A stretch of DNA of 64,000 nt from Pyrinomonadaceae bacterium (GTDB lineage Bacteria; Acidobacteriota; Blastocatellia; Pyrinomonadales; Pyrinomonadaceae), in contig DASZDU010000161.1 in assembly GCA_035941655.1 (NCBI GenBank), positions 2,478 through 66,477 on the forward strand, in the 5' to 3' direction. The notes under the pieces are model-generated. The model made no database searches. It was not told the origin of the DNA and saw nothing but the letters and a program-made list of their open reading frames with translations. Below are positions 1-64,000 of this stretch, piece after piece (within the stretch, counting starts at the first letter, position 1; the number at the start of each line of letters is the position of its first letter). A program made the position numbers and the translations under genes.

Positions 1-698
1 GTATCGCCGTGATCGATGAAACCCAGCCACAGCTTGTAGGCATCAATCTCCGCGCGTGGCGCCCCGGATTCGAGTAACTTCGCCAGCGAACCGGCAAGTG
101 GCGCAGAATCTTTGTTGGAACACTTCACATCTATGCCACTGCCCAACGCCAGCTCGATTCCCGCCGCAGGTTGAAACGGGGTGAAGCTCGCCCCCTGAAA
201 TGGCTTGTTCAGGCTCTTCTCGCAGTCGGGGCAAGTAACATCCGCGACCCACTCGTCGTCGGCAAAGAACCCCAACGCCTTCGAGAATCGTGAAGAGAGA
301 AACTCGCCATAGATCTCACCGTTTCTTTTGTCCGGAGACTGTCCCTTGAAGTGTGGTTTAACCTTGTAACGAACAGGCTCACCATTTTCATCTAACACAC
401 CGGCTACAGAACAGTAGAACTTGGGAGTGGTTCCGGTGCCTTCGTTTACTTTTTTATTGGCGACGCAGCTAATTGCCGCTGCGCGTCCGGCGGCATCAAC
501 AACGGGCGCGCCCGTGCGAGGGCCCTTCGCGCGGCTGTGACCGAGAACGGGATCGTAGTCCGGATCAGGTGTCTGAAAAACTTTGGCGGTTCGCTCTGCT
601 TCCGCGCGAGCCTCAGCTGTGAAACAGTTTTTTTGCGCAAAAGTTGGCAGGCTAATAAACAGTAACAACGAAATGACGGCAAACGGTTTACTGGACAT
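1..698 (-). CDS. hypothetical secreted protein, N-terminal part only (C-terminus lies beyond the window edge)
   Basis: Missing from the ORF track because it has no stop codon in the window. Hand translation from the ATG at 698..696 gives MSSKPFAVISLLLFISLPTFAQKNCF... (signal-peptide-like) and stays open for 232 codons down to position 1. The listed minus ORFs 43..252, 209..391 and 446..682 are in the other two frames. Confidence 0.6.
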   Translation of the reverse strand, partial: MSSKPFAVISLLLFISLPTFAQKNCFTAEARAEAERTAKVFQTPDPDYDPVLGHSRAKGPRTGAPVVDAAGRAAAISCVANKKVNEGTGTTPKFYCSVAGVLDENGEPVRYKVKPHFKGQSPDKRNGEIYGEFLSSRFSKALGFFADDEWVADVTCPDCEKSLNKPFQGASFTPFQPAAGIELALGSGIDVKCSNKDSAPLAGSLAKLLESGAPRAEIDAYKLWLGFIDHGD

Positions 699-835
699 TG
701 AATGACCTTCCCTCATGGCACGGATTATCGGCTCAAAACACATTGAGACGCCGGGTAATAGTTTTTAGCAAGGGGTGATTGGAATCTTAAGCCGACCGCA
801 CTCATTTGTCGACCCATTGATCGGTTGATCACGAT

Positions 836-930
836 CTAGTTCGTGCTGCTTCGTTCGGTTTCCTGTTGTTTGGTGGTCCTTTTTTCTTAGCAGCAAAACC
901 GACTACGAAACTAGACGAAGCAGCTACGAA
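836..930. repeat. long imperfect inverted repeat downstream of ppk1 (probable terminator or REP-like hairpin)
   Basis: gctgcttcgt (845..854) pairs with acgaagcagc (915..924). ggttt (857..861) pairs with aaacc (896..900). A T-run lies at 881..886 in the loop. Confidence 0.5.
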
Positions 931-956
931 AATCACACAGAATGGATCGCGACCAA

Positions 957-3170
957 TTAGTTTGACGACGTCAAACTAACGCTGCCTTCAAAATGAAGTT
1001 GACTGTTAAAAGGCGCCTCTCCCGGCGCCCTCGGCACCCGTTCATAAATGCCGTTCGAGTTTAAAATTCGCGCTTTAACGTTGTCTTTCAGGTAGGTGCC
1101 GAGTACGACCTCTTTCAGATAGCGTTTTAAGTTGGCATCAAGGATCGGAGTCACGACTTCCACTCGCCGGTCGAGGTTGCGCGTCATCCAATCCGCGGAG
1201 CCGATATACACGTCTTCATCTCCGCCGTTTCGAAAATAAAAGACCCTGCTGTGTTCCAGAAACTGTCCCACAATGCTTCTGACGTGAACCGTCTCAGAAA
1301 GTCCAGGCACACCGGGACGCAGCATGCATGAGCCGCGAACGATGAGGTCAATTTTCACTCCCGCCCGCGACGCGCGGTAGAGCGCATCAATGATTTCCAA
1401 ATCTGTGAGGCGATTTATTTTCGCGGCAATGCGCGCCTCGCGGCCCGCCTGTGCGTGACCAATCTCACGCTCAATCAATGCCAGCATACGTTCGCGCAGA
1501 TTTACGGGAGCAACCATCAGATGCGTATATTCGCGCGGCCGCGAAAACCCGGTCATGAAGTTGAATAAGTCCGTAGCATCGTCGCCTACCTCCGCATTCG
1601 CGGTTAACAATCCGAAGTCGGTGTAGACTTTGGAAGTCGTCGGGTTATAGTTGCCGGTCGCAATGTGAACATAAGTCTGTAGCCCTTGATCCTCCTCGCG
1701 AATTACCAACGCCACCTTGCTGTGCGTTTTTAGTTTCACCAGACCATAGACCACGTGCACTCCGGCTTCTACCAACCGATTGGCCCACTCTATATTGTTC
1801 TCTTCATCAAAGCGGGCCTTGATCTCAACTACGGCCGTAACCTGTTTGCCCTGGGCGCTGGCTTCAATCAACGCCTCCGGTATCGGAGAATTCTTGCCGG
1901 TGCGATAGAGACAGATCTTAATCGCCAATACTTTCGGATCATTAGCCGCGGCTTGTATGAATTCAGTGACGGTCGTATAGGCGGAGTAAGGATGGTGAAG
2001 CAGGATGTCCTGTTGCTTAATAGCATCGAAGAAGTGCCGCTTCTTACTCAGTGGAGCGGGAACCGTCATCCGAATCGGCTTGTCGCGCAGTTCCGGTTTG
2101 TCCAGGTTATAGAGCTGCATCAAGTCGCCCACGCCGAGGATCCCTCCGGTCACGTAAACATCGTCAGGTTCGATCTCGAGCGCCTTAGCCAAATACCAAA
2201 CCATCTGATCCGGCATTGTCGATGAGACTTCCAGACGCACGGCGTTGCCAAAGCGGCGCTCGCGCAGCGATTCCTTTATTCGCCCGAGCAAATCCGATGC
2301 TTTGTCGTCCCTGATCTCGACATCGGCGTCGCGCGTGACTCGAAACAGATGACTCCTGCTTAGCCGCATGCTCGGGAACAGCGAATGTAAATTGGCGTCG
2401 ATCAACTCCTCGAGCAGGATAAACCGTCGTCGCTCATCGTCGTTGCCGTCAGTGTCGCCGACTGGGACCAGGCGCGGCACCACGGGCGGCACTTTAATCC
2501 GCACAAAACGAGGGAGACTTCCTATCGTCACTGGCTCGTCGGAATTTGAGTCGACCTCGACGGTCAGCGCGATATTCAGACTCTGATTGGCTATGAACGG
2601 AAACGGGTGCGCAGGATCGACAGCCAACGGAGTCAACACGCGAAAAATATTCTTCATGAAATACTGGTTGAGAGTTTTCTTTTCGCCAGGCGATAGCGAA
2701 TCGTATCCAACTATCTCGACGCCATTTTTTGCGAGCTCCGGCAAGACGGAATCATGAAGAATCTTCACTTGCTCTTTAACCATTGGCAGTACGCGCTTGC
2801 GAATGACTTTGAGCTGTTCTGGCGGGCTTAACTCCCCGGGCATGGGCTGAATGTCCTTAATCTCGAGCATCTCTTTCAGTCCCGACACTCTCACCATAAA
2901 AAACTCGTCGAGATTACTAACGAAGACAGCGAGGAATTTTAAGCGCTCGAGCGCGGGCACCGATTCGTCTGCAGCTTCCTCGAGTACGCGTTTAAAAAAC
3001 TCGAGCTGGCTTAGATCACGATTGAAGACCGACCACGCCAGAAAGTGTTCCTCTTTGGCAGTCCTGGCTTTTGGCCTGGTGGCAACGCCCGGCGACAGTT
3101 CACCGTAGTCCGAGACGTCGGCTATGGCAGGGGCCACTTGATCGGGCGCAGTTTGCTTTGGATCGTCCAT
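957..3170 (-). CDS. ppk1: polyphosphate kinase 1
   Basis: PPK1 hallmarks: FNRDLSQLEFFKRVLEEA, two PLD-like C-terminal domains (RFDEENNIEWA, YIGSADWMTRNLDRRVE). The ATG at 3170 (MDDPKQ) is preferred over the TTG at 3200. Confidence 0.95.
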   Translation of the reverse strand: MDDPKQTAPDQVAPAIADVSDYGELSPGVATRPKARTAKEEHFLAWSVFNRDLSQLEFFKRVLEEAADESVPALERLKFLAVFVSNLDEFFMVRVSGLKEMLEIKDIQPMPGELSPPEQLKVIRKRVLPMVKEQVKILHDSVLPELAKNGVEIVGYDSLSPGEKKTLNQYFMKNIFRVLTPLAVDPAHPFPFIANQSLNIALTVEVDSNSDEPVTIGSLPRFVRIKVPPVVPRLVPVGDTDGNDDERRRFILLEELIDANLHSLFPSMRLSRSHLFRVTRDADVEIRDDKASDLLGRIKESLRERRFGNAVRLEVSSTMPDQMVWYLAKALEIEPDDVYVTGGILGVGDLMQLYNLDKPELRDKPIRMTVPAPLSKKRHFFDAIKQQDILLHHPYSAYTTVTEFIQAAANDPKVLAIKICLYRTGKNSPIPEALIEASAQGKQVTAVVEIKARFDEENNIEWANRLVEAGVHVVYGLVKLKTHSKVALVIREEDQGLQTYVHIATGNYNPTTSKVYTDFGLLTANAEVGDDATDLFNFMTGFSRPREYTHLMVAPVNLRERMLALIEREIGHAQAGREARIAAKINRLTDLEIIDALYRASRAGVKIDLIVRGSCMLRPGVPGLSETVHVRSIVGQFLEHSRVFYFRNGGDEDVYIGSADWMTRNLDRRVEVVTPILDANLKRYLKEVVLGTYLKDNVKARILNSNGIYERVPRAPGEAPFNSQLHFEGSVSLTSSN

Positions 3171-3319
3171 AACGCTGTTTGCGAGTGTAATGTAACGCAA
3201 ACTGTTAGTTTGCGATCTGGTTGGTAAGCTGTCTGCCGGCTCAGCGCAAACTGACGGTCTGCTTACTTCACATTCTAACGCGCAATTCGCTCATCGAAAG
3301 TCTCAACTAACCAAATTCT

Positions 3320-3967
3320 TTAAGACGGATCATAAGTGCGCCGCGCCCGGACCGTTTTGAATTCCCCGGTTTCGATGATGTACGCAGTAAGTTTATTACC
3401 ATAAACGCAGCCGGTGTCGAGACCGATGGCTTTTCTCCCGCGGCGCGGCTCCGGCGCCGGCCAATGGCCAAACAGCACCACCTTTTCTCCGTCGTATTCC
3501 TGATACCAGGGCGTACCATCGCGGGCAGCGCGATCCTTGCCTAAACTGCGTAACTCCGTCAGGTCATCGGTAGTTTGAGAGTGCAATGCCACGCCGGGGC
3601 GGATACCTGCATGCACCACCAGATGCGTTTGTAAATCAATCACGAAAGGAAGCGAGTTGAGGTAGGGAAGGTATTGATCCTTGTCCTTCTTCAACTCCTT
3701 GTGCGTGGGCTTCTGCGACTCCTTCAATTTGAACTTCTCGCCATTCCAACGCCGACGCAACGCCAAATCGTGATTGCCGATGACCGCCGAAAACTGCGCG
3801 TCAGTCATGAATCGCTCGAGCACTTGCCTGTTCTTTGGTCCCTTGGTAATCAGGTCACCAACCGAGACAAGGCGATCGTCGTCGCCAAAACTAACCTCCG
3901 TCAGCAGGTCTTGCAATTCGTCGTAGCAGCCATGAATGTCTCCAACGACGATCGTTCGCGATGCCAT
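3320..3967 (-). CDS. metallophosphoesterase (PPP-family / ApaH-PrpE-like phosphatase)
   Basis: Motifs VVGDIHGC, GDLITKGP, GNHD and VVHAG. The start is set at MASRTIVVGDIHG (ATG 3967). The upstream extension to 4096 runs into a repeat region. Confidence 0.85.
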   Translation of the reverse strand: MASRTIVVGDIHGCYDELQDLLTEVSFGDDDRLVSVGDLITKGPKNRQVLERFMTDAQFSAVIGNHDLALRRRWNGEKFKLKESQKPTHKELKKDKDQYLPYLNSLPFVIDLQTHLVVHAGIRPGVALHSQTTDDLTELRSLGKDRAARDGTPWYQEYDGEKVVLFGHWPAPEPRRGRKAIGLDTGCVYGNKLTAYIIETGEFKTVRARRTYDPS

Positions 3968-4172
3968 TTTCTTTTCGACCTTCTCCTGATGATTGCGTGT
4001 CCTCAACAGTAGGCCGGAAGCTTCGGGAGCGTCAAGGAAGCAACACATTGCTGGGAACGCAGACATTTTGCTGGGATCGCAGGTGTCCCCCCGCATGGAG
4101 TGCGAAAGCGCGATAGATTTTTAACTTTGGGGTCCGTACCGACTTTAGCCCGCAAGAACTTGTGTAAAGCTG

Positions 4173-4240
4173 GGAGCGCAGGCATCTTGCCTGCCTCAAC
4201 GTTCGTGGCCACCGAGCAGCAGGCAAGATGCCTGCGCTCC
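4173..4240. repeat. REP-like palindrome with perfect 22-bp arms
   Basis: ggagcgcaggcatcttgcctgc (4173..4194) is the exact reverse complement of gcaggcaagatgcctgcgctcc (4219..4240). A degenerate related word, ctgggaacgcagacattttgctggg, lies at 4050..4075. Confidence 0.8.
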
Positions 4241-4286
4241 GAGCCTCAGGAATTTTTGGCTTAACAAAACCGGTTGCGCTGCGCTC

Positions 4287-5504
4287 TCAGTGCGGGCGGG
4301 AGGCCGGCGGTCCCAGGTACCAACGGTAATTTCGCAGCGCGAACAACGCAAAGCAGGCAGTGATTAGTAGTAGAGAGAAGAGCAGCCGCTTACCGACTTT
4401 CCATTCTCTCCAACTACGGCCTTCAGGTTGATTAGCCGACTCAGCTGCATTCAACGCGCGCGCGTTGAGGCTCGCTCTTGAACTCTCCAGGATAGTCTTC
4501 AAACTGTCTACGGCTTTTCCTTCCACAATCCCACGCTTGATTTTGCCGAACGCGCCTTGCAGACCGTCAGCGCGGGAGCGGTTTTCATAAACCAGATACG
4601 CTGTCGAGCCTCCACCAGGGAAATTGACGAATGCCGTCAGCGCGAGTGACGAGTCAAAGTAATGGTTAGCGTAAATCTGCTTTGCGGCGATTAAGATTTG
4701 CGGGCCACTTCCCCGCTCACGTTTGTATATTCTGATGTGGTTGAAAGCTATGACCGGTTTGAGACCAAACTTAATCTTTGACCAAACAATCGCATTCTCC
4801 ACCAGCAACATTTCCGGTTGCGCAAAACGCTTCAGGTGCGGCCGCAGATCAGGAAGTTCATTGCCAATGTAATTTGAGCCGGCCATCAGGGCCCGCTGCT
4901 CATCAGCGAGGCGGATGGCCGTCGACTTATCATTGTATTCAATGAGGGCTGCATCTCCGCGCGCCAGATAATCACTGACGTAATCGCTGAGCATTCGTTT
5001 GAGAAGTTGAGTTGCTTGAATGCGGTAGTCAGGCGCTTGCCAATTTACTTCTGCCTGAAGCCGCTCGATCATCAGGCGCGACAGCTTCAGCTTGCAATCT
5101 CCGACGACGCATCGTTTCAGGTCTTCGATATCACGTTCTTCAAAGGAGAGTGTTTGTAAGTCGGCGAGCGTGGGCGTTTCGCTGAACCTGCCAATCTCAA
5201 GGATGGCCGGGTCGCTCTTTTTGGTCATGCTTTCCCGAAAAGACTGCAGAAAAATATCCGCAGTCACTCCCAGGCTGACCAATCCGCAGACCGCCACTTC
5301 TCGCTTGTCAGTTGCGGGCAGGAGTCGGACAACGGTCTGGCCCTGACGCAGTGCAGCGAAATCGGTCTCGTTAAAGGTCGCGTTCGCGACGAGGATTTTG
5401 TGGAACTCTGAAACGGAGTTTTGACCCGGGGCGGCATTTGGAACAAAGCAGATTAGCGCGCAAAAGGAAATAATCCTTAGCAAACAATTAATCTGTCTTA
5501 GCAT
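4287..5504 (-). CDS. hypothetical exported protein with a C-terminal membrane anchor
   Basis: 405-aa ORF with an N-terminal signal-like segment (LLRIISFCALICFVPNAAPG) and a C-terminal hydrophobic segment (LLFSLLLITACFALFAL). No family recognised. Confidence 0.7.
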   Translation of the reverse strand: MLRQINCLLRIISFCALICFVPNAAPGQNSVSEFHKILVANATFNETDFAALRQGQTVVRLLPATDKREVAVCGLVSLGVTADIFLQSFRESMTKKSDPAILEIGRFSETPTLADLQTLSFEERDIEDLKRCVVGDCKLKLSRLMIERLQAEVNWQAPDYRIQATQLLKRMLSDYVSDYLARGDAALIEYNDKSTAIRLADEQRALMAGSNYIGNELPDLRPHLKRFAQPEMLLVENAIVWSKIKFGLKPVIAFNHIRIYKRERGSGPQILIAAKQIYANHYFDSSLALTAFVNFPGGGSTAYLVYENRSRADGLQGAFGKIKRGIVEGKAVDSLKTILESSRASLNARALNAAESANQPEGRSWREWKVGKRLLFSLLLITACFALFALRNYRWYLGPPASRPH

Positions 5505-5748
5505 GTACCCGATCCTTGTATGCCTGAACAGTCAGTCTTTTGCGATTATCGAGGGGGAATTTAAGCGCAGCTTTTTCAGCTAGCTCTGACTTCTTTCATT
5601 ACACAAGCGGGAGGCGAAACTCCCTGTCGCATGCGCTGTGCCATGCGCATGCAACCCGAATGGATTGAGAACGACAGGGGGAGACTTGACCACTCCTATT
5701 TCTGCGAACCGGCAAGCATCATTGTCCCATACAGAACGGAGTCTTTTA

Positions 5749-5777
5749 TTGCTTCATAATCCTTTTAATATTATAGT
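5749..5777 (+). promoter_or_regulatory. candidate sigma70-type promoter upstream of the TonB-dependent receptor
   Basis: TTGCTT (5749..5754), 17-nt spacer, TATAGT (5772..5777). This would give a leader of about 250 nt before the ATG at 6036. Confidence 0.3.
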
Positions 5778-6035
5778 CGCCAGCATCATTAGGTGGTCAT
5801 CGCGCGATTGCCTCGCTCCTTATCGACTTTCCTTGCCCTTGAAAGTAAGGGATGAGGACGAGTTCTCTGAAGGTTAAAGACTTAATCGAAATCAAGCGCA
5901 GCAGCTTCACCAAACCTGGAACTGGAACCTCGCGATGTGAAGGGTGTAGTTCTACTTGACGCTCACAAAACTTGCGCCAGCACACCCACAATAGGCAACT
6001 GTCACGACATCGCACTTTTTCTAAAAAGGAGTCGT

Positions 6036-9000
6036 ATGAGAACGATTGTGATTGGCTTCTTGTTAATCTTTGTCGTTGTCGTTCCGGCGCGCGGACAAGT
6101 GGCCTCAGCCAGCTTGCTCGGCGAGGTCAGAGACCAACTCGCGGCTCAGATACCCGGAGTCAAGGTGACGGCACGTCATGAGGCGATGGGCTTTTCCCGA
6201 AGCGTGCTCACCGGCAATGAAGGCAGTTATCGGCTTGACGACCTCTTGCCAGGGCGCTACGTCGTCTCGGCTGAGAAGCAGGGTTTTCGCACCTTGACGG
6301 TTGAGGCGATTGTGCTGGAGGTAAACCAGAAAGGAAAGCTCGACCTTGAGTTGCAAGTGGGAGAACCGCAAGAAACTGTGACCATCACGGCGGATGTGTC
6401 CCTCGTGCAAACTCATGACGCGACGGTCGGGTATCGGCTGGACACCAGGACGATTGGCGCTTTACCGCTCGATGGTCGCAATATCATCTCGCTCGTCACC
6501 CTTGGACCCGGAGCAATCCCCAGACAACTTGGCGGGTTCGGCCATGACATCATTAATGATGTGCAGGAAAATCGTGGCTCGGTGGCGATGAATCCTACGA
6601 TCAATGGCGCGCGCTCGACAATGAACACTTTTCTGCTCGACGGAGGGATGAACACCGACCTCAACACGCGCGCCATTGCCGTCAATCCGCCGATCGAATC
6701 GGTGCAGGAGTTTCGTATTCTGTCATCTTTACCCTCGGCGGAATTTGCGCAGTCAGGCGGGGGTGTTGCCGATGTGGTAACAAAGTCCGGAGGGCAAGTA
6801 TTTCATGGCAATCTTTTTGAATTTTTTCGACATGATTCGCTGGACGCGCTAAGTCTCTTTGCGGATCCGAACTTGCCGCGACCTGTCTTTCGGCAAAGCC
6901 AGTTCGGGGGATCTTTGGGTGGCCGATTGCCGGCTTCTTCAACTTTCTTCTTCGCCACCTACGAAGGCTTGCGTGGGAAGGCAGCCAGGACCTCCCAGAG
7001 TCTCGTCCCAGACGCGGCCTTGCGCAGCGGAGATTTTCGCGGCCGCAACACGATTTATGATCCCTTCAACGTAGACCCGGTAACGGGCGCAAGGCAGCCA
7101 TTTGCAAACAACATAATTCCGGCTGGCCGGATTGATCCTATAGCGCGAAAGTTTCTGGACACATATCAGCCGCTGCCCAATCGCCCCCTCAGCGGCGCGG
7201 TAAACTATCTCGATTCCACGCCGAACAAGAACACCAGAGATAGTCTCTCAGCGCGTCTTGATCATGAGTTTCGCGATCACGGTCGAGTGTTCGGTCGCTT
7301 CACGCTCAATGATGATCGCAACCGACTGGCGACTGCGTTTCCGGAACGGCCTACACAAGAGAGAGTACGTGCGCAACAGGCAGTAATCGGACACAGCACC
7401 AGCGGCCAGTCATGGCTCAATGAAGCCCGACTCTCTTTCACTCGACTGAAGGTTCTTGAGTTACCTGAGAGCGCCTTTCAAAGTGATGCGACGAGGGACC
7501 TCGGCATCACAAGTTTTCCCAGTGACCCCTTCAACTTCGGGTTGCCTTTCTTTCTCGTGAGTAACTTCAACCTGGTGCTGGATACGCCTAACCGGCCCCA
7601 GACACAGCGAGATAATCTGTGGAATCTGTCGGAAGGAATCACCTTCAACAAGGGCGCGCATACCCTGAAAACGGGCTTGCAGTTGATCTACTTCCAGCTA
7701 AATTATTTACAGAGCCAGCTTTCGCGTGGCCGCTATACCTTCACTGGAGCCTTCACCAGCAATCCCCAATCCCCTTCTCCTTCGGGTGATCCATTCGCAG
7801 ACTTCCTGCTCGGGTTCCCGCAGAGCACCGACCGCAGCGTCGGTCAGGCGCAGGCGTATTTGCGGCAAACCAATTATGCCGGTTACCTACACGACGACTG
7901 GCAAGTGAACGGCCGGCTAAACCTTAGTTTCGGTGTCCGCTATGAATACTTCTCTCCTTACCATGAGACGCGTAACAATCTGCTGAACCTGGATTACTCG
8001 ACCATCCCGGCCCCCCCGCAATTGGTTCGATCCAGTGAAGCAACTGAGCCGGACCGAAATAACTTCGCACCCCGCGTCGGTCTGGCCTGGCGGCCGCCGC
8101 TCTCCTTCCTGGAGCGTCGGAATACAGTGCTGCGTGCCGGATACGGAATCTATTACACCCCCGAGATCGCCACCGAAGTCTATGATCTGGTCCGCAACGG
8201 GATCATAAACGAGACGAACCAAACCGCTGGTGACGGCACTCCTCTGCTCACCTTGAGCAACGGCTTCCCGCAAACGGCGAGCACTGGTCTACGCAGCTAC
8301 TTCGGACTCGACCCGCGAGCGCGAACTCCTTACATGCAACACTGGAGTTTGGGCCTTCAACAAGAGCTTCCGACTAAGATTCTGCTGGACGTTGCTTATG
8401 TCGGTTCAAAAGGAACCAAGCTGGGCAAATCGCGGATTTTTAATACGCCCGCACACATCGAGACTGGCGAGAACTTGCCTCCGCGTCCAGGCGACCTTCA
8501 GTCGTTGCGCACGTGGCCCCAGCTCGGCAGGCTCATCCAAAGACAGCATATCTCCAACTCCTCTTTTCATTCGATGCAGATCAAGGCCGAGCGACGCTTT
8601 TCCGGTGACCTGGCGTTTCTGGCAAGCTTCGTTTGGGCCAAGTCAATTGATAACGGCGATACTGTGTTGAATGGACTCTTTGACAGTGTGACCGCGCAGG
8701 ATGAGAGGAATTTGCAACTGGAGCGCGGCCTTTCCTTCTTCGACGTGCGTAGGCGCTTGAGTGTCGGGTTTATTTACAATCTGCCGAAGCCGAATTTTCT
8801 GCGACCCCTGTTGGCCCACTGGCAGGCCAGCGGTATCCTGACGATGCAGGATGGCACACCGCTCAACCCCGTTTATTTTTTCTCCGACTTCGCCAACAGC
8901 GGCACACCAAACCGGCCCGATGTGGTGGCGGGACAGAGCATCTCGTTGCCGCGCAACCAACGTTCAGCAGACCATTGGTTCAACACCGCAGCTTTCCAGT

Positions 9001-9263
9001 CACCAGCACCGTTCAGCTTCGGCAACGCGGGACGCAACATTATCCCAGGACCTGGGAACCTCCTGTTCGATTTCGCTCTACATCGACGGTTTGAGATTCG
9101 TGAGGGGCAAGCTATTGAGTTTCGGGCGGAGTCTTTCAATCTCTTCAATCATCCCAACTATGGTATTCCGCTTCCCTTCGCCGACTTTGGCCCATTCTTC
9201 GGAAAAGTCGTGGCAGTTGGAGAGCCGCGCCGGATTCAATTTGCTTTGAGATTTGACTTTTAG
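6036..9263 (+). CDS. TonB-dependent receptor with an N-terminal carboxypeptidase-regulatory-like domain
   Basis: RBS aaagga before ATG 6036. Signal peptide MRTIVIGFLLIFVVVVPARGQ. CarboxypepD_reg-like segment (GSYRLDDLLPGRYVVSAEKQGF), a long beta-barrel and a terminal aromatic residue (..ALRFDF). Confidence 0.9.
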   Translation: MRTIVIGFLLIFVVVVPARGQVASASLLGEVRDQLAAQIPGVKVTARHEAMGFSRSVLTGNEGSYRLDDLLPGRYVVSAEKQGFRTLTVEAIVLEVNQKGKLDLELQVGEPQETVTITADVSLVQTHDATVGYRLDTRTIGALPLDGRNIISLVTLGPGAIPRQLGGFGHDIINDVQENRGSVAMNPTINGARSTMNTFLLDGGMNTDLNTRAIAVNPPIESVQEFRILSSLPSAEFAQSGGGVADVVTKSGGQVFHGNLFEFFRHDSLDALSLFADPNLPRPVFRQSQFGGSLGGRLPASSTFFFATYEGLRGKAARTSQSLVPDAALRSGDFRGRNTIYDPFNVDPVTGARQPFANNIIPAGRIDPIARKFLDTYQPLPNRPLSGAVNYLDSTPNKNTRDSLSARLDHEFRDHGRVFGRFTLNDDRNRLATAFPERPTQERVRAQQAVIGHSTSGQSWLNEARLSFTRLKVLELPESAFQSDATRDLGITSFPSDPFNFGLPFFLVSNFNLVLDTPNRPQTQRDNLWNLSEGITFNKGAHTLKTGLQLIYFQLNYLQSQLSRGRYTFTGAFTSNPQSPSPSGDPFADFLLGFPQSTDRSVGQAQAYLRQTNYAGYLHDDWQVNGRLNLSFGVRYEYFSPYHETRNNLLNLDYSTIPAPPQLVRSSEATEPDRNNFAPRVGLAWRPPLSFLERRNTVLRAGYGIYYTPEIATEVYDLVRNGIINETNQTAGDGTPLLTLSNGFPQTASTGLRSYFGLDPRARTPYMQHWSLGLQQELPTKILLDVAYVGSKGTKLGKSRIFNTPAHIETGENLPPRPGDLQSLRTWPQLGRLIQRQHISNSSFHSMQIKAERRFSGDLAFLASFVWAKSIDNGDTVLNGLFDSVTAQDERNLQLERGLSFFDVRRRLSVGFIYNLPKPNFLRPLLAHWQASGILTMQDGTPLNPVYFFSDFANSGTPNRPDVVAGQSISLPRNQRSADHWFNTAAFQSPAPFSFGNAGRNIIPGPGNLLFDFALHRRFEIREGQAIEFRAESFNLFNHPNYGIPLPFADFGPFFGKVVAVGEPRRIQFALRFDF

Positions 9264-9317
9264 CAGGCCGCGGCCGGTGGAGAAGCAGAACAGACCGGAA
9301 ACAGGACGGGCGCAGCG

Positions 9318-10550
9318 TTGGGAGAAGAAGAATTTTCTCAAGACTCGAGGAGCATTTCGGGTTGGCGGAGAGCCAAAAACCTGGGGCGCTCCTTTTTCGT
9401 TTTTCTGTCCGCGTCATGCCTCTTCAATTTCGGCATGTTCATGTTTGTCCTGCTCTACAACCTCTATCTTCTGGATATCGGGTACAAGGAAGACTTCATC
9501 GGATGGATGTCGAGCGCCACGACGGCGGGCAACATGATAGGGACGGTGTTCGCCGTCATTTTAAGTCGGCGGATCGGATTACAAAGATCTGTCATCGTCT
9601 GTTTTGCTGCCACGGCCACCATCGCGGCAATGCGCTCATTGGTAGTTGGACGGGGGGCCTTGCTTGCCCTGGCCTTTGCCGCGGGCCTGTTCTTTGCCGT
9701 CTGGGCTATCTCGATTACGGTCATCGTGGCCCAGGCGACGACGGCTGAAATGCGTCCACTGGCCTTCAGCGTTTATCTCTCAACGGTAATCGGCATCGGC
9801 ATCATCGCAGAACCCACAGGGGGACATTTGCCGCTGTGGCTGAACTACCTGTTTGGGCCAACCGGTGCAGCCCAAAGCAAGCAGTGGGCTTTGTTGCTGA
9901 GCGCTGCCATTGTTTCGTTGGCGGTCTGGCCCACTATTTATCTGGGGCTGCCGCAGCCCGCGAAGGATGCACGAGCATCTTATCCGCGCAGCTCGTTCGT
10001 CCTGCGCTTCCTCATCGCGGTGGCTGTCTTGAACATCGCTACCGCCTCTTTCAATCCCTTTGCCAATACATATTTTGCGAACTACCTGAAAATGCCGACT
10101 CAGCATATCGGCTACGTCTTTTCCGGCAGCCAGCTGGCCCAGGTAATCGCAATTGTGCTCTCACCGTTGATCCTTAGGAAGTTTGGTATGATCTGGGGCG
10201 TTGTGAGCATGGAATTGGCTGCCGCATTTTCTCTCGCAACTCTGGCTACCGGGCCACCAGTGCTGCTTGCTACTCTGGCTTTTGCGGGCTACATGTCTTT
10301 TCAATGGATGGACGAGCCGGCCATGGAAAGCCTCTTGATGACCAGGGTCGAGCCACATGAGCGAAGTGGTGCGTCGGCGATGATGTACATGGTGATTTTT
10401 GCGTCTGGCGCACTGGCCGCGCCGGTGGCGGGTGCCGGCCTGGCACGCTTTGGGTATCCACCAATCGTGGTGGCGGCGTCGTTTTTACTATTACTCGGAG
10501 CTTTACTCTATGGCTTTTTGTTGAGAAGGTCCGACGGCGAGACCACGTAG
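9318..10550 (+). CDS. MFS transporter
   Basis: 410 aa with about 12 hydrophobic helices in a 6+6 layout. The start (TTG 9318) is uncertain. Confidence 0.8.
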   Translation: MGEEEFSQDSRSISGWRRAKNLGRSFFVFLSASCLFNFGMFMFVLLYNLYLLDIGYKEDFIGWMSSATTAGNMIGTVFAVILSRRIGLQRSVIVCFAATATIAAMRSLVVGRGALLALAFAAGLFFAVWAISITVIVAQATTAEMRPLAFSVYLSTVIGIGIIAEPTGGHLPLWLNYLFGPTGAAQSKQWALLLSAAIVSLAVWPTIYLGLPQPAKDARASYPRSSFVLRFLIAVAVLNIATASFNPFANTYFANYLKMPTQHIGYVFSGSQLAQVIAIVLSPLILRKFGMIWGVVSMELAAAFSLATLATGPPVLLATLAFAGYMSFQWMDEPAMESLLMTRVEPHERSGASAMMYMVIFASGALAAPVAGAGLARFGYPPIVVAASFLLLLGALLYGFLLRRSDGETT

Positions 10551-10589
10551 ATCCTACTGGCCGCTTGGCCTGAGGTTAGGCAAGATCGA

Positions 10590-11729
10590 TTGCCCACCGC
10601 TTCACCTTGCACCGAATTGCAGAAAACTGACGGAGAAAATTTGACGACGAGCACCGAAACGATTGGTCACACGCTTAGTGTGGCCGCGACGTTCCGGGTC
10701 TACGATGGATATGGCAGCATGGGCGAATACATTGTACTGGGCATGGCCCGGGCTGGGGCGGTCGTGAATGTGATTCCACTTTTGATTGACCTGAACGGGA
10801 CTTTGGACGAGTTCAAGCAAATCTTCTGCGCTTCCCGGCCTGGGATAGTTGGTCCAGTTTTATATTTTTGTGGGCCAAGCGACTGGTTGGACCCATTTCG
10901 CGTAGTTGAGGATTTGTTTATCAACACCATGTGGGAAGCGGACCAACTTCCCGCAGTCTGGTCGGAACGGCTCAATCTGGCACGTGCCGTGATCGTGCCC
11001 TCGCGATTTCTGGTAGAGGTTTGCCGCCGCAGCGGCGTCAATGTTCCCGTTGAGGTCGTGGCCCAGGGAGTGGATCCCGACGTGTATCGCTACGAGCACA
11101 GACCGGAACGAGCTGGCTTGACGACGCTGATGGTCGGTACGGTCGATGATCGCAAACACATCGATGAGGGGATCGCTGCCTGGAAACTCGCCTTCGAGAG
11201 TGACCCGCAAGCTCGGCTCGTTATCAAATCCCGGTTTCAAAAAGGAAACTATGCCTTTGACGACCCGCGCATTAGCTTTTTCAAACAGGACGAGGCGACG
11301 AGGGGAATTGCCCACTGGTATCGTGAAGCCGATGTGCTCCTGGCGCTGGGAAATGAAGGCTTCGGACTTCCCCTCGTGGAAGGCATGGCGACCGGATTAC
11401 CGGTCATCGCTCTGAATTCCGAGGGGCAGGCTGATATCTGCGCTGAGGCTGGTGATTGTTTGTTGCCGGTTGACCCCAGTGCCTGGGTCCCTTACAACGA
11501 TCCTTACTGGGGACCGGCTGGTGTGCAAGCGGTGCCGGGAGTCGAAGATGTTGCGGAGCGACTGCGTTGGGTTGCCGGGCACAAAGACGAGGCGCGTGAA
11601 ATGGGCCGGGCGGCATCAGAATGGGCACGCACGCACCGGAACGTTTGGGCCATGGGACCAGCCATTCTCGAGGTAATGGAACATTACGCCAAACCTGCCC
11701 GCTCCTTGCGCCGTGCAATCAGTTTCTAA
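10590..11729 (+). CDS. glycosyltransferase, GT-B fold (Glycos_transf_1 / GT4-like)
   Basis: EX7E-type motif NEGFGLPLVEGMATGLPVIA. The start codon is uncertain (TTG). Confidence 0.85.
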   Translation: MPTASPCTELQKTDGENLTTSTETIGHTLSVAATFRVYDGYGSMGEYIVLGMARAGAVVNVIPLLIDLNGTLDEFKQIFCASRPGIVGPVLYFCGPSDWLDPFRVVEDLFINTMWEADQLPAVWSERLNLARAVIVPSRFLVEVCRRSGVNVPVEVVAQGVDPDVYRYEHRPERAGLTTLMVGTVDDRKHIDEGIAAWKLAFESDPQARLVIKSRFQKGNYAFDDPRISFFKQDEATRGIAHWYREADVLLALGNEGFGLPLVEGMATGLPVIALNSEGQADICAEAGDCLLPVDPSAWVPYNDPYWGPAGVQAVPGVEDVAERLRWVAGHKDEAREMGRAASEWARTHRNVWAMGPAILEVMEHYAKPARSLRRAISF

Positions 11730-12967
11730 ATTCGCCGCGCGATCTGATAGTTTGCCGCCTGGTCGCGATCGGCTGAGCTCAGACACTCACGATAGAGGCG
11801 ATTCAGACGCGCTGCCTGATGCTTGAGTGTTAATCCTCCAATAATCGTCCTTCGCGCTTCCAGACCTATTTCTTTTCGCAGCGCCTTGTTTCTCAAAAGG
11901 ACGGCGATGGCTTGTGCCAGCTCCTGGACATTGCCGGGTTGGATGAGCCAGCCGTTTTCTCCGTGACGAACAATCTCTTCAATTCCCTGATGGCGGCAGC
12001 CGATAATTGGCTTTCCGGTGGCCATCGCTTCGAGGTAGACGCAACCCATCGCTTCATCCTGGCTGGGCAGGGCAAAGACACTGCACCGTTGCATCGCCTC
12101 GGCAACAGCTCGGCGGCTTTGACGACCGACAACTTCGACCCGCTCGGCAATCTTCAATTCGTGAGAGAGCGCCACCAGGCGCGAGCGTTCCGGCCCGTCA
12201 TCAATAATCTGGTAGCGAAGACAGGGATAGTTCGGAGCCAGTTCTGCGACCGCCCGAATGACTAACTCATGTCCTTTATCTGGAACCAATCGTCCCACGC
12301 TGAGGATTGTCGGAATCGAGTCCTCGGCGTCGTTGCGCGGCGGACTGAACCGAGATGTATTGACGCCGTTGTAGATAACAGTTGGCTTGGTTAAACTGCC
12401 CATCGTATCAACCAGCACCCGGCGCACCGCCTCGCTGACACAAATACTTCTGGCGGCGTTTCGATAGACGAAGCGCGAAGAGCGGTTAACCCACCGACGC
12501 AGGAGTCCTTTTTCTCTCCGGGTGGAAAATACATCGAGTCCGTGAATGGTCACGAGAAAAGGGATCCGCAGTTGGCGAGAAAGCAGCGCAGCGGCGTGTC
12601 CACACGGCAAAGCTGACTGAGCATGGATCAGGTCAATCGGGTGATTCCGGTGCAAGAGACTCACGAAATGGGCCAGGCGTGCGTAGAGTAGCAAGCCCCA
12701 ACTTCCGTAAGCTAGCCTGCCTGGCAGTTGCGGATAACGAACCCGGATCGCCTTAGGCCCTCGCTCGCTGGACTTGAAAGTTCCCCAGGAGATTGGCTTG
12801 GCCGCAATGACTGTCGAGATGACGTTGAAATCTGAAAAGTATTCGAGCGGCTCAGCCACAAAGCTTCCGTCGATTTCATCACTCTCTGAGGGATAAAACG
12901 GTGTAAGCGTCAATACATGAATCGGTCGCGATTCACAGGCGTGGCCCGTAGATCTGGCGTAATCCAT
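11726..12967 (-). CDS. glycosyltransferase, GT-B fold (GT4-like)
   Basis: Motifs VGRLVPDKG and SQDEAMGCVYLEAMATGKPIIG. Its 3' end overlaps the convergent GT gene by 4 nt. Confidence 0.9.
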   Translation of the reverse strand: MDYARSTGHACESRPIHVLTLTPFYPSESDEIDGSFVAEPLEYFSDFNVISTVIAAKPISWGTFKSSERGPKAIRVRYPQLPGRLAYGSWGLLLYARLAHFVSLLHRNHPIDLIHAQSALPCGHAAALLSRQLRIPFLVTIHGLDVFSTRREKGLLRRWVNRSSRFVYRNAARSICVSEAVRRVLVDTMGSLTKPTVIYNGVNTSRFSPPRNDAEDSIPTILSVGRLVPDKGHELVIRAVAELAPNYPCLRYQIIDDGPERSRLVALSHELKIAERVEVVGRQSRRAVAEAMQRCSVFALPSQDEAMGCVYLEAMATGKPIIGCRHQGIEEIVRHGENGWLIQPGNVQELAQAIAVLLRNKALRKEIGLEARRTIIGGLTLKHQAARLNRLYRECLSSADRDQAANYQIARRI

Positions 12968-13175
12968 CTACCTTTACCTAATCGTTGATGATGAGCAGAT
13001 TTTCTGAGGTTCAGTCACAGCGCATCGTAGCGCGAAGTTTATCTTAGCAGTAATTATTTTTGAACTTGGGCGTTGCGTCAGGTTAACTCCTTCGAGTTGA
13101 AACCTGGTGCAAGACCGGTGGAAGTAGGAGCTGAGCAATCACAGACAAGCCCGCTGGCGTGGCGATAATCGACAA

Positions 13176-14465
13176 ATGAACATCAACGATTTCCTTCCGG
13201 ATAAGGTTTGTATCAACCTGGATCGAAGACCTGAGCGCTGGAAAAAGGTCCAGTTCCAGTTTGCCCTTCATGATCTCAAATCTGTAAGGCGCTTTCCGGC
13301 TTTGGATGGAGTTACGTTGGAAGTTCCACCCGGTTGGGAAGGCTCACCAGGGGCATACGGGTGTCTGCAGAGCCACCTGGCGGTCGTTCGGGAGGCGCGA
13401 GACAATGGACTAGCTCGAATTTGGATACTTGAAGATGATGTCGTTTTGGATTCTGATTTCAATGACAAATTCTCGCGCTATGCCGAACAAGTGCCATCCG
13501 ATTGGGATATGTTGTTTTTCGGCGGTCTGCATCTCTTTGTCCGTCCGCAGAGAATTTCAGACAACATCTCCAGGTTAGCTCATTCCTTCTCCACCTTTGC
13601 TTATGCGTTGAGGCAGACGGTTTACGATTCCTTTATCGAGATAAACTCGAGGTCGCTCATGCCGGTGGATCTAAATAATGTCGTCCTACAACAGAACTTC
13701 AACTGTTACTGTTTCGCGCCGCCTCTGGCCTGGGTGGCTGAGAATTATTCCGACACCCAGAACAAGTTTTTATATCCCTGGTATTTGAAGGAAGGACTAG
13801 TTATTGCCAGTCCTGAACTGGAGCGGATACAAAAGCAAAGCGTCGTGATTCTTGCCCACCGGGACTGCACTCCCGACCGCAGCCAAACTCGAAATTTGCA
13901 TTTCAAACTCGACTATTATTCAAAGTGGTATCCTCACGTTTCACTCCTGGTCGTGGAGCACGACCAGCGTCCCAGCCTTGATCCCCAGACCTTGCGCGAG
14001 GGTGTTCAATATGAATTTTTGCAGGACGGCAGTGGTTTCAATCCGGCGCGCTGCTTTCAATTGGGATTCGAACTGTTTGAGTCGAGGAAGGAGTTTTTTG
14101 TTTTTTCCGAGAGTGATATTCATTTGGACCGCGAGAATATCGTCGCTAATTTGGAGTTGTGTCTGCGATATGATTTTGTCAGCTCCTTCAGACATCTGAT
14201 TGATTTGTCGGAGGAAGACACCAGGAGGTTGATCGAGGGCAAAGAGATCGACCTCAGCGCGTATGGACGACGTGAACGAAGTGACATTTGCAGTGGCTCA
14301 TGCATTTTTACTCGAAAAGGCCTCCAGAGGATCGGAGGCTGGACAGACGCGAATGAGGCTACAAAAGATGAGACTCAATCACGAAGAGTGAGGCGCATGC
14401 TTTCGGTTTTTGAATCACCTAACCGGGCGCTGCGTTTGTCTCAAACCCAGTTTAATCCAAGGTAA
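13176..14465 (+). CDS. two-domain glycosyltransferase: N-terminal GT25-like, C-terminal GT7/GT2 (beta4GalT-like)
   Basis: N-terminal part: VCINLDRRPERW and WILEDDVV (GT25 pattern). C-terminal part (nt 13836..14360): FNPARCFQLGF, FVFSESDIHL (compare FVFSDVDLIP of beta4GalT) and IGGW. Confidence 0.8.
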   Translation: MNINDFLPDKVCINLDRRPERWKKVQFQFALHDLKSVRRFPALDGVTLEVPPGWEGSPGAYGCLQSHLAVVREARDNGLARIWILEDDVVLDSDFNDKFSRYAEQVPSDWDMLFFGGLHLFVRPQRISDNISRLAHSFSTFAYALRQTVYDSFIEINSRSLMPVDLNNVVLQQNFNCYCFAPPLAWVAENYSDTQNKFLYPWYLKEGLVIASPELERIQKQSVVILAHRDCTPDRSQTRNLHFKLDYYSKWYPHVSLLVVEHDQRPSLDPQTLREGVQYEFLQDGSGFNPARCFQLGFELFESRKEFFVFSESDIHLDRENIVANLELCLRYDFVSSFRHLIDLSEEDTRRLIEGKEIDLSAYGRRERSDICSGSCIFTRKGLQRIGGWTDANEATKDETQSRRVRRMLSVFESPNRALRLSQTQFNPR

Positions 14466-14505
14466 GCAGGGAGCCCAGCTTTCCCGAAACTGTCCGACGC
14501 GCCGC

Positions 14506-14607
14506 TTTCTCTGTGCAACCTCAGTGTTCTCTGTGTCTCGATGGTTGTTTTTCGCGCAATTCATTCACCACAGAGGCACAGCGAACGCGGAGCCTGCACA
14601 GAGAAAA
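14506..14607. repeat. palindromic intergenic element of about 100 bp, 'ctctgtg' family, copy 1 of 5
   Basis: Left arm tttctctgtgcaacctcagtgttctctgtgtctcgatgg. Right arm ccacagaggcacagcgaacgcggagcctgcacagagaaaa. Confidence 0.85.
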
Positions 14608-14679
14608 CAGGGCTCCGGCCAACTTTTCGGGCAAAGCTCAGGGAACCCTTTAGCTAATAATTCGAGGTTGATCAAGTCG

Positions 14680-15510
14680 ATGAATGCTGCGACAAGGCAG
14701 GGCTTTTTTGACATCAATGAGCTGCGGCGAGAGCTGGCACTCATAGATCTGGATCCGAAGTTTGGGCGCATGCTGAAGGACAAGAATGTGATGATCGTCG
14801 GGCCGGCCGAAACCATGCTGGGCACGCGCCAGGGAGAAATGATTGATTCGCACGACGTGGTGGTGAGGTTCAATACGGCGATTCAATACCTGCCCTTCCC
14901 GAGTGATCTGGCAAGAGATATCGGGACTCGAACGGACGTCTTGTATTGCAACAACGAAGTTTTAATGAATGGAATCTTTCATCAAAAAGGCATCTCGCAT
15001 GAAACCTTCAAGCAGGTCTGCGCCGTGGCCGGGATCAAATATCTGGTCAGTACGAATAATGACTTCACGTTCCCGGCTCATGATGAGCCCGAGCCGAAGT
15101 GCCGAGCTGAGTATCGAGCCTTCAAACTATTTCTTCAGCAGCAGGATATCGACATCGAATTCAGGATGTTGTATTCCACCAACGTAATCGTCAGGAGACT
15201 GCTGGACGGCTATGTCGGCAGAACAGGATTCCTGGGCATCGTGGATTTATTGGCTTACGACATTCGCCAGCTGACAATTACCGGGATGACTTTCTACCAC
15301 AAGGGTGGTCACCTTTTTCTTGAAGATTGCGTCAGCGAGCTGCATCCGATGAAGAACCATCAGGGGCTGGAGCCATCGGGGAATATTAAGGGCCATAATT
15401 CATATCTTGAGCTTGAATTGCTGGGGAAGCTCCTCATGCTTCATGGAGCAAAGCTGAAAATTGACGAACAAGTCCAAATGCTGATAGACGCTCGCCGCCC
15501 GAGAGAATAG
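14680..15510 (+). CDS. GT29 (sialyltransferase)-like glycosyltransferase
   Basis: L-motif-like VMIVGPAETMLGTRQGEMIDSHDVVVRFN...DIGTRTDVLYCN (14788..14955). S-motif-like RTGFLGIVDLLAYDIRQLTITGMTFY (15217..15297), followed by YH. VS-like HNSYLE (15394..15411). Start set at ATG 14680, downstream of the repeat. Confidence 0.7.
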   Translation: MNAATRQGFFDINELRRELALIDLDPKFGRMLKDKNVMIVGPAETMLGTRQGEMIDSHDVVVRFNTAIQYLPFPSDLARDIGTRTDVLYCNNEVLMNGIFHQKGISHETFKQVCAVAGIKYLVSTNNDFTFPAHDEPEPKCRAEYRAFKLFLQQQDIDIEFRMLYSTNVIVRRLLDGYVGRTGFLGIVDLLAYDIRQLTITGMTFYHKGGHLFLEDCVSELHPMKNHQGLEPSGNIKGHNSYLELELLGKLLMLHGAKLKIDEQVQMLIDARRPRE

Positions 15511-15515
15511 CCCGG

Positions 15516-16679
15516 ATGAAAATTACTCTGGTGATTGCTTCGCTTTACGGAGGTGGCGCGGAGCGCGTGGCGTCTAACATGGCGAACTACTGGACGGACA
15601 ACGGTTGGGAGATCTCGATCCTCACAATGTGCGGAAGCAACAACGCCTCCGCTTATGACCTGAATTCGAAGGTAGTTCGTCATGACCTTGGCGCCAGACC
15701 CTCTGGTCATTCCATGCCGGATCAGAGGTCATTAGCAGTGCTCCTTGAAATGCTCAACAATAGTTCTGTTGCTGAGCGGAGCATCTTCACCTTAGATTTT
15801 AATCTCATTCTCGCCTTACGAGATGCCATCATCAGCACTGCTCCCGAAGTCGTCATTTCATTCATCGATGTCACCAACGTAAGGACGCTGTTAGCCACTC
15901 GCGGACTGCGTTTTCCGGTCATTGTCACAGAGCATTGTGATCCCAACCACAATTATCTTGGCGAAGGATGGGAGGGCTTGCGAAGGCGTAGCTATACTCG
16001 CGCGGAGTGTCTGACAGTTCCCAACGAAGAGATCGTCTCTTATTTTTCAAGCGTCATGGATGGACGTGTGCGAGTGATACCTTACCCGATATCAAACGGT
16101 GCCCACGCTGTCGTTGCCGAAAGCAGCGCACGGCGCAAGGAAGGCCGGACGCTGCTGGCTGTGGGCAGGTTGGCACATGAGAAAGGCTTCGATATGTTGC
16201 TGGAGGCGTTCGCTCTAATCGCGCCGCGGCAGCCATCCTGGTGTTTGCAGATTTTGGGAGATGGAGAGCTGCGATCTCAGTTGGAGCAATCCGCGGCCGC
16301 ACTGGGACTGGCACAGCGGGTGCGATTCGGCAGCTTTACGAAGTTGCTCTTTGAGGTCATGCGGCAGGCAGACTTGTTCGTCCTGCCGTCGCGTTGTGAA
16401 GGTTTTCCGAATGTTCTGCTTGAGGCGATGGCTTGCGGGCTGGCGGCAGTGAGTTTTGACTGCCCCAGCGGTCCCAGGCATATCATCCGAGATGGAATTG
16501 ATGGAGTGCTTGTGCCGCCTCAGGATGTGCCAGCTTTGGCGGCGACGCTGGAACGCCTGATGGAGGATGAAGCCGAACGCCGGCGGTTGGCTGCAATGGC
16601 ACCACAGGTGTTGAAGCGTTTCGGGATGGAGAAGATCATGAACATGTGGTCGCAACTGGTGTTGGGTTGTAATGCTTAA
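15516..16679 (+). CDS. glycosyltransferase, GT-B fold (GT4-like)
   Basis: Motifs VGRLAHEKG and SRCEGFPNVLLEAMACGLAAVS. It starts 5 nt after the stop of the GT29-like gene. Confidence 0.9.
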   Translation: MKITLVIASLYGGGAERVASNMANYWTDNGWEISILTMCGSNNASAYDLNSKVVRHDLGARPSGHSMPDQRSLAVLLEMLNNSSVAERSIFTLDFNLILALRDAIISTAPEVVISFIDVTNVRTLLATRGLRFPVIVTEHCDPNHNYLGEGWEGLRRRSYTRAECLTVPNEEIVSYFSSVMDGRVRVIPYPISNGAHAVVAESSARRKEGRTLLAVGRLAHEKGFDMLLEAFALIAPRQPSWCLQILGDGELRSQLEQSAAALGLAQRVRFGSFTKLLFEVMRQADLFVLPSRCEGFPNVLLEAMACGLAAVSFDCPSGPRHIIRDGIDGVLVPPQDVPALAATLERLMEDEAERRRLAAMAPQVLKRFGMEKIMNMWSQLVLGCNA

Positions 16680-16702
16680 CGCGTAGTGGCGCAGTTTAAA
16701 GT

Positions 16703-16776
16703 TTTTCTCTGTGCAACCTCTGCGACCTCTGCGTCTCTGTGGAGAATTTCGATAACCAAGTACTTAACCACAGAGA
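16703..16776. repeat. 'ctctgtg' family element, copy 2 (right arm truncated)
   Basis: tttctctgtgcaacctctgcgacctctgcgtctctgtgg ... ccacagagatgac. Confidence 0.75.
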
Positions 16777-16809
16777 TGACAAATTGCGACACTACCGCTT
16801 AAAGCGTTC

Positions 16810-17544
16810 GTGAAAGTAATGAGGCCCACCAATAAGATAATTCAAAGCCTGTGGATCGGTTCAGAACTGTCCCTGATGGAGCGTTTATGCATAGCTTCAT
16901 TCCTGGCGCAGGGACATGAGTATCACTTGTATGTTTATGAAGACGTCAAGCACCTTCCTGACGGAACTCTAATCAAAGATGGGAACGAGATATTGCCCTC
17001 GTCCATGATCTTTCAATATCGTGAGTTCAAGTCGTATGCCGGGTTCTCAAACTTCTTTCGCTATAAACTTCTATTGGAGAAAGGGGGATGGTGGGTGGAT
17101 ACCGACATGGTTTGTTTGCGACCCTTCGACTTCGCGGACGCCTATGTCTTCTCGAGTGAAATGAGCGAGGGCCTGGAAGTGACTAACTGCGGAGCTATCA
17201 AGGCCCCCGCCGGCAGTGACGCGATGGGGTATGCCTGGCGAATCTGCCAACAGAAGACTATTGAGAATCTGGTGTGGGGAGAAACCGGTCCTGGATTAAT
17301 GGACCAGGTGGTGCGGCTTTTCTCGCTGGAAGAGTTTAGGCAACCGTCTCAAGTATTCTGCCCTATCAGTTATTGCGAGTGGGATAGCGTATTGCAGCCC
17401 GGTGCGGTGCGATCATTTGATAGCACCACGCATGCTGTGCATTTGTGGAATGAAATGTGGAGGCGCGCGTCTCTGGATAAAGACCAAAAGTTTCACCCGG
17501 ACTGTCTCTACGAAGAACTCAAAAGAAAACATTTGACTCAATAG
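16810..17544 (+). CDS. GT32-like glycosyltransferase (DXD sugar-binding region, Gb3-synthase-like)
   Basis: Motifs IQSLWIG and FSNFFRYKLLLEKGGWWVDTDMVCLRP (SD..R...L...GG.Y.DTD pattern). Confidence 0.8.
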   Translation: MKVMRPTNKIIQSLWIGSELSLMERLCIASFLAQGHEYHLYVYEDVKHLPDGTLIKDGNEILPSSMIFQYREFKSYAGFSNFFRYKLLLEKGGWWVDTDMVCLRPFDFADAYVFSSEMSEGLEVTNCGAIKAPAGSDAMGYAWRICQQKTIENLVWGETGPGLMDQVVRLFSLEEFRQPSQVFCPISYCEWDSVLQPGAVRSFDSTTHAVHLWNEMWRRASLDKDQKFHPDCLYEELKRKHLTQ

Positions 17545-19646
17545 AGAAACGCATACCGTTCGAGGAACTTCTCGTATCTTTCAGCGGCGATGACATGTTC
17601 TAAAACCACATTCTTATCATAGCCTCTTGGGATAAATGTCTTCATCATTTCTTCTTTCCAGACTTCAACACGACTCGGGTCACCTCTATTTTCAAAATAA
17701 CCCCTGACGATAATATCCCAATCGCGGATTCTTTCGACGAACGATGGATGAAAGAATTTCTTGAGCTTCGGATTTATCGCTAGTTCGTAGTGAGTCCGCT
17801 TGTAAGCGTTCGCCATGGCTTTGCAAAACAATTCCCTGCCCTGTTGAGAGAGGTCTTTCCCGGCCCGGTAAATTATTTCAAGACAATCCACAGCGCCAAC
17901 GACATACCTGACCCCGTCATAGATGCCCCAGATATACAGTTCATCAAGCGCCGTCCCGGCATGCGCTCCCAATGATTGAAAATTTTCTACCGTAGCATCG
18001 GCGAGATTAAGATTGTCATGATCCATGAAGATAACCTTGATTTGCCATTGTCCGTTGGCCCAAACGCTTCTCAATCCGACATTTCGCGGGACAAACGACT
18101 CGCCATTGGTGCTGGCTCTGACTGCCAGTAAGGTTCCCCAGAACTTTCCCATCTGCTGCATCGCGGCTGAGAAGTTATGGTCCGCCTGGGCGCGGTTCGC
18201 CGCAACCTTGAACGCGTCGTCCACATATTGCCCGTAGCTTCGATACTTACCAGCAGGCGGCTGGTAAAGACATAGGACCTCATCCAAAACCTCATCGGCC
18301 AACCGTCTATCATCCAGACTGGAGTGTCCGGTCTTCAGACCGTTCGTGAAATAGGTTTCGGCGCCGTCGTCAGACAGATAAGCGGCCAACCGGTCCAGTC
18401 TAAAAGAGCTGGTGCCGGAGATGATCGCCTGCGTCGGCGAAGCGTGTCCGAGAAACTGTACGGTTAGGCCAACGTCACCGGGGATGTCGAACAACGGCGA
18501 TTCATGCTCATCATTAAATGAATCGATTACCGCTCTCATGGCCACGCGCATTTCACCGAATTCACGTCCGAAAATCTCAGGCTCGGTAAAATAGTCAAGA
18601 ATATTTTCGCCAGTCCCGTTTACCTGAACGTTGTAGATGGATGATCTCGAATGAAAGGTAGGCAAGGGGGCTTCGGTCGCATGTATCGAGCGATAAATGC
18701 CTGACAACCTGGAAACTGACTTCGACTCGTATCGCAGGAGCCATTGAGTCGAGCCGCCGTCAAGACGGTGAGACGGAGGAACCAATTCGCCTTGACGCTT
18801 GTGTACGACGCCAAGCGGATAGCGTCCTCTCCGCCCGGCTCGCTTGATTTCAAACTCCAGATCACTTCCGGGAGGTTTGATGACTATCACGACAGCGGTT
18901 AAGGGATACTCGACGAGCGCGTTTAGTTCAGACCCGGTTGAATCGGACACCCAATAGACGTCATATGTTTGGCGGAGTTTTTCGAGAATGCGAGCCTCGT
19001 AGGCAGGCATTTGAGCTAAGGCATGTTTGTCTTCTACTTCAACGGAGGAGGGCTGAGCAGGATCGAGGTCCATGAGACCCCTGGAGGTATTGACGTGCCT
19101 GAGGATTCGATCAACCACCTCGTCGGGTTGGAAGATGTAACGCGCCAGTGAGAGCTTGCACTCACGGCGCGAGAGGGCAATAAAGTTTATCAGCGCCCTT
19201 TTAGTCGTTCGACTTCCCCTGATTTGATTGTGGACCCGCTCGAGTCTTTCCAGTTTGCGCCGCAACTCAAAAGTGAAACCGCTAAGGTCGATTGCCGAGA
19301 AGCCCTCCTGTAAAACGGTATCACTAACTTTCAAAGGTGGGCCGATGTCTGGTTTAAGTCTGAGTTGAGTCAGGAGAACATCGAATTCTTGTAGATTCTC
19401 TGGAGGGATTTTTAACACCTGATGCTCCAGCATCAGGATGGTAAGCCGCCTGATCTCCCAACTGTCACCTTCATTTCCCTGTGAGACAGCAAGCAGCTTG
19501 AGCATCAAACTCCGATTGTATGATGGGCACTGCAGGAATGAGTTAAAGAGTTCGTAGGCCCGAAACGGATCATCGAATTCAGTTGCCAGGGTATTGAACA
19601 AGCGCTCCGGCTTAAGGGTCGAGGAATGCCTTGCTAATGTTTTCAT
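17538..19646 (-). CDS. hypothetical 702-aa cytoplasmic protein (possible kinase-like fold)
   Basis: Uninterrupted ORF with no signal peptide and low GC. It contains VVIVIKPPGSDLEFEIKRAG and a D-x4-N loop (FMDHDNLNL). No family recognised. Confidence 0.75.
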   Translation of the reverse strand: MKTLARHSSTLKPERLFNTLATEFDDPFRAYELFNSFLQCPSYNRSLMLKLLAVSQGNEGDSWEIRRLTILMLEHQVLKIPPENLQEFDVLLTQLRLKPDIGPPLKVSDTVLQEGFSAIDLSGFTFELRRKLERLERVHNQIRGSRTTKRALINFIALSRRECKLSLARYIFQPDEVVDRILRHVNTSRGLMDLDPAQPSSVEVEDKHALAQMPAYEARILEKLRQTYDVYWVSDSTGSELNALVEYPLTAVVIVIKPPGSDLEFEIKRAGRRGRYPLGVVHKRQGELVPPSHRLDGGSTQWLLRYESKSVSRLSGIYRSIHATEAPLPTFHSRSSIYNVQVNGTGENILDYFTEPEIFGREFGEMRVAMRAVIDSFNDEHESPLFDIPGDVGLTVQFLGHASPTQAIISGTSSFRLDRLAAYLSDDGAETYFTNGLKTGHSSLDDRRLADEVLDEVLCLYQPPAGKYRSYGQYVDDAFKVAANRAQADHNFSAAMQQMGKFWGTLLAVRASTNGESFVPRNVGLRSVWANGQWQIKVIFMDHDNLNLADATVENFQSLGAHAGTALDELYIWGIYDGVRYVVGAVDCLEIIYRAGKDLSQQGRELFCKAMANAYKRTHYELAINPKLKKFFHPSFVERIRDWDIIVRGYFENRGDPSRVEVWKEEMMKTFIPRGYDKNVVLEHVIAAERYEKFLERYAFLY

Positions 19647-19852
19647 GCCTCGTTGGTCGGCTCTCGCCCGCTTTTGAGTTTGATCTCAGATTTGTTGAGA
19701 GCAAGACTGAGAGCCACGCGGTGAGGTTTGAAAGCACGGCTGCTCGAAAGAGAGAGTGGGTCAAAACTCCCTTCGGTATGTGCCGCTTGTTGATAGAGCA
19801 TCAAGTCGCGCGCAGTTCAAGTCTGTCGCTGGAGCCTCAATTGATCCGCGCC

Positions 19853-20107
19853 CTACTTCTTGCCACCCTTTTTACCACCGCCACCGCCGCCTGAAACCAC
19901 GCCTTTAGGACCTTTGACGCTCTTGCCGCCTTTGCCGCCTTTCCCGCCTTTGCCCCCTTTGCCCCCTTTACCTTTCTTCGGGCCAAGTGGGCTAACGCCG
20001 CCGAGCGCCAGAGCGAGCGCGATAGCTAGTTGTTGGGCGCATGAGCGTTCCAGGATGATCGCAACCACATCTGAACCTTTACCACCATTCTTTTTTTTGC
20101 CTCCCAT
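19853..20107 (-). CDS. 84-aa Gly/Lys-rich small protein with a collagen-like (G-X-K)n tract
   Basis: AAGGAG lies 9 nt upstream of ATG 20107. Sequence: MGGKKKNGGKGSDVVAIILERSCAQQLAIALALALGGVSPLGPKKGKGGKGGKGGKGGKGGKSVKGPKGVVSGGGGGGKKGGKK. It is on the same strand as both neighbours. Confidence 0.55.
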   Translation of the reverse strand: MGGKKKNGGKGSDVVAIILERSCAQQLAIALALALGGVSPLGPKKGKGGKGGKGGKGGKGGKSVKGPKGVVSGGGGGGKKGGKK

Positions 20108-20289
20108 CGTTATCATCTCCTTCAAGTCGAAATAGAATTCTGCTGGTCTTCGGTTTGCGAGGGAATGCCGCCGGCAATCAACCTTGACGAGTGGAAATCA
20201 GCGAAATATTCGACGAATGACCCACGCCTACAGTGCGATGCCGGAGAAGAGGGATTTCTTGTCCGGCAAAGACATCCAACCGAGCTCGA

Positions 20290-23200
20290 TTACGGATTCG
20301 TAGCCTTATCCTTGGTCGCTGGTTTGATCCTAAAGTCATCGAGACGATCTTTGCCTGGGGGTGGAACTGGCCGGGCGGGCGCCGGCGCCGCAGGCGTTGC
20401 CGGAACACAGACCGCTTGGCTGGCCGGCGCGGGTCTTCCGTCCGTCACCCTAAAAATGCCCCACAAACCAAATTGGGCCTTGTCGGGAACGAAAGCGCTA
20501 TACAGGTAATCGCCGGCGATTTGCGCTGGCCCACCAGCCTCGTCTATCACAATGTCGTAATGGGCCGTCGAGCCAAGATTATCCAGAGAACCCATCCATT
20601 GCGAGAGTTTGTTATCGCCTATCTTTGTAGAGCCCGCGGCATAAGGGTTTCTCTGCCAGACGTGGCCGTGCAGGCTGAAGACCTGCACGATTCCTGTGCC
20701 CGGAGGATGCAGCATCCGGAAGCGAACCCTGGCTCCTTTCGGCGCAGTGAAGATTGGGGTTTGCGGTTCGGCCTTGACCAACCCATTCGACACTGAACAT
20801 TGATTATCACCATTTGCGGCAAAGGTATTAGAGCTCGCATTGCCGAACCGATAATAGGTTGGCTCCGTGCCATAGTTAACTGCACTGATCGTTCTCTGCG
20901 AACTGGGATTACCTACCTTCAGGTCCTCCGTCATCATTACGACGAACTCGCGGAACCCTTTTCGCAGATTGATGTTGGCAGCGGCACGGGTCAAGAGCTT
21001 GGTGTTTGGGTCTTCGAGTGGCCCGCAGCTAAGTTGTGCGGGTTTCCCGTTCTTATCCAATCCCTCGCAGGTAATCTGAGCCTCAGTTGTCCCTTCCGGC
21101 TCGATCACCATCGAGCCGTAAAGACCGTTGATGTGCTGCAGCAGCGGATCTGAGGGCATCAAGTTGAGAGCGCCGAATTCAATTGGCGTATAGTTCAGGG
21201 TTCCGTTTTGATCTCTCTTGATACTGCCGGCGTACCACTGGTATTGAGCCGGGGAGCCGCCGATTGTTGCCACCTGATTCTTACTTGTGTCGTAGCCGAC
21301 GTTAATGCCGCTGCTGGTGGTCGCATCGTAAGCGAGGAGTTGCGGCTGCAGGCCGACCATTTTAGACGGCTTGAGCTGAAGCACCGTCGCCGGTTGGTTC
21401 ACCACCGCAGGTTGGTCGAAAGGAGGTTGAAGGGTGTATTTCTGTTGAAGAACCTGGGCCGACGAACTAATTCCGTTTCTCAAAGTGACATTGATGCAAT
21501 CGCCCGCGGCGGCGCGCAAAATGAGCGGTTCCCTGGGCACGCCTTTCTTAAGCTGACCGTTGGCGAGGTCGGCAGTGAAGACATACATCAACCCGAGCGG
21601 ATTTGTGAGCTGTGTATTGGGCGTGCCGGTTCCCTGTCCGCGACTGTTGAGGATGAGTGCCTTTTCCGGAAGACCGTGTTCGACGTCTATCGCCGTAATA
21701 TCGAAATTCTTAATCCTGGTTGACGGATGATCTTTCGGGCAGGTCGAGTAATCAGTTTTGTTCGTCGCGGCAACCGGATTGTTCGGCAACGGCTGCAAGT
21801 TCTTAGCCTCCGCGGTCGGGCTGTAAGCGCGCAGCAGTCCCCACATCCCGTTTGTGATGCCATTGTCCCCGGCGCTGGCAACGTATAGATGATCCGCAAA
21901 GTTGCACGGAGCGCTCGTATCGTCCGGACATGGATTCACTGTCTGGGTGGAAGACAGCGGCGATCGGAAATGCATCTCAGTGTGCTCGGACAGCCCCATC
22001 GCCTGGCTGCTTCGATACCCTGAATTGTTCCATGCCGACTCAGCGAGCCAATTCACTCCGCGTATGTTGAAGAAGTGGGCCAACTGGTGAGCGCCCACCA
22101 GTAGACGCACTTGCACCGGATCATTTTGATAAGTACGCAGCAGAGGTGTAAAGGGATCGCCATTGGGAGCAAGTGTCGGCGCCTGCTTCAAGGTGGAGTC
22201 GAACGCAGACGACAGGTCTGCGAACTGGCCCACGCGCCACGGCACTGGCTCGTTGCGATAATTCAGTGAAAAAGTGCCGACGGTCTGGCCGCTGCTAATC
22301 AGTTGCGGTGTACTCGGAGTGGCCACGCGGTTGGCCGGATCAATGTTTCTGTACCCGATGGCTGGATCGGGACTGGGAATGACTGGGCCCGTACCGCCCA
22401 CATTCCTGCTGTAAGCGAGTTGAAAGTCCTGAAACTCCAGCGCGAACTCGCGGAAGCTATCTGCCCCGTTAGTGCCTGAGAGAATGTCGGCCTTCCAACT
22501 GGTGGGGCCTCCATCGGGGCGCACAGGCGAAGCACCCGCACCACCCATGATTTTACCGGTTTCGGAATTACGCCAGCTCGCAGTCGACGGTTCGACCAGT
22601 AGACCAGCGTAGAGACCGGCCTGCTGGTGTGTGGACGGGCCATAGTGGTCGTGAGTGAAAACGGTTCCCAGGGTGCGGTCCTTGCCGCCATTGTCCAGCA
22701 CCGGGTCGGCGTACCACCGCTGTACGGTCGTTTGCGCGCCGGCCCATACGTGGCAGCGCGCCTGATTCTCGTTCTTCGAGCAATCAATGATGCCGGAAGG
22801 TGGATCCTTGAGTTTGAGTCCAGGATTGGACTGTCCGTTCCACGTCCCGCCCGTGTTGTTTATCGCGTGGACAATTTCCTGGACCTCTGTCGGACTGAAT
22901 GTGCCGTCTTCGTAGTTGTACCCGTTTGCGGCGCCGTCGGAGCCTTGCACGTCAAACTTCACGAGGTGGACGTGCTGACCTAGAATGTCCGTCGGCGTGC
23001 GTACTTGAAAATCATCTGCCTTGTAGTAATTGGGCACGAGGTTGGTATGCCACACCTCTACGACCTCTCCTGAATTGGCGCGGAAGAAAAGAGGCTCAGG
23101 TGCGCGCCGCGGAATATTCGCATTAGACGGGTCAGTTACATAGTTGCTTGTCGGGATGACGTCTTCCCACAAAGAGAGTATTCGCTGCTGCGGAAAGTGC

Positions 23201-26200
23201 CAGCCCGTAGGGTTCGTTGAGGCAGGGTTTGCCGGATTACGGTTGAGGGTCACATCAAGTTGGAAGACCGCAGCCTTGTAACGACGCGGCACTTTGCCGC
23301 CCGCTACATCACCTTTTAGATCAATTCCCGGATCCGCGAAAGGCGCACCCAACTGTGAACCAAACTGGTTCTGGGCCGCATAATTGGCCGAAGGCTTGCG
23401 CGGCAGTCCGTTGGTTACAAAGAATCCGGGCAGTCCGTCCGGCTTAAAGCTGGGTTGATTTCGCGTCGAGTTGAATTTCATCGCCGCCTGCTCCACCTTC
23501 GTGCCCTGTTCGGGAAGTTGAATTGCGTTTAGGTATCCCAGCATTTGGTTCTGATGGTTCTTGCAAGCCGCGATGAAAGTATTATTCTGGTTTTCCTTGC
23601 AGTTGATGAAGAAGTCTTTGCTCCAATCATATTTGCTGTGTACTTCGTTGATGACCGTGCCGCCGGTAACTAAATGGCGAGGCAAACCCCCGTCCAGATA
23701 CTTATTCGGCACAGGATTGCCCTGTTGGTCTAACTCAGGAGCGAAGTCGAGTGGGGGATGAGGCGCACGCGTTCCGGCGACGGCTGGAATGAAGAACGGA
23801 TAGCCCGGATACATTCCCTTATTCAGATCATCCTGATTTACCAGGGCGGCATAACCTATCGCGGTTGCGCCGCTGCCGAGGGCCGGGCAATCGCTGCCGA
23901 CCATCTTGGCGGGGTTGTAGGAGGAATCGACTTGACAGATCTTTACTCGGGCCGGAATTGGGGCCATCGCTAAGGTCGGCAACGGAACAAGCGCGGGGAT
24001 GGGCACACCGCTCGCAATCTCGGCGTCAGGCAGCGCCCGATTCCAGCCAGACTTGCTTACCTTTCCGCTTTCCAACACGGTTCCGGCCTCGAAGACATCA
24101 TGCACACGCCAGGCGCCCCACATGCCGGCCGCGAAGTGCGGATAGAAATGGCAGTGGAACAGTGAATCGCCGGCAGTCTTGTTCAGATTACCGCTGCCGT
24201 TGTAGACCATCTCAAGGCTGTAGCTGGCTCCCGGACTGATTATTTGGCTGTCCAAATAAGTAGATTTATCGCTGTCGGGCGATTGCAACCACTGCGAGGC
24301 GTGTTGATGATGAACGTGTGTTACTCCGTTACCTCCATGCAGAATCCTGAACTTGACATGGTCGTTCATGTAACTGTGGTAGATGTTTGAGGGGTCATCC
24401 GGGTAATAGACCATTGCTGCCTTTGGGCCTTTTGGCGGATCTTTTGTGACTGAAGGATTGGTACAACTCCCGTTAGCGATAGTTTGCGGGTTGCAAGGTT
24501 GAGGCGGCGCGGGCGGGGTAAAGTTGGCGGGCACGTCAACAATCATCGCCGGGTCGCCGACCGTCCACGAACTCAGAAAAAATTCTTCATACTTACAATC
24601 AACGCAATTTGCCATCGGTCCGACGCCGATGCGATTGGCATAGATCTCTGCGCCAATGCCTCCGGTGCCGTAGTTGATTGCAAAAGCGTCCATCCCGGCT
24701 CCCGTCGTCGGGGCCCATTGAAGATCCGTAAAGACCGGAAATGCCTGAGAGGCGTTGCTCACCTCGTGGTACATCACAGTGATCTCGCGGTAAGGCTGTT
24801 TGCGATCCGGCAACGACGGGTTGGCGCAGAAGAGCGGATCGACTTTGACGTTGGGGTTCGGATTGTCAGCCTGACTGCAAGGTGGTTCGGGTCTGTCGAC
24901 GCCAGTGGTGCCGGGAAATCTCCCGTGTGCCGGACCTGTGATGAGGGCTGTCAGGTCGCTATAGACCAGATTATTGTTGGCATCGAGCATCTTCAGAATA
25001 GGAGTCTTTGGAGAAATCGTGGTGCCGTCTGATCGTGCCGAGCCATCAGGATAGACGGCGTCATAATTGATGATTGGGTGACTGTCGGCTGAATAAAGAT
25101 AGCCATCCGCCATCTTCTTCACTGTCGCTGTGGTCGTAACACCGCCAGCTACTCTCTTCAACTTGCATTCTGCCGGCACGATCGTTGTTGCCGGACAATC
25201 GAGCGTCGCACCAGGGGGCAATCGATTGGCATTGTAGGTTGCTAATTGCAAGTCGTTTGCCGTCACCTGACTGCGATACCATTCGGCTCCTTCCGGTTGA
25301 ACATTAACCGCGCCGATCAGACCGGCCGCGATTTGACTGATCATCAGATAGTCGATCGATTGACCCGTCGTGTTCGCGTCGCCCAGACTGTAGAGCAGGA
25401 AAGAACCCTCTGCCTGCGCATAGAGCGCGTAGGTTTTAACTTCTCCAGCTTTTGCAGGAGTCGGCGGTGTCTTTCCCGGAGTATTAACACAGGGAATCAA
25501 CTTGGCAGGGTTCGCCGGGTCTTTGCATTGCGGGCTGTCGGCAAGGCCAGAACTGTTGGTGCCAACAAAAGAGCCGTCACTTGTAATAGCATCGACCAGA
25601 TTCATGCCCTGCACATGCATCGACACCTGAGGCGTCCCGAGGACTGGGAATGGACTGTTTCCAGGAGATTGCAGCGGCGGGTACTGATAGACAGCGTTTT
25701 TCAGTTTGATCTGCAAGCAGTCGCCGACGTTGGCGCGCAAGACAAGCGGGCGCGGTCGCCGATAGCCCTTGAGCTGAAGTTGCGTCATGTCGACATCGCT
25801 CTCAAGCGCAAAAATCTGCGCGTTGGGCATCGCCGCCCCAAGGCGATTCAACATGTAAGGCTGAGAGAGAGCTACCACGCTGGCATTGATATTTCGTTTG
25901 CACGCAATTGGAATTACCGTCGTGGCGAGGTTTGGGCCAGACGACGAGGAAGTTACTGGCGCAGAAACTGTCGTTGTTGCCGCTGCCGTGGGTGCCAGGC
26001 TGGTCTCGGCATTCTGGCTGGGTATTGGACTGCTTGTTGACTGAGAGTCCGTCGCCGACACCGCCCGGTCTGTAGTGACGAGTGGATTAGGCGATTGTGC
26101 CGAGACGACTGCTGCATCGGAGTCCGGTGCCGGCGAAAGGGCAGGCGTGGTTTGTGCGATTGCCGGGTCCGCAGTCAACAATAAGACGAGCGCTAAGACG

Positions 26201-26241
26201 AAGCTTGCAAGGCTGGCGAGCATCCTTCTATGACTTAGCAT
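20290..26241 (-). CDS. giant secreted multicopper oxidase (MnxG/MofA-like, putative Mn(II) or other metal oxidase)
   Basis: GGAGGAGG RBS before ATG 26241, then a signal peptide. Copper motifs: HVHHQH (24301..24318), HCHFYPHFAAGMWG (24115..24156), HVHLVKFD (22951..22974), THDHYGPSTHQQ (22621..22656). Repeated cupredoxin-like segments (LVLRANVGDCLQIKLKN, LILRAAAGDCINVTLRN). Confidence 0.9.
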   Translation of the reverse strand: MLSHRRMLASLASFVLALVLLLTADPAIAQTTPALSPAPDSDAAVVSAQSPNPLVTTDRAVSATDSQSTSSPIPSQNAETSLAPTAAATTTVSAPVTSSSSGPNLATTVIPIACKRNINASVVALSQPYMLNRLGAAMPNAQIFALESDVDMTQLQLKGYRRPRPLVLRANVGDCLQIKLKNAVYQYPPLQSPGNSPFPVLGTPQVSMHVQGMNLVDAITSDGSFVGTNSSGLADSPQCKDPANPAKLIPCVNTPGKTPPTPAKAGEVKTYALYAQAEGSFLLYSLGDANTTGQSIDYLMISQIAAGLIGAVNVQPEGAEWYRSQVTANDLQLATYNANRLPPGATLDCPATTIVPAECKLKRVAGGVTTTATVKKMADGYLYSADSHPIINYDAVYPDGSARSDGTTISPKTPILKMLDANNNLVYSDLTALITGPAHGRFPGTTGVDRPEPPCSQADNPNPNVKVDPLFCANPSLPDRKQPYREITVMYHEVSNASQAFPVFTDLQWAPTTGAGMDAFAINYGTGGIGAEIYANRIGVGPMANCVDCKYEEFFLSSWTVGDPAMIVDVPANFTPPAPPQPCNPQTIANGSCTNPSVTKDPPKGPKAAMVYYPDDPSNIYHSYMNDHVKFRILHGGNGVTHVHHQHASQWLQSPDSDKSTYLDSQIISPGASYSLEMVYNGSGNLNKTAGDSLFHCHFYPHFAAGMWGAWRVHDVFEAGTVLESGKVSKSGWNRALPDAEIASGVPIPALVPLPTLAMAPIPARVKICQVDSSYNPAKMVGSDCPALGSGATAIGYAALVNQDDLNKGMYPGYPFFIPAVAGTRAPHPPLDFAPELDQQGNPVPNKYLDGGLPRHLVTGGTVINEVHSKYDWSKDFFINCKENQNNTFIAACKNHQNQMLGYLNAIQLPEQGTKVEQAAMKFNSTRNQPSFKPDGLPGFFVTNGLPRKPSANYAAQNQFGSQLGAPFADPGIDLKGDVAGGKVPRRYKAAVFQLDVTLNRNPANPASTNPTGWHFPQQRILSLWEDVIPTSNYVTDPSNANIPRRAPEPLFFRANSGEVVEVWHTNLVPNYYKADDFQVRTPTDILGQHVHLVKFDVQGSDGAANGYNYEDGTFSPTEVQEIVHAINNTGGTWNGQSNPGLKLKDPPSGIIDCSKNENQARCHVWAGAQTTVQRWYADPVLDNGGKDRTLGTVFTHDHYGPSTHQQAGLYAGLLVEPSTASWRNSETGKIMGGAGASPVRPDGGPTSWKADILSGTNGADSFREFALEFQDFQLAYSRNVGGTGPVIPSPDPAIGYRNIDPANRVATPSTPQLISSGQTVGTFSLNYRNEPVPWRVGQFADLSSAFDSTLKQAPTLAPNGDPFTPLLRTYQNDPVQVRLLVGAHQLAHFFNIRGVNWLAESAWNNSGYRSSQAMGLSEHTEMHFRSPLSSTQTVNPCPDDTSAPCNFADHLYVASAGDNGITNGMWGLLRAYSPTAEAKNLQPLPNNPVAATNKTDYSTCPKDHPSTRIKNFDITAIDVEHGLPEKALILNSRGQGTGTPNTQLTNPLGLMYVFTADLANGQLKKGVPREPLILRAAAGDCINVTLRNGISSSAQVLQQKYTLQPPFDQPAVVNQPATVLQLKPSKMVGLQPQLLAYDATTSSGINVGYDTSKNQVATIGGSPAQYQWYAGSIKRDQNGTLNYTPIEFGALNLMPSDPLLQHINGLYGSMVIEPEGTTEAQITCEGLDKNGKPAQLSCGPLEDPNTKLLTRAAANINLRKGFREFVVMMTEDLKVGNPSSQRTISAVNYGTEPTYYRFGNASSNTFAANGDNQCSVSNGLVKAEPQTPIFTAPKGARVRFRMLHPPGTGIVQVFSLHGHVWQRNPYAAGSTKIGDNKLSQWMGSLDNLGSTAHYDIVIDEAGGPAQIAGDYLYSAFVPDKAQFGLWGIFRVTDGRPAPASQAVCVPATPAAPAPARPVPPPGKDRLDDFRIKPATKDKATNP

Positions 26242-26414
26242 TTTTCCTCCTCCAGGTGGGCGGGTACCAGGAGCACCGCAGGTGACCAAAGCAGACTTCC
26301 GTCCCCTGCTGCACTCACTTGTCCAGCGATGCTAACTGTGCATCAGGTTGTTCATTAGTGAGTGTGAAAGGCCTCGATTAAAAGAAGAAAAGGTTCCGAT
26401 CTTGAGGCGGGCTA

Positions 26415-26443
26415 AGCATATGCCCGGTCAGAATTGATGTCAA
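26415..26443 (-). promoter_or_regulatory. candidate sigma70-type promoter for the multicopper oxidase gene
   Basis: On the minus strand: TTGACA (26443..26438), 17-nt spacer, TATGCT (26420..26415). This lies about 165 nt upstream of the ATG. Confidence 0.35.
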
Positions 26444-26474
26444 CGAAATTGCTTTAGTTGATCTAAAATAAATT

Positions 26475-27227
26475 TTACTTTTGGTTCGCCGTCTCGGCCA
26501 GGATTTTGGCAAGTGTTGCCGGCGGAGAGAGCCCGTAAACGCGCGTCCAATAGCCCGCCCGCTCGTTGCCGATGAGAACGAGCGGAGTGTGATCGTTCTT
26601 ATCTGCGGTGGCAGCGCCGAGGGCCTTGAGCAACGTATCAATCTCAGATTTATCGCCCGTGACAAACGTCCATCCCGGGCCGGCCTTAAATTTGACCGCA
26701 AACGCTTGCAGCCTTTCAGGCACATCGATCGTCGGATCAACGCTTATTGAAATTAACTCAACATCGCGCCCGGCGTGTTCCCCCAGTTCCACCTGAAGTC
26801 GGCGAAAAGTCGCGGTCAGCGGTGGGCAGATTGCCGTGCAAGTAGTAAAGATAAAATTGATAGCGACTGTCTTGCCCTTGACCAGGTCAGTGTAAAAGTT
26901 CAGGCGTTTGCCGTTTTGATCCAAGACCGGAGTGTCTGGAATATTTAATCGAGTGGAACCCGTTTGTTGTGTTGCTAATTCAGGCTCATTGTTCGAGGCT
27001 GCGGAAGGTAAGGACGTGTCTTTCACCAATCTGAGAGTCATCCCACATTTCGGACATTTACCGGCCCGAGTGGACACGACCTCGGGATGCATCGGGCAGG
27101 TATAACGTCTGGCGCTCTTGTTACCGGCCTTCGGTCGTGCCTGTGCCATTGCGTTTCCCGAGTCGCGAAGAGGAACGCCCGCGCACAACATGAACGTGCC
27201 GAGCAGGATTGTGAAGATTAGTTTCAT
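26475..27227 (-). CDS. SCO1/SenC-family copper chaperone with an N-terminal heavy-metal-binding domain
   Basis: AGGTGA RBS before ATG 27227 and a signal peptide. HMBD motif YTCPMHPEVVSTRAGKCPKCGM. Thioredoxin-like CxxxC (FTTCTAICPP). Confidence 0.85.
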   Translation of the reverse strand: MKLIFTILLGTFMLCAGVPLRDSGNAMAQARPKAGNKSARRYTCPMHPEVVSTRAGKCPKCGMTLRLVKDTSLPSAASNNEPELATQQTGSTRLNIPDTPVLDQNGKRLNFYTDLVKGKTVAINFIFTTCTAICPPLTATFRRLQVELGEHAGRDVELISISVDPTIDVPERLQAFAVKFKAGPGWTFVTGDKSEIDTLLKALGAATADKNDHTPLVLIGNERAGYWTRVYGLSPPATLAKILAETANQK

Positions 27228-27279
27228 CGGGGCATCACCTCGCCACACGTTAATTAAGTTTGCGGACCTGGAACCCGGC

Positions 27280-28908
27280 TCAGTTGATATCGACCCATTC
27301 CTTCGTGGGAACATACTGCTTCTTTTCAAGGTCAATTGAAACCACATACGCACCGGTTGCGCCGATGCGACGGTTAGGTCCATAACTGATTCTGGGCGTC
27401 AAACCTGTATCAAAGCGATTGAGACTTTCAAGAGCCGTAATCAACTTTTCGCGGCTTACGTCCTTCCCTGCCCGTTTCAAGCCCTCGACCAATATCTTGG
27501 CTGCGCTATAAGCAGAAAGTTGCGCGACTATGTGATTGGAAGGGAGTTTGTACTTTTCGGCCAGTGCGCGAAATTCTCTGACGCCTTCCGCCGTTTGATC
27601 GGCAGGCAAGGTAGGAAAAGAGACAAATATTTTGTGATTGAAGCTGAGCGGTGCGTCGAACACTTCTCTCCCGGCATTGGCCGAAAATAGGTACAGTGAA
27701 GGCGACCAGTGCAATCTCTCAGCCTTCTTCATAAAGGCGAGGGCTGCCTCACCTGTGCCTAAAAAGATAATCGTCTCCTGTCCCTTTTGCTGAACTTTTG
27801 CGGCGATTTCATCAACGTCTAGCGGTGCGGTTACATACACGTAATTCTCCACCGAGTTCATTCCATGCTTGCTCGCCTGATCTTTGACAGCTCCGATCAA
27901 ACTCCGGTTCGCTTCACTCTCAGGAGAGACAATAGCCAGGCTGGAGATTTTCGTCGGCTGTTGATTGGCAGCAAATTCAACTAGAGCGCGGGCTTGCCCG
28001 TCAAGCCCTGAGAGAAGATAGAAGACTTGGCGGTTCAAGGGGAAGCCAATTTGCGGGTAGAGCGTCAATGGGCCAATTAAGGGCACTTGTCGTTTTTCCA
28101 TCAAGGCGACGATTTCCTTGTCAGCACCAGCTACGAAAGCGCCCGTCATCGCGAACACCTGTTCATCTTTAAGAAAGCGCTCAACTCGGCCACGCGTGTT
28201 CTCAGGCGTGTCGCCAGTTTCGACAAACCTAAGTTCAAAACGGCGATTGTAAATACCACCCTGGGTGTTCAATTCTTCAAAGAAGGCGATGCTGACCGCC
28301 TTGATAGCCTTACCCATTTCAGCCAGCGCGTCGCTTGTGGGCACGACTGTTCCGATGACGATGTTGATTTCGCTGATGCCTGGATCACGGTCTTTGCCCA
28401 GGCGTTTCAGATAGGCGATGAGGTCGCTCATGTCCACACCCGACATCTGATAGCGAGGCATCACGTTGGGTAATCTGTTTCCCCCCGGATCGACGCCGCG
28501 GGTGATCGCCAGTTCAAGCCCGCGCTCTGTGTAAGGTGGATGCTTGCGGCCGCTGCTGAGTGTTACGCCGTAGGGTTTGGTCAGCGAATCCCAGGTCAGA
28601 TTCGAAGGGTTGATACTGCCTTCAGGTTTGCCCTGTCCATCCAGTCCATGACAGTTGGCACAGGCCATCGTGCTGCCCGGAACTTCCAACGATGCTTCGC
28701 CGAGGTAGGCCAGGATCTCGTTACGCGACGCACTCGTGCCTTGCACATAAATCTGCTTGCCTCGTTTCTCTTGCGGCGAGAGTGGCTCCTGCAGAGTTGC
28801 CTTGGCAAAAGCCCCAGCGCTGAGAAAAAGAGAAATGAGCAGAAAGACAAAAAGAGCCGGGCACTTTGGGGATGCTTGTTTGCCCACGATGTGGGAAGAA
28901 GAAATCAC
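27280..28908 (-). CDS. fusion of a cytochrome c domain with a type I periplasmic binding protein (LivJ-like)
   Basis: Haem-binding CANCH (28648..28662) in the N-terminal domain of about 110 aa. The remainder resembles branched-chain amino acid/amide binding proteins. The GTG start overlaps the upstream stop (GTGA). Confidence 0.8.
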   Translation of the reverse strand: MISSSHIVGKQASPKCPALFVFLLISLFLSAGAFAKATLQEPLSPQEKRGKQIYVQGTSASRNEILAYLGEASLEVPGSTMACANCHGLDGQGKPEGSINPSNLTWDSLTKPYGVTLSSGRKHPPYTERGLELAITRGVDPGGNRLPNVMPRYQMSGVDMSDLIAYLKRLGKDRDPGISEINIVIGTVVPTSDALAEMGKAIKAVSIAFFEELNTQGGIYNRRFELRFVETGDTPENTRGRVERFLKDEQVFAMTGAFVAGADKEIVALMEKRQVPLIGPLTLYPQIGFPLNRQVFYLLSGLDGQARALVEFAANQQPTKISSLAIVSPESEANRSLIGAVKDQASKHGMNSVENYVYVTAPLDVDEIAAKVQQKGQETIIFLGTGEAALAFMKKAERLHWSPSLYLFSANAGREVFDAPLSFNHKIFVSFPTLPADQTAEGVREFRALAEKYKLPSNHIVAQLSAYSAAKILVEGLKRAGKDVSREKLITALESLNRFDTGLTPRISYGPNRRIGATGAYVVSIDLEKKQYVPTKEWVDIN

Positions 28909-29546
28909 TTGTCGCCTGCCGGCTGATCGTTGAGCACGCTTTCGACGACCTTGATTAGCTCATCGCTGCGGGCTAATCCAAAAGCCTTTTTCCATAATCC
29001 AGTTCGTTCGTTACCGATGATAAAAATGTTGAGATGATTCTCCTTGACCTCCACAAACTGGCCTAGTTTTTTCAGAGCAAGATCAACATTTTCCTTGTCG
29101 CCGGTCAGAAAATACCAGCCCGCTCTGGCATGAAGCTTCTTCGCATACTGTTTGAGACTGGCGGGCGTGTCAACGATAGGATCAACGCTGATCGAAATGA
29201 TGTTGACCTCTTTGCCGAGACGCGCGCCAAGAGCTTCCTGCACTTTTTCCAAATTACGACTCATCGGCAAGCAACTACCCTGACAGGTCGCGAAGAAGGC
29301 GTTGATTATCACCACCTTTCCCTTCAGCAGGTCGCTATAGAAACGCATCTTTTCATTATCCTGATTCAACAGCACGACATCCGTAAAATACTTTTGCGCC
29401 GCCGATTGTCCGTTGGTTGCCTCACTCGATTGGCCGGGCGATGGCGCAGCCGGCTTACTTGTACCGGACTGGGCTACTGCCTCAAAGCCGCTGCAACTGA
29501 TGGAGATCATTAAAACACCTAGTAATAAAAACAGTTTGTCGTTCAT
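28905..29546 (-). CDS. SCO1/SenC-family protein
   Basis: Signal/lipoprotein-like N-terminus. CxxxC motif FATCQGSCLP. Thioredoxin-like fold pattern similar to the second SCO gene. 4-nt overlaps at both ends. Confidence 0.88.
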   Translation of the reverse strand: MNDKLFLLLGVLMISISCSGFEAVAQSGTSKPAAPSPGQSSEATNGQSAAQKYFTDVVLLNQDNEKMRFYSDLLKGKVVIINAFFATCQGSCLPMSRNLEKVQEALGARLGKEVNIISISVDPIVDTPASLKQYAKKLHARAGWYFLTGDKENVDLALKKLGQFVEVKENHLNIFIIGNERTGLWKKAFGLARSDELIKVVESVLNDQPAGDK

Positions 29547-31501
29547 GGTCGAGCTCCCGCGGGATGCTGAGGCGATGACGGTGTTGCTGTCGCTGGGTCG
29601 CGCCTTGTCGCTTGAATCGTCAAATTGGGTAGCTGGTTGAAATCAACTCCCAGCGAATGACAGTTAAAGTATATATAGTAAGCACCAGCCTGCGGCGGAA
29701 CAAAGTTAATTTCATAAAGGCCATTCCCCAGCGGCCTAGCCAGATCACGTTGCTGCCAGATACCTGGTGCAAGGAAAGTCAACACCCCCAGGTCTTTCAA
29801 GTCGGACCGCGGCTGATGGGTTTGTGTGTCAATCACTTTGAAGCGCAGTTGGTATCTTTCGCCGGCGTAGGCCGAACGTTCCTGTATCAGGGGCTCGATC
29901 TTTATGGGTACTGCTCGCTGCGAACCATAAGCGGGATTAACGCTCACCGTGAAATTAAAGCAATGCACTATGCGTGGTGAGTCCAGAAGCAACGGAACAT
30001 CGTAGTTTCCCTGCTTTCCCAGTTTCACGGTTGTGGTGTAGGTTCCAGGACTTGTTTCCTGCAAACTACGACTCCACACCAGCAATGCCCTCGGATCGCG
30101 ACGGTAATTTTGAAAGGTGCCCATCGGTGCGGCCATGCCTTCCATGTAGTAGTAGATCATCTGGTCTGCGGGGTTCGCCACCAGCACTGCCCCGGAATCC
30201 GGCGTTACAATCATGGCGTCCGCCATCGAAGTGGAGGGCGATGCTTGCGGGGCTTTCTGACCCGCGGGAAAGCGATTAACCGAAATTTCTATCTCTGGAC
30301 GACCGATACTCGACAAATTAATCAACGAAACGAACTCATTACCACGCGCACGCACATAAGCTACGTCCCTGGTGAAGATTATTTGATCCGGGTCTGGCCC
30401 CACCTCTACGTTGTGAAGCAAACGATTGGTGGAACTATCGAAAATGTGAACCCGATTCAACTGGCGATTAAGCACGAAGCCATAGCGGCCTCCGGGTAAG
30501 AAGCGAAGGGCAGACAGGCCGGGCATCGCCTTGATGCGCGTCAATACTTCGTGGTGCGGGCCGCCAACTGCGACAATTGTCCCATCGCTCTCATTGATGC
30601 CATAGACCGTTTTACTCAAAGAAGAAAAGGCCAGTCCGGAGGGCGACGAGCCTATCTTGATCTCTTTGACGAGAGCTAACTTCGGCACATCAATAACGGA
30701 GAGCGTACCCGCCCTCTGGTTGGTTACAAAGGCATAGTGATCATCGTCAGCCAAAGCAATGTCGTGATGACCCGGGCCGGTCTTAAAGCGAGCGACCGTT
30801 TTCGTCGTAGACCAGTCAACTACCGTCACTCCACCGCCTTCATCGTCCATATCATTTCCGACCCACAGATATTTCTCATCATGCTGCAAAACGAGGCGGG
30901 TAGGTTTAGCCCCCGCATTAAGATTGGTAAGCACCTTCCAGGTGGCGGTATCGATGATGGCGATCTCTCCGGCCAGGGGCATTGTCACGAAGAGTCTCTG
31001 CTTGTCGCCGCTCATCAACCAGTCTTCGCCCGGGCTCTTCAAGGGAATCAGCGTGTAGAGCTTGCTGCCACCAAAGCCTGAGAGGGGATCGATGACCGAA
31101 ATGTTCGGTTCTTGATTCAGGGCTAGAATCAAATACGCGTTGAGGTCTATGTCCGGGCGCTCAGTCAAACTTGCTTGCAGAAATGATTGGATTCTCTCGC
31201 GACATTGCCGCCCATCGGGGACAGCGGCTTCTTCCCTGAAATCAATCCAGCCCGCGGGGCGCAGGTTCGTGACAGGTTGACCTGTAGTGCTGTCCGCAAT
31301 CTTGAAGCGAACAGATGCTTCCGTCCCTTCCAGGAGTCCAGCCGCCCCAGTTTTTTCTGGTCTCAGAGGAGCGATGGTAAATTCGATGACTATTCCCTCG
31401 CGGACGATCTTTCCGCTCTGTTGAGATTGCGCGGTGGCGGGCTGTCCGAATACTGATCCCGCAAGCATGGCAGCCAAGGCTGTTGCGAGGAATGATTTCA
31501 T
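29543..31501 (-). CDS. secreted YVTN-type beta-propeller protein with a C-terminal beta-sandwich region
   Basis: GGAGG lies 7 nt before ATG 31501, followed by a signal peptide. Repeated propeller blades (LFVTMPLAGEIAIIDTATWKV, AFVTNQRAGTLSVIDV, ..). Confidence 0.8.
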   Translation of the reverse strand: MKSFLATALAAMLAGSVFGQPATAQSQQSGKIVREGIVIEFTIAPLRPEKTGAAGLLEGTEASVRFKIADSTTGQPVTNLRPAGWIDFREEAAVPDGRQCRERIQSFLQASLTERPDIDLNAYLILALNQEPNISVIDPLSGFGGSKLYTLIPLKSPGEDWLMSGDKQRLFVTMPLAGEIAIIDTATWKVLTNLNAGAKPTRLVLQHDEKYLWVGNDMDDEGGGVTVVDWSTTKTVARFKTGPGHHDIALADDDHYAFVTNQRAGTLSVIDVPKLALVKEIKIGSSPSGLAFSSLSKTVYGINESDGTIVAVGGPHHEVLTRIKAMPGLSALRFLPGGRYGFVLNRQLNRVHIFDSSTNRLLHNVEVGPDPDQIIFTRDVAYVRARGNEFVSLINLSSIGRPEIEISVNRFPAGQKAPQASPSTSMADAMIVTPDSGAVLVANPADQMIYYYMEGMAAPMGTFQNYRRDPRALLVWSRSLQETSPGTYTTTVKLGKQGNYDVPLLLDSPRIVHCFNFTVSVNPAYGSQRAVPIKIEPLIQERSAYAGERYQLRFKVIDTQTHQPRSDLKDLGVLTFLAPGIWQQRDLARPLGNGLYEINFVPPQAGAYYIYFNCHSLGVDFNQLPNLTIQATRRDPATATPSSPQHPAGARP

Positions 31502-31678
31502 CCGTGGCCCTCCAGACAAACCTCATCGTCGGCAGGAGTCTTAGAACCTGATGCGAAGACCGATCCTATATCAGAAAGCTCATCCAGCAGCAAAATGGAG
31601 AGCTGGTGGTGCTATTGCACTCTTTCGGGATGCCAACTGTACAAATCTAAATGAGTGCACTATCTTTACGATCTTCAT

Positions 31679-31753
<75 letters not shown>

Positions 31754-31805
31754 ACTTCCCCAGCTCATTTCAACCGATGCGCATTTTGGGCCGTGACCTG
31801 GTTTG

Positions 31806-31907
31806 AAAATCTCTGTGCGTCCTCCGTGCTCTCTGTGCCTTTGTGGTGTGTTCGTTGAAATAATCACCACTGAGACACAGCGGACACTAAGGTGGCACGG
31901 AGAAAAT
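31806..31907. repeat. 'ctctgtg' family element, copy 3
   Basis: aatctctgtgcgtcctccgtgctctctgtgcctttgtgg ... ccactgagacacagcggacactaaggtggcacggagaaaa. Confidence 0.85.
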
Positions 31908-31987
31908 CTGAAATTGGATAACTACCCATTTTGGGTGCGAAGGCGCGAGACCAAGGGTCAGGAATGCGTCGGTAACCTGTCAAACCA

Positions 31988-32025
31988 GCAAAAAACCCAC
32001 GCTCTCTCTCGAATGCGTGGGTTTA
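31988..32025 (-). terminator. intrinsic terminator downstream of the small 32071..32271 ORF
   Basis: Stem cccacgc (31996..32002) pairs with gcgtggg (32015..32021). A six-residue U-run follows on the minus-strand transcript (A-run 31990..31995 on plus). Confidence 0.6.
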
Positions 32026-32070
32026 AATTGTGACCCCCTTGAAAAATTTCCAATTCAGCTAGACGTCGTC

Positions 32071-32271
32071 TTAGTTTTTTCCCTTTTTGTCGTTCGGCTT
32101 TTTGTCGCCGCGCTGATTGTTGTTGCTGGGTGGCGGCTTTTCGTTTTTTGGGGCAACCACCACCGTATTCGGCGGTTTTGGCGGACGTTCACCTCTCTTT
32201 TGGGCAAACACACCGGTAGCGACGAAACCACCGATGGCCACCGCAATAATTTTTCGTTTCAAGTCCAACAT
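32071..32271 (-). CDS. 66-aa Lys/Pro-rich small exported or membrane-anchored protein
   Basis: GGAGG lies 12 nt before ATG 32271. Sequence begins MLDLKRKIIAVAIGGFVATGVFAQ and continues with a basic low-complexity tail (KPPKPP...KKPNDKKGKN). It has its own terminator. Confidence 0.5.
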   Translation of the reverse strand: MLDLKRKIIAVAIGGFVATGVFAQKRGERPPKPPNTVVVAPKNEKPPPSNNNQRGDKKPNDKKGKN

Positions 32272-32486
32272 CGAATTTCCGGTCCTCCTCATGCTTTTTC
32301 AGCGCGCATGGGAGGGAGAGTTAAGAGATGCGCCGCACCGAATCGAGCAAGATCGATGCCAGTAATCCCAAAGCCGGTCGAGCGAGCGATCCGCCTTTGT
32401 AACTGGCGATTCAAGCCTATAAACGCCGCTCATCGAACCCTTTTGGCAACCTCTTCGCACGGTATCGTGCAGTGGCTTACCAACTG

Positions 32487-34709
32487 CTATCGCCTCAATG
32501 TCACGCTCAGCGTGCCCACATTTCCGCTACCGTCAAACGCTCGCAGACTAACAGTATGCTCACCCGGACCGAGCGCCGGCAGGTCGACAGAATACCGCTC
32601 GTGTCCGCTATCGGCAATCCCGTCTTCGGGGAACAGCGGGGTCCAGAGAGCGCCGTCAATGCTAAAGTCGCCCTTTCTTATCTTCCCCGTTAGGTCGTCG
32701 ACCTCGAAGACCACTCGACCACCGCTGCCGCTTACCTGCGGCGATGTCAACACACGCAAAACCGGCGGCGTGTTGTCGATGTCTACCGGCTCGCTGATGC
32801 GTTCGCCCGAGAGCGATTGCCCACTCGGGTTATCAGGCGCGTCGGACGCAATTATCTTGATGATGTACCTACCGTCGGCGAGTGTGGCGCCGTCGATCGT
32901 ATAAAAGTTGTCGCGCAGTTTGTCTTTTAATAACCTAAACGTGGTTTCATTCAGCGGGCGGTAATAGATTGCGTATTCGAGTGTATCGCCATTTCGATCT
33001 TCTGCTTGCCATTGAAACGAGCGGGCGCCGCGCTGAAACAGGCGCCTCGGCGCAGCCTGTGCGACCGCGCCAAAAACTGCCGGATCAAGGCCTGACGATT
33101 CCACGTTGGGATCAACCTGGAGTTGCGCCAGCTGCTGCAACCCAACGCCGATTGGCAACGAGCTGATTGATAGAATTTCAGGCGCAACGTTGCGTGGCAG
33201 ATAGGCCACGCTCACATCTTCCATCCAGGTCTGGCCTGACCCGCCAGCCGACCGCAGCGTAGCGCGCCATTGGACAAACCGCGCTCGCGGACTTGAGATT
33301 GGACTTCCCTCAGGATTGCGATATGCAGTGCTCCACTCGCTCCAGGTCGCGTCAGGACGTTCTCCGTTACCGCTTCGCGTCTGCAATTCAACATTGCCGC
33401 TTCCACGCCACCAGATGCGTCCCCAGGCGGCCGTCAACTTTGCGTCTCGCACGGGAGATTCATAAGAACCTTCCGCCACCAATTCCGATCCGAAGCGGAA
33501 GAGTTTTCCCTGATTACTCGAAGCGGCGTACACCTGATCGCCTCGGTGCAAGAATGAAGAAATCTGCGCTTCACTCGACTGCAACAGCAGCGTGTCGCGT
33601 CCATCATTTGTGACCGAGTAGATGCGTCCCTTATCGGCGGTTCCGATCAGGACGCTTCCAGGTTTGAATCCTGGAGCGATAGAAAAAGCTGTGACTGAGG
33701 ATGAAGTCCAAACTACGTCAGCACCACCGTCGGGCAGGATGTGGAATACAGCGCTGCGGGCCGTGGAAAGATCATTGCGACTTCGCGCCGTTGGCGGCTG
33801 CGCCTGAATCGGCGTGCCAGTTTCATCGACGGCCGTTATGGTGACTGTTGTGCTGGTAGCGCCAGTGGTTCCATCCGTCGTGGCTGCCGGTGCGACAACC
33901 GTCTGTCCGCGCGTAGCTGAGGCAGCTTCACTGAGCGCGAGCGCATAGATTGAACCATCCGCCGCCGGAGCCAGAGCGTGTATTTCTCGCAGGTTCGCGT
34001 CAAACAAAGCAAAGGCTTTTCCCTCCGGCGAAATGCGCAGCACGAGACCGCCGGGATCCGTCCCGGCAATTAGATCGCCCTGTGCAGTGACGGCAAGCGA
34101 GATGACGTGAGTTTGGTTTGTAGCAATCAACAACGACGACTCGGGCTTCGCACCGCCGGAACGCACGCGATAAAGCTTGCCATTGTCACCCGTGCCAATA
34201 GCCAACGATCCATCGTTGAGGACGGCGAGCGACCAAATGTATTTGTCGGCGGGATCAAAATACGGCTCAGCACGACCGTCCGAAGTTATCCGATATACTT
34301 TGCCGTCTGGAGAAGTGCCGGCATAAAGAGCGCCGTCACGCCCAACAGCCAACGCGGTGACGTCCAACTCCGTAGCGTCATAAAACAAAGAACCGCGGCC
34401 ATCTGCGGAGACGCGAAAAATTTTTCCGTCGTGACCCGTACCCAGGTAAACATTTCCCTGCGCATCTACGGCGCTTGACCAAACAAAAGCCTGCTCGGTG
34501 TTAAAAATTTCGCTGAGCCGTGGCGAGAGCATCAACACCCCGGTGTCGCTAATCGAGATACCGCGCGCGTCGCCCTTGAGTAAATCGGCTCGACCGGTAG
34601 TTTCCCAAATGACGGGCTGGCCCGCATAGCTGACGCAGGCCGCAAGAGCAATCAGCAGAAAAGCGGCAGTGAGTCTGGTCGATTGTTTTCGGAGTGTTAC
34701 TTGAAACAT
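32487..34709 (-). CDS. secreted beta-propeller repeat protein (hypothetical)
   Basis: Signal peptide LTAAFLLIALAACVSYAG. Reiterated blade motif: GTGHDGKIFRV, GTSPDGKVYRI, GTGDNGKLYRV, GTDPGGLVLRI, GTADKGRIYSV, SSNQGKLFRF. Confidence 0.8.
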   Translation of the reverse strand: MFQVTLRKQSTRLTAAFLLIALAACVSYAGQPVIWETTGRADLLKGDARGISISDTGVLMLSPRLSEIFNTEQAFVWSSAVDAQGNVYLGTGHDGKIFRVSADGRGSLFYDATELDVTALAVGRDGALYAGTSPDGKVYRITSDGRAEPYFDPADKYIWSLAVLNDGSLAIGTGDNGKLYRVRSGGAKPESSLLIATNQTHVISLAVTAQGDLIAGTDPGGLVLRISPEGKAFALFDANLREIHALAPAADGSIYALALSEAASATRGQTVVAPAATTDGTTGATSTTVTITAVDETGTPIQAQPPTARSRNDLSTARSAVFHILPDGGADVVWTSSSVTAFSIAPGFKPGSVLIGTADKGRIYSVTNDGRDTLLLQSSEAQISSFLHRGDQVYAASSNQGKLFRFGSELVAEGSYESPVRDAKLTAAWGRIWWRGSGNVELQTRSGNGERPDATWSEWSTAYRNPEGSPISSPRARFVQWRATLRSAGGSGQTWMEDVSVAYLPRNVAPEILSISSLPIGVGLQQLAQLQVDPNVESSGLDPAVFGAVAQAAPRRLFQRGARSFQWQAEDRNGDTLEYAIYYRPLNETTFRLLKDKLRDNFYTIDGATLADGRYIIKIIASDAPDNPSGQSLSGERISEPVDIDNTPPVLRVLTSPQVSGSGGRVVFEVDDLTGKIRKGDFSIDGALWTPLFPEDGIADSGHERYSVDLPALGPGEHTVSLRAFDGSGNVGTLSVTLRR

Positions 34710-34718
34710 GTTTTAGTT

Positions 34719-35738
34719 TTAGTTTCCTATGTATTTCGCGTATAGCGATCGCGCGATTTTGAGCTCGTCAGTACCGCGAATTATCGAACGCGCGTCCTGG
34801 AAGACCGTCAGTTCAAACTCTCCCGTTCGAAACCGCAACAGATAGTCGTTGAATTTCACGTCGCCTGTGACTCTAAGCCTTGCCGCAAGTTCTTCGAAGT
34901 TCAACCGTGTGGCCTGGGCCGGGGAAATTTGTACCGCGTTACGGCCACATAATACCGCAGCAAGATCTGCGGATGCGGCCTCTAGGGTTTCGAAACGCCG
35001 CTGTGCGCAAGTGGGGCAGTTTGACGACGGTGGACCAGGATTGATTTTTCGCCACTCGTTCCTCCAAACATCAAACTGCATCAGGGAACCGTGCAGATTT
35101 TCATTTTGTCCGGTCAATAGTTTCAGAGCCTCAGCAACCTGAACGGCAGATACTACGCTAATGATCGGCATGATTACGCCGGCCGTATCGCAAGTTGGAG
35201 CACTGGCCGCCGGTGGCGCGGATTCAAATAAACAGCGCAGGCAGGGCGTTAGATGCGGGCGAATCGTCATTGTTACGCCGTAAGATCCAACCGCCGCCCC
35301 ATAGATCCAGTTGACCTCGTGCTTGACGCAGGCATCATTGATCAAATAGCGCGTGGCGAAGTTGTCGGTGCCGTCCAGCACGACGTTGCAGTCCTTTACC
35401 AGCCGCTCGACGTTGGAATAGTTAACATCAATGATTTCCGGCTCAACTTCTATGTCAGCATTTATCTGGCGGATATGATTCGCGGCAGCAACGGCTTTCG
35501 GCATCCGTTCAGCTGCGTCGCGCTCAGTAAACATTGTCTGACGCTGCAGGTTTGAAGCCTCCACAAAATCACGATCGACGATTCGCAATTTGCCTACGCC
35601 TGCTCGAGCGAGGCTTTCTGCATGGGCCGATCCGAGCGCACCGCACCCTACGATCAAAGCGCGCGATCTTCCTAATCGGCGTTGACCTTCTTCGCCAATT
35701 CCGTTGAAGAGAATTTGCCGGCTGTAGCGTTCGTTCAT
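34719..35738 (-). CDS. ThiF/MoeB-family adenylyltransferase (E1-like)
   Basis: Motifs RYSRQILFNGIGEEGQRRL, VGCGALGS, DRDFVEASNLQRQ and CxxC pairs (CLRC, CPTC). Confidence 0.9.
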   Translation of the reverse strand: MNERYSRQILFNGIGEEGQRRLGRSRALIVGCGALGSAHAESLARAGVGKLRIVDRDFVEASNLQRQTMFTERDAAERMPKAVAAANHIRQINADIEVEPEIIDVNYSNVERLVKDCNVVLDGTDNFATRYLINDACVKHEVNWIYGAAVGSYGVTMTIRPHLTPCLRCLFESAPPAASAPTCDTAGVIMPIISVVSAVQVAEALKLLTGQNENLHGSLMQFDVWRNEWRKINPGPPSSNCPTCAQRRFETLEAASADLAAVLCGRNAVQISPAQATRLNFEELAARLRVTGDVKFNDYLLRFRTGEFELTVFQDARSIIRGTDELKIARSLYAKYIGN

Positions 35739-35777
35739 TTTTGAAATCTCAAATTTCAGATGCTGAGCAATCCCGCC

Positions 35778-37328
35778 TCAAAACTTCGATTCCGCCAAAC
35801 GCCTTCGCGCCGCTTCATACATCACGTCTTCCTGCGGCGCCTCACCGGTCCACAACTTGTACTGTTCTGTTGCCTGTGCGACCAGCATTGCCAACCCACC
35901 GAGCGTATCGGAGCCAGCTTCCCGCGCCTCGCGAAGAAATCTGGTGTCAGTGGGATTGTAAACTAAGTCGTATGCCAGGCGCGCACCGCGAAGTTGCATT
36001 GCCTTCGCGGGTGTTTCGTCTACAAAGGCTCCCAGCGTTCCCAGCGGGGTGGCATTAACAACCACGTCAAAGCCTTCAAAGCGCGCATCTTCCAGACTGA
36101 ATGACTCTACGCCAAAACGTTGGCCCAAGGCCCTGGCTTTCGTAATGTCTCGCGAAAAAACTGATGCCACCGCACCTGACGCTATCAGGCTATACAACGC
36201 TGCACTGGCTGACCCTCCCGCCCCAATAACGGCGCAACGTGCATCTCGCAAATCACCACCGACAGCCAGCAAGGGTTTGATGAAACCCGCAGCATCAGTG
36301 TTGTAACCATGTAGCGCGTCGTCCTGCACGACGATGGTATTGACGGCCCCAATTTGTGCCGCGCCGGGCTCGATCCAATCAAGACACTCCATCACAGCTA
36401 ACTTATGTGGTGCCGTCACACTTAAGCCACGCAGGTTCCACACTAGCTCGCGCGTGTGCGGATGAATCATGCGCCTGAGGAAAGCGTTTACATCATGGAT
36501 CTCGAACGGAATATAAACGGCGTTCGCAGCGGCCGCGGCAAATGACGCATTGTGCATGTGTGGCGAAACGGAATGCGAAATCGTCGCTCCGATTAAGCCA
36601 AAAATTGCGGTCTGTCGGTCGATGCTGCCGATTCGATAGAGTTCCTGCAGCTCGCGTGCTGAGGTTTGCCCCGGCGCGGTCGCGCTTTGAGTTTCCAGCG
36701 AAGCGTAAGTGAGGTAGCCTCCGCGCGAAGGTCCCAAAATGCGCGTGGCAATTCCGGCCGTGCCCATAGCGATCGCAATCATCTCTCGACCTTCTTCACG
36801 CGCGCGTTCAAGTACATTGAAAACGGGAAGACAATCGATCGCGTCGTGAGCCTGGACCGCAATTTTCAAAACGCGCGCGGGCGTGGCAGCCATGCGGTCG
36901 TATATTTGATCCAGCTTCGCCGGAACGCCGCTAAAATCATGGTGAGAACAGATTGTCCGGCGCCAGTCGATTGGTAGAGCAGTGGCTGTTTCGTTCGCAG
37001 TGAACTTCTCAGCGAGATCCAATTCAACGTCATAAAGGCTGTCGGAAAAAATTGCGTCTGACCAAAACGCGTGGCGCGTTTCGATGTCTAAATCACGCTG
37101 ACCTCCTTCCGGCAATGGACGGAAGGTTAGGATGAATTCACCGGGAGCTTTCTGAACAAGTTTAGTAATGAGACCTGTCGCGCTTTGAAGGTTGACGGCA
37201 TCAAGACAATCCAGCCTCAACTCAAGCAGATCACTAACTTCAGCAGCTGACGCTATGGCTCGTTCGAGAGCGGCAATAGTCGGCTCGCAAACTGAAATGC
37301 AAATGCGTGGCTTTTGCGCAGAATCCAT
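35778..37328 (-). CDS. bifunctional 3-dehydroquinate dehydratase (type I) / shikimate 5-dehydrogenase
   Basis: N-terminal AroD-like part (ICISVCEPT.., LLELRLDCL). C-terminal AroE-like part (FGLIGATISHSVSPHMHNASF, VIGAGGSASA). ATG 37328 avoids overlap with the upstream gene; the ORF is open back to 37403. Confidence 0.88.
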   Translation of the reverse strand: MDSAQKPRICISVCEPTIAALERAIASAAEVSDLLELRLDCLDAVNLQSATGLITKLVQKAPGEFILTFRPLPEGGQRDLDIETRHAFWSDAIFSDSLYDVELDLAEKFTANETATALPIDWRRTICSHHDFSGVPAKLDQIYDRMAATPARVLKIAVQAHDAIDCLPVFNVLERAREEGREMIAIAMGTAGIATRILGPSRGGYLTYASLETQSATAPGQTSARELQELYRIGSIDRQTAIFGLIGATISHSVSPHMHNASFAAAAANAVYIPFEIHDVNAFLRRMIHPHTRELVWNLRGLSVTAPHKLAVMECLDWIEPGAAQIGAVNTIVVQDDALHGYNTDAAGFIKPLLAVGGDLRDARCAVIGAGGSASAALYSLIASGAVASVFSRDITKARALGQRFGVESFSLEDARFEGFDVVVNATPLGTLGAFVDETPAKAMQLRGARLAYDLVYNPTDTRFLREAREAGSDTLGGLAMLVAQATEQYKLWTGEAPQEDVMYEAARRRLAESKF

Positions 37329-37365
37329 TGAGGAGATGAGGAACACATCGTTCCCCGAGGCAGGT

Positions 37366-37905
37366 TCATTCGTCGAAATGTCTTGTCGGCGCCTCGGCGC
37401 CAAGATGTCGAGTAGTGCCTTCTGTCACGCTTGGTACGGGAGGCATCAACTCTCCGGTGCGACGGGCGCTGGGTCCGGTCAACATTGGAGACGCTTCATT
37501 ACTGCGATCATTCGGGAGGTAAGCGCCGGCCTTGCGTGCACCCGGCAGACTGGCACTTTCCTGTCGACGGGCACCAACTATCGATGCCACGCCTCTGCCC
37601 AGGTTAGAGAAGCCGGGGATGAACAAGGTCCAACCCCAAAACATCCCGGAGGGAAATTTCAACATAATAGCTATTGCGGCCACGATAAATCCCAGGCCCA
37701 TGAAAACGTTTACGATTCCCTTTTCCAGAGAGGGTTCAACCTCTCGTTCTCGCTTTCGGCGCCGACTCCTGCGTGAGCCGTAATCCTCCTGCGCGTGTGG
37801 CAGCTCTCCTGAAAGCGCCTGAGGCAAAAGACTGATGTTCGCTCCGCACACGCGGCAGAAGCTGGCGCCCTCGACATTTTGTGCTGCGCATTTAGGACAA
37901 AACAT
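37366..37905 (-). CDS. zinc-ribbon domain membrane protein
   Basis: Zinc ribbon MFCPKCAAQNVEGASFCRVCGA plus a central hydrophobic segment (VFMGLGFIVAAIAIML). Confidence 0.7.
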   Translation of the reverse strand: MFCPKCAAQNVEGASFCRVCGANISLLPQALSGELPHAQEDYGSRRSRRRKREREVEPSLEKGIVNVFMGLGFIVAAIAIMLKFPSGMFWGWTLFIPGFSNLGRGVASIVGARRQESASLPGARKAGAYLPNDRSNEASPMLTGPSARRTGELMPPVPSVTEGTTRHLGAEAPTRHFDE

Positions 37906-37956
37906 TAGTGCCTCCCATCCGAGCGCCTGTCGCCCTGGTTTGACCTGACGTCGAGT

Positions 37957-38823
37957 TCATCGTTTTGAGTTCTCTGCGGTTCTTTGTCGCAATGCTTCGT
38001 AAAGGATGACGCCTGCTGCTACTGAAACGTTGAGCGATTCTATCTGTCCGAACAAAGGAATACGAACTAATGCGTCGCATCGTTCCCGCACAAGACGATG
38101 CAAGCCGCTACCTTCGCCTCCGAGGAACAGCGCACTAGGTACTCTCCAGTCCCACTGCGTGTAATCGGACGTGCCATCCGCGACCGCGCCAATGACCCAG
38201 ATGTTACGTTGTTTCAATTGCTCTATCAATTGGACCAGATTGGTGACGCGCGCAACCGCAATGTATTCCAGCGCACCCGCTGCCGTTTTAGCCACCGTCG
38301 CAGTCAGCCCAACCGCCCGACGCTCGGGAATAAAGACACCGTTAACACCGGCGCATTCAGCAGTGCGCAGGATCGCGCCCAGGTTTCGAGGATCTTCGAC
38401 TGCGTCTAACCCAAGCACAAGCGGCGGTTCAGCCGTGCCTACTCGTGCGCTTAATTCATCGAGCAGTTCTTCGGCGTCGCGATATGCGGCGGCGGCAGCC
38501 CTCGCGATCACTCCCTGATGGTTCACCCCGGGCAAAGCGCGATCAAGCGCGAACTTCGGAGCGCGGTGCACGGGCACGCGCGCACGTTTGGCAAGGTCCA
38601 GCAGTTCCCGCAAACGTTCATGCCGCGCGCCTTCGACAATCGTGATCTGCTCGAGTTTCTTATTGTTGGCCCGCAGAGCTTCGACGACCGGGATCAAGCC
38701 ATAGATTTGGTTTGACTCACCGGCGTGGTCCCGTAGCTCGTTAGAAGTAGAGTCTGCATCGTTGCGCGAAGTGTCCATTGGGCCTTCGCTCAGCCGCGAT
38801 CGATTCGGCTTTCGATGCGTCAT
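37957..38823 (-). CDS. rlmB: 23S rRNA (guanosine-2'-O-)-methyltransferase, SpoU/TrmH family (RlmB-like)
   Basis: Motifs LDAVEDPRNLGAILRTAECAG, LFLGGEGSGL and IPLFGQIESLNVSVAAGVILYE. Confidence 0.88.
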   Translation of the reverse strand: MTHRKPNRSRLSEGPMDTSRNDADSTSNELRDHAGESNQIYGLIPVVEALRANNKKLEQITIVEGARHERLRELLDLAKRARVPVHRAPKFALDRALPGVNHQGVIARAAAAAYRDAEELLDELSARVGTAEPPLVLGLDAVEDPRNLGAILRTAECAGVNGVFIPERRAVGLTATVAKTAAGALEYIAVARVTNLVQLIEQLKQRNIWVIGAVADGTSDYTQWDWRVPSALFLGGEGSGLHRLVRERCDALVRIPLFGQIESLNVSVAAGVILYEALRQRTAENSKR

Positions 38824-39893
38824 CTGTTCTCTCCGTTCTTTTCATCGCTGAGGCAGTTTTCTTCCACGGAGAGCGGGTTGCTTTGAAAGTGATGACGAAG
38901 TCTCGAATACCGTAAGAATTGTGTTTCGTTATTCACACCGGCAACGCTGCCGAGACTGTATTTGCCCGGCCGTTCGCGTCGCCACCCGGTCGACTCGTTT
39001 TGCTGCTCGGAAGGCCAAACGGCTTCCAGACTCTTTCGCACGGAGTTGAACGAATCGTCGTACTCAACGTGAGGAGCGTGTTGGCGGAACAGCTGAAGTA
39101 ACTTCAAAATGTTTTCACCGGCTAACAATCCTTTGTGGGAACCGAGACAGGAAAAGTCAAAGCTATTTGCCGCGATGCGATAGGGCGTGGCTTGACGTTG
39201 AGTGTAAACGTCAAACACAGTTTCGTCGGCAAAGAATTCGCTGGAATCCAAAATGTCCGCGCGCGCGCCTGTTTTCTCGATCAATTCGACTCGCTTGAAA
39301 ATCAGTCTGCCAGAAACCAATAACGTGAAGTCGGACCATGAAATTTGGATAGCGGGCGTTTCCGGAGATTGATATGCATAAACGCTGAGCTCATCGATTT
39401 CGAGGGCCCGTATTTTAAGGATGCCGGCGCTATCGATGTGCAAGTCAGCGTCTGGCATAATGCAGGAGTTAATTTCCAGGGTACTGAGCCGGCTTCGAAT
39501 CAATCGTGCTTCGTCAATCGTGGCTGCACGCGCCAACGGCAAGGGGAGTGAAGAGGAAAGAATTCGCTCGAGATCGTCTGCTCGCAAACGTAAAAGGTCA
39601 GAAGCTTCTGTCAGTCTTGCAGTAGTCAGATTTACGACGGGAGGCAACAGGATGTTGTTATATCCTTGTTCCCATTTTTCCAGGGGCCTGAGCGCAGGCC
39701 TTTGCAAACTGGCAGTCGTTTCACTTTGCGGCAGCACTGTGCCGCAATAAAGGCAGTTGACGCGTGTGGGCGGGTTCGCTCGCAGGCATTCGTTGCAGCG
39801 CACCAACTGATCGTGCGGGTAGGGTTGAGTGGCATCAGCCGACTCATTAGTTGTCGAGATGGGAAGCGGAACGTTTTCGTTATCTCTGGGCAA
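38820..39893 (-). CDS. hypothetical protein with an N-terminal zinc ribbon
   Basis: Zinc ribbon CNECLRANPPTRVNCLYCG. It overlaps the rlmB start by 4 nt. Confidence 0.7.
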   Translation of the reverse strand: MPRDNENVPLPISTTNESADATQPYPHDQLVRCNECLRANPPTRVNCLYCGTVLPQSETTASLQRPALRPLEKWEQGYNNILLPPVVNLTTARLTEASDLLRLRADDLERILSSSLPLPLARAATIDEARLIRSRLSTLEINSCIMPDADLHIDSAGILKIRALEIDELSVYAYQSPETPAIQISWSDFTLLVSGRLIFKRVELIEKTGARADILDSSEFFADETVFDVYTQRQATPYRIAANSFDFSCLGSHKGLLAGENILKLLQLFRQHAPHVEYDDSFNSVRKSLEAVWPSEQQNESTGWRRERPGKYSLGSVAGVNNETQFLRYSRLRHHFQSNPLSVEENCLSDEKNGENR

Positions 39894-39955
39894 TAGTTCC
39901 TCCAGGACTATGGATTATACGTCGCAATAAAACATCTATCGAACTGTCTACCGTA

Positions 39956-40831
39956 ATGCCTATCCTGTCTAACATGGTCGCCTCAGCTCAGCAAAAGCGC
40001 AGATTAGTTGTCACTCTGCTGTTGTCGACGCTCTATTTGAATGGCTGTGCAGCGCTACAACCACCGGGCCCCACCGGCCCGGCGGCAGCCGGATCGCTTT
40101 ATCCAATTCTATTGATGGAAGACAGCCAAAGGAAAGAAGCGACCGTCATTGCTTTGAATCGGCTCGCGCAGTTGTCTGAAAACATGAGCGAAACACCGCC
40201 TCAGCTTCAACCGATTACGGGCACCATTTTGACTTTGCCGCCAAAGGCTGCATCTAGTCTGTATCTACCAAAGCTTGGAGCTGGCGCTGTAATGAGCGAG
40301 GAGGAAACCAGAGAGTCACTGCGGCGATTTATCAGGGAGTGGCAGCAGCTCATCGGTTCCGATCCGGCAAAGCTTTCGCTGGTCGATAGGATCGATCAAC
40401 CTGACGGCTCGAAGCTCGCAATTTACGAGCAGCGCCCATTTCGTTATCCGATACGTGGAGGCTATGGCAAACTGCAAATCATTTTCGGTGCGGATCGCCG
40501 AGTTATCAGTCTTACCAGCACCTGCATACCAGACGCCGAGCGGATACAAAACGCTCTCTCCGCGCTCAATCTCCGGCCGAAAGCAGAGGACGCCGTACAG
40601 CAACTTCACGACAAGGGTGTGACGTTTTCCGATGCAAACGGAACCAGGACCTTCAGCTTGCCGCCCTCCAGTCAGATAAACCCCAGAGGACTAACCACCT
40701 ACGTCCGACCTGCAAAAACACGAACTGACGCCCTGGAGTTTCATCTCGCCTGGGAAATGGAATTGAACAACGCTCCCGTTAAGTTGGTCTATGTCGACGC
40801 CGTGAACGGCGAAATTGTGGGCGTCGAGTAA
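39956..40831 (+). CDS. hypothetical lipoprotein
   Basis: Start taken at ATG 39956. Lipobox LYLNGC follows a hydrophobic segment. Confidence 0.7.
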   Translation: MPILSNMVASAQQKRRLVVTLLLSTLYLNGCAALQPPGPTGPAAAGSLYPILLMEDSQRKEATVIALNRLAQLSENMSETPPQLQPITGTILTLPPKAASSLYLPKLGAGAVMSEEETRESLRRFIREWQQLIGSDPAKLSLVDRIDQPDGSKLAIYEQRPFRYPIRGGYGKLQIIFGADRRVISLTSTCIPDAERIQNALSALNLRPKAEDAVQQLHDKGVTFSDANGTRTFSLPPSSQINPRGLTTYVRPAKTRTDALEFHLAWEMELNNAPVKLVYVDAVNGEIVGVE

Positions 40832-40931
40832 GCACAAGTCCGCTGCTTGCCGACTGCCTGCTTGACCAATGAACCACAAAAAAGCATTCTAGAACCGTTT
40901 TTAAAAGCCTATTGGAGCCTTCGTTTATCAG

Positions 40932-41660
40932 ATGAATAATTTTGATCCTACGAATAATATCTCATGGCAACTTGGACACCGCGGTAGAGTGGCGGTGTTC
41001 ATTGACGGCAATAACTTATTTCACGCGGCCCGCTTCCATAACATTGATATCGACTACAACAAGCTTCTTCGGGTGCTTCTTGGCGATGGTCGATTACTGA
41101 GAGCGTTTTTCTACACCGGCGTTGACGTGGGGGCGGAGAGACAACAGGGCTTCCTGCTATGGATGAGACGAAACGGATTTCGCGTGATCCAAAAAGAGTT
41201 GAAGACATTCTACGATGGTAGCCGCAAAGCTAATCTCGATGTGGAGATTGCCGTTGACATGTTGTCGCTCGCTGGTCGCTACGATACTGCCGTGCTCGTC
41301 TCGGGTGATGAAGATTTTGTCTATGCCGTAAACGCGGTTGCCTATAAGGGATGCCGTGTCGAGGTTGCGGGCTTTCGTTCCAACACTGCACCTAAACTAA
41401 TCGACGTTGCGGATTATTTTATTGACCTCGGTGAAATTGCGGATCGAGTGCGCAAAGAGGTTATCCATGGTCACCGCTATGACGAACGAGGAATACCCGA
41501 ACAGCAACCGACACAATATCTGCATGAGCAACTTCCGCTTGAGGAAGCTGTAGACGGATACCAGACCGCCTTACGAGTTGTTCTCGAGACAACTCTGGAG
41601 GAGGAATCCGAGCAGTTCACCGCCGCTGCCGATTTTATCCGCATCACTGACGAGCACTAA
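40932..41660 (+). CDS. NYN-domain (LabA-like) protein
   Basis: Motifs VAVFIDGNNLFHAAR and VLVSGDEDF. Confidence 0.82.
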   Translation: MNNFDPTNNISWQLGHRGRVAVFIDGNNLFHAARFHNIDIDYNKLLRVLLGDGRLLRAFFYTGVDVGAERQQGFLLWMRRNGFRVIQKELKTFYDGSRKANLDVEIAVDMLSLAGRYDTAVLVSGDEDFVYAVNAVAYKGCRVEVAGFRSNTAPKLIDVADYFIDLGEIADRVRKEVIHGHRYDERGIPEQQPTQYLHEQLPLEEAVDGYQTALRVVLETTLEEESEQFTAAADFIRITDEH

Positions 41661-41678
41661 CCGAAGGCGCGTTTTTAA

Positions 41679-42062
41679 TTGAGCATGAAGCTGTTCACTA
41701 TCGACGAAGCGAATGCGCTGCTGCCGGCTGTGCGGGAGAGTTTGCAGAAGATCCAGCGCTGTCGCCGGCGTCTGGGCGCTTTTCGCCGCCAAGCCAAGTT
41801 GGCGGCTGAGAATGCAGAACTCGGCGGCGGCGGTATTGAAGGTGGCGCCCTGTACGCGATAGTTCTAACCAACTTCACCGAAGAGATCTCCGAGTTGGAA
41901 GCTTTGGGCGTTCAACTAAAAGATTTTGATCGTGGTTTGGTTGATTTCCCATCTCTTCGCGATGGACGTGTCGTGCTCCTTTGCTGGCAACTGGGCGAAG
42001 GCGAAGAGGTTGAATGGTGGCATGACATGGATGCCGGGTTCGCCGGGCGCACGCCGCTCTAA
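41679..42062 (+). CDS. DUF2203-like protein
   Basis: Motifs MKLFTIDEANALLP, GVQLKDFDRGLVDFP and VLLCWQLGEGEEVEWWH. Confidence 0.7.
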   Translation: MSMKLFTIDEANALLPAVRESLQKIQRCRRRLGAFRRQAKLAAENAELGGGGIEGGALYAIVLTNFTEEISELEALGVQLKDFDRGLVDFPSLRDGRVVLLCWQLGEGEEVEWWHDMDAGFAGRTPL

Positions 42063-42255
42063 CATTTTCCCCCTCACCTTCGTTCCAAGCCGCTTCTGGT
42101 CGCCACCACAACTCCAACGCCTCTTATATTTTCTGATTGACCACTTAAAGTAGTTCCTGATACCATGCGCCCCGACTGCCGGAGGGAACTGACCGATATT
42201 CAGTCAACGCCCCCGGCCAGTTCAGACCCGTTCCCTTTTACGGAGGCAGCTTGGT

Positions 42256-43410
42256 ATGAGATGTCCCGCCTGCGGAGCCCGATACACCAACCGTTCGGCG
42301 AGGTGCCCTGAATGTGGCGCGCTTCAGGATGAAAGTCCAATCGAAGTTTCCCCGAAAGAACCAGTGTCAATCGAGGCCGCGGGAGAACCCGTCCCGACCC
42401 CTGTACAGAAGACTGTTGCTACTTCTAGTTCAAAATCACAACCTGTGGAGAAGACACCTCGTTCGTTGCTCGAATTTCCGGGTGTGAATCGGAGCGCAAT
42501 GCCAGAGTGGCGGAAAGAGTTAGGCGAACGGGTGCGCGAGGTTCAGGAGCGACGTGCGCGGGAAGCGCTGCTGGAGGCTGCGGAAATCTGTCCTTCGTTC
42601 AGCGAACTCGACGCGCGTACAGCTCCGCTGCTTGAGCTCTTGCCGCCGGCAGAAATGCCGGCAATGAATCCGGTGGTTGTGGCAGCGCTACAGCGAATCG
42701 AGAGAGCACGCGCGCAAGTTGGACGCGGTGGCGGTGCAGCGACGGCGATTGCCTACGAGCAACATCCGGCCGAGGAAATCAACCTGACCGCGGCTGAGCC
42801 GATTGACGAGCTCGTTGCGAAGCCCGAGCGAGTGCATACGCTTGCCGTCGTACCAAAGCTGGAATCGATGGATCCGGAGCTGCCGAAAGAAACAGCGCGA
42901 CCGGAACCGAAGAAGCCCACGAGGGTTATTGGCGAGCAAAACGATCCGGCTCTCAACTACCTCGATGCCATTCCGAGGTCAGCGCTCGTTGAGAGATGCG
43001 ACTATGCATGCGCCTCTGTGTTCCGCCGCATGCTCGCAGCTTTGGTTGACTTGGCTGTGGCCAGTTTGCTGGCGGCGCCTTTGCTCGCGCTTACTGAGTT
43101 AACAACTCTTCAATGGGAAAATCCACGCGTGGTCGGATTCGCCGTAGGTACGCTGCTAGTTGTTGGCTTTTCATACTTAACACTTAGCGTGGCGTTTACC
43201 GGACAGACGATAGGCATGAAGTTCTTATCTTTGCGAGTTGTCGATGCGCGAAACGGCCTGATACCGACGGGCCGCCAAGCAGCAGGCCGCTCCTTCATCT
43301 ACATACTGTCGTTGGTTGGCGCCGGAGTGACGCTCCTCTACGCGTTCGTCGACACCGAAAAACAGACGGTCCATGATCGTTTCACGCGTACAGTCGTCAT
43401 CCGAGCGTAA
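42256..43410 (+). CDS. RDD-family membrane protein with an N-terminal zinc ribbon
   Basis: Zinc ribbon MRCPACGARY..CPECGA. C-terminal region has three hydrophobic helices and ends with VHDRFTRTVV. Confidence 0.78.
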   Translation: MRCPACGARYTNRSARCPECGALQDESPIEVSPKEPVSIEAAGEPVPTPVQKTVATSSSKSQPVEKTPRSLLEFPGVNRSAMPEWRKELGERVREVQERRAREALLEAAEICPSFSELDARTAPLLELLPPAEMPAMNPVVVAALQRIERARAQVGRGGGAATAIAYEQHPAEEINLTAAEPIDELVAKPERVHTLAVVPKLESMDPELPKETARPEPKKPTRVIGEQNDPALNYLDAIPRSALVERCDYACASVFRRMLAALVDLAVASLLAAPLLALTELTTLQWENPRVVGFAVGTLLVVGFSYLTLSVAFTGQTIGMKFLSLRVVDARNGLIPTGRQAAGRSFIYILSLVGAGVTLLYAFVDTEKQTVHDRFTRTVVIRA

Positions 43411-43458
43411 CACTTGCTAATCGACTAGAATCGGCCCTGTTCTTCGGAGCAGGGCTTT

Positions 43459-44970
43459 TTGCTTGATGTCAGTACAACTGAACAACTGTCAATTCCAAGT
43501 GACGCGGTGAACCAGGACCTCCTAAAAGAGATTGTTGACGAACTAAACGAGCAACTGCCTGGGCGGTTCGTCGGAAAAATTTTTCAGCTATCGCCGTTAT
43601 CTCTCGCGATTGATTTTGGACTAAAGGAAACCGGCTATCTGTTCATCAGTATAGAACCAGCTCGCCCGCGTCTCTATCTGATTAAACGTGCGATTAAAGA
43701 ATTGGAAAGGGCTGCGGTTCCGCTTTCATTGTTTGGCCAATCGCTGCGCGCGACGCTCGGCGGCGGGAGCTTAATGTCGCTCGAGAAAGATGAAAGCGAA
43801 CGAGTGATAAGGCTCTCTTTTGCGGTTTCAAACGATCTGGGCGACACAGAAGTTCACGTTCTGGTTGCTCAATTAACGGGCCGCTCAGCAAACCTCTTTC
43901 TGCTTGATGCTGCAGGCCGGATCGCGCACGCCTGGCGAAATCCGCAAGGCAAAGGACAGCGGCTGGGCGAACTGTATCGTCCTCCCAAGTTGCAAGCAAA
44001 AAGTTTAACCACGCGTTCACCGGCGCTGAACCAAACCTCCAGCATTAGTCGTCAAGACTCAGCCACACTCTCTGAAGCCCTCGACAAACACTATCGCAGT
44101 CTCGACGTCGAGCATGAGTTCGACAGGCTGGCAGCGAATCTGCTCGCAAGCCTGCGAAAAGAAATAGCCAGGCGCACCAAACTGCGGGCGAACCTTAAAA
44201 ACGATTTGGCTGCGCACGGCGAGCCGGACGAACACAAACGTCTTGGCGATCTGCTGTTGGCCAACATCGGTAGCGCAAGACGCGTCGGCAGTCGAGTTAG
44301 TCTCACGGACTTCTATGCCGAGAACACGCCAACCATAGAAGTTGAGATCGACGAAAACGCCACCTTGCAGGAAGCGGCCAGCGAGAGTTTCGCGCGCTAT
44401 ACGAAAGCGAAACGAGCTATTGAAGAGATTGGCGCCAGGTTAATTCAGCTCGATCGGGAGTTGGCGGCACTGGCTCAGAAAAGCGAGAGACTCGAGGCTG
44501 CCATCGCCAGCCGCGATCCGGCTAATTTGGTTCAATTTGAAGAACGGAAGGCGCGTCCTTCAGGCGATCAAAAAAAGCAAAAAGCGTCGCTTACCTTGCC
44601 GGGAATGCGACGCTATCATTCTTCTGATGGGTATGAAGTGCTGGTCGGCAGGACGGCGCGGGATAACGATCAGCTGACGTTTCGTGTGGCGCGTCCCAAT
44701 GATCTTTGGCTACACGCCGCAGACTATCCGGGATCGCATGTCATCGTTCGTAACTCAAGTCGAAATGAAATCCCTCACCGGACGGTCATCGAGGCTGCAC
44801 AGTTGGCGGCTAAATTCAGTCAGGCCAGCAAAGATTCGAAAGTCATGATTCACTACACCCGGAGAAAGTTTCTCACGAAACCAAAGGGTGCTGCGCCGGG
44901 GCTGGTCCGCCTGTCGACCTTTAAGAGCATCACTGTGGAACCAGGCGAAAACATTGAACGAATCAAGTAA
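43459..44970 (+). CDS. NFACT-family protein (FbpA/RqcH-like, ribosome quality control)
   Basis: N-terminal NFACT-N pattern (GRFVGKIFQLSP..). C-terminal NFACT-R/DUF814 (SSDGYEVLVGRTARDNDQLTF, WLHAADYPGSHVIV). The start is uncertain: TTG 43459 or GTG 43507. Confidence 0.85.
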   Translation: MLDVSTTEQLSIPSDAVNQDLLKEIVDELNEQLPGRFVGKIFQLSPLSLAIDFGLKETGYLFISIEPARPRLYLIKRAIKELERAAVPLSLFGQSLRATLGGGSLMSLEKDESERVIRLSFAVSNDLGDTEVHVLVAQLTGRSANLFLLDAAGRIAHAWRNPQGKGQRLGELYRPPKLQAKSLTTRSPALNQTSSISRQDSATLSEALDKHYRSLDVEHEFDRLAANLLASLRKEIARRTKLRANLKNDLAAHGEPDEHKRLGDLLLANIGSARRVGSRVSLTDFYAENTPTIEVEIDENATLQEAASESFARYTKAKRAIEEIGARLIQLDRELAALAQKSERLEAAIASRDPANLVQFEERKARPSGDQKKQKASLTLPGMRRYHSSDGYEVLVGRTARDNDQLTFRVARPNDLWLHAADYPGSHVIVRNSSRNEIPHRTVIEAAQLAAKFSQASKDSKVMIHYTRRKFLTKPKGAAPGLVRLSTFKSITVEPGENIERIK

Positions 44971-45064
44971 GCGGTGAGCAGTGGGCAGTGGGCAGTGATC
45001 AGCAAGATCGGTTTTATACTGCTCGCTGCTTACTGCTTACTGCTTACTGCTCACTGCTCACCGC
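44971..45064. repeat. heptad-repeat hairpin between convergent genes (probable terminator)
   Basis: Left arm gcggtgagcagtgggcagtgggcagtgatcagcaag. Right arm cttactgcttactgcttactgctcactgctcaccgc. Arm differences are all G-to-A. Confidence 0.8.
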
Positions 45065-45068
45065 TTAC

Positions 45069-45290
45069 TCACTTGTAGCGGTACGTAATTCTGCCCCTCG
45101 ACAAATCATAAGGTGACATCTCAACACTGACGCGGTCCCCAACCAGGATGCGAATTCTGTTCTTCCGCATTTTCCCTGAGACAGCCGCGAGCACGACATG
45201 CTGCGTATTGTCGAGTTGCACTTTAAAAAATGCATTGGGTTGCTTGTCGATGATGGTGCCCTCTGCGGGAATCAAATCGTCTCTGGCCAA
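45069..45290 (-). CDS. infA: translation initiation factor IF-1
   Basis: 73 aa, with [52 protein letters not shown]. Confidence 0.97.
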
Positions 45291-45303
45291 TAGATGCTCC
45301 TTT

Positions 45304-45410
45304 AGTTTCGAGTTTCAAGTTCCAAGTCAGGAATCCTAAGCGTCGAGTCCCAGTTTCAGCCCTCAAGTCCGAAAAACGAACTTAAAACCTGAACCTTGAA
45401 ACTCGAAACT
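45304..45410. repeat. inverted repeat between the helicase stop and the infA start
   Basis: agtttcgagtttcaagttccaagtcagg (45304..45331) versus cctgaaccttgaaactcgaaact (45388..45410). Confidence 0.7.
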
Positions 45411-45413
45411 TAT

Positions 45414-46628
45414 TTACCGGCTTGCGCGTCTTGGTCGGAACGATCGGGTGAAGACCGCGCGCGGAGCGGCCGCACGCATGAACGGCTTACTGGCCGTTTC
45501 ACTCTTTCGTCCACCAAATGCCGGCAGCACAACTCGCGCTACGGTTTGTCCGGTCAAACGCTCAATCGCCCGCATTGAAATTTCATCAACCGGAGTCACG
45601 ATTGTGATCGCGCGCCCAGTGTTGCCGGCTCTTCCGGTTCGGCCAATACGATGCACATAGTCTTCAGGCGCCGAGGGCACGTCGTAGTTGATAACGTGCG
45701 AAACGGAATCAACGTCCAGGCCGCGCGCTGCGATATCCGTCGCCACCAGCACGCGCGTACGACCGTCGCGGAATCCGCGCAAGGCAGCCTCACGCTGTGG
45801 TTGTGTGCGATCGGAGTGAATCCGGTTGACGCTGTGTTCCCGGGCAGAAAGGATGTGTGACAACCGTTCCGCGCCGCGTCGCGTGCGTGTAAACACCAGT
45901 ACTCGCTCAAACTTTTCACGTTCAAGCAGATCGAGTAACAAAGCCGTCTTCGACTCCTGGGCCACTGGATAAGCAGTTTGCTCAACCATGGTTGCAGCTT
46001 GGCCGCGCGGACTCACCTCGATGAGTTTCGGTTCTTTCATCGTGGTCCGGGCCAGCTTTTCAATGTCTGACGACATGGTGGCCGAAAACAAAAGTGTCTG
46101 ACGTTTTATCGGAAGCATCGCCAGGATGCGGCGAATAGCGGGCAGAAATCCCATGTCCAGCATGCGATCCGCTTCGTCAAGAACGAGCACTTCAACTGCT
46201 GAAAGGTTGACCACTCCGCGCTCAGTTAAATCGAGCAAACGTCCGGGCGTGGCAATGACGATCGCCGCGCCGCGTCGCAGGTCAGAAATCTGCGTGCGCA
46301 TGTTGGCGCCGCCAATCACGGTCACGCCCCGATTGGCCTTGACGCGATTAAACTCGCCGTAGTTTTTTTGAATCTGCATTGCCAATTCGCGCGTCGGCGC
46401 GAGCACGAGTACGCGCACGCCGGGGCGTGGCTTCTCCGTCATGTTCTGAATTATTGGAAGCAGAAATGCGGCCGTCTTGCCTGTGCCGGTTTCAGCACAG
46501 CCGATCAGGTCCTGGCCGCTAAGGACGACAGGGATGCCCTGCTCCTGAATCGGTGTTGGTTCGGTGTATCCGAGAGACTCGCAGCTCCGCACTTGCGCGG
46601 GCGCCAGTCCCAGTTGAGAAAAATTCAT
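45414..46628 (-). CDS. DEAD-box ATP-dependent RNA helicase (RhlE-like)
   Basis: Motifs AETGTGKT, DEADRM, SAT and HRIGRTGRAG. ATG 46628 (MNFSQLGL) is preferred; the alternative is ATG 46655. Confidence 0.93.
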   Translation of the reverse strand: MNFSQLGLAPAQVRSCESLGYTEPTPIQEQGIPVVLSGQDLIGCAETGTGKTAAFLLPIIQNMTEKPRPGVRVLVLAPTRELAMQIQKNYGEFNRVKANRGVTVIGGANMRTQISDLRRGAAIVIATPGRLLDLTERGVVNLSAVEVLVLDEADRMLDMGFLPAIRRILAMLPIKRQTLLFSATMSSDIEKLARTTMKEPKLIEVSPRGQAATMVEQTAYPVAQESKTALLLDLLEREKFERVLVFTRTRRGAERLSHILSAREHSVNRIHSDRTQPQREAALRGFRDGRTRVLVATDIAARGLDVDSVSHVINYDVPSAPEDYVHRIGRTGRAGNTGRAITIVTPVDEISMRAIERLTGQTVARVVLPAFGGRKSETASKPFMRAAAPRAVFTRSFRPRRASR

Positions 46629-46721
46629 TAGGTTCCTTTGTGCGACGTCTCCCATTTCTTTGGTGGTCGCATTTCTTTTACTGAATCATGAGCAACAAAT
46701 GCTCATAGCTAAATTTTGGTT

Positions 46722-46818
46722 TACTCTCCGGCAGTCTCTGTGTTCTCTGTGTCTCAGTGGTATTAGGTTTAAAGCCTAACCACGGAGGCACAGAGCTCAC
46801 AGAGACTGCACAGAGAAT
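46722..46818. repeat. 'ctctgtg' family element, copy 4
   Basis: ctctccggcagtctctgtgttctctgtgtctcagtgg ... ccacggaggcacagagctcacagagactgcacagagaat. Confidence 0.85.
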
Positions 46819-46834
46819 TATTGTTGGAAGTTAC

Positions 46835-47227
<393 letters not shown>

Positions 47228-47500
47228 AAAGATATACCTTTCCCCTTGTGGGGATAAAAGAAGCTGCGAATCGGATTGGCTTCGGTCGAACGGTAGGAGC
47301 GAAGGGCCGGTTTTCGGATGCTCTGAGAGCGCTTCTGAAGTTGAAATCAGCCTGCTCTCGAACTATCCAAAAACGCCCACGCTGATTGTTCTATGCGCGG
47401 GGCGCATCACCGTCGATGCGCGAGAGAAGGATTAACCGTGCGTCACTATGCACTATTCAGGGCCAACTAACAAGGCGCGAGAGAGGATTGAAAGCTGACG

Positions 47501-50317
47501 TTATTGAGAATCTCTCAACAAAATAACATCATCGATTTGACTGCCACGCGATATCGCGAGCTGTTTACCGTCTTGTGAACCCTGGAAAGCGAAGATAAGC
47601 CCCGTATTAAAGCTGGTTATTTGCCGGGCGGACCCGCCATCGATAGGTATGCTCCAAATGTTATCGGCATTGTCGCGCGTGTCCGCGTAAGTGATGGATC
47701 GGCTGTCAGCGGTCCAGCCAAGTCCGACATCGCGGAAGCTGGACGAGACCTCCAAAATCTTTACCGGCTCACCCCCGGCAAACGGTATTACAGCAATTTT
47801 GTTTGCGTTGGCCTGATCATCAAAATAACGCACCGCCACGAATTTTCCATCCGGTGAAATCGCCGCCCAATTAGAAGACTTGTTCCAAAGTTGTTGAGGC
47901 GTGCCGCCAGAGATTGGGACGCGCCAAAAAGTGGAGTTCCCTTCTCTCAACGACTTGAACAAAACCCACTGACCATTCGGCGAACAGCTCGGCTGCGAGT
48001 CGAGCTCAGCCCCCTGCGTTAACTGACTCTGCTCGCCGGTCGCCACCTCCAGTCTCCAAATATTGAAATTGCCGGAACGGTTTGAACTGAAAATGACGAA
48101 ACGTCCGTCTGCAGAAACGCATCCCAACCCTTCGGTATACGAGTCGGTCGTCAATTGCTTGTTTGCAGTCCCGTCAGCGCCGATGCTCCACACGTCTGAT
48201 TGCTCGCCTGAGGGCGCGGTGTAAAGAATTCTTCCATCGCTGGTCCAGGCGAGACTGTCGCCGTCATACTTGCCACTCGTAATCTGTTTCGCTTTACTCA
48301 GGTCGTCGCCCGGCGACACCACCCAAAGCTGGGCCGACCGGTCTGCTTGCACGGTAACAAGTGTTTTCGAATCCGTAGTCAATCCCAGACTGCTGGTGCC
48401 GTAAGCGTTCAGATCGTTAGTAACTCTGCGCACTTCACCGCCCGGATATGAGACGTACCACAACTGGGTGCCGGTAGAAATCAGTTCCGGAACCGCCGCG
48501 ACTATCAAGCCGCTACCATCGCCAAGCCAGAGAACGCGAGACACCGATACCCAATTTTGAGATGTGATCGGCTTTTCTGCGCCCCCTTCAGCGGGTACTG
48601 ATACGATCGTCGCGGAAAGACTGCCGCTGTATGCGCCGGCGCCGCACGCTATTGTTTTCCCGTCAGGTGACCAGGTAGGCCCGCCCACGAAAGAAAAATA
48701 CGCAGGCAGTCTTCGCGTCGCTATCTTTCGTTCTCCTGTTCCGTCGATGTTGGCAACGATCAGGTTAAATTCAGAAGACGACGGTCTAACAAAGGCGATC
48801 TGTCTGCCATCAGGCGACAGCGTCACCGGACTCGTCACGCCAGCCATTACGCGTCGCGGTGTTCCACCCAGGACCGGTACCTGGAAAAGCGTGCCCAGCG
48901 GATTGTCGAACATGGAGTAATAAACGAATTCTCCATCCCTTGAGAAGGCTGTGGGCCCGATCTTGCTTTCCAGGTCCGAAACTATTCTCACCAGACTGCC
49001 GGTCGAAACTTGTCGCACCCACAGGCTGTCGCGGCCGGATTCCGTCGTTCTGAAGACAACGTACTTCCCATCCGGAGAGATTGACGTGTAGCCCTTTATG
49101 GCAGCGTTGCCGATCTTACCGCCAGTAGTGAGCCGTGTGATTTTCAGATTGCTAAACGGCGCTGAGACGGGCGAACGTAGCTTCACCCATGCCAAAACAA
49201 GAACCACGCCAACTATCAAAACCGCGGCCAGCGTCAAGGCAAATCCGAGTTTGTGGTGTTTGATTTCACCGAAGATGACTCCCGCGCTCGACGTCGTACG
49301 AACGCCCTGGATGTCAGCGGTCGTGCTCGGACCCGTAAGAGTCTGCGAGACTTCGGATTGGTAGCTAAACTGAGATCTCGCGCCTTCCGTGTTCATTGTG
49401 GAAGATGGCGCGCCCGCATCCAACTGCGTGTCGCCTTCCATCTCGCGGCGAAGTTCTTTTAACTCCAGGCCGACATCCTGGATCGACTGATAACGCTCTT
49501 CGGGATCCTTCGCCAGACAACGTCGAACAATTCTTTGCAGGTCAGCCGGAGCGGAAGGAGCAAACTCTCTTACCAGCGGCGCCGGCTCATAGCAGATCTT
49601 GTAAAGCGATTGCACGTTTGACTCGCCCTGAAACGGCCGCTGTTTGGTGACGGCCTCAAAAAGCATGCAGCCAAACGAAAAGATATCGGAACGATGATCA
49701 ATCTCGCTCTTTCCCTGGGCCTGTTCAGGCGACATGTAACCCACTGTCCCCATAAGTCTGCCGGGAATTGAATGCGGCTCGAGGGCTACAGTGGCAGCAT
49801 CGCTAATGGTGCCGCCGTCGGGTCCGGGTATGGGTATCTCAATCAGTTTTGCCAGACCAAAATCCAGAATCTTTGCATAGCCATCACGAGTGATCATGAT
49901 GTTATCTGGTTTTAGATCACGGTGAACTATCCCGGCTGAGTGGGCCTTGGCTAGTCCGCCGGCCACTTGCTGTAAATATTTGATCAGTCTTCTTAGATCG
50001 CTGCGTTCATAATGAATTTTTTCGCGCAGCGTCTTCCCTTCCACATACTCCATGGCGATGAAATTCACTCCATCGTGTTCACCGATTTCGTAGATGTGGG
50101 CGACATTCGGATGATTCAGCGCTGCGGCTGCGCGTGCCTCCTGGACGAAACGAAGCATGCGCTCACGACTTACGGCGAGTTCGGCAGGCAAAACTTTCAG
50201 AGCCACGCGGCGATCGAGTTTAGGGTCCTTTGCGAGATAGACCTCGCCCATGCCGCCCTTCCCGAGCTGCGACAGAATTTCATAACGACCGAGTTTTGCG
50301 CCTGCGTCGAAACTCAT
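47501..50317 (-). CDS. Ser/Thr protein kinase fused to a TolB-like beta-propeller
   Basis: Kinase motifs GKGGMGEVY, HRDLKPDNIM, DFGLAK and GTVGYMSPE. One TM segment, then repeated SPDGK/SPDGR blades. Confidence 0.92.
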   Translation of the reverse strand: MSFDAGAKLGRYEILSQLGKGGMGEVYLAKDPKLDRRVALKVLPAELAVSRERMLRFVQEARAAAALNHPNVAHIYEIGEHDGVNFIAMEYVEGKTLREKIHYERSDLRRLIKYLQQVAGGLAKAHSAGIVHRDLKPDNIMITRDGYAKILDFGLAKLIEIPIPGPDGGTISDAATVALEPHSIPGRLMGTVGYMSPEQAQGKSEIDHRSDIFSFGCMLFEAVTKQRPFQGESNVQSLYKICYEPAPLVREFAPSAPADLQRIVRRCLAKDPEERYQSIQDVGLELKELRREMEGDTQLDAGAPSSTMNTEGARSQFSYQSEVSQTLTGPSTTADIQGVRTTSSAGVIFGEIKHHKLGFALTLAAVLIVGVVLVLAWVKLRSPVSAPFSNLKITRLTTGGKIGNAAIKGYTSISPDGKYVVFRTTESGRDSLWVRQVSTGSLVRIVSDLESKIGPTAFSRDGEFVYYSMFDNPLGTLFQVPVLGGTPRRVMAGVTSPVTLSPDGRQIAFVRPSSSEFNLIVANIDGTGERKIATRRLPAYFSFVGGPTWSPDGKTIACGAGAYSGSLSATIVSVPAEGGAEKPITSQNWVSVSRVLWLGDGSGLIVAAVPELISTGTQLWYVSYPGGEVRRVTNDLNAYGTSSLGLTTDSKTLVTVQADRSAQLWVVSPGDDLSKAKQITSGKYDGDSLAWTSDGRILYTAPSGEQSDVWSIGADGTANKQLTTDSYTEGLGCVSADGRFVIFSSNRSGNFNIWRLEVATGEQSQLTQGAELDSQPSCSPNGQWVLFKSLREGNSTFWRVPISGGTPQQLWNKSSNWAAISPDGKFVAVRYFDDQANANKIAVIPFAGGEPVKILEVSSSFRDVGLGWTADSRSITYADTRDNADNIWSIPIDGGSARQITSFNTGLIFAFQGSQDGKQLAISRGSQIDDVILLRDSQ

Positions 50318-50496
50318 TGCTTTAAACCGCCGGCCCAGTTCAGAACGAGCGTGATCGGCTGCTTGTTGTCATCATCAACGACGTTGTTGATTAGAAATCG
50401 CTGACCGTCGGCGGCGGCGACAAAGTGGTTCCGATCGCCGGTCAGGCTGCCTATAACGTGTCTGGGGTTCCTGAACCAGTTTAGATCTCTAATCAT
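50314..50496 (-). pseudogene. relic of a propeller-protein C-terminus (60-codon ORF overlapping the kinase start as ATGA)
   Basis: It encodes ..FVAAADGQRFLINNVVDDDNKQPITLVLNWAGGLKQ. By my recollection this resembles the last blade plus tail of kinase/propeller proteins in this type of genome. Confidence 0.3.
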
Positions 50497-50507
50497 AGTT
50501 GGCACAC

Positions 50508-51302
50508 TCATCGTAGAATGCCCGTCGGTTCTGCCTCTACGGCCATTGCACTCGCAATCGTTGGCCACATCTGTTTCGCCCACAATTCATACCCCTGATC
50601 GGAAGGGTGGAAACCATCAGCGGAGAAATACTCCGGATGCGACGGAAGTTCTTTATGGGTAACGGTGTAAACGTCAAAGACGGTGACGCCATGGGCCGCG
50701 GCCGTCTCGGCGATCCTGCGGTTGAATTCAACAATCAGCTGATGGTATTCGCTTCGCACTGCCGCCGGAATCCGCGGTGCACTGGAAATATCGGGAAGGT
50801 TGGTAACAATAATCTTTGCTTTAGTGTTGTTCCTGAGCCGCGCGACAATCTCTGCATAGTTTTTTGAAAACTGTTCAAGGCTGACACCATGGCCGATGTC
50901 GTTGATTCCAATTCCGAGCGTTACGAGGTGGGGAGTTGCGCGCAGACCGGAGTCCAGCTGCTCACGCAACACGTCGGCTGTAGTCGCACCGCTAAAACAC
51001 TGATTTATTAACCTGGAACCAGGTCGGTGCGTAAGGATGCGTTTGAATAGACGAGCGACATAACCACCTTCCCTCGCGCCGACGCCGGAGCCGGTTGAGT
51101 CACCGAGGGCCACGTAGACGATCGGCCCGGATATCATTGGCAAATTGTTCGGCGAACTGGCCGACATTGATTTGACGTTCCCCTCAGGATCAGCGTTCAC
51201 GATAATTCTACCTGAGGGATTCTTACAAGCTGCCAACATCAAACATAGCGGAGCTAGCAGAACCACTACGTCTCGAATCCTGGGCAAGAGCGTGCGCGTC
51301 AT
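50508..51302 (-). CDS. SGNH/GDSL-family hydrolase lipoprotein
   Basis: Lipobox LMLAAC. Block I VALGDSTGSG, block III GINDIG, block V DGFHPS. Confidence 0.88.
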   Translation of the reverse strand: MTRTLLPRIRDVVVLLAPLCLMLAACKNPSGRIIVNADPEGNVKSMSASSPNNLPMISGPIVYVALGDSTGSGVGAREGGYVARLFKRILTHRPGSRLINQCFSGATTADVLREQLDSGLRATPHLVTLGIGINDIGHGVSLEQFSKNYAEIVARLRNNTKAKIIVTNLPDISSAPRIPAAVRSEYHQLIVEFNRRIAETAAAHGVTVFDVYTVTHKELPSHPEYFSADGFHPSDQGYELWAKQMWPTIASAMAVEAEPTGILR

Positions 51303-51345
51303 TTAGCTCTCATCGCAAAGGTGTGTGCCCGCGACCAGCGTAATC

Positions 51346-53445
51346 TCATTTCTCCGCGGTTTTCTTTTCTCCGTCCTTGCTTTCCTTCTTCGGCACAACC
51401 GGACTGGAGAAGTCGGGAAGCGGATCGTTCCAAAGGTAATGATTAAACCAGGTGAGATTATGACTCATCACCGCACGCATCGCTTTTGGTTTTGTAATGC
51501 CATGACCAAAGCCTTTGTATACGATCATCTCGACGCGGACCCCCTTGTCCTCCAGTGCTTGTCTCAACTCATAGGCGTTGGCAATAGGCACCCGACGATC
51601 GAGTTCGCCGTGTTGAATGAGCGTTGGCGTTCTTGCGTTCTTGACGTAAGAAATCGGCGACGTCTTCTGATAGATTTCCGGATCTTCAACCGGATTCTTG
51701 CCGAGGTAGTTTATGGTGAACGGCGTGATGTCGGTGTTGTAATAGTAAGTCGCCCAGTCGGAGATGCCCGCGCCAACCGAGATCGCCTGGAAGCGATCGG
51801 AAGACGCAGTCAGAAATGCAGAAATGTACCCGCCCTGGCTCCAACCCATGCAGGCGACTTTGGTTTTATCAACCCAACCTTTGCTGATCAGATAATCGAC
51901 TCCCGATAAAACATCCCACGCATCGCCCACACCCAGGTTTCTTAGGTTGAGTTTGCGAAACTTCTCGCCGTAGCCGGCACTGCCGCGATAATTCACCTTC
52001 AACACGAGGGCTCCGCGCGCGGCCCAGATGTCGGACGGATAGTAGCGTGAATCTCCACTCAACAACGCTGGACGATCGACTCCGGTCGGCCCGCCATGGA
52101 TTACGCAAAGCAGCGGATACTTTCGGACCGGATCAAAATCCGCCGGCTTAATCAACACGCCTTCGATCATGGCCCCGTCCGTGCTCTTCCATGAGATCAC
52201 TTCACGCGTCCCTAAAATCAGCGGTCTGGTCTGCTCAGTCATATTTGTCAGGACTTTGGGAGCGAACGTCGAGGCATTTGAGATAAAAATTTCATTCAAG
52301 GACGTTGGTGAGGCTGCGGCGAATGCCAACTGCTTTCCATCTCGAGTAAAAGAAAATGAGCCGGCTATTAAACTGTCGGGCCGCGATACGCGCGTAACCC
52401 TGCCGGTCACGGGATCGACGCGAAACAGATGCGATGCCGTTTTCTGCTGACCGGTAAAATAAACGCCGTCAGACCGCCATTCAACCAGACCCGGGTTCTC
52501 ATCGAAGTTATCGGTGATCGAACGCGCTACGCCACCTGCCGCTGATACCACCGCGAGCCGTGAGTTGCTGGCAAAGTAAGTCGTGTTTCCCATCGCCGAC
52601 GAAAAGACAATCTCCTTGCCATCGGGAGACCAGCGCGGGTTGTTGTCGGGACCGGGCTGCGACACCAGCTTGCTCACCACATCATTCGCAAGGCTGAGCA
52701 GATATATGTCTGAGGTCACACCCTGGATCAGATCCGGATTGAGGGTGGCGCTGAATGCGATCCTGCCGCCGTCACGAGACCACGAAAAGGAATCCACACT
52801 GAAGTCTTTATTTTTCGTGCGCTGTTTGCCTATGACCGGCCCGTTGAGTGCTTCCTTAACATCGAGCGTCCACAGATGTGCGTGCGTATAGTCCTTGCGC
52901 ACCACTTCGTAATCGCCCAGATATTCCTTGCGATCCTTTGAGATTTGAGGCACGGGTTCAGTGGCGGTATAAGCAATGCTGCGCCCATCTTCGGACCAGG
53001 AAAAATTGTTGATGGCAGTCTCTGACTTTGTTAGTTGGATGGCTTCGCCGCCGGCGGGATTGATTACGAAGATCTGGTTCTTGTCTTCGATGCGATTGCT
53101 TGTAAACGCGAGCCACGATCCATCGGGCGACCAACGCGGATTACCCGACGACTTGTCACCGCGAGTCAGTTGAATGGTGCTTCCCTTGGCATTGTCAGTT
53201 TCAGCCAGCCAGATTTGCGTGACGAACGCGTCCTGCTTGAAGTCGGCTGAAGTCACGGTGTAGGCGACCCATTTCCCATCCGGGGAAATTTGCGCAGCGC
53301 TAATCGTCTTGAGCGTCAACAGCTCATCAACGGTGGGCGCATGACGGCCGGCATCGAGCGTCGCATGGGTGCCAAAAGCGGCGAACGAAATAGTGAGACA
53401 AAAAATTAGACTGGCACAAACACTTGCGGCTAGTCGTTTGATCAT
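51346..53445 (-). CDS. S9-family serine peptidase (prolyl oligopeptidase / dipeptidyl aminopeptidase type)
   Basis: ATG 53445 followed by a signal peptide. N-terminal propeller (SPDGKWVAY, SPDGSWLAF). Nucleophile elbow GWSQGGY and a C-terminal D..GH pattern (GFGHG). Confidence 0.9.
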   Translation of the reverse strand: MIKRLAASVCASLIFCLTISFAAFGTHATLDAGRHAPTVDELLTLKTISAAQISPDGKWVAYTVTSADFKQDAFVTQIWLAETDNAKGSTIQLTRGDKSSGNPRWSPDGSWLAFTSNRIEDKNQIFVINPAGGEAIQLTKSETAINNFSWSEDGRSIAYTATEPVPQISKDRKEYLGDYEVVRKDYTHAHLWTLDVKEALNGPVIGKQRTKNKDFSVDSFSWSRDGGRIAFSATLNPDLIQGVTSDIYLLSLANDVVSKLVSQPGPDNNPRWSPDGKEIVFSSAMGNTTYFASNSRLAVVSAAGGVARSITDNFDENPGLVEWRSDGVYFTGQQKTASHLFRVDPVTGRVTRVSRPDSLIAGSFSFTRDGKQLAFAAASPTSLNEIFISNASTFAPKVLTNMTEQTRPLILGTREVISWKSTDGAMIEGVLIKPADFDPVRKYPLLCVIHGGPTGVDRPALLSGDSRYYPSDIWAARGALVLKVNYRGSAGYGEKFRKLNLRNLGVGDAWDVLSGVDYLISKGWVDKTKVACMGWSQGGYISAFLTASSDRFQAISVGAGISDWATYYYNTDITPFTINYLGKNPVEDPEIYQKTSPISYVKNARTPTLIQHGELDRRVPIANAYELRQALEDKGVRVEMIVYKGFGHGITKPKAMRAVMSHNLTWFNHYLWNDPLPDFSSPVVPKKESKDGEKKTAEK

Positions 53446-53497
53446 CGAACAGCTTCCCCCGTTCCAGGTAAATAATTCAAGAAAGAGAATCTCATGA

Positions 53498-53563
53498 TTA
53501 GGGTGTGCTCGCCCCGCTCTTTCAGCTGTGGCATTCAACGCAGCGGGGGCAAGCCACCCTTCC
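53498..53563. repeat. degenerate copy of the 'agcgggggcaagcc' hairpin family
   Basis: ttagggtgtgctcgccccgct (53498..53518) versus agcgggggcaagccacccttcc (53542..53563). Compare with 58928..59004. Confidence 0.6.
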
Positions 53564-53681
53564 TAACCTGCAAATTTATGCAACTTGAATTTGATCCTGT
53601 GACCTTTCTATTTGCGCGTATCTTCAAGACTGCCTGCCTTGTTGACATTGGACATTGGACATTCGACTTTCGACAGTCTTT

Positions 53682-56600
53682 TTATTGATCCTTCCATTCC
53701 GGAATCCGTCCCGGCGTCCAGGGCGCGCCCGCCGCTTCCATCTGTTTCTCGAGCCTCGCCAAATCGCCCTCGATCAGTTGTCGTAACTGCGCCAGAGTTA
53801 ACTCGAACTCCTGTGCGGCCGCGTTGTATTGGTTGATTTGCGTCTGCGTCGGACGAGCGGTCGATAAACGTTGCGAACCGACAATGTCGCCAACGCGTTC
53901 AGAAATAGACGGAGGCAAGTTGATATTTCGCGCGCGCAGTGCACTGTCGCCGCGCAGCGCACGCAGAATATCGTTGGTGCGTTTATCCAGCGAGGCCGCG
54001 TCGTCAAGCAACTTGTCGCCCACCGCAGGAGTGTCCAGCAGAGCACGACGAATTAAAACCAGTCTGGGCTTCAAAGCGTTTGCCGCTTCCAGGGCGCCCT
54101 GAACAGCTCGCTGGAGCCGTGCAACTTTCTGTTGAAACTCGACCAGCGCAACTCGAACCGGGCCCGACATGCTCGACTGCCCTTCAACCACTATCTCGAA
54201 ATCCTGCGGCGACCCCAACGGCGTGAACACACCGTCAACGCGCCGGGCGGCCGAAACTCTGTAAGCACCGGGCATCACCAACGGCCCGCCCGGTCCCTCG
54301 TCAAAGGGATTCTCGTTTTCGGGGTTTTGCGGCGGCGGCAGCGAAGTGGGCGGATACCTCAGGTCCCAACTCACGCGCTGCATGCCGGCAGTCACTGGTC
54401 CTGTCAAACGCCTGACGATGCGGCCGCTCGAGTCGGTGATCGTGAAGATAACAGCCGGCGCTTCCTCTTCCTCTTCCGCGCTCAGATCGGACAAACGTGG
54501 CAGGGTAACAAGCGCATTCTTTTTGGCTGCCTCTTTTTCTGCTTCCTGTCTCTTTGCCTTTTTCGTTTTCAGTTCTTCCTTCAGGTAATAAGTGAAGGTG
54601 ACGCCAAACGGCGGGTTCTCAGCTGCGTAATATGATTCGCCCTGAAAACTTTTGCCGCGCAAACCCAGGGGCTGGGACTGGATATACATCAACGCGTTCT
54701 TAACCGGAAACAGCTGGGAATCCTGTTTAAGCATTTCCGGCCTGAGCAAACGCAGCGTTGTGTAATTGTCGAGGATATAAATGCCGCGCCCGAAAGTGCC
54801 CGCAATCAGATCATTTTCGCGTTTTTGAATATTGAGATCGCGGACCTGAATCGTCGGCAGTCCGCCCTTAAGTTGTATCCACTTCCCGCCGCCATCTATG
54901 GAAAAGAAGAGACCGAATTCAGTGCCGACAAAAAGCAGGTTCGGGTTCACATGGTCCTCAGCGATGGCCCAAACGGGTTGGTTCTTCGGCAGGTTGCCGG
55001 CAATTGAAACCCAGGTGCGGCCGGCGTTTGTGCTCTTCAGAAGATAGGGCTTGAAGTCCGCGTTCTGGTGATTTTCAAACGCAGCGTACACCGTATTCGA
55101 TTCGTGATTCGAAGCGATGATGCGGCTCACGTATGACATGTCGGCCACACTGGGAAATGTTTGTATCTTTCGCCAGTTTTTGCCGCCATCTTCGGTCACT
55201 TGAATCAAACCGTCGTCGGTGCCGACATAGATCAAGCCGTCTTGCTTTGGCGATTCCGCAAGCGCCGAGGCATTGCCGAAGAATGCCGTCGAAACATTTT
55301 TTGCGACCGCATCCATACTCCAAATCTTGCCCATGACGGGCAACTTGTCGCGATCCAGCCCGCGGGAGAGTTGGCCGCTGATGACTTGCCAGCTATCGCC
55401 GCGATCGTCACTGCGAAACAGTTTGTCGGCGGCAAAGTAAAGTCTAGTGTGCGAGTGAGGACTAATGATGAAAGGCGAATCCCAGTTCCATCTAAGCGGC
55501 TCTTCGCCGCGGCCAACTTGCGGTTGAATGCCCATCCGTTCGCCTGTACGTTTGTCGAAGCGGGCCAGTCCTCCGTTCTGCGATTCTCCATAGATTATAT
55601 TCGGATCTTCCGGATCGACCTGACTCCGGAAACCATCACCGCCCACGGTAACGAACCAATCCGGGTTTGTGATACCCGAAGCACTACGCGTACGTGAAGG
55701 GCCGCCAAAGCTGAAGTTGTCCTGCGTTCCGCCATAAACAAAATAGAACGGAGAAGAGTTATCGGTAGTGATGTCATACAACTGCGTGATAGGAAGGTTG
55801 CGTTTGAATTCCCAATTCGCACCACGGTCATGACTTTCATAAACGCCGCCGTCACAGCCGACGAGATAGTGGTCGGTATTATTCGGATCGATCCAGATGT
55901 CATGATTGTCCACGTGCTTCGACTTCTCACCGAGTCGCCGCAATGTCTTGCCGCCGTCATCGGAGACCATCAGGAACACGTTCATCACGTAAACTCGATC
56001 GACATTCTTTGGATCGGCGACGATGCGCGCGTAGTACTGCGCCCCCACATCAAATTCATTACGTCTTTCCCAACTGCCGCCGCGATCGCTGGAGCGAAAG
56101 ATGCCGCCCTTCTTGTCTGCGGCTTCGACGGTGGCGTAGATGACGTTGGAATCCACTGGCGAGATCGCGAGTCCAATGCGACCGAGTTCGACTGTTGGCA
56201 AACCGTTCTTTAGCTTGTTCCAGGTCGCGCCCGCGTCAGTTGATTTGTAGAGCGCGCTTTCCGGTCCGCCGTTAATCAGAGTCCACATGTGACGACGGCG
56301 CTGATACGACGCGGCGTAGACAGTCTCTGGATTTTGTGGATCGACAACGACGTCTGTCACGCCGGTGTTCTCGCTGATGGAAAGGATTTTTTTCCAGCTC
56401 TTGCCGGCATCGGTGGTTTTGTAGAGGCCACGATCACCGCCGGGGCCCCAGAGCGGGCCCTGCGCCGCAGCGTAAACGGTGTCGGAGTCTTTAGGATCGA
56501 TGACGATGCGTCCGATGTGCTCTGAAGTTTTTAGCCCGACATTTTTCCAGGTTTTACCACCATCATCCGAACGATAGACGCCGTTGCCATATGAAACGCT

Positions 56601-57140
56601 GCGCTGACTATTGTTTTCGCCGGTGCCTACCCAAACCGTTAGCGGGTTTTTTGGATCGAGTGCGATGGCGCCGATCGAATAAGAGCCTTCCTTGTCGAAC
56701 ACCGGCGTCCAGGTCGTGCCGTTGTTTATGGTCTTCCAGACTCCACCTGAAGCTGCAATGACGAAATAACGCGCGGCATTGTTTGGATCGACCGCGAAAC
56801 CGACCACGCGACCTGAGGTGAACGCCGGGCCAATCGAGCGAAACTTCAAACCATTGAATGTCGCTGTCGACATCGGGTCGGCCGGTTTCTTTTCTTCTTC
56901 TGCCTTCTCCTCGTCCGATTTCGCTTCGTCTGTTTTTGCCGGTTCAGGTGATGCTTGCTGTTTGGCCGCCGCCTCGCGTCGTGCCTTCTGCACCTCCGCC
57001 TTTTCGGCAGCTCTTTCTTCCTGTGCCGATGCCGGCAACGGCTGCATAGTAAATAGCGCGATTATGAACAGTCCGAAAGACAGTCTGGCGACTGGCGACA
57101 GGACGGCAGCGAGAGGATGAGCGGGCACAAAGGGACGCAT
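53682..57140 (-). CDS. secreted BNR/Asp-box repeat protein (sortilin/VPS10-like, often annotated as glycosyl hydrolase)
   Basis: Signal peptide and an acidic/Lys-rich linker. At least ten S-x-D-x-G-x-T-W type boxes (SDDGGKTW, TTDAGKSW, STDAGATW, SSDRGGSW, SHDRGANW, SDDRGDSW, TEDGGKNW, ..). Confidence 0.88.
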   Translation of the reverse strand: MRPFVPAHPLAAVLSPVARLSFGLFIIALFTMQPLPASAQEERAAEKAEVQKARREAAAKQQASPEPAKTDEAKSDEEKAEEEKKPADPMSTATFNGLKFRSIGPAFTSGRVVGFAVDPNNAARYFVIAASGGVWKTINNGTTWTPVFDKEGSYSIGAIALDPKNPLTVWVGTGENNSQRSVSYGNGVYRSDDGGKTWKNVGLKTSEHIGRIVIDPKDSDTVYAAAQGPLWGPGGDRGLYKTTDAGKSWKKILSISENTGVTDVVVDPQNPETVYAASYQRRRHMWTLINGGPESALYKSTDAGATWNKLKNGLPTVELGRIGLAISPVDSNVIYATVEAADKKGGIFRSSDRGGSWERRNEFDVGAQYYARIVADPKNVDRVYVMNVFLMVSDDGGKTLRRLGEKSKHVDNHDIWIDPNNTDHYLVGCDGGVYESHDRGANWEFKRNLPITQLYDITTDNSSPFYFVYGGTQDNFSFGGPSRTRSASGITNPDWFVTVGGDGFRSQVDPEDPNIIYGESQNGGLARFDKRTGERMGIQPQVGRGEEPLRWNWDSPFIISPHSHTRLYFAADKLFRSDDRGDSWQVISGQLSRGLDRDKLPVMGKIWSMDAVAKNVSTAFFGNASALAESPKQDGLIYVGTDDGLIQVTEDGGKNWRKIQTFPSVADMSYVSRIIASNHESNTVYAAFENHQNADFKPYLLKSTNAGRTWVSIAGNLPKNQPVWAIAEDHVNPNLLFVGTEFGLFFSIDGGGKWIQLKGGLPTIQVRDLNIQKRENDLIAGTFGRGIYILDNYTTLRLLRPEMLKQDSQLFPVKNALMYIQSQPLGLRGKSFQGESYYAAENPPFGVTFTYYLKEELKTKKAKRQEAEKEAAKKNALVTLPRLSDLSAEEEEEAPAVIFTITDSSGRIVRRLTGPVTAGMQRVSWDLRYPPTSLPPPQNPENENPFDEGPGGPLVMPGAYRVSAARRVDGVFTPLGSPQDFEIVVEGQSSMSGPVRVALVEFQQKVARLQRAVQGALEAANALKPRLVLIRRALLDTPAVGDKLLDDAASLDKRTNDILRALRGDSALRARNINLPPSISERVGDIVGSQRLSTARPTQTQINQYNAAAQEFELTLAQLRQLIEGDLARLEKQMEAAGAPWTPGRIPEWKDQ

Positions 57141-57347
57141 AAACGGATAATCTCCTGAAAGTTTTTGGACTTGCTCTGACGTTCGTAGTCAGAAGAAGAA
57201 ACTGGCAATTCGGAAACGTCTGGAAAACAGCGCCATCTTATCAGACGACTGCGTACGCGCAAGACTCGGCATCGCTTAACGAGGCGAGTCTTTCTTGGCG
57301 GCGTGTCTCATTCGTGTGATCATACCAACGTGACCTTAAGCGAGCTG

Positions 57348-57531
57348 TTAAATATTTGGAGTGCGCTGACCTGTCAGCGCTTTGGTTCGCCGGCGGCCTG
57401 ACGCCGGCCTCGGGCATTGAATTCAGTATACAAAGGTTGCGACAGGTCGCAACCGACTAAAAGCGCTGACAGGCGGGGTCCCCGGCGCGGCAGCCGCGCT
57501 GGGGTGCTCACGTCAGCGCACTCCAAATTAA
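57348..57531. repeat. composite nested palindromic element in the divergent promoter region
   Basis: Outer arms atttggagtgcgctgac / gtcagcgcactccaaat. Inner hairpins gcgctgac-ct-gtcagcgc (57363..57380) and ggttgcgac-ag-gtcgcaacc (57435..57454). Confidence 0.8.
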
Positions 57532-57547
57532 TCTTTAATTTCAACGC

Positions 57548-58864
57548 ATGACTTCTCCAAAAGTTGACTCAAATCGATCAGACGAACTCTTCGTACGTGC
57601 CCTGGCGTTAATGCCTGGTGGTGTCAACTCACCGGTGCGCGCATTTCGCGGCGTCGGCGGCACGCCGCTATTCATCCGCAGTGCCGTCGGTCCAACCGTC
57701 ACTGATGTCGAAGGCCGCGTCTACATTGATTACGTCGGCTCCTGGGGCCCGATGATTTTGGGACACGCCGACGCGGAGATTGTCAACGCGCTTGCGGCCG
57801 TCGCCGCAAATGGCACCAGCTTCGGCGCACCGAACGAGCTGGAGATCGAGCTCGCGGAAGAAATCGTCGCCGCGGTTCCTTCAATCGAGATGGTGCGTAT
57901 GGTTAATAGCGGCACGGAATCGGCCATGTCGGCCATCCGCCTGGCGCGCGGAGCGACTGGTCGCGATAAGCTGGTGAAGTTTGAAGGTTGTTACCACGGT
58001 CACGCTGATAGTTTGTTAGTGAAGGCCGGTTCGGGAGTGGCAACCCTTGGCTTGCCTGACAGCCCAGGCGTTCCGGCGACCCTCGCGCAACACACGCTTA
58101 CTGTTCCCTTCAACGACCCGGCCGCGCTTGAGGATGTTTTCAAACAACACCCGGACATCGCGGCCGTGATCATTGAACCCGTAGTCGGCAACATGGGTTG
58201 TGTTCCGCCACAACCAGGATTTTTGAAATTCGTTCGCGACGTAACTTTCAAACACGGCGCTCTGTTGATTTTCGATGAAGTGATGACCGGATTTCGCGTG
58301 GCGCGCGGTGGTGCGCAGGAACTTTATGGCATTACACCTGATATAACCTGTCTCGGTAAAATCATTGGCGGCGGCTTGCCCGTGGGGGCCTATGGCGGCA
58401 GCCGAGATCTGATGCGTCACATCGCGCCCGCCGGATCGATTTATCAAGCCGGCACACTCTCGGGAAACCCGCTGGCTATGACTGCAGGACTACTCACTTT
58501 GCGCCGTCTCCACGACCCCAGGGTTTACGAAACTCTTGAGCAACGCTCGGCGAAACTATGTGAAGGATTGTCGCAGGCAGCAATCGAGGCGGGACTCAAA
58601 ACGGTTACTAACCGCGTAGGTTCAATGTGGACAAGTTTCTTTACCGAAGAGCAGGTTACAAACTGGGTCACAGCTAATAAAAGCAACCGCGAAGTTTATG
58701 GCCGGTTCTTTCACGCCATGCTCAATGAAGGCGTTTATCTCGCGCCGTCGCAGTTCGAAGCCGGCTTCGTCAGCATCGCGCACACGGAATTGATAATCGA
58801 TCAAACAATCCTTGCTGCGCAAAAAGCCTTCCAAGCAACTAAGTATAGACCCCTAAGTGAATAA
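57548..58864 (+). CDS. hemL: glutamate-1-semialdehyde 2,1-aminomutase
   Basis: Motifs [34 protein letters not shown] and [13 protein letters not shown]. Confidence 0.97.
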
Positions 58865-58927
58865 TCTGAGTTGCAGGAAAGCCGTTAAAGCATCGAGCCA
58901 ATAAGCTAGTTGATAGTCTCTGGGTTG

Positions 58928-59004
58928 GGAAGGGCGGCTTGCCCCCGCTCACTCGCAGGAGATCGGCTTGGTACGTTAGAAAAGCGGGGGCAAGCCCGCC
59001 TTCC
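58928..59004. repeat. 22-bp-arm hairpin between convergent hemL and the histidine kinase gene (probable bidirectional terminator)
   Basis: ggaagggcggcttgcccccgct (58928..58949) versus agcgggggcaagcccgccttcc (58983..59004). Confidence 0.8.
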
Positions 59005-59037
59005 TGACTGAGCGCTCCGCAAGTTGTCGCTTATACC

Positions 59038-60921
59038 TTAGAGCGGCAGGTCGATCACAAAGCGCGTTCCCTTCCCTGGTTCGCTTTCAACGTTGATCGT
59101 GCCCTCATGCTGTTCGACTATCTGCTTAACAATTGCGAGCCCTAAACCTGTGCCACGCTTCTTAGTCGAAAAAAATGGCTCGAAGATCCGATCGATTGTG
59201 GCCTTATCCATTCCACTTCCCTGATCCGCAATCGTTACTCGGGCTGCTGCTCTCGAAACGCCATCCCGATCATGATCAGTTTTCGCCACACTGATTAGCT
59301 GCGTTGAGATTGTCACGGGGGTTGCTTTCGGACTGGCGTCGATGGCGTTTGCGATCACGTTCACGAAGACCTGACTCAACTGATCGAAATCCCAGTGACC
59401 GATCGCCCGCTCATCCGTAAATTTCTTTTCGATAGGAGTTCCTTTTTCATTTACCTTATCCGCCACCAGGTCGAGGCTGTGATCCACCAGCTCGTTAAGA
59501 TCAACCTTAGCCTGCTCGAGTGTTTTTCGCCGTGAAAATTGAGCCACGTCTACTACCAGTTTGCTTAAGTGTTTAATACCCCGCTCAACCAGCTCGATCG
59601 TATTCAACCCTTCAGCGTCGCTCACACTGTCGCGCAACATCGACACACCCAGCCGTATGCTGCCAAGTGGATTTCTGATCTCATGCGCAACCTGGGCCGT
59701 CGCCTGGCCCACCGCCGCCAGCGACTCTTGCCGTCGCAAACCACGCTCTGCTTCCGCGGCCTCCGTTACGTCCACCATTGTCAGGATTTGCCCATGGGCA
59801 TCATCAATCGCCAGCGGAGAGGAATAAACGTCGAAGGTTTGCTGGTGTCCGCCGTCCCCATTGGCAGGACAAACCCAGCGTCCACGATATGAAGCTATGT
59901 CTACACGAGAAGCCGTCGCCGCTTCGAGCATCTTCATGGCATCGTCACTCGCAAATTTTTCATAAACGGAAGCACCAATCGTCGCCTTTGGAAAAATCCG
60001 GAAGAAGGCGGCGTTGGCACTGCGAATGCGATCGTGATCATCGATCGCCGCAACCGCGCTCACCATTCCTTCGAGCAATTGACTGGTGAACATACGTTCA
60101 CGCCGGGCCTCTTCTACACTGCGGCGCATCTCGCTGAAGCGACGCTGTATTTCCCAGATCGTTCCGGCCGCCACGAGCGCACCGAAAATAAGCGCTATCA
60201 AACTCCAGTCACGAACGGCGCGCGCGGCTTCCTGCTGAATAGCTGCACTATCTTGAAAAATTTTGATCTGCTGCTGGTCAGCTTGCGTTTGCAGGGTCTT
60301 TAGCTCTGCATCGACGACGTTGAACTTTTTAAATCCTTCTAATGAATAACGACGGAGATCTTCAGTTGCTTCAAGATACGCCGCGAGATCGCTGCGAAAG
60401 TTGTTCCACGACGGATCCGACGTGTGTTGCAGCTCGCCCAGGAGTGTGTTGAGGTCACCGCGTGCTCTGCTTAAGCGAAATTCGAATGGCGGTCGCAATT
60501 CCCGGCGAGAGTCTGACTCAGCGCGCGCGCGCGCTTCATTATCGAGCTGAGTGATAGCCAGCCGCAGCTTGAGCAGCACACTTAACTTGGCCGCGTGTTC
60601 CTGTTCCAGGTTCAGCACCTTGCTGCCGACGTCGTTCATACGATTCATACTTAACCATCCGACTACGACAATTAGTATGAGCAAGAGCACGAAGCCCACA
60701 ATCAGCGGGATGATTGCCGGCGAAATTTCACTCCTCCATATGCTTTTACCAAAAGACGTTGGCGCCAGGGGGCGGGGAGTTGGCTCAGTTGAATCGGTTC
60801 GGCGATAGATGGTTACGGCCGGAGGGCTTTCCTCAATGGCCGTCGGAGATGCAGGCTCTGCAGCAACGCGCGCGGCGTCGCTTTGGTGCGACTGATCGGA
60901 ATCTTGTCTGTCGTCATCCAT
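59038..60921 (-). CDS. sensor histidine kinase (membrane, PAS-like, HisKA, HATPase_c)
   Basis: H-box AHEIRNPL, N-box NVIANAIDA, G-boxes DQGSGM and GTGLGLAIV. There is no response-regulator gene next to it. Confidence 0.9.
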   Translation of the reverse strand: MDDDRQDSDQSHQSDAARVAAEPASPTAIEESPPAVTIYRRTDSTEPTPRPLAPTSFGKSIWRSEISPAIIPLIVGFVLLLILIVVVGWLSMNRMNDVGSKVLNLEQEHAAKLSVLLKLRLAITQLDNEARARAESDSRRELRPPFEFRLSRARGDLNTLLGELQHTSDPSWNNFRSDLAAYLEATEDLRRYSLEGFKKFNVVDAELKTLQTQADQQQIKIFQDSAAIQQEAARAVRDWSLIALIFGALVAAGTIWEIQRRFSEMRRSVEEARRERMFTSQLLEGMVSAVAAIDDHDRIRSANAAFFRIFPKATIGASVYEKFASDDAMKMLEAATASRVDIASYRGRWVCPANGDGGHQQTFDVYSSPLAIDDAHGQILTMVDVTEAAEAERGLRRQESLAAVGQATAQVAHEIRNPLGSIRLGVSMLRDSVSDAEGLNTIELVERGIKHLSKLVVDVAQFSRRKTLEQAKVDLNELVDHSLDLVADKVNEKGTPIEKKFTDERAIGHWDFDQLSQVFVNVIANAIDASPKATPVTISTQLISVAKTDHDRDGVSRAAARVTIADQGSGMDKATIDRIFEPFFSTKKRGTGLGLAIVKQIVEQHEGTINVESEPGKGTRFVIDLPL

Positions 60922-60937
60922 CGTTTTGGCGTGAAGC

Positions 60938-61040
60938 TCTTCTCTCTGTGCGACCTCTGAGCCCTCTGTGTCTCTGTGGTCAGCCTCAGAACTTTAAACA
61001 CCACAGAGACACAGAGAACACAAAGGTTGCACGGAGAAAA
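60938..61040. repeat. 'ctctgtg' family element, copy 5 (most symmetric copy)
   Basis: ttctctctgtgcgacctctgagccctctgtgtctctgtgg ... ccacagagacacagagaacacaaaggttgcacggagaaaa. Confidence 0.88.
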
Positions 61041-61087
61041 CGAATTTGAGACACCGCGCTTTGAGAATACAACAAATGTCGATTTAA

Positions 61088-63856
61088 TTAAGGTTTCGCG
61101 TCCATCCAATTGTCCGCAATACCCACATCGACAATCAACGGCACATCCAAACTAACGGCGGTTTCCATTTCGGCCTTCAAGACTTTGGCCACCTTTTCTG
61201 CGTTCGCAGCTCCGGTTTCGACCAACAGCTCATCATGAACCTGCATCAATAATTGTGCTTCAATACCCTGACGTTTGAATTCCTCATCAACCTTCAGCAT
61301 CGCGATCTTTACGATGTCGCTGGCAGTCCCCTGGATCGGCATGTTAATAGCTTCGCGCTCGGCCGCTTTGCGAATGTTCGCGTTGCGATCCGTAATGCCT
61401 GGCAACGGCCGGATACGGCCATAAATCGAACGAACGTAGCCATGCTCGCGCGCTCTGAGCGGCACTTCTTCCATGTAACGGCGCACGCCCTTGTAAGTAT
61501 TGTAATAGTCTTCGATTACTTTCTTCGCTTCTGCCCGCGATATGCCGACACGCTGCGACAAACCCCACGGTTCGATCGCATAGGCAATGGCGAAGTTTAC
61601 TATCTTTGCAAATCGCCGCGCTTCCTTTAGCTCTTCGTCCGTCCTGGCACCGAAAACCAGTCGCGCCGTGCGCGCGTGAATGTCTTCACCGTTTTGAAAC
61701 GCTTCGAGCATAACCGGATCCTGTGTGATGTGGGCCAGCAGGCGCAGTTCGAGTTGAGAATAATCTGCTGAGATAATCTTGTTTCCTTTTTCCGCCACGA
61801 ACGATCGCCTGATGCGGCGGCCGAGTTCCGTGCGAATGGGAATGTTTTGCAGGTTGGGATCGCTCGACGAAAGACGGCCGGTAGCGGCGACCGTCTGATT
61901 CAATAGACAGTGAATCCTGCCGTCGGCTGCTATTTGATGTGGCAGCGCATCGGTGTAAACGCTTTTGAGTTTATCGAGCTCGCGATAATCAATAATCAAT
62001 CGCGGCAACTCAAACGTTTGCGCCAGTTCTTCCAACACTGCCTTGCTGGTAGAAATCCTGCCGGTCGAAGTTTTTCTGCCCGAGGTCATCTCCAGATCGG
62101 AGAGCACTTCTCCGACTTGCTTGGGAGAGCCAATGTTGAATTCCCTGCCGGCGAGTTCATAAATCTTCACCGTCAGTTTTTTTAGCTCCAACCCAAGATA
62201 ATTCGACAGGTCAGACAAAACTGCGCGATCGACTTTCAAGCCGATGCGCTCCATGCGATAGAGCAGCGGCGCCAGCGGCAACTCCATTTCGGTATAGATG
62301 GTTTCCAACTTTTTCTCGAGAATGCGTTGATGCAGGACTTTGGCCGTGCGCGCTGTAAGATCAGCCGCCGCCGCAGTCTCCCACTGCATGTCTGACCAGG
62401 CACTCACCGGTTTCTCAAGACGCTCGACGCCAATGGCTTCGCGAGCAAGGTCGTGCAACTCATACTTGCTGCGGTTTGGATCAATCAGGTAGGCGGCCAG
62501 CAGAGTATCGTCTTTGACCCCTTCGAGCGTGATATTGAGCCGGTCAAGTAAACCGACCGCGCGTTTTAAATCGTGAACAGACTTTTCCAGTAAGCCGTTT
62601 GACAGAACTTCGCGCAACGAAGCCACAGCGGCTTCGCGTCCCTCAGCAAACCTGTTCAGGTCTACAAATGCGGCGCTGCCTTCCGCAGTTGAGAACGCGA
62701 TTCCTTCCGCAAGTTCGTAATCAATCTCGCACTGCTGCTCTAGTTGCGGCTCCTCAGAGTCTTCGCCTTTCTCGGTTTGACGGATCGTCGAGTCACCGAT
62801 TGCGACACCGACACTTTCGGCGTCCCATAAAGTGCGGACGAAGTTATCCAGAACTGCTTGCGAATCAATAATTCGATAATCGAGTTTGTCAGCAGAGCGG
62901 GTGGACCCAGCAGATGCGGCGTCTGCGAACTCCCGGGTCAGTGCGGAAAATTCCAGTTCCTTAAACAGTTCGTAAGCCGCGGCGCGATCAGGTGGCCGGG
63001 CCTTCACCTCATCCAGATCCAAATCCACGTCCAGGTCGAGCCGGATGCGCGCGAGTTCTCGCGATTGGCGAATGAGATCCGCATTGTTGTGGAGCGATTC
63101 GCGATACGTTTTGTGCTTAACTTCCTCCCAACGCTTCAACGCCTCTTCGATAGATCCGAATTGGGTAATCACCTGGACGGCGCCTTTGGCCCCGATTCCC
63201 GGCGCGCCCGGTATGTTGTCGATCGAGTCGCCCATCAAACCGAGCAAATCCACTACCTTGCTTGCCGGTACACCAAACTTCTTTTCGACCCAGGCTTCAT
63301 CGCACCATTCAATCGGCGGCACATACTCCTTCCGCTTAACCACCTGAGAATTTGTGCGCATGCAAACAATAAACGGATCGCGCACCAGCTGGCACATGTC
63401 TTTGTCGTTCGAGACGATCACGGCCTGCAAACCTTTTTCCGCGATCTTCATGGCCAGCGTGCCGATTACATCGTCAGCTTCAAAACCCGGCGAATTGATA
63501 ACCGGAATATTCAAGGCCTCGCACAGTCGAATGATGTAAGGAAGTTGTGACGCCAGATCCTCCGGCATAGCGAGGCGGTTGGCTTTGTAATCGGCGAAAG
63601 TTTCGTGACGAAAAGTTCTTTCTTTCGACTCGAATATCGCCGCGATGTAATTCGGTTTCTCGTCCTGAAGCAGCTTGCGCAGCATGTTGGTAAAAATGTA
63701 AATGGCTTGCGTAACCTGCCCGGTCGAGGTTGCGAGCGGCGCGACGCGATTCGCCATCGGCGCAAAGAATGCGCGAAAGATGTGCGACATTGAATCGATC
63801 AGAAAAACCCGTTCGGATGGCTGATTGTTATCAGCGGAAGCTTGCTTTGCCGGCAT
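61088..63856 (-). CDS. polA: DNA polymerase I
   Basis: 5'-3' exonuclease N-terminus (LIDSMSHIFRAFFA). Pol A motifs DYSQLELRLLAH, RRFAKIVNFAIAY and QVHDELL. Confidence 0.97.
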   Translation of the reverse strand: MPAKQASADNNQPSERVFLIDSMSHIFRAFFAPMANRVAPLATSTGQVTQAIYIFTNMLRKLLQDEKPNYIAAIFESKERTFRHETFADYKANRLAMPEDLASQLPYIIRLCEALNIPVINSPGFEADDVIGTLAMKIAEKGLQAVIVSNDKDMCQLVRDPFIVCMRTNSQVVKRKEYVPPIEWCDEAWVEKKFGVPASKVVDLLGLMGDSIDNIPGAPGIGAKGAVQVITQFGSIEEALKRWEEVKHKTYRESLHNNADLIRQSRELARIRLDLDVDLDLDEVKARPPDRAAAYELFKELEFSALTREFADAASAGSTRSADKLDYRIIDSQAVLDNFVRTLWDAESVGVAIGDSTIRQTEKGEDSEEPQLEQQCEIDYELAEGIAFSTAEGSAAFVDLNRFAEGREAAVASLREVLSNGLLEKSVHDLKRAVGLLDRLNITLEGVKDDTLLAAYLIDPNRSKYELHDLAREAIGVERLEKPVSAWSDMQWETAAAADLTARTAKVLHQRILEKKLETIYTEMELPLAPLLYRMERIGLKVDRAVLSDLSNYLGLELKKLTVKIYELAGREFNIGSPKQVGEVLSDLEMTSGRKTSTGRISTSKAVLEELAQTFELPRLIIDYRELDKLKSVYTDALPHQIAADGRIHCLLNQTVAATGRLSSSDPNLQNIPIRTELGRRIRRSFVAEKGNKIISADYSQLELRLLAHITQDPVMLEAFQNGEDIHARTARLVFGARTDEELKEARRFAKIVNFAIAYAIEPWGLSQRVGISRAEAKKVIEDYYNTYKGVRRYMEEVPLRAREHGYVRSIYGRIRPLPGITDRNANIRKAAEREAINMPIQGTASDIVKIAMLKVDEEFKRQGIEAQLLMQVHDELLVETGAANAEKVAKVLKAEMETAVSLDVPLIVDVGIADNWMDAKP

Positions 63857-63915
63857 GTGTTTCGATCATAGAGAGGCGTTTTGGGAGTGTCAATCAGCGG
63901 TTTGTTACAGGCATC

Positions 63916-63990
63916 GACAGGATTAACAGGATTCCCAAGATTAAGTTTGCAGCACCCGCAAAGCTTCTGTTAATCCTGTAAATCCTGTCC
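63916..63990. repeat. inverted repeat of the 'gacaggatt-acaggatt' type upstream of polA
   Basis: gacaggattaacaggatt (63916..63933) versus ctgttaatcctgtaaatcctgtcc (63967..63990). Confidence 0.75.
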
Positions 63991-64000
63991 AAAATGACCT

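Follow-up and report, generated by a model that had tools for sequence, protein, structure and literature searches.

The locus lies in a Pyrinomonadaceae MAG of a soil acidobacterium, within the 64-kb stretch of DNA analysed here (the window), where the gene order is TBDR–MFS–GT4–GT4–GT25/GT-A–GT29–GT4–GT32. At its centre is a plus-strand operon of four genes (positions 13176-14465, 14680-15510, 15516-16679 and 16810-17544), the proteins of which comprise five glycosyltransferase domains: GT25, a fused second GT-A domain, GT29-like, GT4 and GT32-like. The four genes are located where the preliminary description had placed them, and all motifs that it quoted were found in the translations; likewise, a Pfam scan bore out its account of one GT4 gene among the operon genes and two more GT4 genes and an MFS gene upstream. 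The start of the GT29-like gene was set at 14680, and a mechanical ORF from 14410 was rejected. No transmembrane segment or signal peptide was detected in any glycosyltransferase of the plus-strand operon, and these proteins are predicted to be soluble and cytoplasmic. In one related locus (L011), ATGA stop/start overlaps occur at the GT25/GT-A–GT29 and GT4c–GT32 junctions—a basis on which the four operon genes appear to be translationally coupled in relatives.

In the window, both of these junctions hold a repeat element. A palindromic element of ~110 nt built on CTCTGTG/CACAGAG heptads (14495..14615; predicted hairpin of -57 kcal/mol) sits in the 214-bp spacer between the GT25/GT-A and GT29 genes, and a partial copy (16695..16790; -21 kcal/mol) lies in the 130 bp that separate GT4c from the GT32 gene. 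The two copies reported earlier as interrupting the operon are thus present, in intergenic positions, and all four ORFs are intact; the GT25/GT-A–GT29 junction of L011 is free of the element. CTCTGTG occurs 22 times in the window against 6.6 expected, a count reached in none of 100 shuffles, and the element is spread over the whole window.

The first operon gene encodes a 429-aa fusion protein. Its GT25 domain (aa 1 to ~205; 13176..13790, plus strand) matches PF01755 with 36.5 bits against a cut-off of 24 and carries the EDD metal/nucleotide motif within ILEDDV, with E86, D87 and D88 invariant in 28 homologues. The best Foldseek matches of the fusion model were mimivirus R655 (E 5.8e-12), ColGalT1 and PDB 8xlz, a bacterial GT25 β-1,4-galactosyltransferase—so that score, motif and GT25-like fold all agree with the GT25 membership proposed at the outset. 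The second domain (aa ~215-429; 13818..14465, plus strand) belongs to no Pfam family; its AF2 model has a pLDDT of 88 and shows alternating β/α elements. Its earlier designation as a 'GT7-like' beta4GalT domain is rejected here: the GT7 families PF13733 and PF02709 gave no match at E up to 10 in 15 family members, and hhalign against human B4GALT1 (sequence checked against PDB 6fwu) returned a probability of 19% over 50 columns, restricted to the FNR..GF..FxFSDxD stretch. B4GALT1 does appear in the Foldseek list (E 2e-6), where it ranks below GT25 and GT2-type two-domain enzymes, the query being the whole two-domain model; the list also includes the two-GT-A enzymes LH3, K4CP, CHSY3 and LARGE1. 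Weak matches to GT2 or Glyco_tranf_2_2 were seen in 2 of 15 members of the second-domain family and not for the window protein itself, and a profile search of PDB sequences with this domain found no glycosyltransferase. The second domain is predicted to be a generic GT-A fold fused to GT25, and by profile comparison it is not a GT7 member. The residues at its DxD position vary (ESD, DSD, ESG or DSN), and since this position is not strictly conserved, the domain may be non-catalytic. In ColGalT1, too, a GT25 domain is joined to a further GT-A domain, and like this enzyme, LH3, E. coli K4 chondroitin polymerase and LARGE1, the 429-aa protein is predicted to contain two GT-A domains; what sets the window fusion apart is the N-terminal position of its GT25 domain and the variable DxD position of the second one.

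The 276-aa product of the second gene (14680..15510, plus strand) shows sialylmotif L and, as matched by eye, sialylmotifs S, III and VS; it matches PF00777 with 31.7 bits against a gathering score of 23 (profile positions 58-129), an alignment covering just the motif-L third of the model. The claimed GT29 membership hence passes the HMM test proposed along with it. Among the best 120 of 136 homologues, 108 carry PF00777, and some homologues are named 'glycosyltransferase family 29 protein' by NCBI. With a 24-sequence profile, hhalign aligned motif L to human ST6GAL1 (sequence checked against PDB 6qvs) with a probability of 95.4% and an E value of 1.7e-8 over 55 columns; the alignment stopped there, and the remaining motifs were matched by eye (S, RTGFLGI/SSGMLGI; III, FYHK/YYYQ; VS, HNSYLE/HPLLYE). 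Residues R63, N65, T182, G183, Y206, H207, H239 and E244, among others, are invariant in 24 homologues. In this by-eye match T182-G183, Y206-H207 and H239 with E244 stand in the expected motif order, H239 being the VS-motif histidine of the catalytic type. Moreover, the AF2 model (pLDDT 83.8, pTM 0.86) retrieved from the PDB a Foldseek top 30 made up entirely of mammalian GT29 sialyltransferases, including every match at E<1e-3 (E 6.5e-8 to 7e-5, TM-scores 0.40-0.55), with no GT42, GT52 or GT80 entry in the top 50; in a viral library, viral sialyltransferases and viral GT29 proteins ranked first.

By these data the protein is related to animal sialyltransferases, a rare finding for a bacterial enzyme. 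With the eukaryotic and viral enzymes (ST3Gal1, ST6Gal1, ST6GalNAc2 and ST8Sia3) it shares the fold, the Pfam GT29 match and motif L, at an identity of just 15-18%. Unlike them, it has neither a type-II membrane anchor nor the cysteines of motifs L and S (by inspection), and it is predicted to be cytoplasmic where they are Golgi-luminal; in addition, its motif III abuts motif S, and VS follows 30 residues further on, an arrangement that differs from that of the eukaryotic enzymes. Bacterial GT29-like sequences that lack the conserved L/S-motif cysteines have been described from α-, γ- and ε-Proteobacteria (Petit et al. 2018; PMC5811610), and by description these and the window protein are alike in being bacterial, soluble, cysteine-less and equipped with four sialylmotifs (S, III and VS of the window protein as matched by eye). 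The novelty of a bacterial GT29 is modest given this 2018 report. Unlike the proteobacterial set (PMC5811610), the clade of the window protein comes from Acidobacteriota (Blastocatellia/Pyrinomonadaceae), and its relatives are found in Bacteroidota and Ignavibacteria; no biochemical characterisation of bacterial GT29-like sequences was found in the literature searched.

Beginning 5 bp past the end of the GT29 gene, the third gene (GT4c; 15516..16679, plus strand) matches Pfam Glycos_transf_1 with 142 bits. Its best NCBIfam match is PglH-like, with 169 bits against a cut-off of 600, which rules out PglH as its identity. The last gene (16810..17544, plus strand) encodes a 244-aa GT32-like glycosyltransferase of the Och1/Gb3-synthase type, with scores above cut-off for both PF04488 (Gly_transf_sug; 31.8 bits versus 23) and PF04572 (Gb3_synth; 28.1 versus 22.3) and a DTD motif within WWVDTDMV, which confirms the suggested GT32 assignment. 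Its relatives number 2980, and homologues contain both domains and bear the JGI name 'mannosyltransferase OCH1-like enzyme'; the best 120 are metagenomic or MAG proteins, the named ones coming only from Pyrinomonadaceae, Blastocatellia and one gammaproteobacterium.

Upstream of the operon, a plus-strand unit TBDR–MFS–GT4a opens with the gene for a TonB-dependent-receptor-like outer-membrane β-barrel (5937..9263; OMP_b-brl_4, 713 bits, plus CarboxypepD_reg), followed by the MFS transporter gene (9318..10550, plus strand; MFS_1, 66.5 bits; ~10-12 hydrophobic segments) and, 39 bp after it on the same strand, GT4a (10590..11729; Glycos_transf_1, 41.4 bits). The MFS protein has no sequence match in the PDB and may, we infer, be a candidate glycolipid flippase or exporter, or else a sugar importer. 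The best PDB sequence matches of GT4a are chlorovirus B736L and PimA, and its orthologues in L001, L009-L012 and L034 are 74-84% identical. GT4b (11726..12967, minus strand; Glycos_transf_1, 144 bits; Glyco_transf_4, 85 bits) converges on GT4a and points away from the main operon; its best NCBIfam match is EpsE-like (135 bits, far under the cut-off of that model).

A comparison of related loci separates the more constant from the more variable parts of this arrangement. In L007 and L008, GT25/GT-A–GT4–GT32 is kept without GT29, and homologues number 136 for GT29, 925 for GT25/GT-A and 2980 for GT32: GT29 is an accessory insert in a wider-spread GT25/GT-A–GT4–GT32 core module. Where present, its gene always directly follows a GT-A-type gene, encoding either GT25/GT-A or a protein termed 'U', the GT-A nature of which was read by eye from its KLDADV motif. 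A TBDR orthologue, 68-87% identical, lies upstream of GT29 in L002, L009, L011, L013, L015-L020 and L034, and the MFS gene is always paired with it there in Blastocatellia loci, making TBDR–MFS the most constant neighbour of GT29 in this group. Of the window genes, only TBDR, MFS, 'U' and GT29 were found in L015-L020, with GT25/GT-A, GT4c and GT32 not found.

The operon is a credible candidate for a surface-glycan pathway. When the remaining 29 large ORFs of the 64-kb window were scanned with Pfam, no genes emerged for nucleotide-sugar synthesis, Wzx flippase, Wzy polymerase or Wzz chain-length control, in agreement with the preliminary description, and none for an initiating transferase; genes of an Und-P pathway were not found in the 64 kb. 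In addition, neither the window nor the ±10-kb flanks that were annotated with Pfam families contain a CMP-sugar synthetase, and GT9, GT30 and lpx genes are likewise missing from the window and from the flanks annotated for L001, L002, L007 and L008. A make-up of glycosyltransferases only, with Wzx, Wzy, Wzz and an initiating phosphoglycosyltransferase all missing, is a trait of LOS/LPS outer-core loci. The Neisseria and Haemophilus loci (lgtA-E with lst; lic2A, lgtC and lic3A) are clusters of this type without flippase or polymerase genes, in which a GT25 β-hexosyltransferase, an α-hexosyltransferase (GT8) and a terminal sialyltransferase (GT52, GT42 or GT80) act on lipid A-core in the cytoplasm; the bacterial GT25 enzymes characterised so far are, to our knowledge, active on LOS. 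The locus in the window differs from these in having GT32 and GT29 and in coming from a soil bacterium, for which there is no host to mimic. A second trait, linkage to waa or lipid A-core genes, is missing from the window and the annotated flanks, so that an assignment to LOS rests on analogy.

We give about an even chance to a pathway in which, by analogy with these systems, an oligosaccharide of the LOS or glycolipid type is assembled stepwise in the cytoplasm and the GT29-like enzyme caps it with a CMP-activated keto-acid sugar. The operon enzymes would lengthen an oligosaccharide whose lipid-anchored acceptor sits on the cytoplasmic side of the inner membrane. This acceptor would most likely be lipid A-core (for an LOS-type outer core) or else a membrane glycolipid that the GT4 enzymes encoded upstream would begin. 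The GT25/GT-A fusion would add one or two hexoses, the GT29-like enzyme would next transfer a CMP-activated 2-keto-3-deoxy acid sugar to the sugar just added, and GT4c and GT32 would add α-linked hexoses; the finished lipid-linked glycan might then leave through the co-transcribed MFS protein or through export functions encoded at another site. The donor sugar could be a nonulosonic acid or Kdo, the latter being the most economical candidate; CMP-Kdo would be present in any LPS-making bacterium. Plant GT29-like proteins, proposed to be Kdo/Dha transferases for rhamnogalacturonan-II with CMP-Kdo as the proposed donor (PMC5811610; PMC11288761), offer a parallel by description, namely a GT29 fold in organisms for which sialic acid synthesis is not known, and are unlike the window enzyme in being Golgi membrane proteins that act on pectin.

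The GT29-like protein could instead combine a sialyltransferase fold with other chemistry, using a different donor or a small-molecule acceptor and adding no sialic- or Kdo-type cap. The distant homologues from Bacteroidota and Ignavibacteria (33-46% identity) have genes for B12-radical-SAM enzymes, methyltransferases and an arylsulfotransferase as neighbours where classic glycan genes might be expected, which suggests that sialic-type sugars may not be the substrates of every family member; the partial Pfam alignment and a spacing of motifs S, III and VS unlike that of animal enzymes (by inspection against ST6GAL1) point the same way. We nevertheless regard this as unlikely, as motif L and the by-eye counterparts of S, III and VS, with the VS histidine, do not vary within the family, and at E<1e-3 the entire fold fits only CMP-sialic-acid enzymes.

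The LOS-type model leaves the constant pairing of TBDR and MFS unexplained. It would be accommodated if TBDR and MFS imported an environmental sugar for the glycosyltransferases, e.g., a scavenged sialic or keto-acid sugar, or if a soluble glycosylated product were exported and recaptured—possibilities with which the reduced gene set of L015-L020 and the close spacing of GT4a and the MFS gene are also in keeping. Against this, the MFS protein fits no sialic-acid or sugar-transporter model (best NCBIfam E 0.007) and no PDB chain, Pfam scans revealed no salvage kinase, lyase or CMP-synthetase gene nearby, and adjacency to a TBDR gene is weak evidence because TBDRs are very numerous in Acidobacteria; we consider such coupling to transport quite improbable.

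A further option is protein O-glycosylation, in which the glycan would end on a secreted protein such as the 1999-aa MnxG-like multicopper oxidase encoded near the glycosyltransferase locus (match to PDB 9bxa, E 1.2e-66). Its translation contains a ~100-aa Ser/Thr/Pro-rich stretch behind the signal peptide, its gene keeps beside the locus in L011, L013 and L034 (tblastn), genes of 1957 and 1916 aa occupy the matching position in L001 and L002, and copper-cluster genes sit between GT29 and GT4c in L002 and L014. However, Pfam scans of the window found no oligosaccharyltransferase, flippase or initiating transferase, the glycosyltransferases are predicted to be cytoplasmic where the target is secreted, and in L007 and L008 the core module occupies another genomic site without the oxidase. 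Moreover, co-location inside one bacterial family may reflect inherited gene order only, leaving this option very doubtful.

The origin of the operon can be judged from its composition and conservation. The preliminary description had seen a hint of acquired segments in a patchy base composition, and this holds insofar as no other 4.4-kb stretch of the window has as low a GC content as the operon region (0.510; mean 0.541, sd 0.012); the 45-67% range quoted earlier comes from counts of single lines and overstates the contrast. The GC3 of the four operon genes is 0.54-0.63 against 0.55-0.66 for other genes, with three of the four inside that range and the GT25/GT-A gene just below it, and the dip resides in codon positions 1 and 2; with GC3 normal, recent acquisition is not supported. 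Furthermore, a syntenic locus was found in seven related Acidobacteriota MAG loci, with protein identities of 43–87%, the full gene order recurring in L001, L009-L012 and L034 (in L011 together with downstream genes), so that the conserved locus in related genomes, named beforehand as a refuting outcome for the preliminary description, was observed as far as conservation goes. A protein encoded here is also 100% identical to an NCBI Pyrinomonadaceae MAG protein. Identity to relatives is 43-84% for the glycosyltransferase genes and 65-87% for the flanks, a divergence that is about equal. The 'animal-type' label was misleading as well, in view of the bacterial GT25 structure 8xlz, the bacterial GT32-like relatives and the bacterial GT29 published in 2018 (PMC5811610). 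An 'animal-type' or viral gene island of recent acquisition, to which the low GC and the repeat elements beside genes of the cluster might point, is therefore hardly tenable and already largely refuted by the shared order and orientation, the flank-like divergence, the ordinary GC3, the occurrence of the repeat throughout the window and the lack of eukaryotic transmembrane stems and L/S-motif cysteines (by inspection). The best explanation, judged from sequence comparison, is that the locus would represent a vertically inherited glycoconjugate-assembly locus of Pyrinomonadaceae.

The ORF listing and Pfam annotation place the glycosyltransferase (GT) genes in two plus-strand units separated by a convergent gene. 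The first unit encodes a TonB-dependent-receptor-like β-barrel (TBDR; 5937-9263, +), an MFS transporter (9318-10550, +), for which no PDB sequence match was found, and a GT4 enzyme (GT4a; 10590-11729, +); it is followed by a second GT4 gene on the opposite strand (GT4b; 11726-12967, -). A 208-bp divergent spacer separates GT4b from the four-gene plus-strand operon, where five GT domains are spread over four coupled genes—a GT25/GT-A fusion of 429 aa (13176-14465, +), a GT29-like gene (+), a third GT4 gene (GT4c; 15516-16679, +) and a GT32-like gene (16810-17544, +). The sequence motifs on which the preliminary description of this operon relied were all recovered in the ORF translations. A 366-aa ORF opening at position 14410 was considered for the GT29 gene and rejected, as 90 codons at its start read through the palindromic repeat element; since homologues are 272-280 aa long and their start corresponds to the ATG at 14680, the gene was assigned to 14680-15510 (276 aa). 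Neither promoter nor terminator predictions for the operon rose above shuffle level. No transmembrane segment or signal peptide is predicted in any GT of the operon, and these predictions show all of them to be cytoplasmic.

Judged by Pfam's own gathering scores, three of the four family memberships proposed earlier were borne out. PF01755 (GT25) matches aa 13-107 of the 429-aa protein with 36.5 bits (cut-off 24), PF00777 matches the GT29-like protein with 31.7 bits (cut-off 23), and the GT32-like protein scores 31.8 bits for PF04488 (cut-off 23) and 28.1 bits for PF04572, the Gb3-synthase region (cut-off 22.3). No specific NCBIfam model was found for these three proteins, and the remaining GTs gave only sub-threshold GT4 matches in NCBIfam, e.g., GT4c to PglH with 169 bits against a cut-off of 600. 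The best 120 of the GT32-like relatives listed are mostly metagenomic. The 429-aa protein is predicted to consist of two GT-A domains (model pLDDT 88). Its N-terminal half is GT25, with mimivirus R655, human ColGalT1 and the bacterial β-1,4-galactosyltransferase 8xlz as best Foldseek matches; ColGalT1 was also recovered among PDB sequences (E down to 4e-4), and residues E86-D87-D88 are invariant among the aligned homologues. Known bacterial GT25 enzymes act on LOS.

The fourth proposed membership, a GT7/β4GalT-like domain in the C-terminal half of the same protein, did not hold. Pfam gave no match for this half of the window protein and only weak GT2 or Glyco_tranf_2_2 matches in two of 15 relatives, none of them to GT7, and hhalign against human B4GALT1 (sequence confirmed against 6fwu) yielded a probability of only 19%, confined to 50 columns with FNR..GF and FxFSDxD. 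A profile of the domain retrieved no glycosyltransferase from PDB sequences, only chance matches (HSP82, RcsB). B4GALT1 structures do appear in the Foldseek list obtained with the whole protein as query (E 2e-6), behind GT25 and two-domain GT2-type enzymes. We thus describe the C-terminal half, aa 215-429, as a putative second GT-A domain outside any assigned family, and its β4GalT resemblance as local motif similarity, not membership. The DxD position of this domain is variable (ESD, DSD, ESG or DSN), and the domain may therefore be non-catalytic; the window protein has ESD there, at about aa 312-314.

Membership of the GT29-like protein in GT29 is well supported at the level of sequence and predicted fold, owing to the Pfam score together with profile, structural and viral-library comparisons. 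A 24-sequence profile aligned with the catalytic domain of human ST6GAL1 (sequence 100% identical to PDB 6qvs) at 95.4% probability and E 1.7e-8 in hhalign, across sialylmotif L. Invariant in the 24-sequence alignment (A1) are GPA.T..G..G, V.R.N, D.G...D, GRTG, GMTFYH.GGH and GH.S..EL. By eye, RTGFLGI, FYHK and HNSYLE of the GT29-like protein correspond to SSGMLGI (motif S), YYYQ (motif III) and HPLLYE (motif VS, with the catalytic His) of ST6GAL1; hhalign stops before these motifs, and the correspondence is therefore treated as inspection only. The best 30 PDB structures for the AlphaFold2 model (pLDDT 83.8, pTM 0.86) were ST3Gal1, ST6GalNAc2, ST8Sia3 and ST6Gal1 (E 6.5e-8 to 7e-5, TM-scores 0.40-0.55), nothing else appeared below E 1e-3 in this PDB search, and the best named entries in a viral structure library were herpesvirus and poxvirus sialyltransferases, a Mimiviridae GT29 and a phage 'GT29'. 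Every GT29 structure matched in the PDB is that of a disulfide-bonded eukaryotic membrane enzyme, and such enzymes are described in the literature as hard to produce. In contrast, bacterial GT29 proteins were noted to be devoid of a transmembrane domain and of conserved cysteines (Petit et al., PMC5811610), a remark with which the predictions for the operon GTs are consistent. The 276-aa GT29-like protein likewise has none of the disulfide cysteines of motifs L and S. That bioinformatic description of bacterial GT29, in Proteobacteria, dates from 2018 (PMC5811610) and was the only one to surface in the literature searched; no biochemically characterised bacterial GT29 was found there, which makes the present locus a reasonable experimental target. 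Some of the Acidobacteriota proteins already carry the NCBI name 'glycosyltransferase family 29 protein'.

We also examined the distribution of the locus. An NCBI entry with 100% identity to the 429-aa protein comes from a 66.8-kb contig of a Pyrinomonadaceae MAG. When 185,579 species-representative genomes were scanned for a pattern of this GT29 subfamily, only 26 loci were returned, all from MAGs: those with at least 49% identity belong, by their labels, to Pyrinomonadaceae, Blastocatellia and uncultured Acidobacteriota, with four labelled 'uncultured Heliomicrobium', and those with 33-42% identity to Vicinamibacterales, other Acidobacteriota, Bacteroidota and Ignavibacteria. Against 1.84 billion cluster representatives, the GT29 profile matched 59 clusters at E≤1e-30, 860 at E≤1e-10 and 2633 at E≤1e-3; names of the distant clusters are uninformative, one being an Ignavibacteriae 'GT29 family protein'. 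When the window proteins were compared by tblastn with all homologous loci fetched (numbered from L001 onwards), the order TBDR–MFS–GT4a–GT4b(−)–GT25/GT-A–GT29–GT4c–GT32 was found again in L001, L009, L010, L011 and L012 and, minus GT4c, in L034, followed by a gene for a 702-aa protein and one for a giant multicopper oxidase wherever the contig is long enough. Of these loci, L012 lies on a complete chromosome (OY969111.1). In L011, identities are 85% (TBDR), 78% (MFS), 83% (GT4a) and 73% (GT4b) upstream, 72% (GT25), 67% (second GT-A domain), 61% (GT29), 70% (GT4c) and 68% (GT32) in the operon, and 70% (702-aa protein) and 79% (giant protein) downstream. Given the shared gene order and these identities, the locus is vertically inherited, with the GTs diverging somewhat faster.

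Base composition bears on the same question, as patchy GC had earlier been read as a hint of acquired segments. The hand-counted spread of 45-67% proved to be a small-sample artefact. In 4.4-kb windows the operon region is the lowest stretch (GC 0.510 vs a mean of 0.541, sd 0.012), and the GC3 of its four genes (0.54-0.63) is ordinary beside that of the other genes (0.55-0.66), three lying inside this range and the GT25/GT-A gene just below it. The dip falls in codon positions 1 and 2, so that amino-acid composition lies behind it. In view of ordinary GC3 and the syntenic loci in related MAGs, recent horizontal acquisition was rejected, and with it the idea of an animal-type pathway imported into this lineage. 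GC is highest in the window (0.59) around two overlapping ORFs on opposite strands (32017-32904, +, and 32487-34709, -), the former without a Pfam match and probably not a gene.

The operon carries a further, lineage-specific feature. CTCTGTG occurs 22 times in the window vs 6.6 expected, and CTCTGTG/CACAGAG heptads make up an imperfect palindrome of about 100 nt, found in five intergenic copies (14495-14615, 16695-16790, 31795-31870, 46720-46830 and 60930-61030), with predicted hairpins down to −57 and −62 kcal/mol. No Rfam family was found for this element, which looks REP- or MITE-like. Two copies fill the GT25/GT29 (214 bp) and GT4c/GT32 (130 bp) spacers; they had been thought to interrupt the operon, and do sit in it, but leave every ORF undamaged. 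Since both orthologous junctions in L011 are ATGA stop/start overlaps and the element is absent there, the copies are lineage-specific insertions uncoupling an ancestrally tight operon.

Within this conserved locus, the GT29 gene is an accessory to a widespread GT25/GT-A–GT4–GT32 core, as shown by two more distant Pyrinomonadaceae (L007, L008), in which GT25/GT-A–(GINT1_N-type)–GT4–GT32–GT4(−) occupies another genomic site and has no GT29, and by homologue counts of 136 for GT29, 925 for GT25/GT-A and 2980 for GT32. A GINT1_N-type protein (PF24793, a family that takes its name from a plant sphingolipid glycosyltransferase) accompanies GT25/GT-A in some relatives (L001 7566-8495; L008 11277-12134) and is fused to it in P0229 (714 aa). 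The GT29 gene always lies directly 3′ of a GT-A-type or putative GT-A-type gene. This place is taken by protein U instead of GT25/GT-A in another clade of Blastocatellia (L002, L013-L020) (about 230-290 aa; directly upstream of the GT29-like gene at, e.g., L018 9189-9950, L016 5714-6397 and L002 9099-9977), which has no Pfam family and may be a GT-A enzyme, judging from its YDIFICGG… and KLDADV motifs. A sulfotransferase gene precedes U in L002, L013 and L014, and L002, L013 and L015-L020 all have TBDR–MFS further upstream, a stretch not covered by the L014 contig, which begins too near the locus. More distant GT29-like genes (33-46% identity) of Bacteroidota and related MAGs sit among B12-radical-SAM enzymes and SAM methyltransferases (L003 6912-16496; L005 1-10708; L006 6807-14009). 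These clusters also include a SPASM protein and an arylsulfotransferase, with a Polysacc_synt flippase added in L005; as a setting for GT29 they differ markedly from the operon described here.

As previously remarked, sugar-nucleotide synthesis, flippase, polymerase and chain-length genes are missing from the other 29 large ORFs of the window searched with Pfam, and no CMP-sugar synthetase, initiating transferase, waa or lpx gene was found among them either. The 702-aa gene (17538-19646, -) overlaps the GT32 gene by 7 bp at their 3′ ends; its product, 49-71% identical in eight related loci, gave no Pfam, NCBIfam or PDB sequence match. Next, a 90-aa GGK-repeat ORF (…GKGGKGGKGGKGGKGGK…; 19853-20125, -) without a family match separates it from the giant gene; similar-sized genes are called at this position in L002 (91 aa) and L001 (81 aa). 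The giant gene (20290-26289, -) belongs to a copper-related minus-strand cluster adjoining the GT locus and encodes a secreted, 1999-aa multicopper oxidase without a Pfam match, homologous to the manganese-oxidising MnxG (PDB 9bxa, E 1.2e-66) and bearing a Ser/Thr/Pro/Ala-rich stretch of about 100 aa after the signal peptide. By tblastn it lies beside the GT locus in L011, L013 and L034, with similar-sized genes in L001 and L002. Upstream of it (26475-31519, -), Pfam identified a pair of SCO1/SenC proteins (one of them bearing a heavy-metal-binding domain), a cytochrome c–periplasmic binding protein fusion and a cytochrome-D1-like β-propeller; two genes of this cluster lie between GT29 and GT4c in L002 and L014.

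We propose that the operon enzymes would work on the cytoplasmic side of the membrane, building an oligosaccharide step by step on an acceptor with a lipid anchor, the GT29-like enzyme adding a CMP-activated keto-acid sugar to the hexose set by the preceding enzyme. The lack of Und-P lipid-carrier machinery (Wzx, Wzy, initiating transferase) points to an acceptor that is either lipid A-core (LOS-type) or a membrane glycolipid begun by the upstream GT4 enzymes. With a glycolipid, the co-transcribed MFS protein would have a role as flippase; in S. aureus, the MFS flippase LtaA is encoded beside the glycolipid synthase YpfP. As the most economical donor we favour Kdo, because CMP-Kdo is present in any LPS-producing bacterium and plants offer a GT29-like precedent; a nonulosonic acid would be equally compatible with the data. 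Specifically, a Kdo/Dha transferase function has been proposed for GT29-like proteins of plants (PMC5811610; PMC11288761). Nothing relevant on sialic or nonulosonic acids surfaced in the literature searched for Acidobacteria and Blastocatellia. Three other explanations are each improbable, to a similar degree: protein O-glycosylation, with the adjoining MnxG-like oxidase and its Ser/Thr/Pro-rich stretch as substrate; transport-coupled salvage or a secreted product; and non-sialyl chemistry on the GT29 fold.

The novelty of these findings is descriptive: soluble GT29-like enzymes form an Acidobacteriota clade with a fixed place after a GT-A enzyme, GT29 has a constant TBDR–MFS neighbourhood, and GT25 is fused with a second GT-A domain. 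There is also a caution for annotation, in that horizontal transfer does not necessarily follow when a bacterium carries 'animal-type' GT families. As a conserved clade with a clear operon context, these enzymes are candidates for testing the donor (Kdo vs a sialic-type sugar), the acceptor and the origin of GT29. GT25, GT32 and GT29 families also form β-Gal, α-Gal and sialyl linkages on animal glycolipids, and it is conceivable, if doubtful, that their cytoplasmic homologues make an acidic, keto-acid-capped glycolipid or LOS, ganglioside- or globoside-like, in soil Pyrinomonadaceae. If so, the Blastocatellia GT29 would provide a naturally soluble, disulfide-free enzyme for glycoengineering—and would represent a functional bacterial CMP-nonulosonate/CMP-Kdo transferase near the ancestry of eukaryotic sialyltransferases.

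Follow-up and report, generated by a model that had tools for sequence, protein, structure and literature searches.

Glycosyltransferases of family GT29 make the sialylated glycans of animals, and the origin of the family is debated. A gene whose product carries the motifs of these enzymes lies in a 64,000-nucleotide stretch of DNA from a bacterium of the Pyrinomonadaceae (Acidobacteriota), hereafter the window. It raises the questions of whether this protein truly belongs to the animal-type family, where the gene came from, and which sugar the enzyme would transfer in a bacterial cell.

Gene and product

The gene occupies positions 14680–15510 of the window (+ strand) and encodes 276 amino acids plus a stop codon. 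The longest open reading frame spans 14410–15510 on the same strand; we took the ATG at 14680 as the true start, because the resulting N-terminus and length match those of a 91%-identical homologue (P0001) and of about 100 others. The assignment draws on this reading frame, on the Pfam, AF2 and Foldseek results given below, on an exact match in NCBI and on a dN/dS of 0.21 (against relative L010), which indicates purifying selection. The exact match is GenBank HEV2827546.1, a "glycosyltransferase family 29 protein" from a Pyrinomonadaceae metagenome-assembled genome (MAG). The protein is an uncharacterised new member already labelled GT29, and as an annotation it is ordinary; none of the NCBIfam models matches it.

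Cysteines are found only at residues 90, 114, 141 and 217, so that those forming the disulfide between motifs L and S in eukaryotic members are absent, and no stretch is hydrophobic enough for a transmembrane segment (maximum Kyte-Doolittle mean over 19 residues, 1.13). The vertebrate enzymes are Golgi-lumenal, whereas this protein has neither signal anchor nor stem and is, to judge from its sequence, soluble and cytoplasmic, as an earlier reading of the same DNA made from the letters alone (the sequence-only reading) had held. Type II membrane topology and the L–S disulfide, both features of eukaryotic members, are thus lacking here, which does not exclude membership of the family.

Family and fold

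In Pfam the product matches Glyco_transf_29 (PF00777) with an E-value of 8.8e-8 and a score of 32.3 bits, above the gathering cut-off of 23; it matches nothing else at E up to 10, and its homologues carry precomputed PF00777 matches. A profile of its own family, searched against the PDB sequences, found GT29 chains only. A broader profile, running from motif L through motif VS, matched porcine ST3Gal-I (2.1e-12), ST6Gal1 (about 2e-11), ST8SiaIII (about 4e-9) and the GT42 enzyme CstII (1e-5). Using hhalign, the family alignment was aligned with human ST6Gal1 (a query 100% identical to 4JS1) in motif L only; a forced global alignment of the two was discarded as meaningless.

The 30 best PDB matches found by Foldseek with the AF2 model (pLDDT 87, pTM 0.88) are all GT29 enzymes (E 4.5e-8 to 8e-6, TM 0.43–0.55), with a probability of 1.00 for all four vertebrate subfamilies; GT42 follows (E about 2e-5), and after it nothing significant. 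The vertebrate enzymes (porcine ST3Gal-I, 2WML/2WNB; human ST6Gal-I, 4JS1/6QVT; ST8Sia-III, 5BO6-9; ST6GalNAc-II, 6APJ/6APL) share the Pfam family above threshold; apart from them and GT42, no PDB fold match is significant. In a viral structure library, sialyltransferases of poxviruses and herpesviruses and GT29 proteins of Mimiviridae and phages were matched. The family proposed by the sequence-only reading is borne out, and by sequence and model together the protein is a GT29 member with the GT-A variant-2 fold, beyond chance resemblance.

Two related groups were compared. CstII and Cst-I of Campylobacter jejuni (GT42) are likewise bacterial, being cytoplasmic or membrane-associated enzymes that share the GT-A variant-2 fold, use His as general base and act on LOS galactosides. 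GT42 is the second-best match in both fold and profile searches (E about 1e-5), but in the latter it is about seven orders of magnitude weaker than GT29 (1e-5 for CstII versus 2e-12), and there is no Pfam CST-I match. The MptE-like/DUF115 family (PF01973), with Maf-type nonulosonic acid transferases and archaeal pterin kinases, gave no Pfam match and only a marginal fold match (8sd5, E 3.8e-3). The sialylmotifs are poorly conserved in GT42 (PMC5811610).

Sialylmotifs

All the motif strings quoted in the sequence-only reading are present in the reading frame, and the four motifs follow the order of the vertebrate enzymes. The sialylmotif L region (residues 37–91, positions 14788–14952, + strand; VMIVGPA...IDSHDVVVRFN...DIGTRTDVLYCN) corresponds to the nucleotide-sugar-binding, Rossmann-like half. 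Its first string, VMIVGPAETMLGTRQGEMIDSHDVVVRFN, covers residues 37–65 (14788–14874) and its second, DIGTRTDVLYCN, residues 80–91; the PF00777 alignment places residues 38–115 on profile positions 58–129. HMMER, hhalign and profile alignments set this motif against ST6Gal1, ST3Gal-I, ST6GalNAc2 and ST8Sia3. G41, P42, T45, R63, N65, D80, G82, D86 and Y89 are invariant in the clade, while neither the Cys that opens the canonical motif nor the Asn of its VGN is kept (VGPA).

Motifs S, III and VS were mapped with the broader profile, built from 92 sequences. Sialylmotif S (RTGFLGIVDLLAYDIRQLTITGMTFY, residues 181–206, positions 15220–15297, + strand) aligns with ST3Gal-I such that 'prtG' stands opposite 'PSTG' and 'itGmtF' opposite 'LYGFGA', placing R181-T182-G183 on P-S-T-G and T201-G202-M203 on Y-G-F. 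The Cys of the motif is absent; R181, T182, G183, G202, T204, F205 and Y206 are invariant in the clade.

The motif III region (YHKGGHLF, residues 206–213, positions 15295–15318, + strand) includes the YH that had been named as motif III. That string is indeed present at residues 206–207, but the profile alignment to porcine ST3Gal-I sets G209-G210-H211-L-F ('ggg.hlf') opposite K-G-N-W-H-H-Y-W, with a one-residue ambiguity, and this alignment makes H211 the likely equivalent of the His in motif III, with Y206-H207 as the alternative. Within the clade Y206, H207, G209, G210 and H211 never vary; in the wider family they do.

For sialylmotif VS (HNSYLE, residues 239–244, positions 15394–15411, + strand) the earlier identification agrees with our alignment, in which 'sskHdsekel' faces 'TGVHDGDFES' of ST3Gal-I and H239 and E244 fall on the H and E of H-x4-E. 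Neither residue varies in the clade, and across the superfamily alignment of 92 sequences H239 is conserved to at least 90%. The His of motif VS is catalytic in the GT29 mechanism (PMC10225777), and by analogy H239 is the predicted catalytic base. Thirty residues in all are invariant in the clade, among them H239, S241, E244, H211, Y206, R181-T182-G183, R63 and N65. H222 of HPMKNH was discarded as a candidate for the VS His, since it varies, with Asp at that position in P0067.

Compared with the vertebrate enzymes, the protein is about 15% identical in structural alignment and lacks their insertions. The clade's departures from the canonical motifs, VGPA for VGN(S/A) and GGH-LF for the H-Y-W type of motif III, and TM-scores to solved GT29 structures of only about 0.45–0.55, count against the explanation favoured below.

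Relatives and origin

The sequence-only reading had regarded GT29 as essentially eukaryotic and viral and had raised the possibility of horizontal transfer. The first statement has been overtaken. Already in 2018, Petit et al. (PMC5811610) reported 23 GT29 sequences from bacteria that have the four motifs and lack both a transmembrane segment and the L and S cysteines, and argued that GT29 enzymes derive from proteobacterial genes; NCBI labels the present protein GT29; and our profile search of metagenomes found 3,274 related clusters at 50% identity, a range far wider than the sequences of that study. Within this large, mostly metagenomic and viral superfamily, the analysis shows a compact and separate acidobacterial GT29 clade, which is absent from the proteobacterial set of 2018.

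The GT29-like proteins of Alpha-, Gamma- and Epsilonproteobacteria (PMC5811610) resemble the window protein in being bacterial, soluble, four-motif proteins without the L and S cysteines, and Rhodovulum marinum (L039), Hyphomonadaceae (L045) and Thiohalobacterales (L040) sequences match the superfamily profile over their full length (E 1e-19 to 1e-22). In BLAST, however, they align with it in the L motif only (35–43% identity over about 60–90 residues), and they keep canonical VIGNA/VGNA and HYW motifs in genomic contexts that differ from that of the window gene. The viral and phage members are small soluble domains of the same superfamily, 23–37% identical and in some cases nearly full-length.

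A recent acquisition of the gene from a eukaryote or virus is very improbable. The frequency of the family in giant-virus and phage contigs would speak for it, as would the G+C content of the GT25, GT29 and GT32 genes of the cluster (0.49–0.50), which is slightly below the window mean (0.54). However, the best relatives outside the family, including the closest viral ones, are at most 37% identical and the vertebrate enzymes still more distant; every source name among the best 120 sequence matches listed, all of them metagenomic, is bacterial (Acidobacteriota, Bacteroidota); and the 27 genome loci of the family all belong to bacterial MAGs. The GC3 of the gene (0.625) also lies inside the host range of 0.55–0.66. 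Finally, the order TonB-dependent outer-membrane protein, MFS transporter, glycosyltransferases, GT29 is kept in Pyrinomonadaceae and Blastocatellia at 49–64% GT29 identity, which argues for vertical descent. Recent eukaryotic or viral transfer is thus not indicated.

Gene neighbourhood

Five glycosyltransferase genes neighbour the GT29 gene, which belongs to a GT25-GT29-GT4-GT32 operon preceded by two further GT4 genes. The GT25-like gene (13176–14465, + strand; PF01755, 36.5 bits) encodes 429 amino acids, with an N-terminal GT25 domain and a further C-terminal domain. Five nucleotides past the GT29 stop follows a GT4 gene (15516–16679, + strand; Glycos_transf_1 and Glyco_transf_4), and then a GT32-like gene (16810–17544, + strand) with a DXD sugar-binding region (PF04488) and an alpha-1,4-glycosyltransferase conserved region (PF04572). 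The upstream GT4 genes, identified by Pfam and, like the two downstream genes, by synteny, lie at 10590–11729 (+ strand) and 11726–12967 (- strand). Pfam at E up to 1 assigned neither the C-terminal domain of the GT25 protein nor a 702-residue neighbour, and at E up to 0.001 it gave no match to a 1,999-residue protein of the window; no NCBIfam model matched the GT25, MFS, GT32 or 702-residue neighbours.

The synteny of the operon is kept in at least eight Pyrinomonadaceae loci. In relative L001 the called genes overlap by 4 nucleotides, the GT25 stop with the GT29 start, and the two genes abut in L011–L014 and L037, L014 being an orthologue on a complete MAG chromosome (OY969111.1). A functional meaning of the adjacent TonB receptor and MFS genes was considered and rejected; the adjacency is plain synteny, because the loci with this arrangement are all from a single class.

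More distant family members, from Bacteroidota and Ignavibacteria, sit not among glycosyltransferases but among B12-radical-SAM and methyltransferase genes, and the family may not have one single role. These contexts, which also include SPASM clusters and fusions to SAM methyltransferases, together with the fold shared with MptE-like pterin kinases (8sd5), would fit recruitment of the GT29 fold to a non-glycan or non-transferase role, or an inactive relic. For the window protein we regard this as improbable: the clade keeps the nucleotide-binding motifs and the His and Glu of motif VS without variation, the dN/dS of 0.21 speaks for purifying selection, five glycosyltransferases surround the gene in the Pyrinomonadaceae lineage, and the MptE-like model of Pfam does not match.

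Donor sugar

The sequence-only reading had seen no CMP-sialic acid pathway in the window, and our searches concur: homologues of NeuA, NeuB and KdsB were found neither by Pfam among open reading frames of at least 120–150 amino acids nor by phmmer among stop-to-stop frames of at least 80. Likewise, around about 38 loci of the protein's own family, no NeuA, NeuB or KdsB gene was found in the flanking 10 kb on either side (phmmer was run on 37 genome loci).

Elsewhere in the superfamily such genes are frequent, and viral and phage members, unlike the window gene, are usually fused or adjacent to cytidylyltransferase and NeuB genes. NeuA- or NeuB-type genes occur within ±5 kb in 29 of 49 viral loci, and four viral proteins are fusions of GT29-like and CTP_transf_3 domains. 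A Lachnospiraceae locus (L046) has the order NeuB - GT29-like - ... - NeuA, and the relatives at L051 and L052 are embedded in NeuB/NeuA clusters. P0161, which is 29% identical over its full length and shares TFYxGGH...HNSxxE, is fused to a KpsC/KpsS-type Capsule_synth domain and stands beside NeuB and three cytidylyltransferase genes. P0183 consists of two GT29-like domains fused to KdsB (NF003952, 205 bits, cut-off 193). These fusions and adjacencies support a CMP-activated ulosonic acid as the probable donor for the superfamily; since no such genes lie near the loci of its own family, the link is carried over from relatives no more than 37% identical.

A donor other than sialic acid, for example Kdo, would be reasonable for the window protein, as the sequence-only reading suggested, in view of the distant relatives fused to KdsB and of the plant GT29 RCKT1/MGP2, for which inverting transfer from CMP-beta-Kdo has been proposed (PMC11288761). 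RCKT1 offers a precedent for such a donor, its host having no sialic acid pathway; it is a Golgi type II membrane protein whose acceptor is the pectin RG-II. That the window enzyme uses CMP-Kdo is quite possible, if short of an even chance; a nonulosonic acid (Neu5Ac, Leg, Pse or Kdn) synthesised by genes located elsewhere is a real possibility too, though below even; any other donor is unlikely. The searchable literature yielded no account of nonulosonic acids in Acidobacteria, nothing relevant on GT29 in that group, and neither biochemical data nor a known activity for any bacterial GT29.

Proposed function

Building on the established family, fold, motif conservation, purifying selection and operon context of the gene, and on the CMP-sugar gene link of its relatives, we consider it likely that the product is a soluble, cytoplasmic GT29 enzyme of GT-A variant-2 fold that transfers a CMP-activated ulosonate to a lipid-anchored surface glycan; its catalytic roles, donor class and acceptor we infer. 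By analogy with the solved GT29 enzymes, a CMP-activated 2-keto-3-deoxy-ulosonic acid would be bound by motifs L and S, with His239 of motif VS as the general base for an acceptor hydroxyl and with His211 and Tyr206 near the phosphate; transfer would proceed with inversion, by a metal-independent, SN2-like displacement. The operon contains no flippase, polymerase or initiating transferase, so the enzyme most likely decorates a lipid-anchored surface glycan, for example the LPS/LOS core, at the inner membrane face. A galactoside made by the adjacent GT25 enzyme would be a plausible acceptor, given the gene neighbourhood. The sugar added to the surface glycan is probably acidic, either sialic-acid-like or Kdo.

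Two more specific readings follow. In one, offered tentatively, the enzyme is a CMP-Kdo-dependent alpha-Kdo transferase that draws on the housekeeping Kdo pool of LPS synthesis and adds a non-reducing or outer-core Kdo, in the manner proposed for RCKT1. CMP-Kdo is expected in any LPS-making diderm, which together with the lack of nonulosonic-acid genes in the window and around the family loci favours this reading, as do the KdsB fusion of P0183, above its NCBIfam cut-off, the capsule-synthesis domain of P0161 and the plant proposal. However, the P0183 fusion is phage-borne and only about 40% identical over the L motif; most of the informative contexts among relatives contain NeuB- and NeuA-type genes rather than KdsB; and no residue-level rule separates Kdo-using from sialic-acid-using GT29 enzymes. 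It is a rather doubtful step to extend this to the whole Pyrinomonadaceae/Blastocatellia clade, as enzymes using CMP-Kdo, not sialic acid, to place alpha-Kdo on a galactose-containing, LPS-core-like glycan in the cytoplasm. If the CMP-Kdo reading were true, this would be the first bacterial GT29 with an assigned activity and a prokaryotic parallel to the Kdo transferase of plant RG-II. It would also point to a beginning of the sialyltransferase family in bacteria and their viruses, as transferases of Kdo or ulosonic acids.

In the other reading the enzyme is a true sialyl- or nonulosonyl-transferase whose donor, CMP-Neu5Ac, Kdn, Leg or Pse, comes from genes elsewhere in the genome; it would cap the beta-galactoside of the GT25 enzyme, so that a soil bacterium would bear a LOS-like Sia-Gal epitope. 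In the LOS of Haemophilus and Neisseria, Lic2A or LgtB (GT25) acts first and a sialyltransferase next, an order that the tightly coupled GT25-GT29 pair mirrors. The solved structural neighbours all use CMP-Neu5Ac, and relatives lie in NeuB/NeuA clusters (L046, L051/L052 and the viral loci above). The clade loci themselves, however, have no NeuA, NeuB or NeuC nearby, and the literature search on nonulosonic acids in Acidobacteria was likewise negative; we hold this reading to be unlikely.

With its 276 residues, a defined operon and a confident predicted fold, this soluble protein is a tractable candidate for the first bacterial GT29 activity, which could decide between Kdo and nonulosonic acids as the sugar that bacterial GT29 enzymes transfer. 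It may also yield a disulfide-free catalyst of the sialyltransferase type that can be expressed in the cytoplasm.

Gene product and sialylmotifs

The longest open reading frame spanning the site occupies positions 14410-15510 (+), but the agreement among homologue N-termini identifies the ATG at 14680 as the initiation codon: P0001, a close relative (91% identical), and about 100 further relatives are 271-280 amino acids long and share this start position. The GT29-type gene thus extends over 14680-15510 (+) and its product of 276 amino acids has an exact sequence match in GenBank, HEV2827546.1. All the motif strings quoted in the earlier sequence-only reading were found in the translation, namely motif L at residues 37-65 together with DIGTRTDVLYCN at residues 80-91, motif S at 181-206, YH (proposed as motif III) at 206-207, and HNSYLE (motif VS) at 239-244. 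That reading had also rightly described a cytoplasmic protein lacking the cysteines of the L-S disulfide: the only four cysteines (90, 114, 141 and 217) lie outside the disulfide positions, and no hydrophobic segment was found in the protein (maximum 19-residue Kyte-Doolittle mean, 1.13).

Family membership and predicted fold

The window protein is a member of the GT29 family, and the assignment is sound. The Pfam profile proposed for the HMMER check, PF00777 (Glyco_transf_29), matches it significantly over motif L (E 8.8e-8; 32.3 bits, with the gathering cut-off at 23). Such a partial match is normal for GT29, since vertebrate subfamilies find one another essentially via motif L alone; between ST6Gal1 and ST3Gal-I, for example, motif L gives E 3e-10 and motif S only 0.8. 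Among PDB sequences, phmmer found weak matches to GT29 chains only, and a 48-member family profile likewise matched GT29 chains only (E 2e-4 to 4e-3), with a second, sub-threshold stretch in which 'WLeGn..vgRTGfiaiv' is aligned with 'WLQGHgrYPSTGILSVI', the motif S of ST3Gal-I. A broader profile of 92 sequences, obtained from an exhaustive HMM search, matched porcine ST3Gal-I with E 2.1e-12 over profile positions 26-225, an alignment that covers all four sialylmotifs, and also matched ST6Gal-I (E ~2e-11), ST8Sia-III (E ~4e-9) and the GT42 enzyme CstII (E 1e-5).

Residues were mapped onto ST3Gal-I by this HMM alignment, without coordinate superposition. In motif S, 'prtG' falls on PSTG and 'itGmtF' on LYGFGA, 'ggg.hlf' falls on KGNWHHYW of motif III, and 'sskHdsekel' falls on TGVHDGDFES, which places His239 and Glu244 in the H-x4-E of motif VS. 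In GT29 enzymes the histidine of motif VS is established as the catalytic base (PMC10225777). The profile alignment suggests H211 as a better supported counterpart of motif III than Y206-H207, with an alignment ambiguity of one residue. The clade shares 30 invariant residues, among them R63, N65, R181-T182-G183, Y206, H207, H211, H239, S241 and E244; H222 of 'HPMKNH' is not one of them. R63, G82 and G183 are also unchanged throughout the 92 diverse relatives, in which conservation of H239 is 90% or more.

The 48-sequence family alignment also served for an AlphaFold2 model (mean pLDDT 87, pTM 0.88), which has a predicted GT29 fold. The best 30 Foldseek matches in the PDB were all vertebrate GT29 structures (ST6GalNAc-II, ST8Sia-III, ST3Gal-I and ST6Gal-I), with probability 1.00, E 4.5e-8 to 8e-6 and moderate TM scores of 0.43-0.55; these were followed by GT42 CstII and Cst-I at E ~2e-5, and then by a sharp drop. 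In a library of viral models, the best named fold matches were poxvirus and herpesvirus sialyltransferases and GT29 proteins of Mimiviridae and phages. Profile match and fold, the two points on which the sequence-only reading had staked its assignment, thus both came out for GT29.

Distribution of GT29-like genes in bacteria

The view that GT29 is essentially eukaryotic and viral, and rare in bacteria, was overstated, because bacterial members have been published and the NCBI pipeline already names the window protein and its relatives as GT29. Petit et al. 2018 described 23 bacterial sequences, mostly alphaproteobacterial, with four sialylmotifs and without a transmembrane domain or the L/S cysteines, and argued for a bacterial origin of eukaryotic GT29 (PMC5811610); a 2023 review repeated this account. 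The GT29-like bacterial and viral superfamily is much larger than so far described: the family profile recovers 3,274 clusters (50% identity) at E up to 1e-3, of which 1,007 reach 1e-10 and 66 reach 1e-30. Species-representative genomes with members of the close family belong to Pyrinomonadaceae, Blastocatellia, Vicinamibacterales, Bacteroidota and Ignavibacteria, and more distant GT29-like genes occur in Alpha- and Gammaproteobacteria, Planctomycetota, Bacteroidales and Lachnospiraceae.

Those from Proteobacteria match this profile over the full length of their products. Their VIGNA/VGNA and HYW motifs are canonical, and in BLAST only motif L can be aligned with the window protein. The acidobacterial clade carries the signature VGPA, TFYHxGGH and GHNSYxE, and by these sequence differences it is a distinct, more derived branch, of which no mention was found in the searchable literature. 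The novelty is modest, and lies in this clade with its conserved GT25-GT29 operon, in the larger bacterial and viral superfamily, and in recurrent fusions with CMP-sugar synthetases.

Members with 37-45% identity (Bacteroidota, Ignavibacteria and other Acidobacteriota) sit in a different conserved cluster, with B12-binding radical-SAM enzymes, SAM methyltransferases, a SPASM protein and sometimes an arylsulfotransferase or a Wzx-type flippase. The order is unknown gene, B12-radical-SAM, methyltransferase, GT29-like, B12-radical-SAM, double methyltransferase, (arylsulfotransferase), radical-SAM/SPASM, as at loci L005, L008/L009 and L003 (relatives P0112, P0093 and P0115) and for P0139 and P0141. 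Some of these members are methyltransferase-GT29 fusions of ~565 amino acids. From this context and these fusions, the family may serve more than one pathway.

Glycosyltransferase neighbourhood and descent

The gene lies in a run of glycosyltransferase genes: GT4 (10590-11729, +), GT4 (11726-12967, -), GT25-like (13176-14465, +), GT29 itself, GT4 (15516-16679, +) and GT32-like (16810-17544, +). The conserved order in Pyrinomonadaceae is TonB-type OMP, MFS, GT4, GT4, GT25, GT29, GT4, GT32, a 702-amino-acid protein and a giant protein, and GT29 proteins in the syntenic loci are 52-65% identical. This synteny and the sequence comparisons indicate that the gene is functional, has long resided in the lineage and descended vertically. 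The best 120 matches listed are all metagenomic, with every source name among them bacterial, and the closest viral relatives reach at most 37% identity. The GC3 of the gene is 0.625 (neighbours, 0.55-0.66), and its dN/dS against the orthologue at the 91%-identical locus L010 is 0.21. The acidobacterial-type arrangement TonB-OMP, MFS, GT29, GT4 was seen at L017, L018, L021, L033 and L036, in MAGs titled 'uncultured Heliomicrobium sp.', with ~50% identity for GT29 and 62-70% for the neighbours; the Heliomicrobium label looks doubtful.

At L001 there is a 4-nt overlap between the GT25 stop and the GT29 start, with a GT4 gene directly following, and at the syntenic loci L011-L014 and L037 the GT25 and GT29 genes abut. 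GT25-GT29-GT4-GT32 looks like one operon, which suggests that the enzymes act in consecutive steps. The scanned ORFs of the window include no initiating phosphoglycosyltransferase, no Wzx/Wzy and no ABC exporter, from which we infer that the operon enzymes would extend a pre-existing lipid-anchored acceptor on the cytoplasmic face, like LPS/LOS core enzymes. The GT29 enzyme would act on a galactoside made by GT25. In the LOS of Haemophilus and Neisseria, GT25 is likewise followed by a sialyltransferase.

Pfam GT25 covers only the N-terminal ~110 amino acids of the GT25-like protein; its C-terminal ~215 (from about residue 212) stay without a Pfam match when E values up to 1 are allowed, and may be a second domain. 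The spacer between GT25 and GT29, which is 42 nt at L010, contains a 175-nt insertion (14466-14640) that folds as a long imperfect hairpin (MFE -80 kcal/mol) and lies between genes whose counterparts in relatives overlap or abut. One 34-nt piece of the insertion is repeated at intergenic positions 61006-61039 and 31872-31905 and in L012, and is partly present at 16704-16720 and 46740-46755; the insertion looks like a REP/MITE-like palindromic repeat family. The slot between GT4 and GT29 varies among relatives and holds a Sulfotransfer_1/3 gene at L002 (8224-9977) and Acetyltransf_6 and GINT1_N genes at L001 (4309-8495), which with GT25, GT29 and GT32 form a rather eukaryote-like set of glycan-modifying families.

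Donor sugar

As the sequence-only reading had noted for the CMP-sialic acid pathway, no NeuB-type synthase or NeuA/KdsB-type cytidylyltransferase gene was found in the window, nor within ±10 kb of ~38 same-family loci. Elsewhere in the superfamily, CMP-sugar genes recur as fusions and neighbours, and are good guilt-by-association evidence for the use of CMP-activated ulosonic acids. In the phage protein P0183 (750 amino acids; L049/L050), two GT29-like domains are joined to a CMP-Kdo synthetase of the KdsB type (NCBIfam NF003952, 205 bits with the cut-off at 193; PseF, only 39 bits), and the gene for this protein adjoins portal and HAD hydrolase genes. GT29-like genes are often seen on phage and giant-virus contigs; four viral contigs (L054, L059, L067 and L089) carry fusions with CTP_transf_3, a cytidylyltransferase, and at 29 of the 49 viral loci (L053-L101) genes of the NeuA and/or NeuB type lie within ±5 kb. 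Of the informative relatives the most similar is P0161 (29% identity over the full length, with a shared TFYxGGH...HNSxxE), which is fused to a KpsC/KpsS-type Capsule_synth domain and encoded beside NeuB and three cytidylyltransferase genes. At the Lachnospiraceae MAG locus L046 (2287-12470), GT29-like enzymes are at the centre of a Firmicutes gene cluster for a nonulosonic-acid glycan, which comprises NeuB, a GT29-like gene and, further on, a 1,246-amino-acid multidomain protein (GT29, GT4, MptE-like and nucleotide-sugar transferase domains), a pyruvyltransferase and NeuA-HAD.

Partners of both the Kdo type and the nonulosonic type thus occur. The absence of linked donor genes in the window clade is compatible with use of the housekeeping CMP-Kdo pool, as has been proposed for a plant GT29 enzyme (PMC11288761), and also with a nonulosonic acid from a cluster elsewhere in the genome; the earlier suggestion of Kdo or another ulosonic acid as donor is right as a possibility.

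Other genes of the window

The 702-amino-acid protein (17538-19646, -) has no Pfam or NCBIfam match, and always adjoins the GT32-like gene in Pyrinomonadaceae/Blastocatellia loci (49-72% identity). A 1,999-amino-acid protein (20290-26289, -), predicted to be secreted, has no Pfam match; its translation shows an N-terminal stretch rich in Ser, Thr and Pro, and the motif 'HCHFYPHFAAGMWG', which is multicopper-oxidase-like. Two SCO1/SenC copper-chaperone genes and a cytochrome c/periplasmic-binding fusion flank its gene (accompanying genes lie at 26475-27383, -, and 28905-29546, -), and several relatives (L013, L015 and L037) preserve its synteny with the glycosyltransferase cluster.
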